From the IMG/VR virus record IMGVR_UViG_3300042402_003577, positions 1 to 64,000 of that record: a stretch of 64,000 bases of DNA. One strand, given 5' to 3'. The notes beneath the pieces are model-generated. The model saw only the letters and a list, made by a program, of their open reading frames with translations, was not told the DNA's origin and did no database searches. Shown here piece by piece: positions 1-64,000 of this stretch. The DNA is from a virus. Made by a program: the position numbers and the translations under genes. Positions within the stretch are counted from its first letter, which is position 1, and each line of letters starts with the position of its first letter.

Positions 1-66
1 TATCTCAATGCAGATGAATTAAGTGGCCTAGCTTGTTCTGGGGGAGCATGTGAGATTAACTTTTAA
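1..66 (+). CDS. nrdJ: 3' end of a class II (adenosylcobalamin, RTPR-type) ribonucleotide reductase (partial)
   Basis: Frame 1 reads YLNADELSGLACSGGACEINF*. The C-terminal ACxGGxCEI redox cysteine pair is typical of monomeric class II RNRs, and thyX lies just downstream. Confidence 0.7.
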   Translation, partial: YLNADELSGLACSGGACEINF

Positions 67-77
67 TTATCTTATCT

Positions 78-116
78 AAAATAATCCTCACTACACTGTG
101 GGGATTATTTTTTTTT
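78..116 (+). terminator. Rho-independent terminator after the RNR gene
   Basis: Stem AAAATAATCCTCAC / GTGGGGATTATTTT followed by a T run. Confidence 0.8.
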
Positions 117-145
117 ATAGATTTAAAATAAAATATCTATCTTTG
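114..145 (+). promoter_or_regulatory. Bacteroidota-type promoter
   Basis: TATCTTTG at 138-145 fits the TAnnTTTG -7 consensus, about 22 bp before ATG 167. TTTAT lies at 114-118. Confidence 0.6.
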
Positions 146-166
146 CATTAAATATAAAAATTGTTT

Positions 167-583
167 ATGAAAATAACCCTATTGATCGTATCTGCTATTG
201 TTCTTTTAGCTTTACCCTCAAAAGAAGATTGCCCTTGTAACAGAATACATCACCCTCAAAGATTAGTCTTATTAGATTCATCTAAAACATTGCAAGGCAG
301 AGTTGAAAAAGTAGAATCAGATATTGATGGAGATGTTCATATTCAATTAAGAATTAAAGATACTTTTTTATTAGCTAAAAATAATTACAAAGATGAAAAT
401 GGTTGTATGGTGGGTGAAATTGTTTGTGCAGTTCCTTCAGTATTTCCAATTTGTTGGTTTTATAAAAATAAAATAACTATTCCTAAAGAAGGGGATAATG
501 TTGAAATAGAAGGCCCTTATGTTTTTGACAAAACACATGAGATAACAGAAATACACCCTATAATGAATTTAAAAATTAAATAA
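167..583 (+). CDS. Secreted or membrane-anchored protein, probably OB-fold-like
   Basis: Signal-like N-terminus MKITLLIVSAIVLLAL, with motifs DGDVHIQL, EIVC and GDNVEIEGPYVFD..H...EIHP. ATG 167 is preferred over TTG 161. Confidence 0.5.
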   Translation: MKITLLIVSAIVLLALPSKEDCPCNRIHHPQRLVLLDSSKTLQGRVEKVESDIDGDVHIQLRIKDTFLLAKNNYKDENGCMVGEIVCAVPSVFPICWFYKNKITIPKEGDNVEIEGPYVFDKTHEITEIHPIMNLKIK

Positions 584-588
584 AAAAT

Positions 589-1260
589 ATGAATAACACA
601 GTAGAATTATTAGGGTTTTATGGAGATGATACTGTACATGCACAATCAGCATGGACATCAACATCAAGAGATTTAACTGAAGATAAAATAAATAGAATAC
701 CTAAATTATTAAATATGTTGGCTTCGGAAGGGCATCACACACCTTTTGAAAAAAGTATGTTACATTTTTTAGTTACAGTAGACCAAGCAACTCACATTCA
801 TCTCTTAAAACATAGAATTGGGGTTAGTATTAATGGAGAATCAGCTCGTTATAAGGAGCTAAAAGAAAATAAGTATTATTTACCTGAAGATTGGAAAGGT
901 ATTGTTTTAAAAGAACAATTAGAATTAGGTGGTCCTGTAAATAAAATGATTGATTGGTATGAGAAATTAGATAATTTTACTTATGAAGCAAATCAATTAT
1001 ATCACCAATCATTAGAAGAACTTACACCTATTCTTGGTAGAAAAAGAGCTAAAGAGTCTGCAAGGTTCTTTAAAACAATAAATAGTCAAATAACTATGGA
1101 TGTATCTTTTAATTGGAGAAGTTTTTATCATTTTCAACAATTAAGAAATAGTGAACATAGTCAGAAAGAAGTGCGAGAATTAGCACAAGAAATGTTAGAA
1201 TTAGTAAAAAATATAGAGGGTAATCCTTTTGAACATACAATTAAAGCTTTTAAATTATAA
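589..1260 (+). CDS. thyX: FAD-dependent thymidylate synthase ThyX
   Basis: GHHTPFE, ThyX motif variant KHRIGVSINGESARY, ESARFF, NWRSFYHFQQLR..EHSQKEVR. Confidence 0.93.
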   Translation: MNNTVELLGFYGDDTVHAQSAWTSTSRDLTEDKINRIPKLLNMLASEGHHTPFEKSMLHFLVTVDQATHIHLLKHRIGVSINGESARYKELKENKYYLPEDWKGIVLKEQLELGGPVNKMIDWYEKLDNFTYEANQLYHQSLEELTPILGRKRAKESARFFKTINSQITMDVSFNWRSFYHFQQLRNSEHSQKEVRELAQEMLELVKNIEGNPFEHTIKAFKL

Positions 1261-1264
1261 AAAT

Positions 1265-1609
1265 ATGACATCACAAAAACAATTAGAAATTCTAGAAAAA
1301 TTAGACGCTAAAACTTTAAATATCATTAAGTTAAAAGCAAATGACTATGCATCAGAAGACGTACTCTCTAACTTTAAAATAGTGAGTAATGTTGTTAAAA
1401 CAATAGGTATAGATATTTCAGCACCAGAAGGTTACGCTACACTAATGGTAATATTAAAGTTTGTAAGAATTTGGAATTTGAAAACAGAAGGAAAAGATAT
1501 TATGAATGAATCTCTCCTTGATTCTTATGAAGATGCAATAAACTATCTTAAATTAGCCTATTGCTGTGAAATAGAAAATAATGACAATAAATTTATTAAA
1601 GCCAATTAA
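1265..1609 (+). CDS. Nucleotide-modification-associated domain 1 (Nmad1/DUF1599-like) all-alpha pyrophosphatase-type protein
   Basis: KANDYA..D.LSNF ... KFVRIWNL ... NESLLDSYEDAINY pattern. ATG at 1265 follows the thyX stop. Confidence 0.65.
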   Translation: MTSQKQLEILEKLDAKTLNIIKLKANDYASEDVLSNFKIVSNVVKTIGIDISAPEGYATLMVILKFVRIWNLKTEGKDIMNESLLDSYEDAINYLKLAYCCEIENNDNKFIKAN

Positions 1610-1611
1610 TT

Positions 1612-2247
1612 ATGTCCCAACTCAACGCAAACACTCCTTACATAGAATGTAAGATAAGAAAAGAATTTATAGGACTAGAAGAAGATCTGTCAGGATTTAT
1701 CTTTGGGGTGAAGTCTGTTATCAACTATCCTATGTTATTTCATTTCCAGTCTAAAATAGGGGCTATTATGTGGAATATGCCTATATCTGCTTTTCAGCAC
1801 ATTGATGACTATGATGTACTTTCTGATAAAGAGCAAAAAAGACTCTCTTTATTGGAGAGTTGGGATTGCCAATCTAATGCTATATCAGTCACTTGTTTTA
1901 AGTTTTTGCAACATAAAAGAGTGGATGTATTTTGCAGAGATGGAAAATGGAGAAGTGGTATCTATCATTTTACAATAGATGATTATGAGACTGATCCTAA
2001 TAGTGTTAATGTAGGGTATGCGGAAGATTTAGATAGCAAATGCTTTCATTTTATCGAACTAGATTGTGGTAACTTTTGTATCCAACCTAATAATTTACTA
2101 AGATGGCACAATGCAGACTTTATTAAGCCTTATGATAAAGAATCCCCACCTAAGATTAAAATTAATAATCCAAGAATGTCTAGTGAGGATGTGGATATGA
2201 CTTATGCAAATAGTCCTTATTATATTTATAGACCAGAAAATATTTAA
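1612..2247 (+). CDS. Conserved phage hypothetical protein
   Basis: 211-aa ORF tightly coupled in the operon; LNANTPY..C.IRKEF N-terminus and GNFCIQPNN motif. Confidence 0.6.
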   Translation: MSQLNANTPYIECKIRKEFIGLEEDLSGFIFGVKSVINYPMLFHFQSKIGAIMWNMPISAFQHIDDYDVLSDKEQKRLSLLESWDCQSNAISVTCFKFLQHKRVDVFCRDGKWRSGIYHFTIDDYETDPNSVNVGYAEDLDSKCFHFIELDCGNFCIQPNNLLRWHNADFIKPYDKESPPKIKINNPRMSSEDVDMTYANSPYYIYRPENI

Positions 2248-2251
2248 AATT

Positions 2252-2473
2252 ATGAAACAAGATTGGGTACAAGAGCTAGAGGCTCAAAGAATTTTTAAAG
2301 AAAAAACTAAGTTACAAGCTGACGAATTTTATTGGTCTGATGGTAAGCTAGTATTTACTGAACAATACCACCTTCGCAGGGGCAGATGCTGCAACAATTT
2401 ATGCAAACATTGCCCTTTCAATGATATATCTGAAGGAGATGAATATAGAGAAAGAAACTTTGATGAAGATTAA
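2252..2473 (+). CDS. DUF5522-like small Cys-rich protein
   Basis: FYWSDGKLVFTEQYHLRRGRCCNNLCKHCPF. ATG 2252 is preferred over the overlapping start at 2204. Confidence 0.7.
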   Translation: MKQDWVQELEAQRIFKEKTKLQADEFYWSDGKLVFTEQYHLRRGRCCNNLCKHCPFNDISEGDEYRERNFDED

Positions 2474-2514
2474 ATTTATATATATGGAAATTATAATAGA
2501 AGATGTATTAGGTT

Positions 2515-2555
2515 AAAAATAAAAGCCTCTCTTAACGGAGAGGCTTTTATTATTT
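2515..2555. terminator. Bidirectional Rho-independent terminator between the convergent modules
   Basis: ATAAAAGCCTCTC-TTAACG-GAGAGGCTTTTAT perfect stem with A/T tracts on both sides. Confidence 0.9.
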
Positions 2556-5500
2556 ACTCCTCTTCAGGAGGATTTATTTCGTTTTCCAGGTTTCTACCAT
2601 AAGCTTTGTAGTATCCATTTCTCAACTTGTAAATCATATTTTCAAGTTCATTTGTAGGAATATCTAGATATTTTTCTTGTCTTAATTCACTACTTTGCAT
2701 AGCATCTCTAAGTCTATTTCCTATTAAGAAGTCTTTTAAGAATTCTTCACCTACATTAACTTCCCTCGTAACATATCCTTTTTTGTTATAGAAGTATCTT
2801 GTTTTCATCAAAGGAATTTCTCCTCCTGTTACATCCATTAATTTTGTTTCTGTTTCTTCTGAAAATGGCAAGATACCTGTTAATTTATATAAACCAACTG
2901 ATCCAGACCAATAGAGATTTTTAGCTAAATCATCCACGGTACCTGCAACAGGTGAAATTTTTCTATAATCAAAAGTAAGTATGCCTTCATTGGCTTTTCT
3001 ACCCATTGGATCAGTGTTCCAAGAGAACCCAAGTCTACCTTCTGAAAAAGGAACCCAAGTTCTGAAAATCTCACTTGATACTACTTCAGATACTGAGGCA
3101 ATATATGTAGCAACTTCTTCCTCCTCTAAAGGCGGGTAGGCAAATTTCAATGCAGCCTTTAAAAGAAGAAACATAGTTAAAATGCTCGCCACTTTTTTAT
3201 AGTTATTTGCTTCGTATTGATTCAATCTCTGTTGCTTGTTGGCTTCTACCAATAATTCTTTAAAGATTTCTTCTTTAGTTTTACCTTTAAACCCTGCATA
3301 ATAAGCTGGGCCTTCTTTTCTTTCTCCTCCTTGAGCTACAATTGCATCTTGTTCTTCTGCAAATTTTATTGCTTTTTCTTGTGAGTCTGCCGCTTCTAAT
3401 AAAGATTTTGTAACTATATTTTTATTTTTTGACAAATATAAAAATACATTTGACAATATTCCCAAATCTTCTAACAATCCTTTTGTTTTAATATTATTTA
3501 TTCTCATAATATTATTGACACTGTCAGGAGATAGTTTAGCTTTAAATCTATTACCAACCCCTCTTCCTAACGCTTTAGCCAAGGTAATTACAAATCCTTC
3601 TTCGCTTCCTTCTAAATTCGGATCATTTTTCTTTCTTCCAAATGCTGTGTATACTCCTGGTAATACATAATGCTGATACATAAATAAAGCTGTACCGATG
3701 GCAGTAGTGGCTACTCTAGGTTTTAACAGTATATTATAAACCCCTTGAGATCTTTGTCTAAAATAATCTATGTTTTGTAGTAGTGTTCTGTTAAGGTATA
3801 AATCTATTTCTAAAGGAACCAAAGCCTCTTTCTGTAGATTTTTTGGTACAATTGCTCTTAAATTAATGTCTTTTGCATACCCAGGTTCTAGTTGTAGATC
3901 TTCTGCGTTTTGTATTTCATTGATATTGTTGAAATATATTTTCTTAGCAACCTTATCATCAAATGAAAGCCTTCCATCTTTTATGGTTAGATGCTTAATA
4001 ATATCAATTTTTTTACCATTTTCATCTATTAGTTTTGTATCTCTTAAAAATTTATATACAAGAACACTACTAATAAAAGATTCTCCCAACTCACTGACTA
4101 TTTGTCCGTTATTCAGCCTTAGTTTTTGAACCAATGAAGAATCAGAATAATCAAAGTCAACAATACCCCCAAAACTACTTGATCTCAAATGTTTTTTAAT
4201 CATTTGAATTTTGTTTTGCTCTAGGGCTACTCTTGAATTTTTTCCTCTGGATAAAAACATCATATTAAGAGAGTAGACTGTGGCATCTTTTATAGCTGGC
4301 ATAGTAGCTAATAGGCCTCCGTTTGCTGAAATCATACTAATACCTGTAAGAATATTCTTTACACCTGTATTAAGATTTCCTGTCAATTGGTTGAATCCTG
4401 TTTGAGCGGCCAGCACTCTCATAAATTTCATTGCAAATGAGTTTGGATAGATTTTATTATACCAATATCTATCAATGTAAATAGCCTCTAAATAATTATC
4501 ACCAATACTATTTCCTTTATTATCTTCTCTCTTTCTGTATAAATCATTCATAGCTCTTATAGAGCCTTCATACATAGATTTATTCTCATACTCTTTAGTA
4601 GCGTATATAAAAGATTTAAAATTATCTAAATATTGATTAGAACGCAAAGCAGGTTCAATATACTCAGTATATTTTTGAGGAATAACATCTATTTTATTTT
4701 TCTTATTAGCTTGTTTTTCATCTACCGCAGAAAAAATATTAAAAAACATTTTTTTCAACCACATTTCTATTTTATTAGTAGGCAAAGAATTTTCAGTACC
4801 AGTGCTAATAATATTGTCATCTTTGTTAATTTCAAACTGCAAAGCTGTACTATAAACTCCTAGTGACTTAGCTAAAGCAACTGCCATTTTCTTCAACCCT
4901 TTACTATCGGTTATTCTACCATAAGTATCTCCATATATAGACATAAATTTAACCGCTTGGTTTGATATTCTATTGTAGAAAAAATATGAGAAAACCATGG
5001 AAGATACCCCTAAAGTCAAAGGACTTACCAACCCTGCCCCTATTCCAAATAGCATTGGAGTATTTGCTACTCCTGCAAAAGGTATTACTACTTGAGTAAT
5101 AATTTTGGCAACATCAAAGTTTCTACCAAAAATATTTATAAATCTTTTGTCACCAAACATTTGTAAATACTCAGAATCTTTTTTAGCTCCTTTAGGTAAG
5201 AAATTAGAAGGGAGGTTATTTTGTTTATTCCATGTTTTAAGGTAGTTAACCATATCCATTTTAGCCACAGCTAAAGCATCTCCTTTTTTAGCTTTATCTT
5301 CTAGGTCTAAGTATTCTTTGTTGGTGTATTCTTTAGCGTCAGGGTGAGAATCTGATAATTCAAACAAAAATTCATCTCCCCATACATCTATATTTATCTT
5401 GTCAGGATAAAAATTTCCCTCAGTATCCGTAGCATACCCTATTTTATACTTATATTTATTTAAAAGTCCTTCTACAAAATCAAGTTCACTTTTAAATACA

Positions 5501-8500
5501 GGGTTTAATTTTGGATTTCCCTCTTTATCTAAATCAGGGGTTCCGTCTGGCTTTAAAAGAACTCTTTTGTTACTATCTACAGTAAAATATTTCTCCTCTA
5601 ATAGAGTTCTTTTTTGTGCTATTAATTCGTCTAAAGCAAACTCTAAATCTCCTAAATCATTAGAAATAAGCTCTATCTCATCGTTTGTCCAATCAAAGTT
5701 TTTATCATTTAAAGCTTCTCTAATATTTTCGATATTTCTATCAATAAAATTTTTCAACGCATCTAAACTATTATCACTTAGAGCAATGGAGCTATAATTT
5801 GGAGTGCTATGCTCTAAATCATATAGAGCTTTTTCAGCCATTAAATAATTCTTTGCATAATCAAATTCTTCTTGAGTTATTTTTTTGTTCTTCAACAATT
5901 CCCCTAAAGAATCAAATACTTGTTTAGGAGAATTAAATGCTACTTGCTGTAAACCTTGAATTTGGGCATTGTTAGCAAAAGGTAGGTTGCGCAATTTATC
6001 TTTTAGATTTTTTGCGGCTAGTCCCGAATATTTAGAGAAATTTAACTTAGTTATTAGATTGCCTGTAGATCTTCCTTTATCGTCTTTTTCGGAAAGCCAT
6101 TCTTGGCTTTGAGCATTAGCTCCATTTTGATATAATCTATTTTCAATTTTTTGAACTTCAGCAACTTCTTTGGAAGCACGTTCTTTTCCCATTTGCTCCA
6201 TGGCCCATACAAATCTGTCTACACTTTGTATAAATGTATCATTTTGCATGGTTACAGGAGTGATACCTTTACTAAAGAAATTTCTTATATTATTAAGCAT
6301 TCCTTTAGAATATTCTATTATATTGTTATTCTTGTCTGCAATAGTTTTTGCATCTGTATTAGCAAAATAAACTTCATTTTGATAATTTAAAAATCTTTTT
6401 TGATCTTCTGTGCTCAAAGCAGACATATAAATGTCTAAAATTTGTTTTACGTTTTCAAGGTAGATGCTTTCTATCTTTGTCATCATAGCCTGAACTCCAT
6501 CAGCATTCAATAAATCGAAAGCTTTTATAATCTCATCATTCTCTGTTATTGAAGGGTCTAATGCATATATTATATCTTTGAACTCTTTAAGATCCTTAGT
6601 ATCTAACTTCATTAGTTTAGAAGTACTTTCTATTGATTTTGAAAGAGCGTATAAAGACTGTAAATAATTTACATAGCTGGCCAATTTTGACAAAGATTTG
6701 TTGTAATCATCATAACTTAGCTTGATTAGATTTTCTCTATTAAATTCTACTGCTAATTCTTTAGGTATATTTAATTTCTTAAATTGTTCAAAGGCCCCTG
6801 TCAAACGTCTAATAGTACTCACTGATGCAAAAACCATATTAGATAGTATCTTTGATTTATCTGCATCTTGCTCATTCTTTTTAGCCAATATACTTAATAA
6901 GTAACTAGAAGAGTCTACTGCTTTTATCTGATTTGACTCTACCGCTTGTTGTCTAATATTAGTAAGAGTATTTTCTAAGTTTTCTATAATAAGGTCTGCG
7001 CCTAATTCAAATTTTTTAGATCGGTCTGCTAAAACAGTTCCGCTTTCATTTCCTGTAATTTCGAAATTTAATTGGTATAGCTCATCATAATTTATATTAG
7101 CAGCATCTAATCCTTCTGCTAAATTTTCACTGAAAAACATTTTTTTCAATTGATTTAAGGAATTTAAGTATTCCATTTTATCATCTGAAAATAATGATGC
7201 AATATAGTTTATAATTCTTTTTACTGAAGATTTAACTGATAATGGTACAGTTTCTTCTTTATCTTGTAAAGAATTCTTTAACACTTTACCCATTATCTCT
7301 TCCTCTGTCTTATCTACATCTCCGTCATACTGGGCAAGATACTTGTCATAAAACAATTCATATTCTCTTGTTCTTGAGATGTATTGCTTTAAGTTTTGGT
7401 AAAGCTCCCCATCTTTAGGCAACATCGCTATAATAAAGTGAGCCACCTCTTCCGTTAGAGCATCTGTATTTCCTTCAGAAACATAGATAACTTTTTCAAA
7501 CAAATTAGCTACACCATTAGCGGGTATAAATTTACCTGTCTTTTCAAAGTATTGTTTTTGAAAATCTTCAATATTGGCAATTGTTATTCCAAATTTTTCC
7601 GCAAATCTAAGCAATAATTCTTCTAGATTCTTTTCTCTAAAAGAAACAAAAGCTTTAGAGGTAGGATCTGACATAACTTTCTCATACTGAGAAGGACTGT
7701 CAAACATATCAAACTTAGCTCTATAAACAGCTAAATTTAATTCTTCATCAGGTGTTAAATCTGTTCTATCTTTTAAGTTAGTATATTCTTCCCACTGTTG
7801 AGGGATAGATTTAGTTGGCTCAGGTGCCAAAGGTTCTACTCTCTCAGGGTGTGTCTCTGGAGTTGTAGGAGTGTATGCAGGTTCTTCAAAATCTGATAAT
7901 GTTACAAAAGAATCTGGGAGATCTTCTGAAGATTTAAATTCTTCTATCTCACCAGTTGGTTGAATAAATGGCGTGATAACTTCTGGTTCTACTACACTAG
8001 AAAATCTTTTAGCAATATCCTTAAATTCCTGTGAACTGTATTTTTTTGGATTTTTACCGTCTGAACCAGTCTTTACATTTTCCTTTGTATCTAAATCAAA
8101 TAAACTCTCCTGACCAGACTCTTCCCCAAAGGCTATTGCTTCTTCCCTCATATCTCTAGGAGCAATCACATTTAAATCTATAGAAGCATCTTCCCCGTTA
8201 GAGAACTTGTATATTCCAACCTTAACCGCATTGCCTCCTAATTTATCTTGGTTTGCTTCAACAAAGTCTGCTATTCTTTCTGGAGTCAGGTCCGATACCT
8301 TTAAATTCTCACTGATGACAGGTATAACTAATCCTCCTTTATCGTAAATAGTACCATCCAAATTAAATGTCTGGCCATCTCCGTCTTCTTTTGGCTCGGA
8401 AGCCTTTATCCTATCAACTTCTGTTTGGGTATTTTGGATTATAGACATTCTATCTACAATTGCTTCTCCAAATTCCTCTACCCCAGTCATCAGATCTTCT

Positions 8501-8781
8501 TCTGTAACTAAAGGAAGAACATCTACACTTACTTTATTTTCTAAGGCCTTTACTACTTCGGCACCAAGATCTGAATTTAGCTTAGAAACAAATTCATTCT
8601 GAGAAACCCTCTTTTTAGTCCCCTCCTTATTAAATACAAAATTGCCCGCTTTTCTTGAAAATAGGGTTGAATTAGAAATATCTTCAAATACCTTTAAGCC
8701 AATAGCATTTAGCTTATCCGCTAATCCAGGGTTACTTTCTCTAAATCTTTTTTCTACATTAGGTAATGAGCAACTAGCCAT
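2554..8781 (-). CDS. Giant putative internal virion/ejection (cargo) protein, 2075 aa
   Basis: Last gene of the structural module. It has a zincin-like TEEVAH...EEEIMGK segment (~7280-7455), hydrophobic helices (e.g. LFGIGAGLVSPLTLGVSSMVFSYFFY) and an N-terminal alpha/beta domain. Confidence 0.7.
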   Translation of the reverse strand: MASCSLPNVEKRFRESNPGLADKLNAIGLKVFEDISNSTLFSRKAGNFVFNKEGTKKRVSQNEFVSKLNSDLGAEVVKALENKVSVDVLPLVTEEDLMTGVEEFGEAIVDRMSIIQNTQTEVDRIKASEPKEDGDGQTFNLDGTIYDKGGLVIPVISENLKVSDLTPERIADFVEANQDKLGGNAVKVGIYKFSNGEDASIDLNVIAPRDMREEAIAFGEESGQESLFDLDTKENVKTGSDGKNPKKYSSQEFKDIAKRFSSVVEPEVITPFIQPTGEIEEFKSSEDLPDSFVTLSDFEEPAYTPTTPETHPERVEPLAPEPTKSIPQQWEEYTNLKDRTDLTPDEELNLAVYRAKFDMFDSPSQYEKVMSDPTSKAFVSFREKNLEELLLRFAEKFGITIANIEDFQKQYFEKTGKFIPANGVANLFEKVIYVSEGNTDALTEEVAHFIIAMLPKDGELYQNLKQYISRTREYELFYDKYLAQYDGDVDKTEEEIMGKVLKNSLQDKEETVPLSVKSSVKRIINYIASLFSDDKMEYLNSLNQLKKMFFSENLAEGLDAANINYDELYQLNFEITGNESGTVLADRSKKFELGADLIIENLENTLTNIRQQAVESNQIKAVDSSSYLLSILAKKNEQDADKSKILSNMVFASVSTIRRLTGAFEQFKKLNIPKELAVEFNRENLIKLSYDDYNKSLSKLASYVNYLQSLYALSKSIESTSKLMKLDTKDLKEFKDIIYALDPSITENDEIIKAFDLLNADGVQAMMTKIESIYLENVKQILDIYMSALSTEDQKRFLNYQNEVYFANTDAKTIADKNNNIIEYSKGMLNNIRNFFSKGITPVTMQNDTFIQSVDRFVWAMEQMGKERASKEVAEVQKIENRLYQNGANAQSQEWLSEKDDKGRSTGNLITKLNFSKYSGLAAKNLKDKLRNLPFANNAQIQGLQQVAFNSPKQVFDSLGELLKNKKITQEEFDYAKNYLMAEKALYDLEHSTPNYSSIALSDNSLDALKNFIDRNIENIREALNDKNFDWTNDEIELISNDLGDLEFALDELIAQKRTLLEEKYFTVDSNKRVLLKPDGTPDLDKEGNPKLNPVFKSELDFVEGLLNKYKYKIGYATDTEGNFYPDKINIDVWGDEFLFELSDSHPDAKEYTNKEYLDLEDKAKKGDALAVAKMDMVNYLKTWNKQNNLPSNFLPKGAKKDSEYLQMFGDKRFINIFGRNFDVAKIITQVVIPFAGVANTPMLFGIGAGLVSPLTLGVSSMVFSYFFYNRISNQAVKFMSIYGDTYGRITDSKGLKKMAVALAKSLGVYSTALQFEINKDDNIISTGTENSLPTNKIEMWLKKMFFNIFSAVDEKQANKKNKIDVIPQKYTEYIEPALRSNQYLDNFKSFIYATKEYENKSMYEGSIRAMNDLYRKREDNKGNSIGDNYLEAIYIDRYWYNKIYPNSFAMKFMRVLAAQTGFNQLTGNLNTGVKNILTGISMISANGGLLATMPAIKDATVYSLNMMFLSRGKNSRVALEQNKIQMIKKHLRSSSFGGIVDFDYSDSSLVQKLRLNNGQIVSELGESFISSVLVYKFLRDTKLIDENGKKIDIIKHLTIKDGRLSFDDKVAKKIYFNNINEIQNAEDLQLEPGYAKDINLRAIVPKNLQKEALVPLEIDLYLNRTLLQNIDYFRQRSQGVYNILLKPRVATTAIGTALFMYQHYVLPGVYTAFGRKKNDPNLEGSEEGFVITLAKALGRGVGNRFKAKLSPDSVNNIMRINNIKTKGLLEDLGILSNVFLYLSKNKNIVTKSLLEAADSQEKAIKFAEEQDAIVAQGGERKEGPAYYAGFKGKTKEEIFKELLVEANKQQRLNQYEANNYKKVASILTMFLLLKAALKFAYPPLEEEEVATYIASVSEVVSSEIFRTWVPFSEGRLGFSWNTDPMGRKANEGILTFDYRKISPVAGTVDDLAKNLYWSGSVGLYKLTGILPFSEETETKLMDVTGGEIPLMKTRYFYNKKGYVTREVNVGEEFLKDFLIGNRLRDAMQSSELRQEKYLDIPTNELENMIYKLRNGYYKAYGRNLENEINPPEEE

Positions 8782-8798
8782 ATATTATACATTGTTTA

Positions 8799-8836
8799 TA
8801 AAAAAATGTTTCCCTACCAAAAGGCTGGGAAACAAT
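8799..8836 (-). terminator. Rho-independent terminator after the ferritin gene
   Basis: Minus strand TGTTTCCC-loop-GGGAAACA followed by a T run. Confidence 0.65.
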
Positions 8837-8856
8837 ACAAAAGTAAGAAATAATTT

Positions 8857-9351
8857 TTAATTTCCCTTATTTAACATATCCCCAATGTAATGGTCTACAA
8901 TGAGTAAGTCTGAGGAAAGTTTCAATACGTCTAATATGTTGTTAATCTCGTCAATTTCATGCACTTGTTCTGCATTAAATTTTTGAGCCAGTGTGAGTAG
9001 GTTGTAATCAGGTTCATCCATAGCATGTTTTGTTAGCTCAAGACACTGCTTTGTTGTTAAAACTTCTTGCTCGTAAACCTTATCAAAAATATCCTGTAAA
9101 GAAGAGAAAGTATTAACAGGTTCTTCTATTGTTGCTAACTCAGGCATAATATCAAAAGAAAGAAGATATTCTTTAGCCCAACCAGCGTGTTCCAATTCTG
9201 AAAGATAATTGTGCTTCATAAATTCTGCTGAGTTTATTAATGATTTGTCTGTTAGCCACAAATACATTTGCTCATACAATTTAGAAGCTGTTTGTTCTTG
9301 TTGTATTCTCAAGTTTAAGATGTCTATTGTTTTTTGAGATATTAATTCCAT
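8857..9351 (-). CDS. Ferritin (non-haem FtnA-like)
   Basis: 164 aa with ferroxidase-like pattern LNLRIQQE..AS.LY, ELEHA, EQE..TT, EQVHE. Confidence 0.85.
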   Translation of the reverse strand: MELISQKTIDILNLRIQQEQTASKLYEQMYLWLTDKSLINSAEFMKHNYLSELEHAGWAKEYLLSFDIMPELATIEEPVNTFSSLQDIFDKVYEQEVLTTKQCLELTKHAMDEPDYNLLTLAQKFNAEQVHEIDEINNILDVLKLSSDLLIVDHYIGDMLNKGN

Positions 9352-9397
9352 TTTTATTTATTTTTATTTTATAACAATTATTTTGGTTATTTAGTTC

Positions 9398-12300
9398 CTA
9401 GACACAGTCAGGAATTGAAGTAGTATCTTCAAGATTTTCTGAAGGAATCTTATAAGCCCATTCTGGTAATATTCCTACTTTTTGGTCGGCAAATTTCATC
9501 ATTTTATAAACTTGATCTGAAAGTACTTTAGCTTCCGCTAATTTACCTTCTTTTCTTAGCTTTCTTGCCTCGTCTCTTACTTTAAAGGCTTCATCATTTA
9601 TTCCTGAGAAATTAACAAAAGAGTTTTGTCCTCTAGTTTCAGATGTTATAGCTTTTCTAGCAGTTGGGCTATACATTTGAACGTGGACTCTCCAAGCGTT
9701 TTCTTCCCCTACAGGTCCAAATCCATTACCAAGTTTTGCGTGGCCAAAGAAATCATGTACAAATCTGAAAACATCATTTGCTAATAAAGGCACATTATTT
9801 GCATCTTTAAACTCTGTTACTTGTAGTAAAGGATTTTCCTTTCTTTGTTCTTCTGTAATAGGGGTGTCACCAAACCCAGCCTCTGTGGAAAAAATTTTCA
9901 TTCTTTTATTCTCTCTCAAATCATCAATCATTTCTTGAGCATTATCGTATTCAGAAGTACTCATTTCTACTCTATACCCTTCTGCCAAAATGGCTCTATG
10001 TTGGGCAATCGTTTCTTCGACTAATGCTTTATAGGCCTCCTGAGTCTCTTCTTCAAAAGGGGTGGCTACCATATCATCATAAGCTTTTGAAAGTCTAATA
10101 GCAAAAGGTTTGTCAATTTTAGTGATGGTGTTGTCTACCATTGGTTCCAAACCATTTTCTTCATTATATTTATTTGCAATTGTTGTAGCATCTAGTAATG
10201 GATTATTAAATAATCTATTTCCTGGAGCTACTACTACAGATTTTTGTACTAGCTTATTTTCTTGCCCTTCCTTAGAAAGTCTTCCTTTTCCTAATCCCGT
10301 ATTACTTGTACCTGTTACTGTACTTCTAAATAATAATTCTTGCTTTGCTCTATTTCCTTCTATTTCATCTATACTTCTACCTTGCTCATCTAATATATCA
10401 AAAGCAGAATATTTCCCAGAAATAAGAGTTAATACAGGTTTAATTTTTTTATTATTCTCATCAACCATAATTAATCCATACCCAAAAGTAGAATGATCTT
10501 TAGATTCATCTATTTTAACAGGATTTGTAATTTCAATAGAAGCATAAATGTCTGAACCACTTAATCCTTTAGTGAATTTTTCCGCTGAAACTAAAGCAAT
10601 TGTGTTGATAAAATCGTCTACTTTAGAAACATTTTTAACATTTGTATTTAAAAAATTAGCAATTTGTTCTAGGTTTCCCTTAAAAGATTCTTTTTTAGCC
10701 ATATTCCCTAAAATAGATTTTAAAACATTGCCTCTCTTTTCAAAAGAAGATGCATTAACATCTGAAAAGTTTGCATCTAAAGCATCCTTTATTTGTGTTA
10801 CACTTGCGGTTAAAGGTATATCTAAGGTTATATCATAAGATTTTAATGCATCTATAACTGATCTTCTCATATCTTGTCTAGATATTAATTCAGCGTCTAA
10901 AAGGGCTTCTGCCACTTTTAAAGTAGATGTTACTCCTTGTGGATTACTTAGTAATTTAGCGTCAGATCCTTTTGTTAACACTAAGTGAGTTTTTCCTCCA
11001 TTTTTCAATAAGGATTCATTAATGGATTTTATAGCAGCATTAGCCCTATTTAGGTTAGAATATGCCCAGACGTTTCCATATTTAGTTACATAAAATAGCC
11101 CTCCATTTCCTTCTGTAGATATAGAACTACTTATTTTTTCTCCGTCTACGTTTAGTATAGAAACATTTCCTACTAACATATCATCAGGAGAAGTAGTCAC
11201 AAAAACTCCTCCCTCTAAATGATTTAGATTATCAGTTTCTTTTAGCAAACCTTGTTCTATTAATTCTTGTTTTTTACCTTCTTCGATGTAAACAACTTCT
11301 ACTTTTACTTTATCGTCTCCATAGATTTGATTAGCGTACAAGGCTTCTATAGGGCTTCCTTTAAATAAATCCGTAGCAATTGCTCTAGAAAACTGGTTTA
11401 AATCCATGGCTTGAATTTGTTCAGAGGTATATTGAGATAATCCTAATATTTGGCCAATAGCATTCCACAATTCTTGTAACCAAGACTTAGTTTTAGCACT
11501 ATTTTCCTCCACAAGTTTTGCCCCGTTATCCCCAATTGTTTGAGCTAATACTTCTTCTAAAAATGCATCACTGTCAACTTTTAGATCAGGCTGTGTTTCC
11601 ATTACATATTGTCTATAAGGCTCTGCTTCTTCAGATTTAGCTAATTCTAAACCTCTTTGATAGATTTCCTCAAGATTATTTTTAGCCCAAGATAACCATA
11701 AATGTCCGAATTCATGGATTGAAGTGTCAAGATTCATCTTATCCATGTTCAAATAAACATCTCCATTATAAACAAATCCTGCAGTAGTTAAATTGATTCC
11801 TTTGTCGGATAATTGTTGGTATCTTATATCATTGCTTTGAGTGCTGAATGAGCCTATATTTTCGGTGGCTGATTTAATTTGGTTTGGCGAATACACCGCT
11901 ATATTAATACCTTCACTTTCATTTGTTGCAAACGAATCATAGTTTTCTTTTATGAAAGTTTGCAGTGTAGGTGTCTCTAACAATTTCCAATCGTTACTAC
12001 CTCTCCTAAGTATAATTTTTATCTTTTCACTTTCACTTAGATTAGCCCAGTCTTCTGTGATTTGTTTCTCGGACTTACTATAATCATTTAAAAGCCAATC
12101 ATAATCTTCAAAAAACATTTCTTCTTCTAAAGAATATTTTTCGTTAGCTTCCTTGTAAATATTTGTTGAATTTTTTTCTATGTAATTAATTAAATCTATT
12201 GGTAGTCCATCTTTTCTAATATGTAAAGTTTTGTTAGTTTTGATAAAAAATGAACCTATTCCCTGTGTATCTTTCCATATTACAGAGTTTTCTGCAATGT

Positions 12301-15300
12301 ATCTTCTAGCTTCGGCTTCTTCTGTAGTGAAGAAATTATAATCATACCCTTTATCACTTTTAAATATATTAATATCTTTTAATTTGTCTGAACCATGATA
12401 TACAATCAATGGCTGCCCATTCTCATCTACTACCTTACTCCCTTCAAACCACGCTTTAAACTCATCACTAAAAGTTTGTGCCGTTAATCTCTCTGCTTCA
12501 CTATCGGAATATCCTAAATCTTTGTATGATTGATATAAGATACTTGGCTTACCATTTGGTGCTAGATTTAATGGATTACCGTTGTTTCGTTTCATCGCTT
12601 CTTGGATTGATATTCCTCCCGAAATTTTTTGAAACTGAATATTATTTTTTGATTCAAAAGAAGCAAGTCTTTTTTCAGCAGTTCCTAAAAACTTTTCAAT
12701 ATCTTTTTGAGTTACTCCTGTTTCTTCTTCTATTATAGAAAAATCTACCGATCCAGAATCTATTTTATTATTTAATTGCTCAACAAAAGCTTGTAGTTCT
12801 GAATATGTAGGTGAAGTAATTGATACATCTAAGTCAATATAATTAGAAATAGCTGATAAAGTTTCCATAGCATCTTTGGTATCCAAAGTATTACCCATAG
12901 TGTTTATATTGAAAAATTTCACTATGCTTTCTGGAGCCACTGCTGATTCAAATCGTGTACCTCTTTGGCCACCTCTGCTTTCAATACTTCTAGTTACTTG
13001 TTTAGTAGTTTCGGCTTCTACTCCAAGCTCTATCAATTTGTCTTCAATTTCTTCGTTAGACATTTCAAAAACCTCGTTAGCCAAACCTGTTTCTTTTAAT
13101 CTTCCCACAACACTACTCATCAACTCAGAGGCTGCTCCACTAGGAGATTCTTCTTGGGTAGAGTTTATTGTTGATATTAAATTTCTAGCTTCCTCAGCTT
13201 TGCCTTGTACTTTTTCAGGAAGATTTGCTACCATTATATCAAACTGAGTATTTGTAGGAATTCTTCCATATATTCTTAAATTTTGTGCAATATGATAACC
13301 CTTGCTATAATCTTGCACATCACCTCTGGCACCTTCAAACTCTTTAGCTATTTCTATTAAAGATCTTAAAGCTATTATTCTAGCCTTTAAAGGATGTTCT
13401 ATTTCTTGATCAGTAGCTTTTTTATAAGTTAAAGTTTCTGGTACTAAAGGCACTATAGCATCCGCTCTCATAGCTGGTCCCGTAATAGGCTCACCCGCAG
13501 GGTCATAATACCAAGTACCCACAGCCATTTTATACCCATCTTCAGCGGCCATTTTAACCATTTCTTTCTTTATATTAGCCTCTCTAAATGGAGTATTTTC
13601 TGGAATTATGGTTTCTGCCATACTTCTATACCCATTAGGATCGGTATTCATTGGGTATACTTGTTTTTTTGGAACTTTTACTGTATACACAGTTCCTCCC
13701 ACCATTCTTTCTTCATCAGTAGGTAAAGTGTAGTAAGAAGCTACCCCATACTGAGTGGCTTTTTCTTCTCTTGATGTTCTTAGAGAATAGAATTTTCTTG
13801 AATCTATACCTGCATTAATTTCTGCTACAGGTGCATTAGATTTATGGAAAAATACATAGTTTTCTCCATCTTCTGTTTCAGTTAAGAAAGATTCATAATA
13901 AGTGTCTTTTACTAAATCAGTATTTTTATTCTTGGCTACCGCAGAAAGAAGTACTTGTTTTTTAGGCACTGGCTTAGATTTCACGTTATCCAATACTAAA
14001 GCATTGTCTGCAAAAAGTATATTAGGATTCACTCCTATTTTGTGACTTCCTAAAGTATCCTCATTCATAGTGATAATTCTATCTAAAAGAAAGCTTATTA
14101 AAATACCATCATTTAAATCTTGATTTCCATCAGTATAAGGAAGAATTGAATCTAACTTATCTATCTGAGACTGTGTAGAAGAAGCCCTTAAATCTAGTTT
14201 TCTACCACCTAATTCACTAGAAAGTAAATACTGTAAGTTTACTAATTTAGGATTTTTTAATTTGTTATTTTTAACAAGTGCATCTAACTCCGCTATAAAA
14301 TTTGGATAAATATCCACTCCATCAACATTGTTTGCAGTAAGTTTATTTCTATCAATTAAATCAAGAACTGCTTTTAAGTCTTGAGAGCTATAACCTAATT
14401 CTGATAACTTAGGAGTTACCATAGGTATGATAATATTCTTATTAGGAAAATTAGTCATAAAAAGATAGGATGCCCCTAGCGGTGCATTGGTTGGTACTTT
14501 TCCTGGCACTACCACTCCGTTTTGATTTTTAAAAACACGTTGTTTGTCTTCAACTCCCACATAAACCATTTCATATTCTCCTGGAACCAATACTCCAGAT
14601 GCTATTGCATTTTTCTCCCAATCAGCAAAAGATTGAAGAGGGGCTCTATTGAAGTCGTTAAACTGTATATCCTTTATTCTAGCTTTTGTAGGTTGTAGTC
14701 TATTAAGTCCTTTTTTATTAGAGATTTTTAGATTTTCTCTTAACGGAGAATTTGGAGCAACCATTGCAATTTTTTCCCCATTTGCATTTACAATAGATAA
14801 AGAAGCTTTGTTTTTAAAGTCTTTTTGTACTTCATCCTTATCATTATTCCCCTTTTCATTATTCTCCACTATTTCTACTTCTGTACCAATAATATCCGCA
14901 GCTACTGCAACATCATTAACTACTTCTACGAATCCATTAGGTTGTACAAATTCAACATAATTTTTAGACAATACTGGAGTTTGTGTATCAGCATTTAGTA
15001 CTTGATACGTTCCTTTGCCTTCAAAAGATTTTGGCATAACCCATTTATTCTTTTCATAAACATCTTTCAAGTCTTTTAAAGTCATTCTTTTTTTACCATA
15101 TTTATTTGCAAGAACATTGTCTCCAAATATTTTAATAGTATAAAAAGCTCCTTTATGATCGTCAACTTGAATATATAATCCTTTTCCTAACCCAGCCATA
15201 AATACTTGGGTATCTTCTTTCATTGCTTTTTTAGAAGTAGTCTTAGTGGATTTATTTTTATCCTCTACTTTCATGTCTTCTTCGGTAGCTTCTATTTCAG

Positions 15301-18300
15301 GCTGAATCACAGTTACTTCTGTTTCTTGAACAGGAATATCTGATTCCAATACTACTAAAGAATCTTCTTTCAAATTATCTGCAGTTGTTGCAGGAGTGTC
15401 TTCTTCGTCTAAAGGAATCTCATCAAATGATTCTACTTCTTCTTGAGTTAATAACCCTTCTTCTTCTAAGGTAGTTAATACAGGATCACTAGTGGTAAGT
15501 TGCAATAATGTTCTACTAATAGTATTATCATTATTGGCAATATAGTTGAAAGATTTTTTTTCTAAATTTAAATTAGTTAGTCCATTTTCAGTGGTATAAT
15601 TATTATATACTCTAATAGGAACAACATTAATAGAAGCCATAGTTATTCCGTTATCTTGGAAAATAGCTTGTATTTCAGTTAAATCATTAGACCAACCTGT
15701 AGCAGATGCTTCATAACTGCCTGAAAAAGATTTAAAGTCAACTAAGTGTACACTTCCTTCATTATCAACTACTGTTAATATAGGAGTGGTAGCTATACCT
15801 TCATATCCTCTTCCTTCATCCTCAGAAAGTTTTGAAGTTACTACTTCGTCATTAAACTTATAAGCAAATCCTTTAGCATCTAAATCTGATTTTAATGCTA
15901 ATATTGTTTCTGCTATAAATTGTAAACTTCTATTATCAATACCGACTTCTGTATCAAACCCAGATTCAATAATAACTTTATTGATTATCTGAGATACATT
16001 ATAAGGAGTTAGTAATAATGAGTTGTTAAATACTTGTTTAGCTATTTCACTAATAACCGCATTTGTCAATACCGTATTTCTCTCTTCTTGAGTCATCATA
16101 GTAGGAGAAACACTATACCCAGCAGGTTTGTATAAGTTACCGTCAACCTCAAACATAGGGTTCCCATTCACTTGTGTAATGATTTTCTCGACAAAAATAC
16201 CTGATATACCCTCTAAACGAGTTTCATCCTGGGTAGATAATTGTTTATTTAGATAGGTTTTTACTGCTTTTTTTGTTTGAGCATAAGACTTTTTATTTTC
16301 AAACCCTAGTCTTTTTGCGTATTCATATACTTGTTCTTTGTCTTCTAAAATAGCCTTTATGTCTTCCTTATTTTTAGGAGTAATAACTTGGGATCTATCT
16401 GAAGTTTGTTTTGCCCCTGTAGCGTATTCAAGGCCTATCAGTCTTTCTACATCTCCTAAAGTACCTTTATTTTCTGCTAATTTTTTAGTAGTGGCATTTT
16501 TTTCTTTAATATTATTTTTTGAAGCTTGGAATTCTTCCAAACTTATAGGTGTAAATTTAGAGTCTAATACTTCCACTCCATACTCTTTTTTCAATGTAGA
16601 ATTTGATTTCTTTAATGCTTTATATGCATCTAAATAATCCGCATAAGCATCGTTGATTTCACTTTGTTCAATCTCCTCATCAGTAGCGTCTACTCCTGCC
16701 ATAGATTGTAATTTCTCTTGTAATACTAAACTGGCAGTTCTAAACTCATCACGCCTAGCTATGGCCTCGTTTTGTGTATCAAATCTACCTGCTTTATATT
16801 GCTTCTTTAAAGTATTGATAGTTTTATCACTAGTCTTAATAGTCTTCTCTAAGGTTTGCTTTTTTACTTGTAATTCTTGGGTGTCTGTACCATCTATTAC
16901 AGCAGTTTCTATCTCAGCGTTTACTTTTTCCAATTGGCTCATAGCCATTTGTTTATCCATAATAGCATTGCTTACTGCTTTATATGCATAACTACCCTCC
17001 TGACTATTTCTTGCTCTTATAAGGTCAGTAGCTTCAGAAGTAACTTGATTTAACTCTTGTATATATTGCTTTTGAACAGGCTTAGTTTCTTTGTTAAAAG
17101 TATCTATAAAGTTAGTTAAATTGTTATTACTTAATTGAAGTTGCTCATAATCACTAATTTTTTTACCTAATTCTTCAGTAAGAGGATTGCTACCCACTGT
17201 TTTATAGGTACCTTCAGGAGAAACAGAGACGTTTCCTTTGGCAGCTTCTTCATCTAAAGCAATTTTCTTTTCAGCTAATTCTCTTTCATTTAAACTTTGT
17301 CTGATAATAGCATTGTCAAAAGTTCTACCACTATTAACTTTAGATAAACTTTCTTCTGTCAACCCAATAGAGTTTGCAAAGCTTTTTATTACAGGATTTG
17401 CAAAATTTAAGGTAGCTAAAGCTTCATCATTAACTCCAAGTTCTGATTTTCTTGCATTATAAGAGTCTTTTAATGCGCTATAATCAGTCATCATTTTTGC
17501 TTGGTCTGCTTCAGAAAAGTTATTATTACCACTCTGAGTCATAATATCTACCATAGAAGTAAAAGTAGCTTCATTTTCAAAAGCTGTTTTTAAATAATCT
17601 TCTTTTGAAAAAGGACCTTTAGTTGACATAGATTGAACTATATCCATTCCTTGAGATAATGTACTACCAGTGAAAAAAGAAGTTATTGCTACATCTGGAT
17701 TTAAAAAATTCAAATCCTTTAAAGTTTCTTGGTTATATGCTTTATCTCCTGTTATTTTTTCATTAATAAAATTAGCTGCAACATTAACAAGTGGCTCTAA
17801 TATAACTTCTTCTGTAGCTTCTTGTCCTCCCACTTTTGCCGATGTTTTTAAAACTCTTCCCGCTGAAGACATAATATTTTGAAACATTACTTTGTTAATA
17901 GCTGCATTGGTTAACTTTTCCCTTAAAGTTATATCAGGAATTTTAGCAAATTCTTTGTTAATAATTTTCACAGCTTCCGAAGAAGCTTCAATAGCTTCAG
18001 GCATTATCACCTTGTTTATATCATTCCCAGTTAGTCCTATTGCTTTACTTTCTAAAGTAGATGTAAGCAATGTAGCAAAAGCCAAAGCACCAGAAGTAGC
18101 TAGTGCAGGAAAAGGATTGTCTTTGTCCTGTGCAGCTTCTTGATATTTCTTATAGATTGAAGGATATTGTTCCGTCATGTTACTAGCGACATTAATCATA
18201 AACTCAGCTCCCTGGGCTAATCTCCTCTCATTAGCCGCTCCTCTTATTAATGCTCCTGCAATTTTACCTGCACCTGCTCCTACTAACAAAGATGGCATTT

Positions 18301-20341
18301 CCTCCACTATTTCTGGAGCCATACTATTCCAAACATTCTCTAAAAATACTGCTTTTCCTCCTTCAGTTTCCCACAAAGATTTACCATTTGCCATTATTTT
18401 TTCTTTGTTTGACTCAAAATCATTTGCAAGCCATTTCATTACTTCTGGATTATTGATTGTATATTCCATATCCCCACCAAAAGCATTTATTATTTGACCT
18501 TCAGGGGAGTATTGAACCTTTACTTTATCTCCTGTAGGTAGTATTCTATCAACATATTTATCATCTTTAAATATAGATAGTTTAAAATGACTATCTTGCT
18601 GAGTTAAATTATCAAATAAATCAGTATTATTTATAATATTTTCAGTCCACTCAGGTGTATAAGCCTCCCCTCCTCTAAAAGGGGCTGTGGCTAATTGAGT
18701 GCCTATTTGAGCTGCAGCCGCTGTTTGGTTTGCAGTAAAATCACCTGCTTTTAATGCAGTCCAAGCGGTATTATACAACGCTTTATCAAAACCTGCTTTA
18801 GATAAAACTCCCTGTTCTTCTACATTTTTATCTAATATAGCTGTACGGACTGCTTCTTTTCTTCCTATATTTTCTACTTTATTTAAGGTACCAAATGCCT
18901 TAGCTTTTTCTTCATTATAAATATCTACGTTAGCCAATGATAACAATTTCCATTTACCATCCCGTATTGTAGTAATAGCAGATTTACTATAAGTATCTGC
19001 TATATTCTGAAAATCAGGATTATTAAATAGTTTTATATCATTTTCTGATAACTTACCTATATTTGCGTATAACCCCTCTTCCCTCTCCTTTTTTGCAGTC
19101 AAATATGTGTCTATTTTTCCGACTACTTCCGACTTAGGTATACCAATTTCAGACTGTATTTTATCATATAACGGGGTTAGATTATTATCTAAGTTATTAG
19201 CAGCCAGCCTATATGATTTATCTACAGCGGTTTTTTCAAGTTGTTCTGCAGTTAGGTTTGTAAACTTTTCTGTCTTTGTATTTTTTTTAAGAGAATAGTC
19301 AAGAAAATATATAATAGGATTCCATCTACCCTCCATTAAAATATCAATAAACCCGTCTTTTTTATCCTCTTCTTTTATTTCCGCTGTCGGAAATATTTTT
19401 GTGGTAATTTCCCCTATTTTTTCTCTTGCTTTTTTAGACCCAGATTCTATAGAAGGATCTATATATGAACCTGCTTTTTTCATTGCTTCTGCGTTATTAT
19501 AAGGTGCATTTTTAAAAGGATTAACCCCTTTTCCTACAAAATCCAAAAACTTTTGATTCTCATTTTTAAGCGTTTCTGCTTGTGAAATCTCTTTGTCTAT
19601 ATCTGAATTATGCTCCCATGTATTTTTAATGGCTTTTGCATATCCAAAAACATTTAATCCAACAAGAGGGGCTTCTACTTTGCTTAATTCATCTAAATAA
19701 CTCTTTTTTTCCTTAGCTTTGTTCTCTATCGTTGTTTTATTTGCTTGAATTTTATTTTTATAATTTATAGTCTCTTGCTCTTGTTCTATGGGATTTAAAT
19801 TTCTTCCCTCTCTTCTAAGTTTTTCTACATTTAAATTTAAAATCTCTTGTTCTTTTTGTCCAGTATAATCCACTTTATATGTTTTTACTACTGGTTCCGC
19901 CCCAAAAATAGCAAATCTACTCGGCACATAAGTAGCGTAATTACTAGGGTCTTCCTGTAACTTATTATACTTGTCTTCTACCGCTTTTATTTTTTGCCCA
20001 TATTCTTTATCTAGAACAGTTATAGGAGTTGTTTTAGAGAAAGGATAAGGAGTTTCTGGTTTTTGCTCTACAAATTTTTCACTAATAAGTTCAGCTTTAG
20101 GGGCTTTTTTCTCATCTCCTAAAAAGAAACTTTTAACTCCTTCAAAAAACCCAGGCTCTTCTTGTTGAGGAGTAACTTTTGGCGCAACATTGGTTTGTTG
20201 TACAGGGGTTTGTTGATTTGATACACTAAATTTATTTTTAAAATCATTTGCGTAATTAATAACATCTTGTTGACTAGCTCCTCTTGCCAACATTTGCTTT
20301 ATATTAGAATCTAATTGCGCTCTTCTTTGTGGGTCTAACAT
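9398..20341 (-). CDS. Giant polyvalent virion cargo protein, 3647 aa
   Basis: Contains a PD-(D/E)xK-like VVD..G.VHLVDFKS segment, an ART-like PLIVYHGS...NQIKSAT.N.G.F segment, a zincin IHEFGHLW motif and a C-terminal FRFVHDFFGH..GEENAW..ETRGQNS domain. Confidence 0.75.
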   Translation of the reverse strand: MLDPQRRAQLDSNIKQMLARGASQQDVINYANDFKNKFSVSNQQTPVQQTNVAPKVTPQQEEPGFFEGVKSFFLGDEKKAPKAELISEKFVEQKPETPYPFSKTTPITVLDKEYGQKIKAVEDKYNKLQEDPSNYATYVPSRFAIFGAEPVVKTYKVDYTGQKEQEILNLNVEKLRREGRNLNPIEQEQETINYKNKIQANKTTIENKAKEKKSYLDELSKVEAPLVGLNVFGYAKAIKNTWEHNSDIDKEISQAETLKNENQKFLDFVGKGVNPFKNAPYNNAEAMKKAGSYIDPSIESGSKKAREKIGEITTKIFPTAEIKEEDKKDGFIDILMEGRWNPIIYFLDYSLKKNTKTEKFTNLTAEQLEKTAVDKSYRLAANNLDNNLTPLYDKIQSEIGIPKSEVVGKIDTYLTAKKEREEGLYANIGKLSENDIKLFNNPDFQNIADTYSKSAITTIRDGKWKLLSLANVDIYNEEKAKAFGTLNKVENIGRKEAVRTAILDKNVEEQGVLSKAGFDKALYNTAWTALKAGDFTANQTAAAAQIGTQLATAPFRGGEAYTPEWTENIINNTDLFDNLTQQDSHFKLSIFKDDKYVDRILPTGDKVKVQYSPEGQIINAFGGDMEYTINNPEVMKWLANDFESNKEKIMANGKSLWETEGGKAVFLENVWNSMAPEIVEEMPSLLVGAGAGKIAGALIRGAANERRLAQGAEFMINVASNMTEQYPSIYKKYQEAAQDKDNPFPALATSGALAFATLLTSTLESKAIGLTGNDINKVIMPEAIEASSEAVKIINKEFAKIPDITLREKLTNAAINKVMFQNIMSSAGRVLKTSAKVGGQEATEEVILEPLVNVAANFINEKITGDKAYNQETLKDLNFLNPDVAITSFFTGSTLSQGMDIVQSMSTKGPFSKEDYLKTAFENEATFTSMVDIMTQSGNNNFSEADQAKMMTDYSALKDSYNARKSELGVNDEALATLNFANPVIKSFANSIGLTEESLSKVNSGRTFDNAIIRQSLNERELAEKKIALDEEAAKGNVSVSPEGTYKTVGSNPLTEELGKKISDYEQLQLSNNNLTNFIDTFNKETKPVQKQYIQELNQVTSEATDLIRARNSQEGSYAYKAVSNAIMDKQMAMSQLEKVNAEIETAVIDGTDTQELQVKKQTLEKTIKTSDKTINTLKKQYKAGRFDTQNEAIARRDEFRTASLVLQEKLQSMAGVDATDEEIEQSEINDAYADYLDAYKALKKSNSTLKKEYGVEVLDSKFTPISLEEFQASKNNIKEKNATTKKLAENKGTLGDVERLIGLEYATGAKQTSDRSQVITPKNKEDIKAILEDKEQVYEYAKRLGFENKKSYAQTKKAVKTYLNKQLSTQDETRLEGISGIFVEKIITQVNGNPMFEVDGNLYKPAGYSVSPTMMTQEERNTVLTNAVISEIAKQVFNNSLLLTPYNVSQIINKVIIESGFDTEVGIDNRSLQFIAETILALKSDLDAKGFAYKFNDEVVTSKLSEDEGRGYEGIATTPILTVVDNEGSVHLVDFKSFSGSYEASATGWSNDLTEIQAIFQDNGITMASINVVPIRVYNNYTTENGLTNLNLEKKSFNYIANNDNTISRTLLQLTTSDPVLTTLEEEGLLTQEEVESFDEIPLDEEDTPATTADNLKEDSLVVLESDIPVQETEVTVIQPEIEATEEDMKVEDKNKSTKTTSKKAMKEDTQVFMAGLGKGLYIQVDDHKGAFYTIKIFGDNVLANKYGKKRMTLKDLKDVYEKNKWVMPKSFEGKGTYQVLNADTQTPVLSKNYVEFVQPNGFVEVVNDVAVAADIIGTEVEIVENNEKGNNDKDEVQKDFKNKASLSIVNANGEKIAMVAPNSPLRENLKISNKKGLNRLQPTKARIKDIQFNDFNRAPLQSFADWEKNAIASGVLVPGEYEMVYVGVEDKQRVFKNQNGVVVPGKVPTNAPLGASYLFMTNFPNKNIIIPMVTPKLSELGYSSQDLKAVLDLIDRNKLTANNVDGVDIYPNFIAELDALVKNNKLKNPKLVNLQYLLSSELGGRKLDLRASSTQSQIDKLDSILPYTDGNQDLNDGILISFLLDRIITMNEDTLGSHKIGVNPNILFADNALVLDNVKSKPVPKKQVLLSAVAKNKNTDLVKDTYYESFLTETEDGENYVFFHKSNAPVAEINAGIDSRKFYSLRTSREEKATQYGVASYYTLPTDEERMVGGTVYTVKVPKKQVYPMNTDPNGYRSMAETIIPENTPFREANIKKEMVKMAAEDGYKMAVGTWYYDPAGEPITGPAMRADAIVPLVPETLTYKKATDQEIEHPLKARIIALRSLIEIAKEFEGARGDVQDYSKGYHIAQNLRIYGRIPTNTQFDIMVANLPEKVQGKAEEARNLISTINSTQEESPSGAASELMSSVVGRLKETGLANEVFEMSNEEIEDKLIELGVEAETTKQVTRSIESRGGQRGTRFESAVAPESIVKFFNINTMGNTLDTKDAMETLSAISNYIDLDVSITSPTYSELQAFVEQLNNKIDSGSVDFSIIEEETGVTQKDIEKFLGTAEKRLASFESKNNIQFQKISGGISIQEAMKRNNGNPLNLAPNGKPSILYQSYKDLGYSDSEAERLTAQTFSDEFKAWFEGSKVVDENGQPLIVYHGSDKLKDINIFKSDKGYDYNFFTTEEAEARRYIAENSVIWKDTQGIGSFFIKTNKTLHIRKDGLPIDLINYIEKNSTNIYKEANEKYSLEEEMFFEDYDWLLNDYSKSEKQITEDWANLSESEKIKIILRRGSNDWKLLETPTLQTFIKENYDSFATNESEGINIAVYSPNQIKSATENIGSFSTQSNDIRYQQLSDKGINLTTAGFVYNGDVYLNMDKMNLDTSIHEFGHLWLSWAKNNLEEIYQRGLELAKSEEAEPYRQYVMETQPDLKVDSDAFLEEVLAQTIGDNGAKLVEENSAKTKSWLQELWNAIGQILGLSQYTSEQIQAMDLNQFSRAIATDLFKGSPIEALYANQIYGDDKVKVEVVYIEEGKKQELIEQGLLKETDNLNHLEGGVFVTTSPDDMLVGNVSILNVDGEKISSSISTEGNGGLFYVTKYGNVWAYSNLNRANAAIKSINESLLKNGGKTHLVLTKGSDAKLLSNPQGVTSTLKVAEALLDAELISRQDMRRSVIDALKSYDITLDIPLTASVTQIKDALDANFSDVNASSFEKRGNVLKSILGNMAKKESFKGNLEQIANFLNTNVKNVSKVDDFINTIALVSAEKFTKGLSGSDIYASIEITNPVKIDESKDHSTFGYGLIMVDENNKKIKPVLTLISGKYSAFDILDEQGRSIDEIEGNRAKQELLFRSTVTGTSNTGLGKGRLSKEGQENKLVQKSVVVAPGNRLFNNPLLDATTIANKYNEENGLEPMVDNTITKIDKPFAIRLSKAYDDMVATPFEEETQEAYKALVEETIAQHRAILAEGYRVEMSTSEYDNAQEMIDDLRENKRMKIFSTEAGFGDTPITEEQRKENPLLQVTEFKDANNVPLLANDVFRFVHDFFGHAKLGNGFGPVGEENAWRVHVQMYSPTARKAITSETRGQNSFVNFSGINDEAFKVRDEARKLRKEGKLAEAKVLSDQVYKMMKFADQKVGILPEWAYKIPSENLEDTTSIPDCV

Positions 20342-20359
20342 TTTTATAAATTAAATTTA

Positions 20360-21775
20360 TTATTTTTTAAATACAGGGTCTCCATTAGCATCTAATCCTG
20401 CGTAATTCCCACCATCTGTTGATGTAGTAGAAGTATTACCTCTATTACCTGTTACTGAGTTTTCAAAATTAGTTTTAAGGGCTCTAATTTCTCCTGTTTT
20501 TCCTGTTTTACTTTCCACTATAATAGAAACTGTACCATCATTATTATCTTTAAAGTTTCCTGTAGGTTTATAGGCAGAAGAATAATTTTCTGGATCATAA
20601 GTTATTTCCTCTCCTCTTGTATTTATTCCTTTTAAATTCTCTACTTTTGGGAGACTAGTCTTAATTGTTTTTCCTGTTTTATCCTTAGTCATACTGACTG
20701 CTTTAGTTAAGAAATTAGAGAGGGCATTAAACCGTGACGTATCATCCATTGGTTTACCATCAGTTACAATATTAGTATCGGTATAATTTACAAAAGATGG
20801 TTTAGGTCCTTTTGTAGTACCTGTTACACTGGGAAAATTTGCATTTTTTTCAGCCGCAAATCTTTCAGCATCTCTACCTGCTTCCGCAACTCTTATTCTT
20901 GCCCCAAGATCAACCTCTTCTCTAGGCATTCCCACTTTTACTGTAGGAGCAGTTGTACCAAATTTAGCCGCTGAAGACTTAAACATGTTGTTAATAACAT
21001 CGTCAATAGAGCTTCCTCTAGTTTTCTCATAGTTTCCTCTTCTATTATACCAAGACTGGAATTCAGGATCTTGCATTAACCCTTGTTTAAATGAATTGAA
21101 AGCTGTTAATAGTTTACCTGCGGATTTGTCCTCTATAGCTTTTTCTTGTAACCCATATACACCATATTTAACAATAGCAGTTTGTACATCAGGAGGTACT
21201 TGTTTAGCAAACTCATCTGCTTTTGTTTGTAAATCGTATTCCTTATAAATAGGATTAAAAGTAAAATCGTTAGTTTCCCCTCTTAAAAATTTTTGATAAT
21301 TTCCTTCATTTGCATTGTTCCAAGGTTGGTCTGCAATTTCAGGTTTTTCAAATTTCATTTTTTCATAGCTCATAGCATCCTGAGAAGCTTGGACAGCTCC
21401 TTGTAAAACAGGGTCATTTTTAGCCTTTATTAAGCTAGTATTCAATGAAGTGAAGTTTGCAGAGTCAGATAACTGAAGCTGTCCCATATTGTCTATAATA
21501 GCCCCTAATTTATTATCTAACTGACCTTGTAAATCATCAAATCTTTTATGTAACTTTACTTTTTCTAAAATTGCATCTCTTTGTTTTAATACTTCGTCTA
21601 AACGCTTGTTAGCTACTTCTTGAGCAAACTGAGCGTTTTGATTTATAAGCCCCATATTTAATCCCTGGAAATCAGCAAAATCTATATCGGCCCATTCGGG
21701 GCTATACATTATTTGCTGGCCTATACCTGCAGAAGAAGGGGAAAACCCTCCTGATGGATTTCTTTGTCTAGCCAT
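20360..21775 (-). CDS. Putative cargo/ejection protein
   Basis: 471-aa helical protein in the cargo gene block, tightly coupled to its neighbours. Confidence 0.55.
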   Translation of the reverse strand: MARQRNPSGGFSPSSAGIGQQIMYSPEWADIDFADFQGLNMGLINQNAQFAQEVANKRLDEVLKQRDAILEKVKLHKRFDDLQGQLDNKLGAIIDNMGQLQLSDSANFTSLNTSLIKAKNDPVLQGAVQASQDAMSYEKMKFEKPEIADQPWNNANEGNYQKFLRGETNDFTFNPIYKEYDLQTKADEFAKQVPPDVQTAIVKYGVYGLQEKAIEDKSAGKLLTAFNSFKQGLMQDPEFQSWYNRRGNYEKTRGSSIDDVINNMFKSSAAKFGTTAPTVKVGMPREEVDLGARIRVAEAGRDAERFAAEKNANFPSVTGTTKGPKPSFVNYTDTNIVTDGKPMDDTSRFNALSNFLTKAVSMTKDKTGKTIKTSLPKVENLKGINTRGEEITYDPENYSSAYKPTGNFKDNNDGTVSIIVESKTGKTGEIRALKTNFENSVTGNRGNTSTTSTDGGNYAGLDANGDPVFKK

Positions 21776-21777
21776 AA

Positions 21778-24700
21778 TTATCTTTTATATCTGTTAGCTG
21801 ATAAAATATTATCTAATAAAGTCCCCGCAATAGGATTATTATAAGAACCTGTATTTCCTAAAATTTGATTTACAAACATTTGTCCTTGTTCTCCTTTAAA
21901 CATATCTGGTTTAGAAGCCATAATATTTAACATTTCCATTTTTTGATTTTGTTCTTTTTGAGCGTTTTCTCCCATGCTTTTAGAGTATTCTGAATATATC
22001 TTTGCATCTTTAACAGCTTTTTCCCCAAATAAGTTCCTTTTAAAGTTCAACATATTTTGCATATTAGTTAAATTCTGGTTTCTAACCCCCATATTACTAC
22101 CTAATAAATCTTGTTGAAGTCCTTGGGTTTCATTATATAGAGCTACATTTGTCTGATTTAACTTACTTAAAGTATCTCCAAGTTGGTTATAAGCTTGAGC
22201 CCCTGCATTTGCAATATTACCTGCTAATGTACTCCAGTCTCCTGTTTGGTTTGCTAAAGCATTTGCAGTGTTTCTTTGAGCTCTTTCGATATTATATAAA
22301 ATATTTCCTACAGGTACTTCGTTCTTTCTGCTTCTGATATAAGTATCAGGAGTTTCCATTATATATAATGGATTTTGTGCAAGACCTGCCTCAAGTACAG
22401 CTTGGTTGGCCCCTAGCCCTCTACCTAATTGACCTTCAAGTAGACCAAAGTTAAATCTATTCTGCATAGGAACTCTTGCCGCAGGAGCTATTGGAGTATT
22501 TTCACTTAATATCTGTTGTTCTGCTTTTTGTGCAGGAGTTTGATTTGGCTCTAATTTGGTTCTTACAACATTAGGTACAACTATATTATTTGGATTAGCA
22601 GGATCATATCCCCATCCATAAGCTTCATTTAATCCTTGAGATTTCATCCAAGCATCTTTTTCAGCATTTGAAGAAAAAGTTTGAGGTATAAATCTTTGGG
22701 TACGTCTGTCCCACTGTGCATCTAAGTTATTACCTGTATTTAATATTTCCAATTCTTTTGGATCAGTAATAACACTATATATATCTTTTAATGCTTCAGG
22801 AGATAAATTAGCTACTTGTCCATAAGTTCCTTTATTAGAACTATTTACTCCATATTTTTTTAATTTATTAACAAATTCTTTATTGCCTTGTAAGTCTTGT
22901 ATAGTTTTCCAAGTAGGAGCTACAGATTTTGCAGTAATATTTCTATTAAAATCAGGGTTTAATTTATCTACAGCTATTTGTCTAATTTCTTGTACTTTCT
23001 TTAATGCATCTTGATAGCCTTTGCTATTTTTTAGTACAGATTCCTTTAAATATCCTGGATCTTTTGGATCCACCGTTATTTTAACATAAGCAGACTCTAA
23101 ATCATTAAATTCTTTTTCTGATAAAACATTTTTTAATGTTTGAAAGTTATCTCTAAACCATCTATAAGCTTCTGGAGAACCAGGGTCCCAAGTACCTCCT
23201 TTCCAAGAAGAGTTTTGATAATTATTAAATCTATTTTCAGAATTTGCGTTCGCCCTTTCTTTATCACTAAATGTTCTATTGGGATTATAATTTTTAACCC
23301 CTTTAGGTATATACCAAGGCTGGTAAGTATCTAAAGCAACAAAGTTACCTTGTGCATCTAAATATCCTGTAGCAGGTGTTGCCCCAGATATATAACCTTC
23401 TTCAGGAGGTACCGATGTAAAATTTCTGTTTCTACTAAAATAATCTGCTGCTGAGTTTACCGCAGTAGGCGTTCCTTCATTACTAATTCCTAGGTTAGAG
23501 AGCATACCCACATTATAATCAATAGGATTTCCAAACTCATCTAATTCTGGTCTGTTATATATAACTCCCATATTTCCACGGGTTCCTCCTTGATATTTAT
23601 TCACCATTCCTCCATAAGCCATCATTTGTTCTTCCATAACAGCTCCCTCTGCTAATTCTTTTCCTGATTTAATTAAATCATTCATTTGTATAGACAAGTC
23701 TAAGTAGGCTTTTTTGTTACCTTCTTTTAATTTGTCAGTATCAAAAGCATTTGGAGTAGATTTATTTTGATATTTATTTTTAGCATACTCAGAAATATCT
23801 GCAGGAGAAAGTTTTTTACCGTTTTTCTTTCCGTATTTACTCTGATATACTTGTGATAATTTTTTAATATCTTGCTCTGCATTTTCAGGCTTAAACATCT
23901 GCATCAATTGTACATACTGGTCAGGAGTAAGTTTATTACGAGCACTTTGAATGTGTGATCCTCCAGGTAATAAATCTGTTACTTCTCCATCTGACATATT
24001 TTCGTGAGATGTAGTAGCTTCTACTGACTTAATTGTGCCATCAGGAAGAGCAACTTGTTCTGCCTGTCCTTCAAAAGTTTCTGTCTGTACAGGAATACCT
24101 TCTGTCATGCTATTTAACATACCTCCTTCTTCATATATTCTACCTCCCATAGCTTTCTTCCATCCTGCAGCGTTCTTTGCAAAATTAGCCATTTTTACTA
24201 CGTCAGCAGTATATTTACTTCTATTAGCCATTACTTTATTGGCAGCTTCTTGAACAGTCATTCCTCGTTTAGCCGCCCATTCAGTAAACTTACCTTCATT
24301 GGCAGGGTTAATATTAATTCCTCCGCCCATAGCATACATAAAATCATCTTCTTCATACCCCATCATAGGACCTGCTATCATGCCGCCTCCTGGGTACATT
24401 GTAGGATAATTGTAATCTGCTTGATAATCCATCATATCACTTCCTACCATACCACCCCCAGGGTAATACGTTGGATATTCTACATATCCCCCCATATTAT
24501 AAGGATTCTGACCTGCAAGCATTAATTGTTCTACTTCAGGAAGGATTCCCCCATCGGCCCAAGTACCAAATCTTTTGTGCCAATATAATGGAGAAAACGG
24601 ATCCCTTGCTTTTGCTGAATCTTTTCCTCCCATTCTTGACCAAAAATTATCTCTTCTTTTTTCAGACTTATGTTGTTTGAAATCTTGCATTCCTCTCCAT

Positions 24701-25428
24701 CCGCCTTGAACTACTTTATATTTATCGTCTTTTTTAGCTAAGACTTTCCATTTATGTTTTCCGTCACCTTGTTTCTTTTGACCCACTTTGGTGAATCCCA
24801 TATTCTTATATCTCTGAGGGATTCCTCCTCCATCTGCATACTCCTCTACTTCCCCGCCCATAGACATGTTAGAGATTATATTTTCTTGAACAGCTTTTGG
24901 TAAAGCTTTAAATCCTTCATTATTAATTCCGCCTCCGTTATAATAACTGTCTACCATACCACCCATAGCCATATTAGCTATTATGTTTTCTTGTACAGAT
25001 TTAGGAAGTGCTTTAAATCCAGGATTATCAATGCCTCCGCCCTCAGCATATTCATCTACATATCCCCCCATTGCAGCTTTTTTCCATTTACCACCTTTTT
25101 CTTTATACCATTTAGCAGCAAAACCATTTGCATACGCTGAAGGGTAAACATCATATTTTGATTTAGCAGCAGCTTTAGCCTTACTCCATAATGAAGGATT
25201 GGTAGGAACATTTCCTCCATTTGCCATTTCTTCTACCTCCATTTCTTCCATATCAGATTCCTCATCTTCGTTTTCTTGTTGTTGGTATTTAGCAACAATT
25301 TCTTTGGCTTCAGGATGAGCTTTGAAAAATGTTTCCTTATTTGGAAACTTTTTGTAAAATTCAGCCTCTGTCTTTACACCTGCTATTTTTAATAATAATT
25401 CTTTCATATTAATTTTTTTAAATTTCAT
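21778..25428 (-). CDS. Putative cargo protein with ~16 xxxGG-delimited modules
   Basis: Repeated MANGG/YAEGG/YADGG-type motifs and a Q/N-rich coiled C-terminus. The start may be 25407 (MKELLLK). Confidence 0.65.
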   Translation of the reverse strand: MKFKKINMKELLLKIAGVKTEAEFYKKFPNKETFFKAHPEAKEIVAKYQQQENEDEESDMEEMEVEEMANGGNVPTNPSLWSKAKAAAKSKYDVYPSAYANGFAAKWYKEKGGKWKKAAMGGYVDEYAEGGGIDNPGFKALPKSVQENIIANMAMGGMVDSYYNGGGINNEGFKALPKAVQENIISNMSMGGEVEEYADGGGIPQRYKNMGFTKVGQKKQGDGKHKWKVLAKKDDKYKVVQGGWRGMQDFKQHKSEKRRDNFWSRMGGKDSAKARDPFSPLYWHKRFGTWADGGILPEVEQLMLAGQNPYNMGGYVEYPTYYPGGGMVGSDMMDYQADYNYPTMYPGGGMIAGPMMGYEEDDFMYAMGGGININPANEGKFTEWAAKRGMTVQEAANKVMANRSKYTADVVKMANFAKNAAGWKKAMGGRIYEEGGMLNSMTEGIPVQTETFEGQAEQVALPDGTIKSVEATTSHENMSDGEVTDLLPGGSHIQSARNKLTPDQYVQLMQMFKPENAEQDIKKLSQVYQSKYGKKNGKKLSPADISEYAKNKYQNKSTPNAFDTDKLKEGNKKAYLDLSIQMNDLIKSGKELAEGAVMEEQMMAYGGMVNKYQGGTRGNMGVIYNRPELDEFGNPIDYNVGMLSNLGISNEGTPTAVNSAADYFSRNRNFTSVPPEEGYISGATPATGYLDAQGNFVALDTYQPWYIPKGVKNYNPNRTFSDKERANANSENRFNNYQNSSWKGGTWDPGSPEAYRWFRDNFQTLKNVLSEKEFNDLESAYVKITVDPKDPGYLKESVLKNSKGYQDALKKVQEIRQIAVDKLNPDFNRNITAKSVAPTWKTIQDLQGNKEFVNKLKKYGVNSSNKGTYGQVANLSPEALKDIYSVITDPKELEILNTGNNLDAQWDRRTQRFIPQTFSSNAEKDAWMKSQGLNEAYGWGYDPANPNNIVVPNVVRTKLEPNQTPAQKAEQQILSENTPIAPAARVPMQNRFNFGLLEGQLGRGLGANQAVLEAGLAQNPLYIMETPDTYIRSRKNEVPVGNILYNIERAQRNTANALANQTGDWSTLAGNIANAGAQAYNQLGDTLSKLNQTNVALYNETQGLQQDLLGSNMGVRNQNLTNMQNMLNFKRNLFGEKAVKDAKIYSEYSKSMGENAQKEQNQKMEMLNIMASKPDMFKGEQGQMFVNQILGNTGSYNNPIAGTLLDNILSANRYKR
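24851..25050 (-). repeat. Intragenic tandem duplication, ~105 bp (35-aa) unit
   Basis: GGGIDNPGFKALPKSVQENIIANMAMGG versus GGGINNEGFKALPKAVQENIISNMSMGG. Confidence 0.85.
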
Positions 25429-28135
25429 CTAGCCATCCACCGCTAGTTTTTTTCTGGGATGATATGTAACCAAAATATTTTCTTTGTTTGTCTGTTGTAA
25501 AACTCTTATCGTGCAACATTTTTTTAGCCTTAGTAGGAGTTAATCCTCCTTTACCAAATTCTTGTATATCTTCATACATATAATCAATCATACCTCCGTC
25601 TTGGAATCCTATTCCAGACAAGCTACTCATAATATTTCCAAATCCTTTCATACCTGTTGCCCCTCCTTTCATATTACCCATCATTCCTTTTAAGCCTCCC
25701 ATATTTTTAGCCATTCCTACTCCGCCTTTAATGTTTCCAAATAAACCTGAAGCAGTATCCATCATATTACCAAAATCTTGCGAAGCATTAACCATTCTAT
25801 TACCTGAAATATATCCTGATTTATCATAATTAGATAAAGCATCTTTTGCTTGAAAAGTTCCAACTGTACTACCTACTCCTTCTCCTACATCTCCTATACC
25901 TTGGCCAACCATTCCTATATTTCCTGTAGCAACTCCGCCAATAACTTTTGCGGCACCACTTGTTACATTACCTACACCTCTACCCACAGTATAGCCACCC
26001 GTTCTAGTTAAGAATGAATCTCCTACAATATCTTTTGTAACATCTCCTAAAATTGGAACTGTACTCATAATACCTAAATAAGCACCAACAGGTTCTTTTA
26101 AAAAGTTAAATGCACCCCAATCTACTTTATCATCTTGAAAAGATTGTCTATCTTTTCTTACTTTTGTATTTAAAAAATCGTTTGCATTGGCAGCCTGTAA
26201 ATCAGCTAAAGAAGCTCTATTACTACTAGCGTTAAATACTCTAGGAGAATTATTTACATTACCATAACTATCTCCATATATTCCAGCCAATCCTCCTCCA
26301 TATTGATATTTTCCAATTCTACCCCCATTCATATTCACTAAATCATTTAGATTAACTCCCATATCATAAGGAGTAGTATCGTCAGTAAAATGCACTCTAG
26401 GAACTGGATTATAGTTTTCGTGAAATACATTACTTTTATGAATATATTCAGGGTCCCCTACTGGTAACATATCCATACTTCCACCATCTTGATATTTACT
26501 TAAATATCCTCCATTTTTTTGACTTAATAAAGACATTCCTTGTAAAATACCTTTACTTCCTGCTCCCCCTGGCAGTCCTCCAAAAACTTGACCAGTTCCA
26601 TCTCCACTCATTCCTCCAGATATTCTACCAGCTATTGATTCTAAATCTGTATCAAAAAGATTTGAACCAGTTTTACCCTCTGCAAAATTTAAAAGTTTAT
26701 TATAATCAAACATCTTTTTAGCGTCATCACTCAAACCCTCATAGCCTGTCTTAGGCATACCCATATTGCTCATCAACCCTGTTATCTGGTTAACACCTTG
26801 ATTTACAGAACCTAATATATTATTAATTCCTGAAAATACACTTGGTTGGTTAATTTGTTCTTCCATGTTTTCAATAGTATCAGGCATAACAGATCTAAAG
26901 TAACTGTTATCTTGATACAATTCAGGACCTACACCAAAGCCTTTATAACCTTCTTGATAATCAAGGTAGCCTCCTGCTGGATATTTTTTAAATTTATTTT
27001 TCATATCATTATATATTAATCCCCCGTCTTCTTTTTTGTGATTATAATCTATTCTTTCAGATGAAGTTTTTTCTCTTTTAAATTTTGCTTTTTCTGCACT
27101 GCTTAATTCCGATGCAGTTTTAGGGGTATCACTACTTATTCTTTTAGAAGGTCTACAAGCTGGGTACCCTTTTCTTTTTTCTCCTTTTTGTCTGCCACAT
27201 TCCTTACCTGTTTTAACGTCTATCCACTTTTCAGCAAACCATCTATCTAATCCTCCATGTTTTCCCCCATCTTTCATTATAGGTATTTCTGTTACTTGGT
27301 CTACAGAAAAGTTGTCATTTACTTCTCCCCCCATTTCAAATTTTTTTAAAAGTGGAGCTGGTCCCCAAGATTTTAACTCTATATCACTATAAACAGGTAC
27401 AGGATCTTTAGAGTTATACATAGTATTTAAATATTTTACATATTCTGGATTTTGGTTTAATACATTATCCCTTAAATCCATTACTTGCTTTCCATACAAA
27501 GGATTTTTTTTCATGTTTATTCCTGTACTTGGAACAGGTACTCCATAAATTTTTTTCATTTTAAACCCATGATAACCTTGTTCTGTACTAGGCTTTACTA
27601 CTCCAAGGCCGTTGTATACTTGCAACCTAGTGGCATCATCTTTTATACCTAACCTATCTGCTTCCTTCATTTTAGTTATATAAGCATTAGTTAATGCCTC
27701 TAAATCACTTCTTGAAGTTAAATCTTCTAATACATGACCAAGATTTTCATCCTCTTTCCCAAACTTAGTTTCTTGAAAAGCTATAGCTGCTAAATTTTTA
27801 ACATCTTCTATTGGCAGTTTTTTTCTTTTAGCAGATTCTATTATTCCTTTTAAAACTTCTAAATCATATTCTCCAGACGTTATGTCAACATTTGGCCTTA
27901 TTGGCTGCCCACTTGTAGCTAAAACTTTTCTTTTGTCTTCAATTTTAAATGTTTTAGGGCTGCTTTTTGCAGGGGTAGATTTAGGTTTTGGTTTATTAAT
28001 TGTTTCAGTAAAAAACTCTTTTATTGCATCAACAATCCCTCCATCAGCATATTCACTAATAGAAAATTCCTCAGAGTAGTTATCTAACCACCCTGAAGAA
28101 TTAGTTTTATTAAGATTAGCCTTCTTTTTAGCCAT
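25418..28135 (-). CDS. Putative cargo protein directly after the muzzle gene, with a lysozyme/SLT-like domain, a DUF5872-like module and a Gly-rich hydrophobic segment
   Basis: LAAIAFQETKFG...VYNGLG, GLDRWFAEKWIDV..CGR..YPACRP, and ~12 xxxGG motifs. Confidence 0.65.
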   Translation of the reverse strand: MAKKKANLNKTNSSGWLDNYSEEFSISEYADGGIVDAIKEFFTETINKPKPKSTPAKSSPKTFKIEDKRKVLATSGQPIRPNVDITSGEYDLEVLKGIIESAKRKKLPIEDVKNLAAIAFQETKFGKEDENLGHVLEDLTSRSDLEALTNAYITKMKEADRLGIKDDATRLQVYNGLGVVKPSTEQGYHGFKMKKIYGVPVPSTGINMKKNPLYGKQVMDLRDNVLNQNPEYVKYLNTMYNSKDPVPVYSDIELKSWGPAPLLKKFEMGGEVNDNFSVDQVTEIPIMKDGGKHGGLDRWFAEKWIDVKTGKECGRQKGEKRKGYPACRPSKRISSDTPKTASELSSAEKAKFKREKTSSERIDYNHKKEDGGLIYNDMKNKFKKYPAGGYLDYQEGYKGFGVGPELYQDNSYFRSVMPDTIENMEEQINQPSVFSGINNILGSVNQGVNQITGLMSNMGMPKTGYEGLSDDAKKMFDYNKLLNFAEGKTGSNLFDTDLESIAGRISGGMSGDGTGQVFGGLPGGAGSKGILQGMSLLSQKNGGYLSKYQDGGSMDMLPVGDPEYIHKSNVFHENYNPVPRVHFTDDTTPYDMGVNLNDLVNMNGGRIGKYQYGGGLAGIYGDSYGNVNNSPRVFNASSNRASLADLQAANANDFLNTKVRKDRQSFQDDKVDWGAFNFLKEPVGAYLGIMSTVPILGDVTKDIVGDSFLTRTGGYTVGRGVGNVTSGAAKVIGGVATGNIGMVGQGIGDVGEGVGSTVGTFQAKDALSNYDKSGYISGNRMVNASQDFGNMMDTASGLFGNIKGGVGMAKNMGGLKGMMGNMKGGATGMKGFGNIMSSLSGIGFQDGGMIDYMYEDIQEFGKGGLTPTKAKKMLHDKSFTTDKQRKYFGYISSQKKTSGGWLDEI

Positions 28136-31100
28136 TAACGCATGGATATGTTATAGTTAAGGACTGTAAATTTAAGTATAAATTTTAAATTTTCTAAATC
28201 TTTATTATCTATATTGACTCTATAGTTAAAGAAATTATTCTCAAGCCTATCTACTTGGGTCCAATCCTTAGCAAAACTTACATTAGCATTAGGGACTGGG
28301 AAAATATCTCCATCCACAAAATTAATAGTATCATCTAATACATAATTAGCTAAATTATTGCAATATACAATACCATTTATTATACTGTGAGGCTCATTGC
28401 TTAGTACAACATTTTTCATATAATCCTTATCAATAGGAGTTTTTAAGAAAATTTCTCCACTATGTTGTCTACTAGTCCAAACCTGTAAGCTTGTAGGCAC
28501 TTCATTGGTAATTAATAGCTGTCCGTTAACATTTTTATATGCATCTATTTTCATACCAACATTGTTAAGGGTTGTGTACAATAATGGATGATAAGTGAAC
28601 ACCCCGTCAACTAAAGAAGGGTAATTAACTCCATAAAATTTTCTATAAGAATTAAAGTTATCTTCATGTATATAAAGATTATAATTGTCATCTTGGGTAA
28701 AGAAAGTGTCTCTATTCTGAATATATGCCATTGGTAAATACGAATGGAAAGAATAAAAGGCCTTATCTTCTGGATAATAACTGAGGGTAAACCCGTTTGT
28801 TTTATCTGTTAGTAAAACTCTCCTATGTCTATAATCATATCCAAAATAAATTTCCACTGTAGATAAATCTGGATTTGATTGAGGTATAATAGGTAAGTTA
28901 GTGTTTGTAGAAGCCCCATAAGAATTAAAATAATTATTCCATTGATCCTTAAAGAAACTGTTCATACCATAAGTAGAAATTGCATCTAATTTTCCGCCAG
29001 ACATTAGATTTAATGTTTGGTTTTTTAAGTCTGCAAAGAAATATCCAGTATTATTTTGAAACCTAAACCTTTTATCTTGCAATCCCATATAGCCTTCATT
29101 AGAAGCAAATAACTCCAATTGTTGAGCACTTAGAAAATCATTTGTACCTAAATACACTAGACTATTATCTGCCTGTAATTTTGACTCAAGAGTCAATAGT
29201 CTCCAAATATTATCTGTAGTATGTGCATATAAAATTTGACTCTCTTTAAATAAGTTTGTTATTTTTCCTTCTTTATGAGGAAGAGTTACAAAACTATTTT
29301 TAAGGAACTTACTGTAATTTAATCTTCCCACTGCTTCATTATCAGCGACTGATATAGCTATTCGGTTGTCATATTCTGCATCACAATCACAAGTTTTATA
29401 ATCTTTATTTATAGGTTTAAAGAAATTAAATCTCATTCCATTTAACTCATTGTAATCGTTATTTAGATTTATTTTATTATCATGGAAGTTTTTATAAGCA
29501 TCATTATATTCTACCTCATCATAATTAGTTGAGGTACAATTATCGTTTTGATCTCTACAAATCAACTCGTAAAAATAAGTATTTAAGAAGCAGTCTTCCG
29601 CATATTCATTTTTTCTATTAGAAAATAAATAGTATTTACCATTAGATAATTTAGGGTAGTACACTTCATTAAAGTTAGGTCCTTCATATCTTAAATCTAA
29701 GTTTACATCTGACTCTGTAACAGTATTTATTAAAGTTACATTTGCTTTTTGAGCAAGATATAAATTTAATAAATAAGAGTCTTTATTTCTTCCTATTATT
29801 GATTGAATTGTATATGTAGGGTCTCCTCTATCCATCCAAGCAGCACTATTATCATCTATATAAGAATCTTCTAGCATACCCGTTACCCCTGTTCTTACAA
29901 AAGAAAAAGTATTAATATAACTATCACCATAAAACCCTGTCAAAGTACTTTGACCCGCACATCCTTTTAATCCTGTATCAATAAAAAACATTTCCTCAAT
30001 ACTTCCATATTGTCTTGATAAATTATTTTTTATAGATCCATAATAAATATAACCAATGTTACATTCATCTAATATTCCTGGCGCAGTGGTATTATCCAAA
30101 TAATCATCAAAATAAGAAACCCCTGATGGAACAAAAGGAGCAGTAGCTGTAACAAAAACATCCGAACTACCTACAGTAAGAGGGGGCCCTCCAGTTCTAG
30201 TTAAAGTAGTGCTATTAGTAACAATAAATGTATTTGAATTAGATATTACTGATGGAACAGTAGAATTACTTACAATAATTGTAGTACCTACAGGATAGTT
30301 GTTGGTGTAACTAACTAAAGTTGTTGAAGTTGCTGTAAATGTTTGTTCTGCTGCATAGTTAGGTATTTTTTGCAACCATAAAAAATTAAATATAGATCCT
30401 ATTGATGAAACAGGAAAAGTACCTGAGTTTATTTTTGTAAGTTCTACAAATTGTTGTGGAGGAAACCCAGAAATAGGGCCAAGATTTGTAACTTCAAACT
30501 CATCTCCTGGTAATAAAGGAGAAAAGACTCCTGGGCTATAAACAAAATATTTTTCATTTAAAATATAATTACCTGGAGATTGAGCATTAAGTCTTATTTT
30601 ATTACCAGATATTATATTATAACTAATTACTGAAAACCAATCAAATGGAAGAGAACTTCCTCCTGCGCCCGTATAACATTTCTTACTACTTGTATCTGAG
30701 TTGAAAAATTCTAAGTTTTTATTAAAAGACAAATCTGACTTTAATTGATAATCTAAATAAACCCCGCTCTCTCTGTAAAAATTAACTAAAGAATATTCAG
30801 AGTTTAATATCTTATTTAAGATTACATTATCATTTACATAAGAGTAATTGTCTATACAAATATTTTTAAAGTTATACTTTAAAGATCTATTTTTATAACC
30901 ATTAGTTCTATCAATAGATCCGTCTGTATTTTGCACATAACCATAATCATAAAAGTTATATATTTGAACTGCAGCAGATCTCAGTCTACCGTCTTTATCT
31001 TTAAAGGTAGAAGGGTCTATTACTGGTTCCCCACTATTAGAATTTGTAGTATTTACCCCATTTATAGAGTCTATATAATATCCTACGGTATTGTATTGTT

Positions 31101-33138
31101 GCTCTATCTTAACATAGTTTACGTTTAATCCTTGTTGAGCAAACATAGTATTTCCCCCATAAAACATAATACCATTATCATAATGTGTACCATATCCACA
31201 ATTTTTAACAAAATCTTGAATAGGGCTGGAAGTTTCTATAGTCTTATCTCTAAGATTTGAAAAATAATCCCATTTAGCTGCGGCATTAACATTATGTTTA
31301 GGGTATATAAAATCTTGTCCATTAAGATTGTTTTTGAACATTTCAACAAACCAACCTTTATCTTGTACTGATTTATTAAAAGTATCTCTTCTTACATATA
31401 CTACTCTATATCCTGTAACTTTAACTCCTCCCGTTTCTTCTAAAGTAGGCATTACTACCCCTTCTAATTTTATACCTAAAGGATAAATCTCTAAACTATC
31501 ATATTTACTATCATATCTATTTTTATTGTCCTCAATAGCAAAATCATCTGTAATATTATTATGAAAAGGCTCAATAGTTGAGTCTGGCATTTTAAATAAA
31601 GTAATATTTTTTCCTGTAACTTTTTTAGTAATAGGATCAATATCTACAGGATACATATATCCACTTTGTTGTTCTGGGTTTCCTGCACATCTAGGTATAA
31701 CAGGGTATTTTTCTTCTGACTCAAAGTATCCTAAATATCCTTCAGATCTAATATTGTTAGAATCATTATCAATCGTTCCTGAACAAAAATCTGTCACACT
31801 AAGATCTCCTGCAAATTCATTATATGCAGTTCTTTTTGCTGTATTAACCTCTTTCCAATATTTTCTATCATCTGTACAACAAAGAACAGTATCATTAGTT
31901 TGAGGGTTTTCTATATTCCAGTCGGGAAAAGGAGTATATTTTTTATTAATCAAAGGAAAGACTGGAGATTCTGACATATCTTCAAATTCCAATACAATTC
32001 CTATCATATAATTTTCATCCCTCATCCAAGATTTGTGATGAATAACATGCTCAGGGTTTTTATATCCTTTTGTTCTACTTAAATTTATTCTTCCTGTAAC
32101 GTATTTTACAGATATATCATTAGCATAAGGCTGGTAATCAACATTTTTAATTCCTCTTACTCCTGCAATTAAAAGTTTGTTATTATAAATCAAACCATGT
32201 TTTGCTGATACATAAAAAGCTCTTTTATTTAAAACTTCTGCCAAATCTACAGTTTCAGTAAAAGTAATATCTCCCCCGTAAGTAACTGTAATATTTTGTG
32301 AGACAGGTTGCAGTCTTTTAAATATAAAAGAAGTAGATACACCATTAACTGTTTTTATGAACCCTACGTTCATATAAGGATATTTAGTATCTACATTTTC
32401 AAATAATAGTACAATACTTTTATTTAAAATTTTAGAAGGATTACCATCAATATATTGAAATGTACCTGAAACACTATCTTCTATTAAAGGAATATTCTCA
32501 TTAATAATATAATAGTTAGTAGTATTGCCATCAGTATCTTCATACTGAATAAAAGGTCTGTATACTCCTGCATCTACATTATATGCAGAGTTTTCAATAA
32601 AGCTTACATCTGCTAAATTAATGCAAGTTTCAGCAGTTTTAAATAACTCTAATTCTTCTATATTTCCAGAACCAGGCCCCTCTTTAAGATACTTAGTTAC
32701 ATTAATATTTCGCACTCTGTTTTTACCATCCCAAAAAATTAATACAATATCTTCACACTCTGTTTTTGTAAAAGAAACTGATTCTAAATAGATATTAAAA
32801 TCTAACCCTGGGTCCGAATACAAGAGAGTGTAAGTATTTAAATTAGGATCATACAATCCTATTTCATTTGTATGTAAAAATACTACAACTTGATTGAGTT
32901 GTTTAATTAGATTAGAATGTAAAACTTTCCCAGGCAACTTGAGTCTAAATGCGTTAGAATATTCTGTGGTGAGAAAATTTTCATCCCCTTCAGAAGATTC
33001 TTTCACCATATTCAAAGCTGCTCTATAGGTATCTGCAGGCTGTGCTTCTGGAGAGGCATCTACATTTATACCTTTAGTAAAGGTATAATTTTTTATATCT
33101 TGAAAACTTCTTGTTTTATTACTATTTTGCTCTGCCAT
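28135..33138 (-). CDS. Tail stabilization/muzzle protein (crAss-like; P22 gp10-like role)
   Basis: 1667-aa beta-rich protein with N-terminal KGINVD..P..QP..TYR.ALN and late TLSY.......SFHSYLP motifs; lies after a ring protein and before the cargo genes. Confidence 0.8.
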   Translation of the reverse strand: MAEQNSNKTRSFQDIKNYTFTKGINVDASPEAQPADTYRAALNMVKESSEGDENFLTTEYSNAFRLKLPGKVLHSNLIKQLNQVVVFLHTNEIGLYDPNLNTYTLLYSDPGLDFNIYLESVSFTKTECEDIVLIFWDGKNRVRNINVTKYLKEGPGSGNIEELELFKTAETCINLADVSFIENSAYNVDAGVYRPFIQYEDTDGNTTNYYIINENIPLIEDSVSGTFQYIDGNPSKILNKSIVLLFENVDTKYPYMNVGFIKTVNGVSTSFIFKRLQPVSQNITVTYGGDITFTETVDLAEVLNKRAFYVSAKHGLIYNNKLLIAGVRGIKNVDYQPYANDISVKYVTGRINLSRTKGYKNPEHVIHHKSWMRDENYMIGIVLEFEDMSESPVFPLINKKYTPFPDWNIENPQTNDTVLCCTDDRKYWKEVNTAKRTAYNEFAGDLSVTDFCSGTIDNDSNNIRSEGYLGYFESEEKYPVIPRCAGNPEQQSGYMYPVDIDPITKKVTGKNITLFKMPDSTIEPFHNNITDDFAIEDNKNRYDSKYDSLEIYPLGIKLEGVVMPTLEETGGVKVTGYRVVYVRRDTFNKSVQDKGWFVEMFKNNLNGQDFIYPKHNVNAAAKWDYFSNLRDKTIETSSPIQDFVKNCGYGTHYDNGIMFYGGNTMFAQQGLNVNYVKIEQQYNTVGYYIDSINGVNTTNSNSGEPVIDPSTFKDKDGRLRSAAVQIYNFYDYGYVQNTDGSIDRTNGYKNRSLKYNFKNICIDNYSYVNDNVILNKILNSEYSLVNFYRESGVYLDYQLKSDLSFNKNLEFFNSDTSSKKCYTGAGGSSLPFDWFSVISYNIISGNKIRLNAQSPGNYILNEKYFVYSPGVFSPLLPGDEFEVTNLGPISGFPPQQFVELTKINSGTFPVSSIGSIFNFLWLQKIPNYAAEQTFTATSTTLVSYTNNYPVGTTIIVSNSTVPSVISNSNTFIVTNSTTLTRTGGPPLTVGSSDVFVTATAPFVPSGVSYFDDYLDNTTAPGILDECNIGYIYYGSIKNNLSRQYGSIEEMFFIDTGLKGCAGQSTLTGFYGDSYINTFSFVRTGVTGMLEDSYIDDNSAAWMDRGDPTYTIQSIIGRNKDSYLLNLYLAQKANVTLINTVTESDVNLDLRYEGPNFNEVYYPKLSNGKYYLFSNRKNEYAEDCFLNTYFYELICRDQNDNCTSTNYDEVEYNDAYKNFHDNKINLNNDYNELNGMRFNFFKPINKDYKTCDCDAEYDNRIAISVADNEAVGRLNYSKFLKNSFVTLPHKEGKITNLFKESQILYAHTTDNIWRLLTLESKLQADNSLVYLGTNDFLSAQQLELFASNEGYMGLQDKRFRFQNNTGYFFADLKNQTLNLMSGGKLDAISTYGMNSFFKDQWNNYFNSYGASTNTNLPIIPQSNPDLSTVEIYFGYDYRHRRVLLTDKTNGFTLSYYPEDKAFYSFHSYLPMAYIQNRDTFFTQDDNYNLYIHEDNFNSYRKFYGVNYPSLVDGVFTYHPLLYTTLNNVGMKIDAYKNVNGQLLITNEVPTSLQVWTSRQHSGEIFLKTPIDKDYMKNVVLSNEPHSIINGIVYCNNLANYVLDDTINFVDGDIFPVPNANVSFAKDWTQVDRLENNFFNYRVNIDNKDLENLKFILKFTVLNYNISMR

Positions 33139-33149
33139 AGCTTAACTTA

Positions 33150-34100
33150 TTAATATCTTGTAAAACCGTTATTTATTTTTTGTGATTTTCTCTGGTCTAA
33201 GCCATGATATTGATTAGGCACCAAAAATTGATTTGTAGCTTCACCCATAGCCCACATTTCTTCAAATGTTTGAGCATTCATGTCTTCTCTCGCTTTAATT
33301 TTCCATTTTGAATATTCTCTATCAGCTAGTTGGAAAAAGTTTAAATCAGCACCACTTCTGCTCTTTCTATATTGTATATAAGCAAACTTTCTTTCTAGTG
33401 CTGCAATTAAAGCATTTGTATAACTTCCCATATTTGGAACTAACGGAAGACCATCTTCTCCAATTGGTATTCCCAAATACCCAATTAATAAATCCGCTTC
33501 TTTAAAGTCTGTTATAATATATCCATTATCTATGGTAAAAAAATGTGAAGGGTGTAAATGAATCCCCAATTCTCTATAATTTAAAAGCGATACTTCATTT
33601 TTTTGAGGTTGTAATACTATCCATCTTCTTGGGTCCGTAGTGTACCATTGCGTAAAATCTTGTACTGTTGCAAACTTGAAACCTTTTGCTTGCTCTAGAT
33701 TATTGATAAATAAATATCCTGCAGTTTCTATATAGTTTTGTTCACAATTACAATGTTTATCTTCAGGGCATTTACAAACTCTTTTATACTCCCATGTACA
33801 GTTTTCATTACCTGGCTCTTGTCTAATGTACTCTGTCAAGAAAAAAGCTTCTTCTTGAGGTCGTATAGGTTGTGCCAATACATATAAAGACTGTCTAAAT
33901 CCGCAAGGAAGCTGTGCTTTGTAATTTCTTATTTTAAGCTTCTGTACTCGTTCTTTATATTGCTTATAAGTCCCAATATCGTTATAAGCATCTAAGATCC
34001 ACTCAGTGAGTAGATCTTCGTTAAAGTTTAATTCTGATACTGCAATTTGTTTCCAGTTTTCAATTACAGTGCTTATAGGTACTAATTCTATATTAATCAT
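33150..34100 (-). CDS. Tail ring/tubular protein (crAss-like)
   Basis: IRNYKAQLPC, YIITDF..A.L.IGY.GIP..EDGLPLVP; immediately upstream of the muzzle gene. Confidence 0.7.
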   Translation of the reverse strand: MINIELVPISTVIENWKQIAVSELNFNEDLLTEWILDAYNDIGTYKQYKERVQKLKIRNYKAQLPCGFRQSLYVLAQPIRPQEEAFFLTEYIRQEPGNENCTWEYKRVCKCPEDKHCNCEQNYIETAGYLFINNLEQAKGFKFATVQDFTQWYTTDPRRWIVLQPQKNEVSLLNYRELGIHLHPSHFFTIDNGYIITDFKEADLLIGYLGIPIGEDGLPLVPNMGSYTNALIAALERKFAYIQYRKSRSGADLNFFQLADREYSKWKIKAREDMNAQTFEEMWAMGEATNQFLVPNQYHGLDQRKSQKINNGFTRY

Positions 34101-34476
34101 CGTTTATTATTTTTTTAGCTAATTCTCTATTTAAAAATCTATATGGTTTAAAGCTATAATACTTTGTTCTTATGCTTTTTCCCCAAGATATTTTATATCT
34201 AACTCTATTTGAATGAAAATTTGTATAGTAGATAGTTTTACCTAATTTTTTTGTCATTCCAAAATCTACTAATTTCTTATCAGATTTATAAGCAGTTAAA
34301 TAAAATATCCCCAATCCAGAAAGACTCACTCTGTTTCTATAGATGAGTCTTTGTCCAGCAACTTTAAATATTTCTTCTACAACTCTTTTATATGTTTGCT
34401 TATCCTCAAATTTGCTATCCTTTGCCGCTTGAGTTAGAGAATAAAAAGGTTTTGGTTTATTACTTACCCTTCGCAT
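34093..34476 (-). CDS. IHF/HU-like basic protein (crAss-type)
   Basis: Basic 127-aa protein with VSLSGLGIF, VDFGMTKKLGK.IYYTN.HS and YSFKP.R; position between ring genes matches crAss-like genomes. Confidence 0.65.
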   Translation of the reverse strand: MRRVSNKPKPFYSLTQAAKDSKFEDKQTYKRVVEEIFKVAGQRLIYRNRVSLSGLGIFYLTAYKSDKKLVDFGMTKKLGKTIYYTNFHSNRVRYKISWGKSIRTKYYSFKPYRFLNRELAKKIINDD

Positions 34477-35131
34477 TATTTAAAGTATCGTCAGTTGTAC
34501 TATCATTTGTAACATCCTTCTTAAAGTAAGGATATACTTTCATTATCATTTCATTCATAATAGAATACATAGTTGTAACTAGTCTGCTATCTAAAGGAAA
34601 CTCTGTGTCTAATAAATCACAAACTGGGCCACATGTAGCTTTAATTACTTCGTCATCATAAAATAATCCTTCAATTTTTATCCATTTAGGACTATTTAAA
34701 TCTGGTACAAATAAATAGTTGTTTTTAATCAAATATTTAAAATCACTTTCTTCAATAAAAGAATATCTTTTAAATGAGTTAGAAGACTCCGATAGTATTC
34801 TATTGTAAGTATCTCCCCTATCATTATACACTTTGTTAATCATGTTATTGATAGTTTCAGGTATAGGGTTTTTTGATTTCAACCACTTGCATCCTGAAGG
34901 AAGCTTTTCACAACATTCGTTAGTATCTGCTAATTGAAGCTCAACACATTCTAAAGTTTGTAAAGCTAAATTATAATTAAACCTAGGGTCATTTAATCTA
35001 TCATATATTAATCTAGCTCTAGCTAATTTCATTAAATGATAGATATATTTTGTAGGAAAATCTGTGTCATCTGTAGGAAGACCATGATCTATAGGCACCC
35101 TATACCCACTTATAATTTCTCTTATTGTCAT
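34460..35131 (-). CDS. Tail ring protein (crAss-like structural protein)
   Basis: QTLECVEL, KSKNPIP, IKNNYLFV, IEGLF.D, EFPLD; gene order. Confidence 0.65.
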   Translation of the reverse strand: MTIREIISGYRVPIDHGLPTDDTDFPTKYIYHLMKLARARLIYDRLNDPRFNYNLALQTLECVELQLADTNECCEKLPSGCKWLKSKNPIPETINNMINKVYNDRGDTYNRILSESSNSFKRYSFIEESDFKYLIKNNYLFVPDLNSPKWIKIEGLFYDDEVIKATCGPVCDLLDTEFPLDSRLVTTMYSIMNEMIMKVYPYFKKDVTNDSTTDDTLNNAKGK

Positions 35132-35143
35132 AATGTTTTATTT

Positions 35144-35338
35144 TTAATTATACTGTGCTTCTAGCCAATTTGTATAACTTGTTAAAAAAATTTGATAAGG
35201 CATATTTCTAAATTTGCATAAAGGGTGAGAAATAAAATACCTATAAATTTCTACTAAACTTATAGTGTTTTCTCCCATATCAACATTGACTTGGTTATTA
35301 TTTATATTTCCTCCTGTAGAATAAAAAAAAGTTCTCAT
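35144..35338 (-). CDS. Small hypothetical protein
   Basis: 64-aa ORF tightly spaced within the operon. Confidence 0.5.
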   Translation of the reverse strand: MRTFFYSTGGNINNNQVNVDMGENTISLVEIYRYFISHPLCKFRNMPYQIFLTSYTNWLEAQYN

Positions 35339-35342
35339 ACTA

Positions 35343-36560
35343 CTATATAAATATGTGAGTTAACCTTGCCACTTGTCCAAACTCTTTATGGTGAATAAAT
35401 CCTTCTATCGCCTTTGGTACTCCTGTATACCCATTTCTATGATGCCAGCTATCTGAAGCACTAGGACTTCTTAAACTTTCAATTGTTACTCCTATATGGT
35501 CCTTAGAGGTCTTGTGGTGTACATGGTGAGTATAAATATATCTATGCTTGCATTCACTCCATTCTTTTGATTCGTGGGCCATTAACAAAGGCAAATCATT
35601 TTGTTTTGCTCCATCCCCATGAGTTGTACCTATTAGGTTATTATGATACTTATAATACTTTCTATGTGCAATAGAGCAATCAAAAGTAATATTATCACAG
35701 TTTCTAAACCAAGTCTTAATCACATCTGCTAAGAAAAAGCCGTTAGTATAGTCATGGTTCGATGGGTTGAATGTAAAATGAACATCTGCCACTGGTATTA
35801 GCATCATTAACACATCTACATATAGCTGCTTTGCTACCAAGAAATTAGAATACCACATACCATCAGTGTCTTGTGGAGTACCGCTTGTTGTAGTTCTCCT
35901 TGGATTATCAGTGTGCAAAATATCATTTCCTGCTACAAAAATAATTTGGTCAATATTAAACCCTGATGTTTTATCCAAAATACCTTGTACCCCTTTTAAA
36001 ACTCTTTCTACCGCAATATTTACATTATATTCATCCCCTGTTTCAAAAGCCATAGCTAATTTACCGATATGAATATCCGCAGGATCTATTATCAATAGAT
36101 GGCCCTCACTACTAGGGGTTCTTTTTATTACAGGAAAAGAAGGAGAAAAACTTTGTAAATCTTCTATTAGTTCATTATAGAATCCATCTTCTTCTTTTTT
36201 CTTGTATAAAGGATTAGTAAAGAACATTGAAGCATCTTGTGTTTTTAACCACCCATGCTTTACATCTTCTACAGGCAATCCTAGTTTTTTACTTTCTTGG
36301 TAGATAGCATTTAATTCTTTAACTGTATCCACCATCTCTGTAGGAACCCATACATTAGTCCCTTCATTTATTTTTTCTTTTACAAAGGAATTTTTTCCTG
36401 ATTGTTTCAGTAAGAAATTTAATTCTTCTGGACATAGGTTAAACCCTTCTCTGTTTAGTCTTTTAAGTAAAGTTTTTTTACTCGGTCTTCCAAATTGTAG
36501 ATAATTTTGATTGTTTTCTCTCCAATTTAAAAATTTATTTATTGTTTTTTGTGCTATCAT
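35343..36560 (-). CDS. Calcineurin-like metallophosphoesterase with an N-terminal extension
   Basis: Motifs DIHIG, GNDILH, SNHD, THGD, HHVHH. Confidence 0.85.
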   Translation of the reverse strand: MIAQKTINKFLNWRENNQNYLQFGRPSKKTLLKRLNREGFNLCPEELNFLLKQSGKNSFVKEKINEGTNVWVPTEMVDTVKELNAIYQESKKLGLPVEDVKHGWLKTQDASMFFTNPLYKKKEEDGFYNELIEDLQSFSPSFPVIKRTPSSEGHLLIIDPADIHIGKLAMAFETGDEYNVNIAVERVLKGVQGILDKTSGFNIDQIIFVAGNDILHTDNPRRTTTSGTPQDTDGMWYSNFLVAKQLYVDVLMMLIPVADVHFTFNPSNHDYTNGFFLADVIKTWFRNCDNITFDCSIAHRKYYKYHNNLIGTTHGDGAKQNDLPLLMAHESKEWSECKHRYIYTHHVHHKTSKDHIGVTIESLRSPSASDSWHHRNGYTGVPKAIEGFIHHKEFGQVARLTHIFI

Positions 36561-36576
36561 TATTATAATTTTTATG

Positions 36577-36625
36577 CAAAAGTAATACTTTTTTTATTTA
36601 TCGCACATATTTTTTTACAAAAGTA
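36577..36625 (-). promoter_or_regulatory. Two tandem -7 promoter boxes upstream of the phosphoesterase
   Basis: TACTTTTG on the minus strand at 36577-36584 and 36618-36625. Confidence 0.55.
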
Positions 36626-36655
36626 AAAAAAAATTATGATTTTATTAGTTTTTAT

Positions 36656-36697
36656 AAAAAAAATACCCCTTGCTTAAAGGGAATCAGCAAGGGGTAT
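36656..36697 (-). terminator. Rho-independent terminator
   Basis: Minus strand ATACCCCTTGCT-loop-AGCAAGGGGTAT followed by a T run. Confidence 0.8.
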
Positions 36698-36730
36698 CCG
36701 ATAGAATTGCTCTATCTTTATATTTATCTC
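36656..36730 (-). ncRNA. Candidate ~70-nt small RNA
   Basis: TATCTTTG box at 36734-36741 followed by a GATAGA/TCTATC hairpin and then the terminator; no ORF. Confidence 0.4.
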
Positions 36731-36909
36731 ACGCAAAGATACTACTTTTTTTTTAATTAGAAGAAAAAAAATGTATTTTTTGTGATTTTTTAACATAATT
36801 ATGGCATATTACTAGAACATAAGTTATAGTATATATATTTAGAAAATAAAAGGTTCTCCCGAGAAAAAATCTAGGCAATTTGAATACTTTGCAATAAACG
36901 CATCTATCT

Positions 36910-37170
36910 TGTTTCTATTGGTAAGTTCGTTCATAAAACTCCATATACATTTCTGTACTTAGGAATATTTACTATCGTGTATTTTATAGGAAATTGGGAA
37001 GCCCAATTCTTACGTCTTTTGATCCTATTTTTTCCTCTCCTTCCCTAAAGGTATCTAAATTGTTAATCCTCGGAGGTCCTTACTTATTTAAAACTATCTA
37101 GTGAAATCTTATGAACCAGGGTTTCCCCTCAAACGTCAGGCACCAGAAATTTGTCTCAGTGAGATAAATA
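36910..37170 (-). ncRNA. Candidate ~260-nt structured non-coding RNA
   Basis: Own promoter, a 15-bp long-range helix (37102-37116 with 36929-36943) containing G-U pairs, and two GAAA-tetraloop hairpins. Confidence 0.5.
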
Positions 37171-37175
37171 TTCTG

Positions 37176-37205
37176 CAAATATACCTCTTTTATTTTATTT
37201 GTCAA
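37176..37205 (-). promoter_or_regulatory. Canonical Bacteroidota housekeeping-sigma promoter
   Basis: TTG at 37203-37205 and TATATTTG at 37176-37183, with no long ORF downstream. Confidence 0.65.
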
Positions 37206-37210
37206 TAGTT

Positions 37211-37672
37211 TTATTTTATTTTTATTCCAAAAGCAATACCAACACCAGGCTGTATACCTTGTGGGGTAAAGGATAGAGTTGGACCAGCTATTAAAGAAAA
37301 TTTATTTCTTGCCTGCAAATATTGTATATGTTTCACTCTAACTGTATCCCTTACAAGCATTGTTTTGATTAAAGTATCTGATTTAACTATTACTTTATCA
37401 CAGTTTGTAAGGGATGTTTTTAGGGCTACTACTAAGCTGTCACAAACAGAATCTTTACCTGCAACATATCTTTCATCTATCTTATATACAATCTCTTTGG
37501 ATTTAATGTAATGATCTTTCACCACCTCTCTTTCCACTATCAATGTGTCAACTTTTCTAGACAAACTGTCTTCTAGTCTTTGTATAATAGCTTCATCTTT
37601 GGCAATAGTGTCTTTTGAAATCCACATATATACTCCTAGTAAAACAATAAGAATTATAAATAAATATTTCAT
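37211..37672 (-). CDS. Spanin-like lysis protein
   Basis: N-terminal TM helix, coiled coil and C-terminal amphipathic beta-hairpin; last gene of the lysis cassette. Confidence 0.55.
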   Translation of the reverse strand: MKYLFIILIVLLGVYMWISKDTIAKDEAIIQRLEDSLSRKVDTLIVEREVVKDHYIKSKEIVYKIDERYVAGKDSVCDSLVVALKTSLTNCDKVIVKSDTLIKTMLVRDTVRVKHIQYLQARNKFSLIAGPTLSFTPQGIQPGVGIAFGIKIK

Positions 37673-37932
37673 TATTCTGCTTCGTTTTCTTCGTTTTTAT
37701 TAGATTTTATAATGCTTGTAATTTTTTCTGTAGCGGCAATACCAAATGAACCTAACACTAGTACTTCAAAAGCATTGAATATAAATTCATTTACAACAAG
37801 CTCTTTTCCTAAATATCCTGTAACAATATCTACAATTGCGAATAAAGACATCATAATAAATGCCAGGAATCCAATAACAGATTTCTCATTAATTGAATTA
37901 TCATCGCTAAACATTTCTCTAAAAAATTTCAT
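37672..37932 (-). CDS. Putative holin (2 TM helices)
   Basis: 86 aa with two hydrophobic helices and a charged C-terminus; adjacent to the endolysin. Confidence 0.6.
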   Translation of the reverse strand: MKFFREMFSDDNSINEKSVIGFLAFIMMSLFAIVDIVTGYLGKELVVNEFIFNAFEVLVLGSFGIAATEKITSIIKSNKNEENEAE

Positions 37933-37964
37933 AGTTTTATTTTTTAAGTTTTTGTAGTTTTAAT

Positions 37965-38432
37965 TTATTTATAAGGAACATAACTTGTTTTACCGTTAAC
38001 TTTTACGGCTTTAAGTATTTGGTTTCTTTGTTTACCAGTTGATTCATAAGAAACATGAACCCAATCAGGATTTTTATCTGTACCAAATTCCCAAATCATT
38101 TGGTCAAAATTCAAGTTATCTTTAATGTAATGGAATACTTGAGCATTAGTAACTCCACTTGAGCTACCATCCATATCAATATCAATTGCTTCACCTTGAC
38201 AATGTTGTGAGGTTAAACTACCGCCAATAGCTTGGTTTAGAGCTTTGCTTCTATATCCACTAGATATAAAAATAGGAACATTAAAATGCTCTCTAATAGG
38301 CTCGAATATTTTTTCAGCCAATAATTTAAAGTTTTCAATATGCTCAGGAGTAGGCATGTTGCTAACTCCTTTTCTTTTTGCAGTTTCTGATCTTGTAACT
38401 TCCGCTAGATCTAAATGTTTTGATAATTTCAT
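37965..38432 (-). CDS. Endolysin, peptidase M15A family
   Basis: ISSGYRS..LN..IGG..TSQH..GEAID and WVHVS motifs. Confidence 0.9.
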   Translation of the reverse strand: MKLSKHLDLAEVTRSETAKRKGVSNMPTPEHIENFKLLAEKIFEPIREHFNVPIFISSGYRSKALNQAIGGSLTSQHCQGEAIDIDMDGSSSGVTNAQVFHYIKDNLNFDQMIWEFGTDKNPDWVHVSYESTGKQRNQILKAVKVNGKTSYVPYK

Positions 38433-38452
38433 GGTTTTATATTTTAAGGGTT

Positions 38453-39361
38453 TTAATTTATTTGATTAATTGTTAATATTGCTGAATAAGAACTAGGTGT
38501 AGGGTTAACTGCTTCGTAAGATTTCATACTTATAGTTTCAGAATTTGTTGTGGCCCATACAAGTTGAAAATAATCATTTGCAATAGCTTCTACAAAATAG
38601 TTAAATGATACTGTATTACGACCATTTATCTCATCATATCTAATTGGTATTGTTATATAACGAGCAGTTCCTGCTATATCAGCAATAGAATCTTCTCCAT
38701 TTTTTCTTAACCAAATAGACACATCGTTAAATTGTGTACTTATATTTTCAAATTGACAACTAAACTGTATATTATATTTTCCAGAATTTAAAAACCTAAT
38801 AAGAGTTTTATTTCCTAATAAATCAAGTTCTATATTAATCCCCTGTTCTGAAATATCTGCCGTATTAAATTTAATTCCATATCCTTCAGTATTAGTAGCC
38901 GCAAATTGACTTTCTTCATTTTTCCAAGAACCATAAGACTTTGAAATTGCACCTGTAATATAATTATACACCGCACTTGTGCTTGGATAGCTTACATCAC
39001 TTATTTCTTCGGGAATTATTACAGTAACTTTATTTGCTACATTCTCTGGTGTATATCCTAGTGCGTAAGTAACATCCCCACTTTCTAGATATACATCTCC
39101 CTGTCTTTCATTAAAAGAATTTACTCCAACTTCTGGGACTTTATTAATCCAAGTTTGAGTAACACTGTCATAAGACATTACATCTCCTTCTTCTAAATTA
39201 TCAAAAGAAATTCCTTCTACATCATTTAAATTAGGAGTGGATAAATTATAAAATCTATTATTTTGAAAATCCCATCCATAAAATTTACCTTCTGGGTTTA
39301 GATAATAAATAGTATCATTAAACCCTTGATTAGGTAAAAAATTTAAATAAGTAATTGTCAT
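38453..39361 (-). CDS. Tail fibre/spike-like structural protein
   Basis: LNDV...GDVMSYD....WIN and VNSFN.R.GDV.L fibre repeats; C-terminal jelly-roll-like GKYNIQFS.Q...IWLRKNG. Confidence 0.6.
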   Translation of the reverse strand: MTITYLNFLPNQGFNDTIYYLNPEGKFYGWDFQNNRFYNLSTPNLNDVEGISFDNLEEGDVMSYDSVTQTWINKVPEVGVNSFNERQGDVYLESGDVTYALGYTPENVANKVTVIIPEEISDVSYPSTSAVYNYITGAISKSYGSWKNEESQFAATNTEGYGIKFNTADISEQGINIELDLLGNKTLIRFLNSGKYNIQFSCQFENISTQFNDVSIWLRKNGEDSIADIAGTARYITIPIRYDEINGRNTVSFNYFVEAIANDYFQLVWATTNSETISMKSYEAVNPTPSSYSAILTINQIN

Positions 39362-39364
39362 TAA

Positions 39365-39796
39365 TTATTTATTTTTTGTAGTTTTCTTTATTTCTTGAGT
39401 TCTTATTAAAACTTCTTTTAAGTTTGTCCAAATGGAGAAACCAAAGATAGCTTTTATATTTTCATCAATACTTTTTGCCTCAACAAAGCACAAAGACAAT
39501 GTTATGAATTTAGTTAGTAAATAATCATTCTGATAGTGTGCCTTAGTGAACTCATTTATCAAATTGTAATCTATTGTAAAGAATGTTATTACTGTTAATT
39601 GATATAGTAAAAACTTGCTTATAATAACACTTGCTTTTCTAGACGTGACAGACTCCCATCCTTCTTGTTTAATTGCTTTTGTAATGCCCAATATAGTATC
39701 TAGAGCAATCATAGCTCCTACAGCTAATAATAAACCCGCTATCGGAGAAAAAAACGTAATTATGGACATTATGAATGCATTAAAATACTTTCCCAT
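39365..39796 (-). CDS. Phage holin (holin_4-like family)
   Basis: TM helices with IALDTILG, S.K....ISK and EAKSIDEN motifs. Confidence 0.75.
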   Translation of the reverse strand: MGKYFNAFIMSIITFFSPIAGLLLAVGAMIALDTILGITKAIKQEGWESVTSRKASVIISKFLLYQLTVITFFTIDYNLINEFTKAHYQNDYLLTKFITLSLCFVEAKSIDENIKAIFGFSIWTNLKEVLIRTQEIKKTTKNK

Positions 39797-39909
39797 TATT
39801 TCTTAGTTATAAGATTAAATACTTTTAACGCTGCAGCATCATTATCCTTTAAATAAGCATACTTTGCTTTTAAGAACTCTAACAAACTTTCTTCTGTAAA
39901 TTTACTCAT
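39796..39909 (-). CDS. Small 37-aa protein missed by the ORF track
   Basis: MSKFTEESLLEFLKAKYAYLKDNDAAALKVFNLITKK*. It fills the gap exactly, and its TAA overlaps the holin ATG (TAATG). Confidence 0.6.
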   Translation of the reverse strand: MSKFTEESLLEFLKAKYAYLKDNDAAALKVFNLITKK

Positions 39910-39911
39910 AA

Positions 39912-40364
39912 TTAATTATATTTTCTTATATCTAAAATTGTAGGTATAGTGCTCCCAATAACATCGTCTGAAGGAATTCCGTTCTTATATGAAGTAATTA
40001 GAATTGAATTAATAAAAATAGGGGCTACTTGGACTAAAAAAGTATCAGCTCCATTAGTAAAAGTGCCTCCTAATATTGTAGCATAATCTGAGGGGCTATT
40101 AAAAATAGGTTTGTCAAATACCACTGCATATTCTCCAGGATTTATATAACTATATGTTGCTGTTACTTGTAAACCATTACTAAACAAAACTTCTACTGTA
40201 GGTTCAATTGCTGCCCCAAATTGTTTTAATGAAACTGTGTAAGAAGTAAAATTGTCTAATCCACAACATTTATATATTAAGTTATACAGTCTTGTACCAG
40301 CAGTTCTCCCAAATAAAATAAAGAGGTCTTTTTTGCTTAATAATTTTTTTTCTAAAAATGCCAT
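39912..40364 (-). CDS. Putative tail/fibre accessory protein
   Basis: N-terminal LFG..AG.RLYNLIY.CC module shared with the next gene upstream. Confidence 0.5.
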   Translation of the reverse strand: MAFLEKKLLSKKDLFILFGRTAGTRLYNLIYKCCGLDNFTSYTVSLKQFGAAIEPTVEVLFSNGLQVTATYSYINPGEYAVVFDKPIFNSPSDYATILGGTFTNGADTFLVQVAPIFINSILITSYKNGIPSDDVIGSTIPTILDIRKYN

Positions 40365-40383
40365 TATCTATTTATTTATCAGT

Positions 40384-41331
40384 CTAATATGTTTTGTTTA
40401 GTATAAAAATATCACTATAAATATTATTACCTGCATTATTGGAACCCCATTGAACAGTTACATCTAATGTATTGTTTATTGTAGTGTTAAATGTAGTATT
40501 GTTAATTACATTAAATGCAAACCCTTGTGTAGTAGCATTATTTGTTTTAGTATAATGAAAACCACCTAACGAAACTATTGAAGCCACTCCTACACCTCCT
40601 ACTTGTCTAATTGTAAAATCTATGTTTAAACTCCAGACATCATTTATAATTGAATTTGTCAAAGCCTGTACACCACTATCTAATAGTATAGTTCCATTTG
40701 TCTTTACCTTTATTCTTATAGTTTGGTTATTAGCAGCATTCATAACTCCACCAAATACTGCTCTAAAACTATCGCCAACTTGAAATCCATTTGCAGGTAC
40801 ACTTAAAGTTCCAACGCCACCGTTAATTAAAGAACTTTCTACTGTTGTTCCTGAAATTATTGTACTATTACCAGTTTGTGCAAATAATCCTGGCATACCT
40901 ACAGGTCCTGGAACACCTTGTATTCCCTGAATACCTTGAGGTCCTTGAGGACCAACAAATGAATATGTATTCCAATAAACCCCTAAAGTAGAAGGAGGAA
41001 TTAATGCATCATTGTTAGCTATACAAATATAATAATTACCAAGATAGTTTACAATATCTCCTATTAAATATTGATTTGTACCTATTCTTGTTGGGTCCCA
41101 TTCAAATCCTGAAAGTCCTTGTGGGCCTTGTGGACCCTGTGGTCCTTGAGGACCTGAAGCTGGTACCCAGTCTCCTTGTTGATTTAAATATAGAGCTATG
41201 TTTCCTAAAGAACTTATACCTAAGCAATCTTTAATCATGCAACAAAAATTAGCACAACTACTATATAGTAAGTTATATAATTTTCTTCCTGCTTTATATC
41301 CAAAAAGTTTTATAATTGCTTCTCTTGTCAT
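40384..41331 (-). CDS. Collagen-like fibre protein with a CBM5/12-like module
   Basis: GPQ repeats flanking WDP...YLIGDIVNYLGNYYIC...PP....YW. Confidence 0.7.
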   Translation of the reverse strand: MTREAIIKLFGYKAGRKLYNLLYSSCANFCCMIKDCLGISSLGNIALYLNQQGDWVPASGPQGPQGPQGPQGLSGFEWDPTRIGTNQYLIGDIVNYLGNYYICIANNDALIPPSTLGVYWNTYSFVGPQGPQGIQGIQGVPGPVGMPGLFAQTGNSTIISGTTVESSLINGGVGTLSVPANGFQVGDSFRAVFGGVMNAANNQTIRIKVKTNGTILLDSGVQALTNSIINDVWSLNIDFTIRQVGGVGVASIVSLGGFHYTKTNNATTQGFAFNVINNTTFNTTINNTLDVTVQWGSNNAGNNIYSDIFILNKTY

Positions 41332-41340
41332 TTTTATTTA

Positions 41341-41868
41341 TTATACTGATAATACAAATAAATCACTACTTGGAGTTGCTGCCCCTACATAAAATTCTGG
41401 CATTTCAATTTCTCCAAAAAATACACCTTGTAAAGTTGCTTCTGCATACATTTCTGCAAATGTTCTATTATTTGTAGTAATAGTTGAAGGAGTTCCTCCT
41501 CCAGGAATAACAATTGTATTACCTTCAAGATCTGTTATTGTAGTGTCTGGAAAAGTAATTCCAGGAAAAGCTGTAACATTTAACCATAAATTAGTATTTA
41601 CAGACTCTAGGACTCCAAATTTATATACTTCTTCTGTAAGAATCATATCGGTAGGATTACCACTCCAAGAAGCAGGAAAATTCCATTTAATTCTAGCTTT
41701 TTGTACCCAATCTAAAAATTTATATCTATTATTAGGTTTAACTTGAAAAGCATCTAAAATTACAGTTTGATCTTTATCAGTAATTAATAAAGTTTTATTT
41801 TCTTCTGATAGAAAATCTATAAAATAATCAGTGGCTAATTTTATATATTTTACTCTAAATTCATTCAT
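41341..41868 (-). CDS. Hypothetical protein in the tail cluster
   Basis: 175-aa ORF in the operon. Confidence 0.5.
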   Translation of the reverse strand: MNEFRVKYIKLATDYFIDFLSEENKTLLITDKDQTVILDAFQVKPNNRYKFLDWVQKARIKWNFPASWSGNPTDMILTEEVYKFGVLESVNTNLWLNVTAFPGITFPDTTITDLEGNTIVIPGGGTPSTITTNNRTFAEMYAEATLQGVFFGEIEMPEFYVGAATPSSDLFVLSV

Positions 41869-41905
41869 TTCTTTATATTTTATTTTTTATTTACTTAATT
41901 ATTAA

Positions 41906-43687
41906 TTAAAAAGTATAACTACTAGCATCAACTACTTTTGGAATTGCAGTAACTAAAGGTGCATATATTACTGAATTAAAATTTGAATTAAGTGCTGGAC
42001 TTGCACCTGTATTTAAAAAAGTACCAGAATCTATCCAAAATTGTGTACCATTAACAGAAGTTCTAATGCCTGTTGATACATTATTTAAATCAAAAGTGCA
42101 ACCAGCAAAAGTAGAAGTATTGCCATTGTCTTCCCAGATATAAATTCTTTGTGAAGATGGATTTGCTAAAGCATAAGTTGTATTAAATATAAAAGTACAA
42201 TTTTCAAAATTACCAACTCCATTATTCCAACTCTCTATTACCCTATTAGCTTCTATACTTACTTGATATAATGTAACTTTACTTGATACATTATAAACGC
42301 CAAGTGAAGGAGTATTATAATTATAAGATGTAACTTTACCACCAGTCATTTTAAAATTACTTGCACCTGTAATACAAAAATATTTATTAATATATTCAGA
42401 GTTATTATTTTGATTTACAATATTAACATTAGAATTGGCTGTAAGATTAAAAGCTGTTTGAAAGCCTTCAATACAATTTGTACTGACATTATAAAGATTT
42501 TGTACATAAAGAGTACTTTGTTCAACTAAAAAAGCAGTACTTTGTGGTCCCCCAGAATTTCCATTTCTTATAGGAGTGTTAATTATGGTACCAGTACTAT
42601 TTCCTGTTAAAACAAACAAAGCTAAAGCACTAGGATTTGTAAAATCAACAGAACTTTCTGCTAAATATAAACTTGAATCTCTTCCTATAAAAAAATATCT
42701 ATTTACTGTATATGAGCCCCCTGATATAGTAATATTTCCTTGTCTTTCAGCATAAAATACAGGAGAGTTATTTACTGTATTTGAATCTACAAATATACAA
42801 TTATTTAATTGTAAACTAGCTCCTTGTGCTGCAACAAATAATGTTGATGAACTAGAATTGTTAGTTATTTTGACATTTGTTAAAGCAGCATGTGCTCCTG
42901 TAGCATATAATCCTATTATAGGAACATTATTTTCAGAAGCCAAAGTTAAATTACTAAAAGAAATAAATCCTGCTGAAAAACCATGTACTCCTTCTCCAGC
43001 GGACCCTTTAAGTATAACATTATCTTTAACCCCTGACAAAGACTCTACATATAATACATTTTTGTCAAGCAATAATGTATCAAATTCATATTGAGAATTT
43101 AAAATATATGTACCATTCTCTAATCTTAAAGTAATATTAGAATCATCAAAATGATATTTTGATAATTCAGCTAAAGCAGTGTTAATATTATTAAAAGGAG
43201 CAGTTTGACTTGCCCCGATAGTTATAGTAGCACTTCCTTGCCAAACAGGTTGTTTATCACTTATTAGTTCTTCTAAATCAGTATACCAGCATTTAATAGT
43301 ATTCCAAATATTATTTAGAGCGACAGTTAAAGAGGATCCTGTAGCAACAATGGTTGCAGTATTATCACAGTTTCTTATATTTGCCCCATCATATTCTACT
43401 GTAGTAGTAGTTGGAGTGGCAGCACATTTAACAGTATCCCAAAGTTGAGATAAGAAAGTGTTAAAGTTAGTTCCTCTAAATATATAATCATTGTCTGCAC
43501 AATCTTTTAGATTGTCTCCTGTATATATTAAACAGTTAGTAGATTGTAATCCACAAGGACATTCTTCTGTAAATTGTTCAGTAGCACAAGTGCAAGTAGT
43601 TGTACAATTGCAAGTAGGAGTTACTTGAGTACAACTTTGGCACTGGGAACAACTTGAGCAATTACAGTTTGGATAATTATTACACAT
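41906..43687 (-). CDS. Tail spike/fibre with a Cys-rich N-terminus and a right-handed beta-helix (pectin-lyase-like) domain
   Basis: N-terminal CxC/CxxC cluster, repeated YxG.N[LI]..C modules, APFNNINTAL...LENGTY start of the beta-helix. Confidence 0.7.
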   Translation of the reverse strand: MCNNYPNCNCSSCSQCQSCTQVTPTCNCTTTCTCATEQFTEECPCGLQSTNCLIYTGDNLKDCADNDYIFRGTNFNTFLSQLWDTVKCAATPTTTTVEYDGANIRNCDNTATIVATGSSLTVALNNIWNTIKCWYTDLEELISDKQPVWQGSATITIGASQTAPFNNINTALAELSKYHFDDSNITLRLENGTYILNSQYEFDTLLLDKNVLYVESLSGVKDNVILKGSAGEGVHGFSAGFISFSNLTLASENNVPIIGLYATGAHAALTNVKITNNSSSSTLFVAAQGASLQLNNCIFVDSNTVNNSPVFYAERQGNITISGGSYTVNRYFFIGRDSSLYLAESSVDFTNPSALALFVLTGNSTGTIINTPIRNGNSGGPQSTAFLVEQSTLYVQNLYNVSTNCIEGFQTAFNLTANSNVNIVNQNNNSEYINKYFCITGASNFKMTGGKVTSYNYNTPSLGVYNVSSKVTLYQVSIEANRVIESWNNGVGNFENCTFIFNTTYALANPSSQRIYIWEDNGNTSTFAGCTFDLNNVSTGIRTSVNGTQFWIDSGTFLNTGASPALNSNFNSVIYAPLVTAIPKVVDASSYTF

Positions 43688-43714
43688 ATTATTATTATTT
43701 TTTATTATTATTTA

Positions 43715-44746
43715 TTATGAACAACCTAGCCACTGGATAGGAATAGCTTGTATATGAACAGGTTGGGTGTTTATGGATTGAACACTAGAATTTATAGTAC
43801 TTCCTGTAAATGACCCAGTACCATTACCTGTAAATGTATGAGAGTGTAATCCTGAAGATCCTATTAATTTGGAGGAAGTATGACAAGCACCACTTGCTAA
43901 ACCCTCTTGATCTATACCCGCATTTCCACCACAAAAATCATCATTACCGAAAGGAATACCGTCAGTACAATTTCCACAAAAATTATCCTCATCTGCATCA
44001 TTAAAAATCATTCTATGCTTATGATTACCCGCCTCATTTGTAGTACCTGTTACGGTAAAATTAGCATTGGTGGTAAAAGATACAGGTGGAATATTTTGAG
44101 CACCTAAAGTTACTGAATTATTACCACTAGGAGTTGTAATTGCACTAGGGCCATATTTTATAAAATTATTTAAAGCATTTATAGTTGTATATGTAACTCC
44201 TCCTATAGTATGAGATTGTCCATTAGCTATAGCCCATCCTGCTACAGGACCATTAGACAATCCTAATCCAGTAGGCCCAAAATCGGTAGGTAAACCAAAA
44301 TAAGGTAATATTGTTTTTGGAGGAACAAGCCCATTTACTTTAAAAGTTTTTAAACTAGGTGTTTCAGTTAAAGTAACTCTACTTGGATCACAAGCGGTAA
44401 CTGTAACAGGTTTTGTTAATGCTAAATTATTTACTTGATTTTGTAAAGTAGTTAATTGAGTATTTAATATTTGTAATTGAGTACAATAAGCAGACTCAGT
44501 ATCTAATATACTTTGTAATACTGTTAATAAAGAAGTTTTAGTTAAATTAATACAAGGACTATTTTCTACTAAACTTGACATATCTAATTGACTTTGTAGT
44601 AATCCAATACAATTATCAAACTTAGCAATTACAGATGTAAGCAACTCTCCATTAGTAATAGTATTACCATTACAAATAATTAAATCTGGACCTGAATATT
44701 GAATTAATCCAGTGTTACTTTCTAAAGGGTTACAATCTACACACAT
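43715..44746 (-). CDS. Tail fibre protein with a collar-like domain and HxH motifs
   Basis: VPPKTILPYFG...GWAIANG collar pattern, G.NSVTL...NIP, AGNHKH, GLHSH. Confidence 0.7.
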   Translation of the reverse strand: MCVDCNPLESNTGLIQYSGPDLIICNGNTITNGELLTSVIAKFDNCIGLLQSQLDMSSLVENSPCINLTKTSLLTVLQSILDTESAYCTQLQILNTQLTTLQNQVNNLALTKPVTVTACDPSRVTLTETPSLKTFKVNGLVPPKTILPYFGLPTDFGPTGLGLSNGPVAGWAIANGQSHTIGGVTYTTINALNNFIKYGPSAITTPSGNNSVTLGAQNIPPVSFTTNANFTVTGTTNEAGNHKHRMIFNDADEDNFCGNCTDGIPFGNDDFCGGNAGIDQEGLASGACHTSSKLIGSSGLHSHTFTGNGTGSFTGSTINSSVQSINTQPVHIQAIPIQWLGCS

Positions 44747-44764
44747 ATTGTTTTAATTAATTTA

Positions 44765-44772
44765 CAAACTTA
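44765..44772 (-). promoter_or_regulatory. -7 promoter box
   Basis: TAAGTTTG on the minus strand about 19 bp upstream of ATG 44746. Confidence 0.45.
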
Positions 44773-44790
44773 TAAATAAATTTTATCTTT

Positions 44791-45399
44791 TTAACTATTG
44801 TTTTCTATTAAATGAGTAATTGGTTTTAAGTTTAGACATTGCAAAGTAGAAAAAACCTCAAAAGGAACATATTCATAAGCAAAGGTTTCAGTATACAAAT
44901 AAGATTCATTAGAAAAGATTTCATTATTAATAGCATCATACTGGAAATTAAAAAATCCTAAATAGTTTGCTTTTTCTAATATTTCTAATACTTTTGCTAC
45001 ATCTGCTACAGTATTTATTTGACAATTTATCCATAAAGAATAAATATAAAACCCTTCTGTATTAGGTATTGGAGGTAATTCAAATCTAAATTCTTTTGAA
45101 GTGTCAACAGTTTTAGTAATTGTTTTCACTATTAACTCAACTTTATTACCAACAATTTTATTGAATCTTTTTATAGTTTTAACGGTACCCTCTTCATTGC
45201 TAGTACAACTAAAAAATAACTTACTCATTTCTGGTAAGTTAAAGTTATTTTCTAATAATTGCTTTATGTAAATTAACTTTTGTAGTTTATCCTTACAAAC
45301 TTTATATCCGTAAGTTTCTGATCTACAGAAAGATTGCACTAATTTTGAAATTTGAGCATCTAAATTACACAATAAATCTTTATAAGTACTTAATGTCAT
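44791..45399 (-). CDS. Hypothetical tail-region protein
   Basis: ORF in the operon. ATG 45399 (MTLSTYK) is preferred over the overlapping start at 45423. Confidence 0.55.
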   Translation of the reverse strand: MTLSTYKDLLCNLDAQISKLVQSFCRSETYGYKVCKDKLQKLIYIKQLLENNFNLPEMSKLFFSCTSNEEGTVKTIKRFNKIVGNKVELIVKTITKTVDTSKEFRFELPPIPNTEGFYIYSLWINCQINTVADVAKVLEILEKANYLGFFNFQYDAINNEIFSNESYLYTETFAYEYVPFEVFSTLQCLNLKPITHLIENNS

Positions 45400-45407
45400 C
45401 TTTTTAT

Positions 45408-45974
45408 TTATTTGCAGCCACAATCAATGTTTAGCACCTCTAATTTGTATTGAAGGCATTCATATATTTCCGTGGCAGTTTCTTTTTTACAAAGACTGGC
45501 AGAAGATTTTAATCCTTCTCTATATAGTTTCAAAGTCTCAATATCTCTTGTTTCTTGTCTTAATTTACCTGTACAATCATTTTCATTGCAACATTTATTT
45601 TGTAAAAGATCTAAGGTTCTTTTATCAATAGTGCAGTCTAATTGGCATGTATTAAAATAGCAAAAAGTTTCGCTATTAGTTACAATAGGGCTATTAGGCT
45701 CTAATTGCTGCTCAACCACTAATTCTAAAGTATAATAGCCTTCTGCTATATCTTGTAAATATTTACTAAGATTAGTTTGTTGGCCTAGATTTTTAGCATT
45801 TAAAATAAGCTGGCCTTCAAAAGGAATTAATAATTTTATAGTTTCAGTTTGACCTGGAACTAATATATTAACATAGGTAGATACAATATTGCCTAATGTC
45901 AAATCGTACTCAGAAGTATTATTTACATAAATATACTTGCAACTATGCTGACTAAATTCTAAATTTAAATTCAT
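45408..45974 (-). CDS. Putative tail hub/structural protein
   Basis: DIAEGYYTL motif and a Cys-rich C-terminus ending CGCK; position in the tail cluster. Confidence 0.5.
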   Translation of the reverse strand: MNLNLEFSQHSCKYIYVNNTSEYDLTLGNIVSTYVNILVPGQTETIKLLIPFEGQLILNAKNLGQQTNLSKYLQDIAEGYYTLELVVEQQLEPNSPIVTNSETFCYFNTCQLDCTIDKRTLDLLQNKCCNENDCTGKLRQETRDIETLKLYREGLKSSASLCKKETATEIYECLQYKLEVLNIDCGCK

Positions 45975-45975
45975 T

Positions 45976-46644
45976 TTATTTATTTTTGAAACTTTCGTAT
46001 AAGTTTAATATTTCTTCTACAATTGGATCTCTATGGTTAGTTTTTAAAACAATTTTACTAAATTTTTTCAACCCTTGTTCTTGTAAAAATTCTAAAAATT
46101 TTATTCCTGATGTTACTCCTTTACTTAAATCTATTTGATTAACGTCTCCACATAACATCATCTTGCTTCCTTTACCCAATCTCTCCATCACCATTTTTAC
46201 TTGGCTTTCAGTAGTATTTTGCACTTCATCCACTATAATTACAGCTTCACAAAATGTACTTCCCCTCATATACGCAAAAGGTTTTATTTGTATAGACCCT
46301 TCCTTTATCATGTTATCTATCTTATCTTTTTTATACAAAGCATAAAAATTTTGATAAATAGCTTGCACATAAGGATCTAATTTATCTTCTAACCCTCCTG
46401 GCAAAAAACCTAGTTTTTCTCCTGCTTCTAAAGCGGGCCTTGTTATTATAATGTGCTTAACTTGTTTCTTAAAAAACAAATCTAAGGCTACTTGACAAGA
46501 TACTAAAGTCTTTCCACTTCCTGCTTTTCCTGCAATATATGTTATACTATTTTCTAGTATAACAGATTTTGCTTGTTTTTGTTCCTCATTTAAACTAACT
46601 TGGAACCTTATATTTTTTTCTCTTTCATTTGCAAAGTCTGGCAT
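45976..46644 (-). CDS. phoH: PhoH-family ATPase
   Basis: GKAGSGKT, ITRP, LGFLPG..EDKLDPY, YMRGSTF, DEVQN, RLG..SK, GD..QID, NHR. Confidence 0.95.
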   Translation of the reverse strand: MPDFANEREKNIRFQVSLNEEQKQAKSVILENSITYIAGKAGSGKTLVSCQVALDLFFKKQVKHIIITRPALEAGEKLGFLPGGLEDKLDPYVQAIYQNFYALYKKDKIDNMIKEGSIQIKPFAYMRGSTFCEAVIIVDEVQNTTESQVKMVMERLGKGSKMMLCGDVNQIDLSKGVTSGIKFLEFLQEQGLKKFSKIVLKTNHRDPIVEEILNLYESFKNK

Positions 46645-46692
46645 AAATATAATTTAGATGTATTGCAAATATGAGAATTAATTTTGAGTTTA

Positions 46693-46980
46693 CTAAATAA
46701 AAGTTTGAGTTAATTCTCCGTTTAAATTATATATAACGTGTAATTTATTTTTATTTTCTGGTATATAAGTTGCAGAGATTAATTCAAATGTATTTTTTTT
46801 ATTTAAAGTTTTTTCAAAACTAGCAAATGCACTAGAAGCTGCTTTTTTATCTGCTGCTGAAGGAGTGCTTTCTACTCTTTCAATAGTAGTTTTAACTAAT
46901 TTAGTTTCTTCATTCTTAGTTTGAATGGCATTTGGAGTTATTTCTACCCAATTGTTATTTTTTAATTCTAAATATTTCAT
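46693..46980 (-). CDS. Hypothetical protein
   Basis: 95-aa ORF in the operon. Confidence 0.5.
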   Translation of the reverse strand: MKYLELKNNNWVEITPNAIQTKNEETKLVKTTIERVESTPSAADKKAASSAFASFEKTLNKKNTFELISATYIPENKNKLHVIYNLNGELTQTFI

Positions 46981-46984
46981 GTTG

Positions 46985-48394
46985 TTATATATTATTTGTT
47001 GTTGAACCTAATCCATAATTAATAGGGTTGTTAGTTGCATCTGTACAATAAATAGCTGTACCTGGGCCTGCTGGATTCATACCTTTTGTATAAGCAGCAT
47101 ATCCACCCATTCCACTTTGTGAACCTCCTATCCATCCTCCAAGACCATTACATACACAATAGTAAAAAGTACCATTAGCAAAATTAGTACCAAAAGAGTT
47201 TTCATCAGCAACACAATTAAAATATTGTCCTCCTGCAATTAAACTAGGCCAACCTTGTAAACCTGCACCAAATGAATTTATTCCTGCTCTACAATTTTTA
47301 TAAGTACCATTTGCTTGGTCAGCACCAAAAGATTCTATACCTGCTGTACAATTTGTAAATACAACATCAGTTGCTACAATTCTAACTCCAAATGAAAAAT
47401 CTCCTGCTTTGCAATCCGTAAAAGTAGTACTATAAATTTCAGAAACTGTACCTATATCAGAAGTTTTTCCAAATGAATTTTCATTGGCTTTACAATTTCT
47501 AAACGTACAACCTTCAATATAAGTACCAAAAGAACCTTCTTCTGCAGTACAATTAATAAAATTACTGTTCATTAATGTAGAAATTCCATTTGTTCTTCCG
47601 AAAGAATAACTTGTAGCACTACAATTGGTTAATGTTGAAGAGTTAATACTATTATTAGTTCCAAAAGAATCTCCAGAGTTAGATTTACAATCGGTTAAAT
47701 TACAACCTAATAAATCATGATAACCAAAACTACTAAATCCTGCTGTACAATTTTTTAAGTCACAACTAGATAATGTATATCCAAATGACCAATCTTCTGC
47801 TGCACAATTTTCTAAAGTAGAAGCTGCTAAAATTTGTCCATTATCAGCATCTCCAAAAGAATATAATCCTCCTACACAATTTTTAAAATTACCTGCAACA
47901 TCTCCGCTTGTACTAGGATTAGAAAAGTTATAATCTCCACCAATTATATTTTCAAAATAATTATTACTATAAGCACTATTAATTGTAATAGCTTGACTAC
48001 CTAAGTTAAACCCTTTTATAATAATATCTGAAGAATCCACTATAATAGCAGTATTACTGCTAGAACAAGTTAAAAATACATCTGCATCTCCTGTTAGTGA
48101 AACTAAATCTATATAAGGAGTGTCCATTTCTAAAGAATCAAAAAAAGTATACTTTCCTGGAGCTACTAATACAGTCATTCTGTTAGTATCAGACAAAAGT
48201 TGCCCATTTGGAGTAACTGTTTTTGCAAAAGCTAATTTGTCTACTAATTCAGTACCATTACTAAGAGTATTCAAAAGATTACCATAAACTACTATATAAT
48301 TATTACCTTTTAGTTGATCTTTTGCTTCTAGTTTATCAATAACTGATACATATAAACTATTTCCTAAGTCTGAATTTGTTATTAATGTTGCCAT
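46985..48394 (-). CDS. Repetitive beta-helix fibre/spike protein
   Basis: VLVAPGKY followed by many NCxA..xSFG repeats. Confidence 0.7.
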   Translation of the reverse strand: MATLITNSDLGNSLYVSVIDKLEAKDQLKGNNYIVVYGNLLNTLSNGTELVDKLAFAKTVTPNGQLLSDTNRMTVLVAPGKYTFFDSLEMDTPYIDLVSLTGDADVFLTCSSSNTAIIVDSSDIIIKGFNLGSQAITINSAYSNNYFENIIGGDYNFSNPSTSGDVAGNFKNCVGGLYSFGDADNGQILAASTLENCAAEDWSFGYTLSSCDLKNCTAGFSSFGYHDLLGCNLTDCKSNSGDSFGTNNSINSSTLTNCSATSYSFGRTNGISTLMNSNFINCTAEEGSFGTYIEGCTFRNCKANENSFGKTSDIGTVSEIYSTTFTDCKAGDFSFGVRIVATDVVFTNCTAGIESFGADQANGTYKNCRAGINSFGAGLQGWPSLIAGGQYFNCVADENSFGTNFANGTFYYCVCNGLGGWIGGSQSGMGGYAAYTKGMNPAGPGTAIYCTDATNNPINYGLGSTTNNI

Positions 48395-48419
48395 TTTTTA
48401 TATTTTTATTTTATTATTA

Positions 48420-49013
48420 TTAATATCCCCACCCTAAAGTATTTCCTGCTAAATCAAATAGTTCCACTGTAGTTCCATTTGTGTTAGTAGGAAGTATATA
48501 TCCTATTAAGTTACCCGCTAAATCATTTAGCACAACTGTTGCTTCAGGACAAATAGTATTATTAGGAAATATGTATGCAATATGATTGCCTGCTAAGTCT
48601 AATAAATCAACTGTAGCATTTGCTAAATTACATCCACCACAAGACACTAATCCACAACAGATTAGCAAATTAGTTACTATTTTGTCAAAGTTCAAAGTTT
48701 CAATAGTAGCTTTTGGTCTAATTTGACCTCCATCTATCCACCATTGAAAATCAGTTGAATCTACACAAAGTGTAGTACCTGCTTTACAGTTATATATATC
48801 CAATATAAGCTTCGTAAGAGAAATAAATTTATTATTAGGTCTTTTATTAGATTTAATTATATATGCTTTCTTTAAATAGGTATTTGAAGTAGCATCACAA
48901 GTTAGACTATAGCAATTAAATATATCACATAATATATTGCTGAAACTGGTATAGCCTGCTAATTTAGCAGCCTTACCTTGTCCCTTAAAAATTGCTTCTG
49001 ATATTATGTACAT
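48420..49013 (-). CDS. Paralogue 3 of the Cys-module virion protein family
   Basis: IISE.I.KG..DIF.C / D.YNC..GTTLC / QWWI...IRP..T.ET.NF shared with the next two genes; C-terminal DLAGN.IxY repeats (3 copies). Confidence 0.6.
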   Translation of the reverse strand: MYIISEAIFKGQGKAAKLAGYTSFSNILCDIFNCYSLTCDATSNTYLKKAYIIKSNKRPNNKFISLTKLILDIYNCKAGTTLCVDSTDFQWWIDGGQIRPKATIETLNFDKIVTNLLICCGLVSCGGCNLANATVDLLDLAGNHIAYIFPNNTICPEATVVLNDLAGNLIGYILPTNTNGTTVELFDLAGNTLGWGY

Positions 49014-49025
49014 GCAGTCTATTTA

Positions 49026-49841
49026 TTAAAAAGTAACAGTGTTTACATCTGCAGTTAAATCTGCCTGAACACCAGCACTAGGTTGGTCAGAAGTTTGTTG
49101 ACTTGAACTATTCCAAGTACCTTTTGGTAGAGTACCTTGTAAGAATAATCCCCCTAAAATATCTAATCCATCAGTGTTAAACTCTTGACCAGAAATATCT
49201 ATATAAGAAGTTTCTATAGGTAGAGTAGTTATTGAAAATAATTGAGGATTAGCTAAGAATGTAAAGTCTAGTATTTCTGCACCAGAAATAGATGCTGCAA
49301 GGTAATCTCCTTGTTTTGCAAAATTACTTACAACTGGAGTTCCATTACCCATAGCAACTAATAATGCTAGGAAATCAGCTTCACTTGCAACTCCTGCTGT
49401 TGGCCAACCTTCTGCGTATGCTCTAAAATTTAAAGGAGTACATGTATTAATAATACCACAACAATTTAAAACTTTTTCTATAATTGGTGTAAAATTAATA
49501 GTTTCTATAGTTTTTGCGGGTCTAATTACATCTGTAGTAATCCACCATTGAGCACTTCTTGACCCTGGACATAATGTTGTACCTGTAAAACAGTTATAAA
49601 CATCTAACACTAATTTGTTTAGAGATTGCCAATTAGCTCCTGGTTTTTTTCTTCCGTAAAGTAAAGAGGATTTTCTTAGAAAATAATCTGATTTGCTGGC
49701 AAGTAGTCCATTGCAACAAGTTATACCAAAACAAGAGAATATGTCTCCCATTAAGTCGGACATATTAACAAAAGCTCCTTGATTTACAAGTTTATGTTTT
49801 CCTTTATAAATTGTCTCTGAAATAATATTAATTCTTTTCAC
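49026..49841 (-). CDS. Paralogue 2 of the Cys-module virion protein family (GTG start)
   Basis: N-terminal ~130 aa highly similar to 49885..50973. Confidence 0.65.
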   Translation of the reverse strand: MKRINIISETIYKGKHKLVNQGAFVNMSDLMGDIFSCFGITCCNGLLASKSDYFLRKSSLLYGRKKPGANWQSLNKLVLDVYNCFTGTTLCPGSRSAQWWITTDVIRPAKTIETINFTPIIEKVLNCCGIINTCTPLNFRAYAEGWPTAGVASEADFLALLVAMGNGTPVVSNFAKQGDYLAASISGAEILDFTFLANPQLFSITTLPIETSYIDISGQEFNTDGLDILGGLFLQGTLPKGTWNSSSQQTSDQPSAGVQADLTADVNTVTF

Positions 49842-49884
49842 GTTTTTATTTTTTTATTAAATTTTTTATTTTAATTATTTAATA

Positions 49885-50973
49885 TTAAGGAATTATTGTA
49901 CAGTTTTTAGTTAGCAATATAGCCTCTAAGTTTGTTCCTGTAACAGAATTCACATTTCCTGTTAAATTTACACTACAAGTTCCTGCAAAACTAGGTTGAG
50001 CATTTGCCCAAGGCTCACTAGCTGTATATCCTGCAGTAGTCATTTGGTTGCTGCTTAAAAATAAAAATTGCAACGAAACAGGCAACGCAATACTAGGATT
50101 AAAGTCTACTATTTGGTTAAAACTTAAATATAGTTCTATTAAACTACTAGGCAACGCAATGCTAGGGTTGAATGTTACTATTTGGTTGTTGGCTAAATAT
50201 AGTTCTTCCAACGAATTAGACAATGCAATACTAGGATTAAAAGTTGTTATTTGGTTAAAACTTAAATATAAACGTCTCAGCCCGTTTATAACTCCTATTT
50301 TCTCTACATTTACTATTGTGTTATAACTTAAATTAAACTTAGTAGCATCTGCTGTTAAATTACATTGGATTCTATCACCTGTTTTTACAAAATCTGTAAT
50401 AACAATGTTTGTGAAGTCATTTGCGCTAAAATTACCTAGACTATCATACCCGTTTGTTAACCATTGCTGAAAAGTAGCTTGATTTGTAACGGGATAAGGA
50501 TTAAGACTATTATCTAATAATATACTCCAATCCATAGTTAAATCAAAATTGTAAGGTGAACTTACAGGTGCACAACAATTTAATATCTCACAACAAGTGA
50601 GAACTTTAATTATTATATTTGTAAAATTAATTGTTTCAACAGTTTTTCTTGGTCTAATAACGTCTGTAGTTATCCACCACTGTTCTTTTTTACTAGGGCA
50701 TAATGTTGTTCCTGCACAACAATTATAGACATCTTTTACAATTTTCTCTAAAGAAGTCCAGTTAGCTCCTGGTTTTTTTCTACTATAAATCAATGCAGAC
50801 TTTCTTATAAAATAATCTGATTTTTGTAAATTATTGCCATTACACGCACAAGTTAGACCATTACAAGCGAATATATCATTTATAAGATCTGAAAAGTTAA
50901 TAAATGCCCCCTGATTGACAAGTTTTTGTTGTCCTTTATAGATAGTCTCTGAAATAATATTAATTCTTTTCAT
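49885..50973 (-). CDS. Paralogue 1 of the Cys-module family, with C-terminal leucine-rich repeats
   Basis: 24-aa LxxLYLxxNQIxxFNPSIALxxS repeats. Confidence 0.75.
   Translation of the reverse strand: MKRINIISETIYKGQQKLVNQGAFINFSDLINDIFACNGLTCACNGNNLQKSDYFIRKSALIYSRKKPGANWTSLEKIVKDVYNCCAGTTLCPSKKEQWWITTDVIRPRKTVETINFTNIIIKVLTCCEILNCCAPVSSPYNFDLTMDWSILLDNSLNPYPVTNQATFQQWLTNGYDSLGNFSANDFTNIVITDFVKTGDRIQCNLTADATKFNLSYNTIVNVEKIGVINGLRRLYLSFNQITTFNPSIALSNSLEELYLANNQIVTFNPSIALPSSLIELYLSFNQIVDFNPSIALPVSLQFLFLSSNQMTTAGYTASEPWANAQPSFAGTCSVNLTGNVNSVTGTNLEAILLTKNCTIIP
50041..50280 (-). repeat. 72-bp LRR-encoding tandem repeats (about 3.5 units)
   Basis: GCAAT[A/G]CTAGG[A/G]TT and ATTTGGTT recur at 72-bp spacing. 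Confidence 0.8.
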
Positions 50974-50994
50974 GTATATTTATATTTTATTTAA

Positions 50995-51025
50995 CAAAAA
51001 TAAGTATTAATTTTTATATTATAAA
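50995..51025 (-). promoter_or_regulatory. Promoter of the TTTAT-N18-TAnnTTTG class
   Basis: TATTTTTG at 50995-51002 and TTTAT at 51021-51025. Confidence 0.5.
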
Positions 51026-51042
51026 AATTATGTTATGTGTAT

Positions 51043-51079
51043 AAAAAAAAATAGGCGGCAAAGTTTCCTCTGCCACCTA
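51043..51079 (-). terminator. Rho-independent terminator after the auxiliary capsid gene
   Basis: Minus strand TAGGTGGCA-loop-TGCCGCCTA followed by a T run. Confidence 0.85.
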
Positions 51080-51127
51080 CTCCACACACAAAACAATATA
51101 TTAATTAATTTTACTTAATAATATTTT

Positions 51128-52303
51128 TTATATACAATTTAGGCTAATTGTTTTACCACAAGGCCCTGTAGTAACAAAAGCATTCAAAGTAGCTTCTACT
51201 GCTGTTTGAGTAGTAGTATGTGCTTCTGGAACTAGAATAGTTGTGATAAAGTTTGGATGCCAGTTCATACTGTTTGCATTCTCATTTGGAGAAACTGTAT
51301 GGTATCCTAGTACATATTGGCAATATGATTGATTACAGTCAACTAGCAAGTTTTTAGTTCTTGATACGTTCAATTGAGCATAGTAAGGAGCTCCTGTAGT
51401 TTCAACTTCGCTGTTCAAACCATCAAAGCCTGTACCGCCTGGCATTTCAAGATACTCTTCCCACTGCAATTTAGCACCGTGACCTTCTGGTAATCTCATT
51501 CCTGTATTATCTACAGAAACACTTGTAGAATTTGGAGCCCATGCTGAACCTAAGATAACTTGGATAGCTCCAATAGTGTATCTATCAACAATAGCTTCTG
51601 CTGGAGGGAAACATCCACAATCTGCAGTGTTTACTTTGAAAGTAACTTCGATTGCACAAGAGAAACCTGCCGCTGGAGTAATTGGAGAAACTGGGTCTGC
51701 AGAAGTTCTTACTTCTTGAACATATTTAGACAACAACTCGTTTCCTTCAATTTCTGCTTTCAATTTCAAAGCAACTTCTTCACAGTCATGTGTATAATTA
51801 CAATCACCATCGCAAGAAGGACACTCTTCTGATTGAACAGAAATCAATTCTACATGGTATCTGTTTTCTGGGTAGAAAAAGTTCAATGTAGGATCGTTAA
51901 TTCTGATTCCAATAGAATAGTTTTGTGAACAATCTGTACAAGAGAAGTTAAACTTCGCTTTGTTAGACTGTCCAGTTTGAGGAGCTTTTACACTTGCATC
52001 ATCCATTGAACAAGATGTAATAGTCTCACCTGAAGCCAATCTTACATTGTCTGAACTTGTTTTAGAAAGATTTTTATCTACTCCAATTGCAATAAAAATA
52101 GATTTTACTCCTACAATAGTAGTAGCATCTACCGCTGTATTGGTTTCAGCGTTGTAAAAACCAATTTGACCTGGTCTTAGTAAGTATTGTTTAGTAGTAG
52201 CATTGTAAAATGCAGTACCCGTTGCAACAATACCGTATCCTGTCGCACTACCTGCTACTGCGGCAGTTGGAAGGAACATTTGTTTTTGAATTCTTGATCT
52301 CAT
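51128..52303 (-). CDS. Abundant structural protein (auxiliary capsid protein-like, crAss gene-74 position)
   Basis: Beta-rich 391-aa protein with capsid-like codon bias; position downstream of the capsid gene. Confidence 0.6.
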   Translation of the reverse strand: MRSRIQKQMFLPTAAVAGSATGYGIVATGTAFYNATTKQYLLRPGQIGFYNAETNTAVDATTIVGVKSIFIAIGVDKNLSKTSSDNVRLASGETITSCSMDDASVKAPQTGQSNKAKFNFSCTDCSQNYSIGIRINDPTLNFFYPENRYHVELISVQSEECPSCDGDCNYTHDCEEVALKLKAEIEGNELLSKYVQEVRTSADPVSPITPAAGFSCAIEVTFKVNTADCGCFPPAEAIVDRYTIGAIQVILGSAWAPNSTSVSVDNTGMRLPEGHGAKLQWEEYLEMPGGTGFDGLNSEVETTGAPYYAQLNVSRTKNLLVDCNQSYCQYVLGYHTVSPNENANSMNWHPNFITTILVPEAHTTTQTAVEATLNAFVTTGPCGKTISLNCI

Positions 52304-52325
52304 TTTTAAATTTATTTAAGGTTTG

Positions 52326-53030
52326 TTAAATTTTTGATATGTTTAAAATTTTATTTAATTGTGACTCAAAGTCTATAGTATTGCCTACATCTCTCATTGC
52401 GATTAATACTGCAATATCAATAATTTTGTTTGCCTGGAAAGTTGAGTTTATTTCTATATCTCTTTGAACCGCAGGTGTACCATCAGGAAGGTTATATTGC
52501 CCTCCTCCATAGGTAAAATCTTGAGGATTTCCAGGTCTTAAAGGTTTTCTAATATAAGAAAGAAATATTTTTTCTATATCGAAGCCTTCATAGTATAAGT
52601 ATAACTTATTTCCAGACATGTCCATGTTTACTCTTTCAAAAACATAGGAAGAATTAAACATAGGATCATTTGTGTAAATATCATCCTTTTGTATGAAAAA
52701 ATTCTTAATAGTTTTTTTAGGACATTTAGCTGTAAAGCATACAGAATAGGACTCTAAATATCTATAATAATCTGGGGGTAAATCCGCAGTGTAATAGTCT
52801 TCGTTGATCTTATTGACTGGGAGTGGAAAATTTTTTATTTCCAGCTCCCTTATGTCATCTCTTCTTTTTTGGTTTATCTCTAATTGCTCACAAATGTTTT
52901 CAATATAAATTATGTAAGCTTCAAAAAGGTATTCGTCTATCTGAGGTATAAGAAAGTTAGCGTTTCTTAACCCATCTACCTTGTTTGCATGTTGTTTAAA
53001 TTTATAATGGGCTTCTTTTATTGAAAACAT
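52326..53030 (-). CDS. Head-tail connector/ring protein
   Basis: QIDEYL..A, FEx-like LEINQKRRDDIREL, LP.DY, YIRKP, IIDIAV; crAss-like order. Confidence 0.65.
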   Translation of the reverse strand: MFSIKEAHYKFKQHANKVDGLRNANFLIPQIDEYLFEAYIIYIENICEQLEINQKRRDDIRELEIKNFPLPVNKINEDYYTADLPPDYYRYLESYSVCFTAKCPKKTIKNFFIQKDDIYTNDPMFNSSYVFERVNMDMSGNKLYLYYEGFDIEKIFLSYIRKPLRPGNPQDFTYGGGQYNLPDGTPAVQRDIEINSTFQANKIIDIAVLIAMRDVGNTIDFESQLNKILNISKI

Positions 53031-53941
53031 TATTTCATTTTAGCTTTTAAAGCCTCTTCTAGGCTTAAATATAGTGATGAATTTTCTGGTTTTTGTAAGA
53101 AATCAATAATATTCATAGTATCTGTTTGAAGTTGCTCTCCATTGAAGAATACTTTTATATTTTCTTTTCTTAACACTGCGTATTGGTACATTTTCTCAAC
53201 ATTGATAGTAACTTCCAATTTTGCTTTATTTTTAGAATCTGACAACTCAATAAATAAATCTTGAATAGCTGCCAAAGTTTCTTTATTACTATTTTCGGTA
53301 ATTTTAGAATACAACAAGTCTTCTATAATTACTTCCTTCTCATCTCCTGTCAATTTAATACCTAGTGCGGTACACATGTCTCTTTTTTGAGATAGGGTGA
53401 GTTTATTGTATCTTTCGTGTAATTTACTTGTTTTTTCACGCTTAGATTCTCTCACAGTAGCGTCTGCTATTTCATCTTCAATGATCCACTCTGCAGCAGG
53501 ATGTTTAGAAAGAGAAGTCTCTCCTATTACTGTCATTGAATCTGCCGACATAATTGCATAAATCAATTCTTCTGTCGGTTTATTTAGGTCAAGAACTTGA
53601 ATATCTCTTCCTAATTTAGCCCTGCATTTACTATGAGTAAAGAAAGGGTCTTTTCTATTAGAAGGATCTGCTGAAGTTATTTTTTGGTTAGTATACTCGT
53701 CATTTAATGCAAGTTTTTTTACTAATTCATTTATTTGTTCATCAGTATACCTACTATTGGTAGGGCCTAGATGGTATCTGTAAGCATTCTCGTCAAATTG
53801 TGGTCTAAATGTGTTAGCATTAGCCAAAAACGCATAGCTTTCAGAAGCTTGTCTATAAGCAGGGTCAATATTTACTTGCCAATGCTTATTCTTTTTAATG
53901 TTTGGGTAAATTTTTACCTTCTTGTTTGTTAGTGTACTCAT
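53030..53941 (-). CDS. Conserved crAss-like head-module protein (gene-75 position)
   Basis: LDLNKP.EEL.Y motif; directly downstream of the capsid gene. Confidence 0.6.
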   Translation of the reverse strand: MSTLTNKKVKIYPNIKKNKHWQVNIDPAYRQASESYAFLANANTFRPQFDENAYRYHLGPTNSRYTDEQINELVKKLALNDEYTNQKITSADPSNRKDPFFTHSKCRAKLGRDIQVLDLNKPTEELIYAIMSADSMTVIGETSLSKHPAAEWIIEDEIADATVRESKREKTSKLHERYNKLTLSQKRDMCTALGIKLTGDEKEVIIEDLLYSKITENSNKETLAAIQDLFIELSDSKNKAKLEVTINVEKMYQYAVLRKENIKVFFNGEQLQTDTMNIIDFLQKPENSSLYLSLEEALKAKMK

Positions 53942-53970
53942 TGTTTTGTTGTTTGTGTGATTAATAAAAA

Positions 53971-54044
53971 TAGTAGCAACGACTCAGACTCGAACTGGTT
54001 AAACTGGCTTATGAGACCAGAGAGATCCATACCTCCCTCCTGCT
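53971..54044 (-). tRNA. Degenerate tRNA with CAT anticodon (Met/fMet/Ile2), possibly a pseudogene
   Basis: Anticodon arm CTGGT-CTCATAA-GCCAG, T loop TTCGAGT, D stem GAGGT/ATCTC. Acceptor and T stems have mismatches, and the 3' end is CTA. Confidence 0.6.
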
Positions 54045-54063
54045 ATCCTCTATCCAATGATAG

Positions 54064-54095
54064 AAAAAAGGGTATGATTAGAGGGCTCATACCCT
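54064..54095 (-). terminator. Rho-independent terminator after the major capsid gene
   Basis: AGGGTATGA / TCATACCCT stem followed by a T run on the minus strand. Confidence 0.85.
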
Positions 54096-54111
54096 AAGGC
54101 CTATAAAGGTT

Positions 54112-55689
54112 TTATTTTCCTCTTAATACTGCTGGAATCAACTCACCGCATTTTGTAACATCTTTTACCATGATACCTGCGTATTCCATTCTATGTACTG
54201 TCCAGAAGTCACCTGCGTGAGACATCAATGAACCTTGGTTGTTACCGTAAGGATTTGACAATCCACCTTCGAAACCATAAGCTACATCTCTCTTAGATTT
54301 CAAGTAAGAAATGTTTTTACCAAAACCATCTCCCAATCCGTAGTTAACGAATGTAAATCTTGAAGACTCTGCTGGATAACCATTCTCATCTAGGATAGTG
54401 TTGAATGTTACGTCATCATAAGCTTTCATGTGCATAACTGTCAATGAACCACCAAATTTCAATTTGTATTGAGTATATGGAGTTTCAGTGTAAGACAATC
54501 CTGTTGGTCCACCTGGTACCAATGAAGCACCATCTGTTTTAATGAAATAATCTTTCATATCTTTGAAGAAACCTTGAGTTATTTGGTTGATAGCCTCATC
54601 AAACAATCTCAATCCAATCTCTCCAGTCCACATTACAACATTTCTTTGATCGTAAGCAACTCTTCCGAAGAATATATCTTGTAAGAAGTCTTTGATAAGA
54701 CCAATAGAGAAAGTGTTATAGAATTCTCTGTATCCATCTTCCAAAATCTCTTGAAGACCTGGTCCTTGGTTTACAAAGTATCCTGTAGACTCGTCAATAA
54801 CTGTAGAAGTACTTCTTTGATACATCAAGTGAAGTTCTTTTTCCATTTCAAATTCTTTGTTGAATTTAACCTCAGCAACTGAAGTGATATACATGTTACC
54901 TGTATTTTTCTTGCTCAATGCGTTAGCAATTCTTGTTTGGAAAGCTTGTTGGCTCTCACCTGCTTTTCTTCCTGCCAAGATCAACAAATCTGCCTCAGAC
55001 AAGTTACCGTTCAATCTTCTTTGAGCAGCATCTCCTGTCATTTGGTATTGCTTTCTAAATCTTGTCAATCCAGAACGGAATTTAATTTTACCGATAGCAT
55101 CAACACTCATTGAACCACCTTTTACAGATGCCTCAGAATAAGTAGAGTGCATTTTCATTACTCTTGTTCCTGGTGTAAACAAACTGTTGTCAACAAACAA
55201 GTTTGGACTATCAGTCATCAATTTTACTGTGTACACTGTGAAAGAACCTTCTTTAACTGGAGCTTTGCTTACACGCATGTTGAATTTTTTGCTGTCAGTG
55301 AATACCAATGTATCACCTTCTACAAATGTTCCAATGTCAAGTTTAATTCTAAACTCTCTTTGAGCAAGACCTTTTGTCAAGTTTCCTGGTTCAACGTCTT
55401 CAACGATAAGAGCTGGTCTGTATCCTGAAACCATGAATTCCCATTCTACTTTGTCACCTTCAATAGTGATAGTGTCAGAACCTTGTGCAAGTTCCAATAA
55501 TGGTGCAGTACCGTCAAATAATGTTTTCATTGACGCTAATTGACCCATACCGCCTAATGCATCTACGTCTGTTTTAATCAAACCAGCAGCATATAGATTG
55601 TTTAAGTTGGTATAGTTCATACCCCAGTTACGATCACCTGTGATCGTAGGAGCTTTTATAATACCGAATTTACTTTGTGATAATTTCAT
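54112..55689 (-). CDS. Major capsid protein (crAss-like, HK97 fold)
   Basis: 525 aa with TRFRKQYQMTGDA, GPGLQEIL and VMWTGEIG..LF; strong high-expression codon bias; terminase-portal-scaffold-capsid order. Confidence 0.88.
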   Translation of the reverse strand: MKLSQSKFGIIKAPTITGDRNWGMNYTNLNNLYAAGLIKTDVDALGGMGQLASMKTLFDGTAPLLELAQGSDTITIEGDKVEWEFMVSGYRPALIVEDVEPGNLTKGLAQREFRIKLDIGTFVEGDTLVFTDSKKFNMRVSKAPVKEGSFTVYTVKLMTDSPNLFVDNSLFTPGTRVMKMHSTYSEASVKGGSMSVDAIGKIKFRSGLTRFRKQYQMTGDAAQRRLNGNLSEADLLILAGRKAGESQQAFQTRIANALSKKNTGNMYITSVAEVKFNKEFEMEKELHLMYQRSTSTVIDESTGYFVNQGPGLQEILEDGYREFYNTFSIGLIKDFLQDIFFGRVAYDQRNVVMWTGEIGLRLFDEAINQITQGFFKDMKDYFIKTDGASLVPGGPTGLSYTETPYTQYKLKFGGSLTVMHMKAYDDVTFNTILDENGYPAESSRFTFVNYGLGDGFGKNISYLKSKRDVAYGFEGGLSNPYGNNQGSLMSHAGDFWTVHRMEYAGIMVKDVTKCGELIPAVLRGK

Positions 55690-55715
55690 GTTAATTTAAT
55701 TTTATTTTTGAATAT

Positions 55716-56855
55716 TTAATTTATGAATTCTAATTTAATTGTGTTGGGTTTTGTTTTTCCAGAAGCTCTTCTTAAACTTTCCGCCAACTTGCTTTTTTCT
55801 TTACTAGCTACTTCAATTTTATCTGACTTATCTGACAATCCTTCAAATATTTTGTAAGCTAATGCTACCATTTTTTCAGGATCAGAAAGATACTCATTTA
55901 ATTTTTGTTTAAATCCTGTAGCTCTTCCTACAACTTCTCCCTTATCGTTTCTTATCTCTTGTGGAGAAAAGATAAAATCTTCAAAATTACTTTTTTGGTT
56001 TTTAGCAATAACTACATTATCACTCTTACCACTTTGAATAGTTTGTCTGATTTTATTTACACTCTTAATATACTCTTCTCTTTGGATACGAGCATATTCT
56101 TGCTGAGATTTGATAAGATCATCTTCTTGTTTCTCTCTGAAAACTTTTAAATCAGCTTGAATCTTACTAGCTTGATTAAATAGCTTTCCTTTTTCTTTAT
56201 ACCCATCCAATAACGATTCTGCCTCTTCTTCTTCAAGATTCTTAACCGAAGTTAAATATGTCTTTACTAGAGCTGTAGCATTATCCTCATCTTCAATGTC
56301 TACATCCACCCAATTTGTTTCTGCGTGTAAATTGATATAATCATCAATATTTCCGCCATGCTTTAAAAAGTTAAGAACACCATCCACTCTAGGATCATCT
56401 ATTTTATATGAGCTTTTTACTAAATTTAGAGCTCTTTCATCTAAAGTAGCTTCATAAGCTTCAAACAAGGCATCTTCTGATCCATCCCAATCTTCTGGGA
56501 GATTTAAAAGGTTTTTCTCTTGTAATTCTGAAGCAAATATTTTTAAAGGATCTACTTCTGAATTTTCTTCGTCATCTTCGTCTGAAGACTCCTCATCTTC
56601 TTCTTTGGAAGAAGCAGCTTCTTTCTTCTTGTTTAAGATTGCTTGCTTCTCTTCTTCATTAAGATCAAGATCATCAATATTGTCTTCATCTATTAAATCA
56701 GGATTAACTAGGGAAGAGTCATGGTCTTCATCATCATCCTCTTTATTTGTTTCCTCTGTTTCGTTTATAGATTCTATTTTATCTGACAAATTGTTATCAT
56801 CTAAAAGATCGTCATTGAATTCTATAATGTCAAAATCTAAATTGCTCTCTTGCAT
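55716..56855 (-). CDS. Putative capsid scaffolding protein (crAss gene-77 position)
   Basis: Very acidic N-terminus and helical C-terminus; lies between the portal and capsid genes. Confidence 0.7.
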   Translation of the reverse strand: MQESNLDFDIIEFNDDLLDDNNLSDKIESINETEETNKEDDDEDHDSSLVNPDLIDEDNIDDLDLNEEEKQAILNKKKEAASSKEEDEESSDEDDEENSEVDPLKIFASELQEKNLLNLPEDWDGSEDALFEAYEATLDERALNLVKSSYKIDDPRVDGVLNFLKHGGNIDDYINLHAETNWVDVDIEDEDNATALVKTYLTSVKNLEEEEAESLLDGYKEKGKLFNQASKIQADLKVFREKQEDDLIKSQQEYARIQREEYIKSVNKIRQTIQSGKSDNVVIAKNQKSNFEDFIFSPQEIRNDKGEVVGRATGFKQKLNEYLSDPEKMVALAYKIFEGLSDKSDKIEVASKEKSKLAESLRRASGKTKPNTIKLEFIN

Positions 56856-56898
56856 ATTTGTTTGTTTTATGTGTGTGTAAAATAATTGTTTTGTACTG

Positions 56899-56929
56899 CA
56901 AAATTGAAAAAAAATTATTTTTTTATAAA
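56899..56929 (-). promoter_or_regulatory. Scaffold/capsid promoter (variant class)
   Basis: Minus strand TTTATAAAAAAATAATTTTTTTTCAATTTTG. Confidence 0.55.
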
Positions 56930-56984
56930 TTATTTTTTTCTTATAATAAAAAAATTAATTGGTGAGCCCAGTGTTTATAAGGGA

Positions 56985-59495
56985 TTAATCTTTTTTCCCT
57001 TTTTGTTTCATCATCTGAATTTCTGTTTCAATTTTTTTATTCTGAAGTTGTATCTGTGCTATTTTAGCATCATTAAGCTCTACGCTTGACTCATTTTCGT
57101 TTTTTTCCATTTGTAATTGAATCAAATCGTTTGTTCCATCTTGGTCAATATCGTTAGCTCTTTGTAATCTCTGAGCATTCAATTCAGCAGACTTTAATGT
57201 TACAGCATTTCTATCATCAGCCATTTGTTTTTGAGTCTTCAATTCCTCTTGTTTAGCCTGAATCTGCATTTGTTGCATTTGCATTTGTTGCTCTTGTTGA
57301 GATTTTTGCATTTGCTCTTCTTTAGCTTCTTTTTGCTCTTGAATTCTAGCAATGATGTTTTTAACCTCTGTAGCATTCTCTGTAGTGAGAATTTCTGTAG
57401 CCACTCTTAAATCTCCTCCACTATTTTGGATAATAGGTTGAATTAAGTTTTTCAATTGACTAATAATCTCTGTATCTCTTAATGTATTAGTAATAAATAC
57501 TTTATAGTTATAATTTGCAAAATCTGCCACCTCTGTATTCAATGTAGCTATACTTAAATCTGAAAGAATATAAGAAGCCTTCAATGGATTTTCCTTATAG
57601 ATTACTTTACAAATTTCAATATAGTTCTCAACGGTTCTTTCTTTTACATAATTATGCATGTAGAACCATTTCTCAGTTTGATTAGAGGATTGTATAATAC
57701 TTTGTTGGTTATTACCTATAGACTCATACGGAGATTGCTGTCCTAGTCTACCAGGGTTATAACTCATAGACTGTGCCATTTTTTTCTCAATATACTCTAA
57801 TAATTGTATTTTTTGATTTATTTCTTGTGCATGAGATAGGTTGATAGATTTCCAATAGTTAGGATCTACACCCATATTTCTTAAATCGCCTTCTTTAGAA
57901 GCACTAATTAAAGCCACCTTGAATTTCTTAATATAAGTCATCCACTGTGTAGGAGTCATTTCTTTTGGAATCTGTTCTTGTAATCCTAGCAATACATTAC
58001 CTATATCGGTCTTCATCAATTCAATAATTTGATTGATAACTACATTATACAAGAACTGCCAAGGTTTTCCTAAGTCAGCAATTGCTATAGGAGCTGAGTT
58101 TCTTGCCGAATAAACAGAGCCTGTATAAGGGCCTCTAATTTGAAAAGGGTTGTCAACGTCTCTATATTGATTAGGAATAGGTTCAACTTTTATATAAATC
58201 TTTGGATTGGTGAATATTTTATATCCATGCCAGAATTCAGGTATCCATAAAATTTCTTGCTTAACATCTGTTTCTTTGTTAAAAACATAAGTTTCATCCG
58301 CAATAGTTTTTTCTAGGGTGCCATTTTCATTTAACCTAAAGATATATTTAATTTTTTTCAAAGACTTCCAAACAACATGCGTTACTCTTAGTCTTCTAAT
58401 TTTAAAATTATCCGTGTAATTATCTTCCCAAGGATCTACCCAGCTAGGAGTAGCTTCGGAATCTGTAGGATTCATAATAGCGTTAGGAATAATTTCCCAC
58501 ACCTTAGAATCTGAAGGAGAGTTTAATGTAGACTCATATTTGTCAAAAACTTCTCTCTCTTCTTCGGTAATTATATTACCAAATTTTTGATATATCTCGT
58601 AAATAGATAGATACTCGTCATAAGTACACCAGTCTGCTTCATCCAAGAAGTCAACATCTTTTGATTTAGCATAGTTGAAATACAAAGGATTACAAGCTCT
58701 GATAGTAGGTCTACCATTTAACTCTCCTGTCCAATATACTTCTTCTCCTGTAATAATTACATCTTTCCAGCCTTTATCAAAAACTAATTTAATTCTGTCT
58801 GTACGAATATGATATTGTAGTAACTCATCGGTAAGCTTTTCTTCAGGAAGTTTAAATCCTTTAGCCATGTAAGTTTCTACCTCCACTGGTGTCATTTTAT
58901 TAATGGTTTCCTCGAGCTGTGCATCTAGATTGGCAGTAATTTCTTGTAGCTTTTCTAAATACTGAGGGTCCATTGACGGGTCCATCTGGGCTTTTATTTC
59001 TTCCAATCTTTTTTGATTGGCTGCTTTTGCTTTTAAAAGTAATTCTTGTCTTACAATCTTTGAAGTATTCTCAATTAAAAGCTCTCTACGCTTTCTTTGT
59101 CTAACTGACTCACTTGTAGAGTTTGTACTAACCACTCTAATATTAAAAGGTCTTTTGATTTCCTCTCCTTCTAGATCGTGTAATACGTTTTGTAATATAG
59201 GGAAATGTATAAAATCACTTTGGTTAATCTCAATTTCTGGAATATCCATTCCTAATTCATTCTCAATTATATTCCCTGTATTTATATAACTAGTAAAATC
59301 CATTCTACCGTTATATAGTTCGTAGTTTATCTTGAATTTTTCTTTTCTCTCGTTATAATAGTTGTATTGATTGCATAGGTAATCCATTCTCTGCCTTGCC
59401 CAGGCATAGTTATCGGCTATTTTTTTCTTATAACTTAGCCTATCACTTCCAGGCATGTTTAAGAATTGTGCGGTTAAACTATCGTTTATTACCAT
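56985..59495 (-). CDS. Portal protein
   Basis: 836 aa with NYELYNG, HFPIL.N....LEGEE.KRPF, GKPWQFLYNV and RLGQ..YE..GN, plus a Q-rich C-terminal coil; follows the terminase. Confidence 0.9.
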   Translation of the reverse strand: MVINDSLTAQFLNMPGSDRLSYKKKIADNYAWARQRMDYLCNQYNYYNERKEKFKINYELYNGRMDFTSYINTGNIIENELGMDIPEIEINQSDFIHFPILQNVLHDLEGEEIKRPFNIRVVSTNSTSESVRQRKRRELLIENTSKIVRQELLLKAKAANQKRLEEIKAQMDPSMDPQYLEKLQEITANLDAQLEETINKMTPVEVETYMAKGFKLPEEKLTDELLQYHIRTDRIKLVFDKGWKDVIITGEEVYWTGELNGRPTIRACNPLYFNYAKSKDVDFLDEADWCTYDEYLSIYEIYQKFGNIITEEEREVFDKYESTLNSPSDSKVWEIIPNAIMNPTDSEATPSWVDPWEDNYTDNFKIRRLRVTHVVWKSLKKIKYIFRLNENGTLEKTIADETYVFNKETDVKQEILWIPEFWHGYKIFTNPKIYIKVEPIPNQYRDVDNPFQIRGPYTGSVYSARNSAPIAIADLGKPWQFLYNVVINQIIELMKTDIGNVLLGLQEQIPKEMTPTQWMTYIKKFKVALISASKEGDLRNMGVDPNYWKSINLSHAQEINQKIQLLEYIEKKMAQSMSYNPGRLGQQSPYESIGNNQQSIIQSSNQTEKWFYMHNYVKERTVENYIEICKVIYKENPLKASYILSDLSIATLNTEVADFANYNYKVFITNTLRDTEIISQLKNLIQPIIQNSGGDLRVATEILTTENATEVKNIIARIQEQKEAKEEQMQKSQQEQQMQMQQMQIQAKQEELKTQKQMADDRNAVTLKSAELNAQRLQRANDIDQDGTNDLIQLQMEKNENESSVELNDAKIAQIQLQNKKIETEIQMMKQKGKKD

Positions 59496-59515
59496 TTTTA
59501 GTTTATTTAAAAAAA

Positions 59516-59546
59516 CAAAATTAATTAAAAATTATTTTTTTATAAA
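59516..59546 (-). promoter_or_regulatory. Portal promoter (variant class)
   Basis: Minus strand TTTATAAAAAAATAATTTTTAATTAATTTTG. Confidence 0.55.
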
Positions 59547-59554
59547 ATTTATTT

Positions 59555-61858
59555 TTAATACTTTAATAAGTTGGTGTTTTTTAATTGATTATTATATAAG
59601 TCTTTATAAAAATCATTTGAAGTTTTTTTCACAATGTCCTCAGACTCTTTTATAACCATTTCTTTATCTTGCTCTAGCCAAAGCATTAATAAGAGGAAAG
59701 CAGACACACGGTCAAAGTTTCCCTTATCATTGTATTGTATAAGCTCTTCTAGTAGTAAATCATCCTTAATAGTATTTAAGTTTCTCACCACTATTTCTCT
59801 CTTGGTGCCATCTTCTAGCTCTTCTACATATTTTTTCTTCTCCTCCAACAACCATTGTTGTGCCAATCTTAGAGCGTATTGCTTTAGAGGATTTGTCATA
59901 GGGACTCCTACGTCATATTTTAGGGTGGGGTCCTTTATAGCTTTCTCAATTATTTGCTTTGGTGTAAGGGCCAGTATATGATAGTTTCCTGTACGCATAC
60001 AGTAATTCTTAAAGTCAATAATGTTGTTCTCAAACATTACCTCAGCGTTAAAGTATTTAGCCGCCAATACACAATTCAAATGTATTTCTTCAGGCATGTC
60101 ATATCTTCCTACCCACCAAGCTACAAGTTCATTGCCGTTATTATCTAAGGTATTATTAGACTTATAAACATAAATTGCTGCTAATGAGGTACCTCCGCCT
60201 TCATCTCTAATGGGGTCATATACAATCTTAAAAAGATTTCTAGGTATAATTCCTGCAGGAGGATGCTCATAAAATTCCCAAGCACTTTTTAAATCTGACT
60301 TAGTGTCATGCGGGAATCTATCTATAGGCCTTAAATCAAAGTTAGGTTTAAATTTGACTCCTGTAATAAAATCAGGGTCTTCCACAAGGCTTCCCACTGT
60401 TCTTAAATGTTTTTTAAATTGGTATCTATCATTAGAAGCTTGTTGCTCTCTAAGCATAACAATAGGGAATTTATTACCTGTTTTTGATAGAAACATTTCA
60501 GAAGGCTTAATTGGCCTAGACATGATGTACTCATCATAAGCAGAAGTATTATTAGCTTGCTTCTTTTCTTCACGCCTCTCCATCTCAAATTTAAGAGACG
60601 TATCTACATCAGTATTACCATTTTCATCTTTATATGCTAAATTGGTGTAAATAGCTGGAAGAAAGAAGCCTATAGTGCCTCTGCCTTCATAAACATCTTT
60701 AAATCCTAGAAAATCATAAGCTTCAGGGTCTCTGAATATAATCTCAGACTCAATAACTTTCTCCATATCTCCACCTGTACCTAAATACAAGGAAGATCCA
60801 AACTTACCTGCCCCCATATCCTGTGTAGACTCATTCGCTCCGTGTACAGTGAGGATTTTATCTTCCAAACCCACCTCTTCTACCACTAGCACATTGTAAC
60901 GACCCCCAACGGCTGCTTGCTTGTTATCTTTATACGTTTCATGTATCAATAAGGATCCTGTACCTTCTTTTACTAGAGAATTTCCTATCTTTTTCTCATA
61001 CTCAAACCTATAAGGATTTTTAGAGTTACCTACCTTCAATGTCCCTGAAAAAGTCCTACTAAAAGGAGAAGGAAAATAATCCCTGTCAAAATACTCCCCA
61101 GGAAGGTTCTTTAAAGAGTTTGAGAATTTATCTAAAAGCTGAGAAGATTTACCTGAGCTGGCCGATCCACAAAATATTTCCACTTTATTCTTACCTGACA
61201 GATAATCCTCAACGGTCTTTGCCCCGTCTGATAGCCATTCATGCTCCATTAACGCTGATGCCATAAAGCTTTTTCCTCCAGACCTAGATCCTAACACAAA
61301 GAGGTTCAATGAGTTATTTTCATATAAAGGATTTCCTAGTGGTTTTTCATGGGTACCATTAAGATATTCTAAAGGATCTATATAAGTCTTTAATGTTCCA
61401 TCCTGTTTATAACAATTGTCAGTGAGGTTATTTAAAAATTTGAGAGGTATATCAGGAAGACTATTATCTAACAATTTATCTTGCTTTAACTTTGCAGTCC
61501 AATTGCAAGTATACTCTTCATCATCCTCAAACCCACTAAAGCCTCTGCAAATAAACCAACAATTTAAAATTGTCCAGTTTATATCCAATAGGCTAGGCCT
61601 AGATTTGATACGCTGCTTACCATCTTGAATAGTGATGGTATGGTAGTTGGTAAAATAGTTTAATTGAGGGTTCATGTACCTCCAACGTAACCCTTCAGGA
61701 GTTTGCTCTTCTCTCCACAGGCCTAAAATAAATTCCTCAAGTTCTTTAGTCCAATATTCAGAATAAGCTGTACTATGAGGGTGTAAAACAGGGTGGTTTT
61801 TAATAAAGGGGGTATTGTCATATATTTTTGGAAAAATATAAGAAGTATCTATAATCAT
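59555..61858 (-). CDS. terL: Terminase large subunit
   Basis: Walker A GSRSGGKS, Walker B LVVEEVG, GTGGD, RNase H-like VYDP and GNFDRVSA. Confidence 0.92.
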   Translation of the reverse strand: MIIDTSYIFPKIYDNTPFIKNHPVLHPHSTAYSEYWTKELEEFILGLWREEQTPEGLRWRYMNPQLNYFTNYHTITIQDGKQRIKSRPSLLDINWTILNCWFICRGFSGFEDDEEYTCNWTAKLKQDKLLDNSLPDIPLKFLNNLTDNCYKQDGTLKTYIDPLEYLNGTHEKPLGNPLYENNSLNLFVLGSRSGGKSFMASALMEHEWLSDGAKTVEDYLSGKNKVEIFCGSASSGKSSQLLDKFSNSLKNLPGEYFDRDYFPSPFSRTFSGTLKVGNSKNPYRFEYEKKIGNSLVKEGTGSLLIHETYKDNKQAAVGGRYNVLVVEEVGLEDKILTVHGANESTQDMGAGKFGSSLYLGTGGDMEKVIESEIIFRDPEAYDFLGFKDVYEGRGTIGFFLPAIYTNLAYKDENGNTDVDTSLKFEMERREEKKQANNTSAYDEYIMSRPIKPSEMFLSKTGNKFPIVMLREQQASNDRYQFKKHLRTVGSLVEDPDFITGVKFKPNFDLRPIDRFPHDTKSDLKSAWEFYEHPPAGIIPRNLFKIVYDPIRDEGGGTSLAAIYVYKSNNTLDNNGNELVAWWVGRYDMPEEIHLNCVLAAKYFNAEVMFENNIIDFKNYCMRTGNYHILALTPKQIIEKAIKDPTLKYDVGVPMTNPLKQYALRLAQQWLLEEKKKYVEELEDGTKREIVVRNLNTIKDDLLLEELIQYNDKGNFDRVSAFLLLMLWLEQDKEMVIKESEDIVKKTSNDFYKDLYNNQLKNTNLLKY

Positions 61859-62112
61859 TGTCTTGGAGGTCCAGGTTTTATATCTAAAATATTTTTTTGA
61901 TTTCCAGATAAGTCAGTAAAGTTTTTTAAAAAATTATTCAGTATAAAATCTGTATTTATAGGAATAACTTTAACTTCAATAGTGGGAGTTATAACGTGCT
62001 CAAAATCATCAAAATTTTTTAGAGTTTCTCTAATAATTTTTTTTGTTTCTTTTGCGTTATTAATTCCATCTACTTCTATTATCTTATCTTCAAAATCAAT
62101 TAAGATTATCAT
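61855..62112 (-). CDS. Hypothetical protein
   Basis: 85-aa ORF overlapping the terL start (ATGA coupling). Confidence 0.5.
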   Translation of the reverse strand: MIILIDFEDKIIEVDGINNAKETKKIIRETLKNFDDFEHVITPTIEVKVIPINTDFILNNFLKNFTDLSGNQKNILDIKPGPPRQ

Positions 62113-62290
62113 CTGTTTCTTGAGGTTCTTGCTTGGCTTTTTCTTCTATTTCTTTTTGCCAAGCAGCTTGTTGGGCTTTGTTATAAGTTTTCATAATACT
62201 TGAATACCAAAAATATCTTCCTTCTTTTAAAGAAAGTCTTTCTCCTGGCTTTGGTTGATTATAAATATTGGGTCTGTTTACTGGATACAT
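62096..62290 (-). CDS. Hypothetical protein
   Basis: 64-aa ORF with an A-rich leader. Confidence 0.5.
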   Translation of the reverse strand: MYPVNRPNIYNQPKPGERLSLKEGRYFWYSSIMKTYNKAQQAAWQKEIEEKAKQEPQETDDNLN

Positions 62291-62330
62291 ATTTTTTAGT
62301 TTTATAATTTATTGTTTTTGTGTGTGTTAT

Positions 62331-62882
62331 TTATTTTTTATTTGCCTTGCTTACTAATTTCTCAGTGAAAGATTCTTCTCTTCCACCTCTAGCCCTAGTT
62401 TCAATGTTCTCATCTTGGTATTCCTTGTAAACCTTTCCAAAAGATTCCCAGATAAGCTTGGAGTCTTTCATCATCTTATCAAGGGCTTCAAAGGTATCTA
62501 GGCTATAAGAAAGAGTTTCTAGGAACTTATTCCTCTCCTCTATCTTATCCTGCCATACCTTCAACTCTCTTTGTATCTTTGTCATCACTACCTTTGGATA
62601 GGCATCTACCAAGTCTTCGTGATGGTCAAAATCAAAAGAATCTTCTTTTAAAAAGTATTTTTTAATGTCTTCTGCTCTCTCGTCTTTTCTAAGTCTAATC
62701 TTTGGAGACTTTATATCGCAAAAAAGATATATGGCCCACATTACTTCTGAAGTGTAGTCCTTGTTCTCTGAAGAATTATAAAAATTATCAAAAGGTTCTG
62801 TAAATTTAAATTCAGGATTCACTTCCCAAAATAAATTTCTATTAATCTCATAATCAAAATTCTGCATCAAATAATAGTCCAT
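62331..62882 (-). CDS. Conserved protein upstream of the terminase (small terminase candidate)
   Basis: Helical 183-aa protein ending RARGGREES; position near terL. Confidence 0.45.
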   Translation of the reverse strand: MDYYLMQNFDYEINRNLFWEVNPEFKFTEPFDNFYNSSENKDYTSEVMWAIYLFCDIKSPKIRLRKDERAEDIKKYFLKEDSFDFDHHEDLVDAYPKVVMTKIQRELKVWQDKIEERNKFLETLSYSLDTFEALDKMMKDSKLIWESFGKVYKEYQDENIETRARGGREESFTEKLVSKANKK

Positions 62883-63267
62883 CGTCTGTGTTTTTATTAT
62901 TATATAAATAGAGATTCTTTGTGTTTACCTTTTCTCCTGTTTCCTTATCTGTAAACTCTTTTACAATAATTTCTTCAGTTTCGTAATAGTTTCTCTTTAT
63001 CTCTTCGCCTTCTCTTATTCTCCTAGTGGCTATTAAAGAATGCCCTTCCACTCTTACGTTGGGATCAAAGGAATGCTTGATGTATTTTACAATAGGATCT
63101 AATACATGGTAATTTACATCTAATTGTATTGTGTGTTGAGTAGGTGTTTTTGATTCTTCACAACATATAAATAGAACAGTCTCGCCAGTAAAGAATTCTT
63201 TTGTTGAATGTACTTGTTTTATTCTCTTATTTTTGATAATTTCAAAATGATTATTATGCTTATTCAT
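62854..63267 (-). CDS. SET-domain-like protein
   Basis: PTQHTIQL, YIKHSFDPN (SET NHSxxPN motif) and LIATRRIREGEEIKRNY (SET A.RDI..GEEL..xY motif). Confidence 0.7.
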   Translation of the reverse strand: MNKHNNHFEIIKNKRIKQVHSTKEFFTGETVLFICCEESKTPTQHTIQLDVNYHVLDPIVKYIKHSFDPNVRVEGHSLIATRRIREGEEIKRNYYETEEIIVKEFTDKETGEKVNTKNLYLYNNKNTDDGLLFDAEF

Positions 63268-63781
63268 GTATTATTCTATCTTTAAAAATTTCTAATAAAT
63301 CATCATAGTATAGGATGACATCCTCTCCTTTCATTAATTTTTTCATTTGTTTAATAGGTAGGGGCAAGTTTTTTAAGCAATCTTTAAACCCTGTTTGTTT
63401 TTGGTTGTTTTCAAAATCTATTTTATTATAAATATGATTTTTATTTACATCTAATAGAGTTTCTATTCTAGGGAAATGAATTAAGCATCTAATGGTTTTA
63501 TCCATTAAGCAAATAGGTGCCGTTGTTTTCAACAAAAGAAAGAACCCTGCACTAGAGCATTCCTCTATTGGAAAGAGGGTTATATCTCCATACTCTTCTA
63601 TGGCTCTTGATAGAGGGTGTATGTAGCTTGTATATCCTCCAGGAGTATTTATAAATAAATTTACAGACTCAGAGTTGTTATTTAAGAATGAAATAGCTTC
63701 ATTAACAATTGGCAACTCAAAAGGTCCTTCAAATATATAATTAACTCTTCTTTCTATGTTTGGTTCTTCTATGATTTCCAT
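63260..63781 (-). CDS. ClpP-like serine protease
   Basis: LFINTPGG, CSSAG (nucleophile Ser), LIHFP (His), GEDVIL (possible Asp). Confidence 0.7.
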   Translation of the reverse strand: MEIIEEPNIERRVNYIFEGPFELPIVNEAISFLNNNSESVNLFINTPGGYTSYIHPLSRAIEEYGDITLFPIEECSSAGFFLLLKTTAPICLMDKTIRCLIHFPRIETLLDVNKNHIYNKIDFENNQKQTGFKDCLKNLPLPIKQMKKLMKGEDVILYYDDLLEIFKDRIIHE

Positions 63782-63782
63782 A

Positions 63783-64000
63783 TTATGCTTCTATGTTTTT
63801 AGCTATCCTTAAAGATATTGCTGTAGCATTACCATGAACATAAATAAATTTATCTGAAGGAGTACTTAGTTGAATACTAAAATTTAACTCCTTGCTTTCT
63901 CCAGGTTCTATTATTGTACCTGTATTGATACCTGAAGGTGTTGTGCAACCACAACTTTTTGCTACACTTTGGCATACAAAGGTTTCATCCCCTGTATTTT
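63783..64000 (-). CDS. DUF1573-like Ig-fold protein (5' partial)
   Basis: Minus-strand translation NTGDETFVCQSVAKSCGCTTP...IEPGESKELNF...IEA* matches the NTG..SCGCT..I.PGE signature. Confidence 0.7.
   Translation of the reverse strand, partial: NTGDETFVCQSVAKSCGCTTPSGINTGTIIEPGESKELNFSIQLSTPSDKFIYVHGNATAISLRIAKNIEA

Follow-up and report, generated by a model that had tools for sequence, protein, structure and literature searches.

A conserved bulky-x-x-Gly-Gly motif at the module joints of two probable cargo proteins of a crAss-like phage

Why do two neighbouring phage proteins carry 28 copies of a short peptide that ends in two glycines, and is that peptide cut or bound? Both proteins are encoded in a 64,000-nucleotide window (the whole stretch of DNA analysed, positions 1 to 64,000 of IMG/VR record IMGVR_UViG_3300042402_003577) of a 105,849-bp phage genome, for which CheckV gave 100% completeness. 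The window is from a crAss-like phage of marine type with a Bacteroidota host. Crassviruses, which rank with the most abundant phages, have to choose, pack and eject a protein cargo of many megadaltons.

Results

Two motif-rich genes follow the muzzle gene

All features described here lie on the minus strand, with positions given in the window. The gene for crAss tail ring protein 1 (33150..34100; PF24228) is followed by one for a 1667-aa muzzle-like virion protein (28135..33138; phrog_15100) and then by two motif-rich ORFs: P0002 in the first cargo position, directly after the muzzle gene (25418..28135; 905 aa, 12 motifs), and P0001, the second cargo protein (21778..25428; 1216 aa, 16 motifs), whose relatives begin at its Met8 (base 25407). 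This place, directly downstream of the ring and muzzle genes, is that of crassvirus cargo protein C1, and in 15 related IMG/VR loci of identical gene order motif-rich ORFs occurred solely right after the muzzle gene. P0002 and P0001 are probably virion-borne proteins that the phage injects. They would be the first two cargo proteins to be ejected, the counterpart by position and partly by sequence of C1 (gp45) of crAss001. In the nearest cultured relatives by muzzle protein, Fpv1 and other Flavobacterium psychrophilum phages, the pair of genes downstream of the muzzle lacks the motif, so these phages offer no ready test system.

The motif is frequent, specific and conserved

All 28 motifs listed in an initial annotation of the window were present in the order it gave, 16 in P0001 (MANGG68, AAMGG118, YAEGG127, MAMGG153, YYNGG162, MSMGG188, YADGG197, WADGG290, YNMGG310, YYPGG321, MYPGG344, YAMGG365, KAMGG425, YEEGG432, MAYGG603 and KYQGG611) and 12 in P0002 (YADGG29, FEMGG266, MKDGG287, KEDGG368, YPAGG385, QKNGG, YQDGG548, NMNGG, YQYGG610, FQDGG844, FGKGG860 and KTSGG896). 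The annotation had also described a first position that is mostly Y, F, M or W and close pairing of motifs, and both held. In 21/28 motifs the first residue was Y, F, M or W, for which the background is 13.6% (binomial P ~3e-13). A spacing of exactly 9 residues from one GG to the next was counted seven times (P0001, four; P0002, three). The pattern [YFMW]xxGG occurred 16 times in P0001 (shuffle mean 1.6; 0/5000 shuffles reached 16) and eight times in P0002 (shuffle mean 2.1; 9/5000 shuffles), while all other ORFs of at least 80 aa in the whole 105,849-bp genome summed to 11 matches, with no more than 2 in any one. The multi-copy motif is confined to P0001 and P0002 within the complete genome.

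Its core reads bulky-x-x-G-G-x-hydrophobic and frequently occurs as two copies 9 residues apart, GG-h-h-x-x-Y-x-x-GG; enriched around the glycines were Y/M/F at −3, Q/A at −2, N/D at −1, Y at +1 and I/L/V at +2. The Gly-Gly pairs were the best-conserved residues in ~360 relatives, where conservation extended to both sides of the pair (−3 to +2). The motif glycines, mostly invariant or nearly so, were 88–93% identical across orthologues, compared with 71–72% for other glycines. We also considered an RTX-type nonapeptide repeat, which has a 9-residue period too, and rejected it: the sequence lacks the GxD positions for calcium binding, and no more than two units follow one another in tandem.

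Motifs stand between exchangeable modules and at protein ends

P0002 consists, in order, of an N-terminal tag, an SLT-like domain, the C-terminal half of DUF5872, a conserved block, a Gly-zipper segment and a C-terminal tag. The SLT-like label, given in the initial annotation to a helical domain at residues ~90–250 (27386..27868), could not be verified: the domain had no Pfam match, and the best relevant match in a fold search was a weak one of GH23 type (chitinase 3w6e; E=3, TM 0.44). That search, run with the P0002 model, returned no match at E≤0.001, and PDB sequence and profile searches with P0001 and P0002 returned none. The DUF5872 half (residues 291–357; 27065..27265) matched PF19197 at 54.8 bits, above the cut-off of 27.5 bits, over profile positions 51–110 of 116, and shares 68% identity with a protein of 86 aa that stands alone in Prochlorococcus phage P-SCSP2. 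The helical, Gly-zipper-rich segment (~700–830; 25646..26038) resembles the transmembrane region predicted for gp45 in the crAss001 structural atlas (PMC10172136) and is probably membrane-active.

In P0001 all 16 motifs fall within the N-terminal 616 residues (motif-rich part, residues 68–616; 23581..25227), and the conserved C-terminal half has none. Residues 73–117 (25078..25212) resemble the N-terminal half of DUF5872 (PSAYAN...YKxxGG) and correspond to a stand-alone gene of 56–59 aa in small podophages. They are followed by tandem units of ~35 aa (118–201; 24826..25077), each with a doubled motif, GG-x7-GGG, and a GFKALP helix that is like the FQALP stretch after the ring-bound helix of crAss001 gp45. 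Next comes a cassette like Tlr6F/DUF5754 (PMC4642659, PMC12220804), which with both flanking motifs spans residues 195–300 (24529..24846). Its residues 219–266 scored 26.3 bits against PF19058, where the Pfam gathering cut-off is 27.4; many close relatives have a precomputed PF19058 assignment. The motif stood on both flanks of this cassette in 96–98% of 137 distant representatives.

The modules are mostly tiny (35–90 aa) and basic. Homology break points of the relatives clustered at the motifs, in agreement with the annotation's claim that motifs sit at domain borders, and cutting the relatives at the motifs yielded 167 module types. P0001 and P0002 are thus strings of small autonomous modules that relatives gain, lose and reorder at the joints, so the earlier description of the system as 'plug-and-play' was apt. 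The 240 relatives displayed 169 architectures, with many unrelated conflict domains in shuffled order, as in polyvalent proteins; some relatives carry ART-PolyVal, SET, YkuD or SLT domains.

Clustered break points would also be expected if the repeated GGNGG were a DNA-level exchange signal, a microhomology for recombination of which the peptide is mere translation. At the motif sites, however, all four Gly codons were used in no fixed pattern and the adjoining Y/M/F/W positions had unrelated codons. This codon variation indicates selection on the protein; with protein-level conservation over wide divergence, it makes a DNA signal very improbable, and we rejected it. Internal starts, with Shine–Dalgarno-like GGAGG upstream of ATG, were likewise rejected, as the motif Gly codons vary; Bacteroidota in any case make little use of Shine–Dalgarno-like sites.

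The motif recurs at the ends of the proteins. P0002 has SGWLDNY near its N-terminus (residues 14–20; 28076..28096), after a basic MAKKK leader, and ends in GGWLDEI (899–905; 25421..25441), followed by the stop codon. GGWL[DN] was found at 75 C-termini, in 55 N-terminal regions and at just 16 internal sites, and the recurrent C-terminal endings were GGWLDEL, GGWLDEI, GGEIEYLD and GGYTFEII. Conserved copies lay 5–6 residues from the C-terminus, others near the N-terminus.

AlphaFold2 models were poor overall (mean pLDDT 46.7 for P0001 and 36.8 for P0002), and we used their confidence profile alone. Small helical modules were confident at P0001 8–54, 73–117 and 380–426, and the monomers had no structure at the motif. 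The motif-bearing stretches between helical modules fell below pLDDT 50, yet they are highly conserved, as would be expected if the linear motif were bound and not a free spacer. Low confidence is also what a passive hinge would give, in which Gly-Gly provides flexibility between beads for threading through portal and tail, and the adjoining bulky residues reflect no more than a Met/Tyr/Gly-rich linker composition. The linkers are indeed rich in M, Y, G and P, and the atlas argues for a gp45 extended over ~420 Å through the portal and for cargo extruded partly unfolded (PMC10172136). Free linkers usually drift, however, whereas here both glycines and positions −3 to +2 were kept in the ~360 relatives and the 137 distant representatives. 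A hinge is, moreover, needless at protein ends, and the 9-residue doubling is regular; we consider a passive hinge unlikely.

A homologous site lies in a continuous chain in crAss001 gp45

Cargo protein C1 of crAss001 (gp45; PDB 7qog chain M; Pfam crAss_CARG1, PF25725) was described by Bayfield et al. 2023 (PMC10172136). Like P0002, it is encoded directly after the muzzle gene, begins with a basic MAKKK sequence ahead of a bulky-x-x-GG site, and contains a Gly-zipper hydrophobic segment. In all, gp45 (91 kDa) of the cultured crAss001 has at least six sites of this type, among them GG209, 263, 332, 373, 427 and 562. P0002 gave no credible sequence match to gp45. One module did match, P0001 367–436 against gp45 372–435 (BLASTP E=3e-5, 41% identity; hhalign probability 55%). 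This helical module (P0001 367–430; 24139..24330), homologous to gp45 372–430, is flanked at either end by a GG motif in each of the phages, in gp45 by DGG373 and FGG427. Module borders in gut crassviruses likewise fall at GG263, 332, 373 and 427 (gp45 numbering).

The portal-bound domain of gp45 in the cryo-EM model comprises residues 425–552, ordered and continuous (PMC10172136). The modelled domain begins AFGGWL (residues 425–437 are AFGGWLNTQGGDF), and the chain is continuous across GG427/428, a case of one site in one distant gut phage. The crAss_CARG1 match in gp45 starts at residue 424, and a second ordered segment, 214–245, starts 4 residues past AYGG209. Searches with PF25725 recovered gp45 (E=2e-66) and the C1 protein of cr108_1 (E=3e-58), but found no match in P0001 421–620 at E≤1 and none in the six-frame translation of the genome at E≤10. 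The structural precedent is therefore a homologous motif and not a homologous domain.

Compared with gp45, the content here is spread over two genes, the motif is ~3x denser with a sharper consensus, and the payload differs (DUF5872 halves and a Tlr6F-like module). The passages of the atlas on the terms searched do not mention the motif (PMC10172136), nothing relevant to motif strings or crassvirus cargo proteolysis was found in the literature searched, and the joint motif is apparently undescribed in print.

Cutting at the motif is unlikely

The initial annotation had offered two functions for the motif, protease site or docking peptide. Adenovirus and ASFV have clan CE proteases that cleave behind GG. 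By analogy the cargo strings could be polyproteins that a host protease or a phage zincin processes after Gly-Gly, either within the head or once they have been injected. Small effectors equivalent to stand-alone proteins of other phages would then be released. Invariant Gly-Gly pairs at the joints are in keeping with this, as is the occurrence of the modules as separate, tiny, motif-free genes in P-SCSP2, CRP-207, C72C1 and a 36-kb contig. The genome's one protease candidate is a zincin-like HEFGH motif (11702..11716) at residue 2876 of a packaged 3647-aa polyvalent neighbour, just past its ART-PolyVal domain. Zincins have been proposed to process polyvalent proteins, and DdrB of phage P1 is processed, according to PMC5512222.

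Against this reading, the HEFGH-bearing protein is itself without the motif, and families that could supply a Gly-Gly or head protease were undetected in the complete genome. The GG-specific families C5, C48 (adenain, Ulp1) and C39 had no match there at E≤1, and neither the HK97-type S78 and ClpP families nor MPTase-PolyVal (PF18818) was found. The ClpP-like domain proposed in the annotation lacked a match to Pfam CLP_protease. ORFs between portal and capsid matched no family, and no head-maturation protease was recognized among them; among the best 25 of 35 families for 54 further ORFs, the sole peptidase was an M15 lysis enzyme. The likeness to adenovirus adenain, ASFV pS273R and ubiquitin-like precursors is confined to the Gly-Gly pair, which sits at joints or close to C-termini. 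Here, in contrast, the bulky residue occupies P5, where adenain/PLpro sites have theirs at P4, and the prime side is conserved too. Cutting at the copies 5–6 residues from the C-terminus would free just a pentapeptide, although ubiquitin-like precursors also have short tails trimmed after GG, so that terminal copies are compatible with cutting. Unlike GG-processed polyproteins, gp45 has an unbroken chain across its homologous GG427/428 in the solved virion (PMC10172136), and the N4 vRNAP is packaged uncut, as noted in PMC5512222. Band sizes are listed in an SDS-PAGE paper on crAss001, with no assignment to gp45 in the text searched. The modules and joints that motivated the two proposals stand; cutting after Gly-Gly, with the protease families, end copies, two-sided conservation and continuous gp45 chain all speaking against it, we regard as improbable. 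Cutting at other sites or after injection may nonetheless occur.

Discussion

Among these readings we favour, at a little short of even odds, an uncut junction or handle peptide that is specifically recognised. Each cargo protein would be a chain of cassettes (SLT-like, two DUF5872 halves, Tlr6F/DUF5754-like, gp45-type helical and Gly-zipper membrane) joined by a short linear motif that also serves as an end tag (SGWLDNY close to the N-terminus, GGWLDEI as the last C-terminal residues). We infer that the motif binds something: left uncut, it may be a recognised handle within otherwise disordered linkers, held by a virion component or by other cargo chains, which would hold the cargo in an ordered, stretched-out state, poised for ejection. 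With the handle placed between them, cassettes could be swapped and the packing left undisturbed.

Polyvalent proteins (Iyer, Burroughs, Anand, de Souza and Aravind 2017, PMC5512222) are, like the cargo here, large delivered proteins with many unrelated effector domains in shuffled order. The 3647-aa neighbour, with ART-PolyVal and a HExxH motif, adds to the likeness. They differ in that the modules here are mostly tiny basic cassettes and that MPTase-PolyVal is undetected in this genome. The word 'linker' does not occur in that paper, and its passages on the terms searched contain no conserved joint peptide (PMC5512222).

As a peptide that ties cargo inside a shell, the motif would have company. 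Such short, portable and often repeated peptides in disordered regions include encapsulin targeting peptides, the T4 capsid-targeting sequence and the repeats of CsoS2 in carboxysomes; that of T4 sits at the N-terminus and is removed by cleavage. Sequence similarity to these is zero, and the likeness is by analogy, with binding in our case surmised. A bolder version, which we hold doubtful, is that bulky-x-x-G-G, together with the GGWLD variant found at the ends, is a portable crassvirus tag for cargo loading and ejection. Any small module flanked by the motif would then be packed into the head and tail lumen and injected, which would explain why unrelated cassettes, Tlr6F and DUF5872 among them, accumulate in the cargo, and would provide a simple rule for loading foreign or chosen proteins into phage particles.

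A conserved peptide at almost every cargo joint and at both ends, from marine phages to crAss001, is in any case a concrete handle for mutation. The locus also appears to put two widespread orphan protein families of viruses, Tlr6F/DUF5754 and DUF5872, within a probably injected protein, a testable hint at their function; in algal viruses and small podophages, Tlr6F and DUF5872 occur as proteins of their own.

Motif-rich proteins follow the muzzle gene

The genome is a single contig of 105,849 bp, rated complete (CheckV), and the window (G+C about 31%) has a single long minus-strand operon with giant open reading frames (ORFs). Pfam identified crAss tail ring protein 1 (33150–34100), ring protein 2, a crassvirus major capsid protein (54112–55689) and a P22-like portal (56985–59495), and PHROGs identified a muzzle-type virion protein (28135–33138) and the large terminase. 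Directly after the muzzle gene come P0002 (905 amino acids (aa); 25418–28135, minus strand) and then P0001 (1,216 aa; 21778–25428, minus strand). In 15 related IMG/VR loci, motif-rich ORFs were always the one or two genes following muzzle, and the giant genes farther along lacked the motif. In Bacteroides phage crAss001, cargo proteins C1 (gp45) and C2 (gp46) occupy this position (PMC10172136). The listed ATG of P0001 at 25428 overlaps the P0002 end by 11 nt; Met8 (25407), 10 nt past the P0002 stop, is where its relatives begin and is the more likely start.

The motif is conserved as peptide

All 28 xxxGG motifs that the initial annotation had listed were recovered in P0001 and P0002. As [YFMW]xxGG, P0001 has 16 matches (shuffle mean 1.6; 0 of 5,000 shuffles reached 16) and P0002 has eight (shuffle mean 2.1; 9 of 5,000 reached 8), with two or fewer in every other ORF of the genome. 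Y, F, M or W occupied the first position in 21 of the 28, against a background of 13.6% (P about 3e-13). Seven neighbouring pairs had a GG–GG spacing of exactly nine residues, and the unit is better written GG-h-h-x-x-Y-x-x-GG. The logo from 1,140 distinct contexts in relatives, K-Y-Q-[N/D]-G-G-Y-[I/L/V], showed enrichment flanking the glycines on either side, and across orthologues motif glycines were 88–93% identical, compared with 71–72% for other glycines. All four glycine codons are in use at the motif, so it is the peptide rather than a DNA repeat that is under selection, and a DNA-level signal is highly improbable.

The feature is real and conserved, and apparently undescribed: literature searches found no description of the joint motif, and it was absent from the passages of the atlas paper that matched our search terms (PMC10172136). 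In cultured Flavobacterium phages, the two genes following muzzle lack it.

The motif marks the borders of exchangeable modules

In a large protein collection, P0002 had 556 and P0001 had 1,126 relatives of similar length, and a further 1,729 shorter proteins matched P0001 residues 60–460. BLAST break points of the relatives clustered at the motifs, at 28–46, 272–287 and 367–381 on P0002 and at 72–73, 122–131, 157–164, 190–193, 294–299, 351–369, 429–438 and 615–619 on P0001. Over all pairs, 33% of internal break points lay within five residues of a motif compared with 11% for random positions, an excess that may in part be an aligner effect, because local alignment can extend through a shared motif. 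Cut at the motif, 240 relatives yielded 1,453 segments, which grouped into 167 clusters, and displayed 169 architectures. Clusters were tight in length (for example, 87–89 aa, exactly 65 aa and, for a zinc-ribbon-like piece, 35 aa), and identical clusters occurred in both families in varying order. As an independent check, a Tlr6F-like cassette with its flanks (P0001 195–300) was searched against 1.84 billion representatives, yielding 332 clusters (242 at E ≤ 1e-30); the cassette sat in proteins of 134–2,662 aa, its relative position ranging from 0 to 0.92, and was flanked by the motif on the left in 132 and on the right in 134 of the 137 representatives examined. The break points at motifs, the 169 architectures and the clusters shared in different orders support the initial annotation's suggestion of plug-and-play modules.

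P0002 291–357 matches the C-terminal half of DUF5872 (score far exceeding the Pfam cut-off), and P0001 73–117 (module 10) looks like its N-terminal half. Both halves are separate tiny genes, without the motif, between the scaffold and capsid genes of Prochlorococcus podophage P-SCSP2, and the arrangement is similar in a 36-kb contig, Roseobacter phage CRP-207 and phage C72C1. In P-SCSP2, a T7-like cyanophage, the two halves are among five tiny basic genes lined up in the interval that separates the scaffold gene from the major capsid gene (OM416780.1 11658–12636), which suggests that these proteins are head-internal there too. The halves in the 36-kb IMG/VR contig (positions 9971–10409) occupy two overlapping reading frames; this may reflect either a frameshift, whether programmed or erroneous, or genuinely split genes. 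P0001 219–266 scored just under the cut-off for DUF5754. This is the Tlr6F family of small orphan proteins, which occurs in polinton-like viruses, virophages, giant viruses and some phages (PMC4642659, PMC12220804, bioRxiv 10.1101/2022.07.28.501842). P0001 367–430 is homologous to crAss001 gp45 372–430 and to the cr108_1 C1 protein; P0002 90–250 is a putative SLT-like domain, as labelled initially.

Cleavage at the motif is unlikely

The initial annotation had also proposed the motif as either a cutting site, in the particle or after injection, or a capsid-docking motif. We consider cutting unlikely but keep it in play because short tails following GG are trimmed in ubiquitin-like precursors; the evidence below leaves some room for cuts elsewhere in the proteins or once they have been injected. 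A six-frame search for six protease families (adenain C5, Ulp1 C48, C39, MPTase-PolyVal, HK97-type S78 and ClpP) gave none at E ≤ 1, which argues against cleavage and leaves the 'ClpP-like' domain of the initial annotation unsupported. In scans of individual proteins, an M15 lysis peptidase was the only peptidase among the families listed (25 of 35 in one scan). One candidate remains, a zincin-like HEFGH sequence that a neighbouring 3,647-aa protein (9398–20341, minus strand) carries at residue 2876, just past its ART-PolyVal domain (residues 2639–2832). Iyer et al. propose processing of polyvalent proteins by zincins of this kind, and describe N4 vRNAP as packaged uncut (PMC5512222). The HEFGH protein itself lacks the bulky-x-x-GG motif.

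The motif itself also fits a cutting site poorly, as its prime side is conserved as well and its bulky residue falls at P5, not P4. Most GGWL[D/N] copies are terminal, with 75 at C-termini and 55 close to N-termini compared with 16 at internal sites, and GGWLDEL, GGWLDEI, GGEIEYLD and GGYTFEII recur directly ahead of the stop codon; P0002 itself starts ...SSGWLDNY and finishes ...SGGWLDEI. Cutting at a C-terminal copy would free a mere pentapeptide, yet those five residues are conserved. In the prototype crAssphage, Carjivirus communis, the small protein ahead of the C1 homologue (KP06_gp48; 2192–2986 of its locus) carries K/Y-x-x-C-GG-R/H-R three times, including once right at the C-terminus; this is a tag of the same type in a form that contains Cys.

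The most direct evidence comes from gp45, which has bulky-x-x-GG at 209, 263, 332, 373, 427 and 562; module borders in gut crassviruses coincide with 263, 332, 373 and 427. In the atlas, the cryo-EM model of its portal-bound domain runs from residue 425 to 552, and so begins A-F-G-G-W-L-N-T-Q-G-G-D-F, the chain being ordered and continuous across the Gly-Gly at site 427 in the mature virion (PMC10172136). The Pfam portal-binding domain crAss_CARG1 begins at residue 424, and the other ordered segment of gp45, 214–245, starts four residues past AYGG209. With none of the six protease families detected, a conserved prime side, terminal copies and this continuity, the protease part of the initial interpretation is not supported.

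A proposed junction or handle that is recognised uncut

In the atlas, gp45 contacts both the portal and the rings and stretches through the tunnel that lies between (PMC10172136). P0002 and P0001 belong to a known kind of protein and would work in the same way as gp45 and the polyvalent proteins of Iyer et al.; the CARG1 domain was tested for and not found in this genome, so they are not demonstrable members of that family.

AlphaFold2 gave mostly low confidence for P0002, and for P0001 small helical modules predicted with confidence, between which lie motif-bearing stretches of pLDDT below 50. This location suits a linker, but a free hinge would drift, whereas here the motif glycines are strongly conserved and whole linkers are near-invariant (for example, P0001 310–320 and 345–373); we judge a plain hinge improbable. 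Sequence conservation despite disorder of the isolated region is the hallmark of a binding linear motif, and we therefore rank first, tentatively, a junction or handle that is recognised and left uncut, above the plain hinge and the DNA-level signal. Putative partners would include the portal, tail rings, muzzle, capsid interior or other cargo chains. Met, Tyr, Pro and acidic residues abound in the linkers between GGG sites at P0001 ~310–372 (24300–24500, minus strand), which are near-invariant among orthologues yet predicted to be disordered.

Other features of the genome

Other crassviruses pack a virion RNA polymerase. The 3,647-aa protein has no DxDxD motif, and in a 2,075-aa protein (2554–8781, minus strand) DGDVD occurs once, at residue 486; Pfam RNA-polymerase families were found in neither. 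Between the late operon's two giant cargo genes sits a ferritin-like gene (8857–9351, minus strand; Pfam Ferritin, E = 1.8e-20). A leucine-rich-repeat protein lies within the structural block (49885–50973, minus strand), and C-type lectin, cohesin, collagen-repeat and T9SS sorting domains were found among 54 further ORFs. These proteins are probably host-binding fibre parts, and their domains, the T9SS sorting domain among them, point to a Bacteroidota host.

Follow-up and report, generated by a model that had tools for sequence, protein, structure and literature searches.

The stretch of DNA analysed here (the window, 64,000 nt) belongs to a 105,849-bp virus record rated complete, in which the genes for the terminase, portal, major head protein, tail fibres, endolysin and very large virion proteins lie on the minus strand. 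By major head protein, its closest cultured relatives are crAss-like phages of Flavobacterium, Bacteroides and Cellulophaga, at ~32% identity. The element described in this study is located within a 650-nt gap (37210-36561). The endolysin gene and two small, membrane-protein-like ORFs without a PHROG match lie 5' of the gap, an arrangement that we read as a lysis block, and a phosphoesterase/exonuclease gene (405 aa) lies 3' of it. The upstream 153-aa ORF stops at 37211, ahead of the promoter. The conserved core of the element runs from ~37150 to 36905 (~245 nt), within an RNA of about 250-330 nt overall. Positions within the RNA are numbered as p = 37176 - coordinate, and its features are given below in 5' to 3' order.

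37176..37205, minus strand: promoter P1, with TTGACA at 37205-37200, a 16-nt spacer and TATATT within TATATTTG at 37183-37176
37153..37172, minus strand (p4-23): 5' leader with the small hairpin UCUC-ACU-GAGA
37097..37147, minus strand: domain 1, with the stem UCUGGUG (37147-37141) / CACUAGA (37103-37097)
37118..37129, minus strand: hairpin AGGG-GAAA-CCCU, whose GAAA loop (37125-37122) is the proposed docking tetraloop
37079..37083, minus strand: GUAAG, 5' strand of a long-range stem closing domain 2, partner CUUAC at 36925-36921 (RNAalifold prediction)
37043..37076, minus strand: domain 2 arm 1, CCU..GAGGAUU - loop - GAU.CCUU..GGG
37028..37042, minus strand: purine-rich linker AAGGAGAGGAAAAAA, with AGGAGAGG invariant and the preceding junction variable in length
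36987..37027, minus strand: domain 2 arm 2, with a UAGGA/UCCUA stem, a 14-nt bulge and the hairpin AAUUGGG-CUU-CCCAAUU
36928..36977, minus strand: domain 2 arm 3 (receptor arm), with the 11-nt receptor, a GUACA-GNRA-UGUAU cap and a covarying lower stem
36902..36927, minus strand: 3' part, comprising CUUAC (36925-36921), the tail CAAUAGAAACA and then AGAUAGAU (36909-36902)
36841..36860, minus strand: weak terminator-like hairpin, GGG-AGAA-CC(U), followed by a U-rich run

An earlier note on this DNA had proposed that a canonical host promoter points into the region, and our analysis agrees. P1 matches the sigma-70 consensus at 11/12 positions, and TATATTTG conforms as well to the TAnnTTTG pattern of the Bacteroidota -7 box. 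No relative departs from this box, and the -35 element is kept, reading TTTACA in L106. Sites of the form TTGAC-N-TAnnTTTG occur only three times in the 105.8-kb genome, and the other two are found just 5' of protein genes. The start of transcription is predicted near 37172. Sequence conservation begins directly after the promoter and falls after about 36900. Within the leader, which is 85-100% identical in relatives, the pair C13-G21 appears as C-G, U-G, U-A and once as C-U. The 5' part of the leader, AUUUAUCU, is alternatively able to pair with 36909-36902, where AGAUAGAU can meet leader positions 37169-37162; this closing helix of 8 pairs is retained throughout the set, where three of the changes are one-sided and none is double. 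Farther downstream, GGGAGAACC(C) and its U-rich tail (36860-36841) are kept in all relatives, and a terminator scan made no call at this hairpin. The primary transcript probably runs from near 37172 to the hairpin and U-run at 36860-36841, or stops short of it; the hairpin may mark the primary 3' end, in which case the transcript would measure ~330 nt.

Homologues of the element were recovered from IMG/VR and JGI contigs by word scans and a neighbour-gene search, and 12 DNA variants remained as the comparative set after duplicates had been removed. Two extra lineage variants, X3 and X4, were rebuilt from the difference tables of RNA-library contigs, bringing the total to 14. All homologues are close relatives from a single narrow clade, with a mean column identity of 93%. 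A search for distant homologues with nhmmer and a covariance model (R1) across ~77 loci around related phosphoesterase genes gave chance-level matches only, and exact-word scans of IMG/VR, JGI metagenomes and GTDB genomes returned only the same narrow clade and chance matches, the latter including those in Prochlorococcus, Bacteroidales and ~4.3-kb contigs. The family as we see it is one small clade of freshwater crAss-like phages with no cultured host. Three records with a completeness rating of 100% (106, 120 and 140 kb) each contain the element once. Its 5' core (p24-133) is 94-98% identical where the flanking genes of the relatives are 57-97% identical, and even X3/X4, the lineage that diverges most, shows no change in p24-104. 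The interval 37152-37072 has four variable positions and is otherwise invariant across the 14 variants.

Comparison of these variants supports a defined fold. In our 63-pair comparative model, 98.3% of cells are paired over the 12 DNA variants, and seven pairs are doubly changed, compared to 0-1 in controls in which the partners were slid by 1-3 columns. An eighth doubly changed pair, G105-U128 to C-G, is found in the X3/X4 lineage only and comes from RNA contigs. The pair changes derive from at least four lineages (L104/L101, the L093 group, L092/L106/L127 and X3/X4); one of these, L092/L106/L127, accounts for five of the doubly changed pairs, so the independent events are few, and in a set this shallow many model pairs never vary. 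The strand assignment of the earlier note is upheld, with 99.6% of model cells paired on the minus strand versus 88.8% on the plus strand; it is the G-U pairs and GNRA loops that fix the strand. The three small hairpins named in that note (GGG-GAAA-CCC, UACA-GAAA-UGUA and AAUUGG/CCAAUU) are all present, each with compensatory changes.

Domain 1 is built on a stem of seven pairs that is paired in 12/12 sequences, with G32/A32 always opposite U76, and that encloses two invariant internal-loop strands and the GAAA hairpin. The domain is given as invariant in the 14 variants apart from U70 and U72, with the G32/A32 difference and the changes in the hairpin stem listed separately; in that stem, L104 and L101 both have A-U in place of G49-C56, and L104 also has G-U in place of G48-C57. 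No variant differs in the GAAA loop itself (37125-37122). The remainder of the core, domain 2 (37083-36921), is modelled as a multi-arm junction. Both strands of its predicted closing stem, GUAAG/CUUAC, are invariant, which places it beyond a covariation test; no double changes occur in this stem or in domain 1 (the G49-C56 to A-U change noted above is in the GAAA hairpin), and the joint change of A92/C256 to G/U beside the stem in L101 is a hint only. All 10 pairs of arm 1 are kept in 12/12 sequences, and in X3/X4, as rebuilt from the difference tables, its tip is 4 nt shorter in addition to the G105-U128 change. In arm 2, the 14-nt bulge contains the invariant GACGUAAGA, U149-A189 is replaced by C-G in L092, L106 and L127, and U170-A182 is replaced by C-G in four sequences, with U-G intermediates in three. 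In the receptor arm, two adjacent pairs of the cap are doubly changed while its loop varies among GAAA, GAGA and GUGA, and the lower stem contains two doubly and two singly changed pairs.

The overall architecture put forward in the earlier note fared less well than its central claim. The promoter-driven, structured, uncatalogued minus-strand non-coding RNA stands, supported by covariation, by conservation above that of the neighbouring genes and by RNA-library contigs, but both long helices that were thought to close it are contradicted by the relatives. The 15-bp helix pairing 37116-37102 with 36943-36929 does form in the minimum-free-energy (MFE) fold of this phage, and a helix of such length arose in only 5/300 dinucleotide shuffles; however, it breaks in most relatives and shows no covariation, with 13 unpaired cells and a 1-nt deletion in the 3' arm of three sequences. 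It is the MFE structure only in the window lineage (the window, L086 and L104); there, the local stem is less favourable by 2.4-2.9 kcal/mol. In seven other lineages, forcing the helix costs 1.3-11 kcal/mol and the local stem is part of the optimum, in full in five of them and with 8/11 pairs in L092 and L106. The changes at p237-243, in the 3' arm of the 15-bp helix, are matched instead by p204-211, which forms the local stem, and this arm is thus one strand of the covarying, receptor-bearing stem. The proposed outer helix (UUUCU-GGU with ACC-AAU-AGAAA) is contradicted at G32-C256, broken in 6/11 sequences by the change of G32 to A, and at C30-G261, broken in L101 by the change of G261 to A.

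The earlier note had also named a folding energy no better than that of shuffled controls as grounds for refutation, and by this measure the element fails, its energy being ordinary (z = -1.19, with 22/200 shuffles folding equally well); the case therefore rests on the comparative evidence. We considered that the gap might hold no functional RNA at all, only a recently shared non-coding spacer with chance hairpins in A+T-rich DNA, and the unremarkable energy and the closeness of all homologues would fit such a spacer. Weighing against it are a core more conserved than the coding genes on either side, eight doubly changed pairs versus 0-1 in the slid controls, a conserved promoter, contigs in three RNA studies, and a perfect, invariant 11-nt receptor accompanied by an invariant GAAA loop, so we regard a functionless spacer as very improbable. 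We instead place the probability that the gap holds a real structured RNA gene of an uncatalogued family at roughly 0.85.

The absence of a long ORF from the region, reported in the earlier note, was confirmed in that none in the element is longer than 35 aa. A small-ORF reading was rejected, given that the 31-aa and 35-aa ORFs are not kept in relatives and are met by single-base indels in X3/X4; the ATG of the 31-aa ORF is absent in L092, L106 and L127. The earlier note had not recognised the RNA as a tRNA, tmRNA, RNase P RNA or intron and had proposed a comparison with Rfam. That comparison (Rfam 15, 4227 families; intervals 36840-37180 and 36500-37300) gave no match in the element at gathering scores or at E<=10, and weak matches to PyrR and LhrC fall on the downstream terminator, outside the element. 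Covariance models for 6S RNA, tmRNA, RNase P RNA, SRP RNA, phi29 pRNA, known riboswitches and small ribozymes in Rfam 15 did not match, ARAGORN found no tRNA or tmRNA and no tRNA halves were found, and blastn with the gap as query matched none of 50,697 phage records. For group I introns, the covariance model (RF00028), which is known to miss some introns, gave no match at E<=10. The element is also not inside a host gene, and in relatives the full-length ~150-aa ORF abuts the next gene without it. The comparative model, in which pseudoknots were not systematically searched, shows no evident P1 helix with U-G at the 5' splice site, terminal G or P3-P7 pseudoknot bearing a G-binding site.

The receptor arm contains a feature that the earlier note had overlooked, an 11-nt GAAA-tetraloop receptor formed by CCUAAG (36963-36958) opposite UAUGG (36945-36941). 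It agrees with the published definition of this motif, including the two C-G pairs on one side and the G-U pair on the other (PMC2615604). The corresponding pairs C213-G235, C214-G234 and G218-U231 are formed in 12/12 sequences, the receptor letters are invariant in all variants, and CCUAAG/UAUGG flanks the GNRA-capped hairpin. The receptor pattern occurs once in the 64-kb window, where 0.64 would be expected, and by our own arithmetic ~0.001 would be expected in a stretch of 270 nt. When we looked for a cognate loop, the loop at 37125-37122 proved to be the only one fixed as GAAA, and its stem covaries. Because this loop is invariant while its stem covaries, and because the receptor is invariant as well, we infer that the GAAA loop of domain 1 docks into the receptor of domain 2. 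The RNA also contains two invariant palindromic GACGU motifs, at p39-43 (37137-37133) and p160-164 (37016-37012), which could, speculatively, form a second contact.

Clamps between a GAAA loop and an 11-nt receptor are typical of large ribozymes, such as group I and group II introns and RNase P, and are also present in many non-catalytic RNAs. A ribozyme, self-processing or acting on another RNA, in which the clamp and the 80-nt 5' domain serve as the catalytic core, would fit both the clamp and the near-invariance of 37152-37072, and in one variant of this proposal the leader (37172-37153) might be removed by self-cleavage. The start of three RNA contigs at 37149-37152, ~20 nt past the predicted transcription start, is a weak hint in the same direction; those starts are, however, 3-6 nt from the polymorphic p21, and the site resembles an ordinary A/U-rich RNase cut site. 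Given in addition that no Rfam ribozyme family matches at E<=10, that there is neither an interrupted gene nor a candidate substrate, and that non-catalytic RNAs use the same clamp, we consider a ribozyme rather unlikely.

The same loop and receptor could join separate molecules. Large phage-associated RNAs form homo-oligomers through A-minor and kissing contacts (PMC12286853), and an RNA with a single receptor, a single GAAA loop and two GACGU motifs, the loop and both motifs being invariant, might similarly build RNA-only oligomers, in the manner of ROOL, GOLLD and OLE, by intermolecular loop-receptor docking and kissing of the GACGU motifs. The present evidence does not separate intramolecular from intermolecular docking. 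At ~250-330 nt, the phage RNA is half or less of the size of ROOL, GOLLD and OLE (its core is ~245 nt, compared to an expected size of at least 580 nt), and none of the three matches it in Rfam. Self-assembly of this type is, in our judgement, about as doubtful as catalysis.

Contigs of the element were present in metatranscriptomes from three freshwater/river studies (236, 246 and 184+151 nt); these data are assembled contigs rather than reads, and DNA is possible in such libraries, so presence is not proof of transcription. The contigs span 36915-37149 (X2), 36906-37151 (X4) and 36968-37152 together with 36864-36986 (X3), so that they begin 3' of the leader, at 37149-37152, and neither X2 nor X4 extends beyond 36906-37151. 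No contig of X2-X4 covers the flanking genes, an absence from which we draw no conclusion. The X3 contig runs through 36864 into CGGG-AAAA-CCCG-CUAUUU, which matches the conserved GGG-AGAA-CC(C) and U-run at 36860-36841. In X1, a 151-nt piece spans the promoter and may represent DNA or read-through. The contig ends at p24-27, p261 and p270 are near the polymorphic sites p21, p261, p267 and p272 and could reflect breaks in assembly instead of the real termini of the RNA; a processed 5' end at the shared start is weakly hinted at. The contigs fit the processing of a ~330-nt primary transcript into a discrete, stable RNA of ~245 nt.

The genomic setting bears on what such an RNA may do. In ~40 relatives, a ~150-aa ORF abuts the phosphoesterase gene with a gap of -11 to +30 nt, while the same slot holds a 122-nt gap in L008 and a 371-aa ORF in L007. 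The 650-nt cassette found here begins with P1, the RNA and the weak hairpin, and continues with a second TAnnTTTG box (36741-36734) and a short RNA stopped by a strong terminator, whose stem (36697-36663) covaries and is followed by a T-run to 36655. Further TAnnTTTG boxes, at 36625-36618 and 36584-36577, can restart the operon. The RNA gene is the main cargo of this cassette, which is inserted between two genes. Because the insertion falls where the genes of most relatives abut, we regard the RNA as accessory and moron-like and not as part of the replication or packaging core. Having a promoter and a terminator of its own, the insert is also built as morons are.

This arrangement counts against a core machine, whether a replication primer or origin transcript or a packaging RNA like that of phi29. 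Such a role would be in keeping with the strong promoter and with the position between the structural/lysis block and the next block. However, the element is absent from close relatives with the same flanking genes, and the cumulative GC skew runs straight through 36-38 kb with no turn, on which ground an origin was rejected; the absence from relatives and the straight skew together make a replication primer unlikely. The phage also carries an ordinary large terminase, and no pRNA match was found in Rfam. We therefore consider a core machine to be extremely improbable.

A cis-acting leader, riboswitch-like or antiterminating, would instead control read-through of the weak hairpin at 36860-36841 and the strong terminator at 36697-36655 into the phosphoesterase and cargo genes. 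The order of promoter, structured RNA, weak terminator, strong terminator and long same-strand operon is in keeping with this explanation, and one RNA contig does extend from the core into the weak hairpin. Yet the downstream operon is equipped with conserved TAnnTTTG boxes of its own (36741-36734, 36625-36618 and 36584-36577) and runs without the element in relatives, the spacer at 36899-36741 is the least conserved part (64-85% in most relatives), and no riboswitch family matches. Control in cis is thus decidedly unlikely. A base-pairing regulator was also rejected. The longest antisense matches in the phage genome are 13 nt (at 54485, 39354 and 36732), a length close to chance for an A+T-rich 106-kb genome, and we dropped an antisense role for this reason; in this phage the leader does match the beginning of the neighbouring small RNA over 13 nt, a match lost in L092, L106 and L127.

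We favour, tentatively and at somewhat less than even odds, a trans-acting RNA that binds a partner, serving as a decoy or scaffold directed at a protein of the host or of the phage. We base this on the 80 nt conserved letter for letter, the accessory slot and the strong promoter. In this model, the host RNA polymerase would read a stand-alone RNA gene on the minus strand from the near-consensus promoter, domain 1 (37147-37097) would present its invariant GAAA tetraloop, and docking of this loop into the receptor of domain 2 would lock the domains, within one molecule or between copies. The resulting RNA, presumably abundant and stable, would act in trans during infection, with the invariant 80-nt 5' domain recognised by, or recognising, a conserved partner. 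One could go further and propose a phage effector RNA, locked by its clamp and catalytic or self-assembling, whose 5' domain disables or hijacks conserved host machinery, for example a defence protein or a component of the translation apparatus. We consider this stronger version unlikely, though if it were true, an effector RNA made from one of the strongest promoters of the phage would be an RNA counterpart of protein morons.

A partner-binding RNA of this kind would be open to direct study. At ~250 nt it is small enough for structure work, and the proposed tertiary clamp allows direct mutate-and-rescue experiments. Since the RNA is accessory, a phage from which it has been cleanly deleted would be expected to survive. 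Should the RNA turn out to act as a decoy, as a ribozyme or by self-assembly, the known ways in which phages handle their hosts would gain an RNA-based one. Among the phages of Bacteroidota, the crAss-like phages rank with the most abundant, and to our knowledge several of them make abundant non-coding RNAs for which there is no explanation.

Four known systems resemble the element in part. The closest structural likeness is to the P4-P6 domain of Tetrahymena-type group I introns, in which the L5b GAAA loop docks into the J6a/6b receptor. Both have CCUAAG/UAUGG beside a hairpin and a GGG(G)-GAAA-CCC/CUUU type hairpin with a fixed GAAA loop, which in the phage RNA, too, would clamp two helical stacks together. 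The phage RNA differs in lying outside any gene, in lacking a splice-site helix, a recognisable P3-P7 core and any Rfam match to group I introns, and in its helix order, which runs from domain 1 to a multi-arm junction and is not that of group I introns. The likeness is one of a single tertiary motif, and the sequences do not indicate common descent.

The other three systems are themselves phage-associated. phi29 pRNA (RF00044) is likewise a stable, structured RNA encoded by a podovirus, with its own promoter and RNA-RNA tertiary contacts (predicted in the present case), but its model does not match the element, and our phage has a standard large terminase and close relatives without the RNA. 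In the crAss-like Cellulophaga phage phi14:2, abundant early long non-coding RNAs arise from the g004-g005 and g005-g006 gaps (bioRxiv 10.1101/2020.03.07.982082). Both viruses are thus crAss-like phages of Bacteroidota with intergenic RNAs, those of phi14:2 exceeding most mRNAs and ours presumably being abundant. The phi14:2 RNAs differ in belonging to the early region of a marine phage with a virion RNA polymerase; blastn of our gap matched no phage record, and the two were otherwise compared by description only. ROOL and GOLLD (RF03087 and RF01998) are large ornate RNAs often found in phages and prophages, with structures solved by cryo-EM (PMC12286853). The element shares with them a phage-borne, promoter-driven and intricate RNA, many A-rich and GNRA elements, and an accessory character, but it is ~250-330 nt long compared to ~580 and 800 nt, and it matches neither in sequence or by covariance model. 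Collectively, these comparisons, drawn from sequence, suggest that the element is a new, uncatalogued RNA family of the structured, phage-borne kind.

Downstream of the large RNA, the structured non-coding RNA on the minus strand, a second TAnnTTTG box (the Bacteroidota -7 promoter element) precedes a short RNA, roughly 75 nt long, which ends at a strong terminator:

36741-36734, minus strand: second TAnnTTTG box, TATCTTTG, at the start of the short RNA unit 36741-36655
36697-36663, minus strand: stem of the strong terminator of the short RNA, with its T-run extending to 36655

Covariation in the terminator stem was seen in three related phage loci (L092, L106, and L127), and the C-rich core of the 13-nt loop, UUCCCUUU, was kept. 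Conservation was absent from the 5' half of this small RNA. Weak Rfam matches to LhrC and PyrR map onto this terminator (36697-36655). In the leader of the large RNA, AUAUUUAUCUCAC (37171-37159) has a perfect 13-nt complement in GUGAGAUAAAUAU (36732-36720), with which the small RNA begins. Among the relatives compared, L090 and the L093 group keep only 10 to 11 nt of this complement, and L092, L106, and L127 lack it. A complement of 13 nt can occur by chance, given that two further 13-nt complementary matches to the large RNA were found elsewhere in the phage genome.

Closer to the phosphoesterase gene, we identified an extra box within a run, TTTTTTTTTACTTTTGTAAAAAAA, that is almost invariant across all relatives:

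36625-36618, minus strand: extra TAnnTTTG box, TACTTTTG, in the near-invariant run

This box sits 40 nt upstream of the TAnnTTTG box closest to the phosphoesterase start codon, and the operon may carry two restart promoters.

Within the large RNA itself, two GACGU motifs are invariant:

37137-37133, minus strand: GACGU motif 1, in the internal loop next to the GAAA hairpin
37016-37012, minus strand: GACGU motif 2, in a 14-nt bulge in arm 2

Their ACGU palindromes could pair mutually or across RNA copies; no covariation between the two motifs was present among the variants.

The position of the RNA is occupied differently in two relatives, L007 and L008, whose phosphoesterases are 77 to 78% identical to that of the window and which are without the large RNA. 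At this position L007 has a 371-aa ORF (1774-2889) in which two alike repeats, PAS-like in appearance, and a hydrophobic tail can be seen by eye, and the L008 slot is just a 122-nt gap. Accessory inserts seem to favour the slot between the small ORF and the phosphoesterase, which resembles an insertion hot spot. Upstream of the large-RNA copy in L090 (IMGVR_UViG_3300020151_000934), the 86-aa and 153-aa ORFs of the window had no alignment at all, whereas the endolysin, promoter, and large RNA did align, which suggests that the small lysis-block genes were exchanged independently of the RNA cassette.

Besides P1, the promoter of the large RNA, the whole genome (G000) contains only two full TTGAC-N-TAnnTTTG promoters, both outside the window:

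G000 70412-70383, minus strand: full promoter
G000 90670-90699, plus strand: full promoter

The two are near-identical to one another, and the genes directly downstream encode proteins of 90 aa, with an N-terminus resembling a signal peptide, and of 183 aa. These promoters may belong to a small, very strong class that the host polymerase reads.
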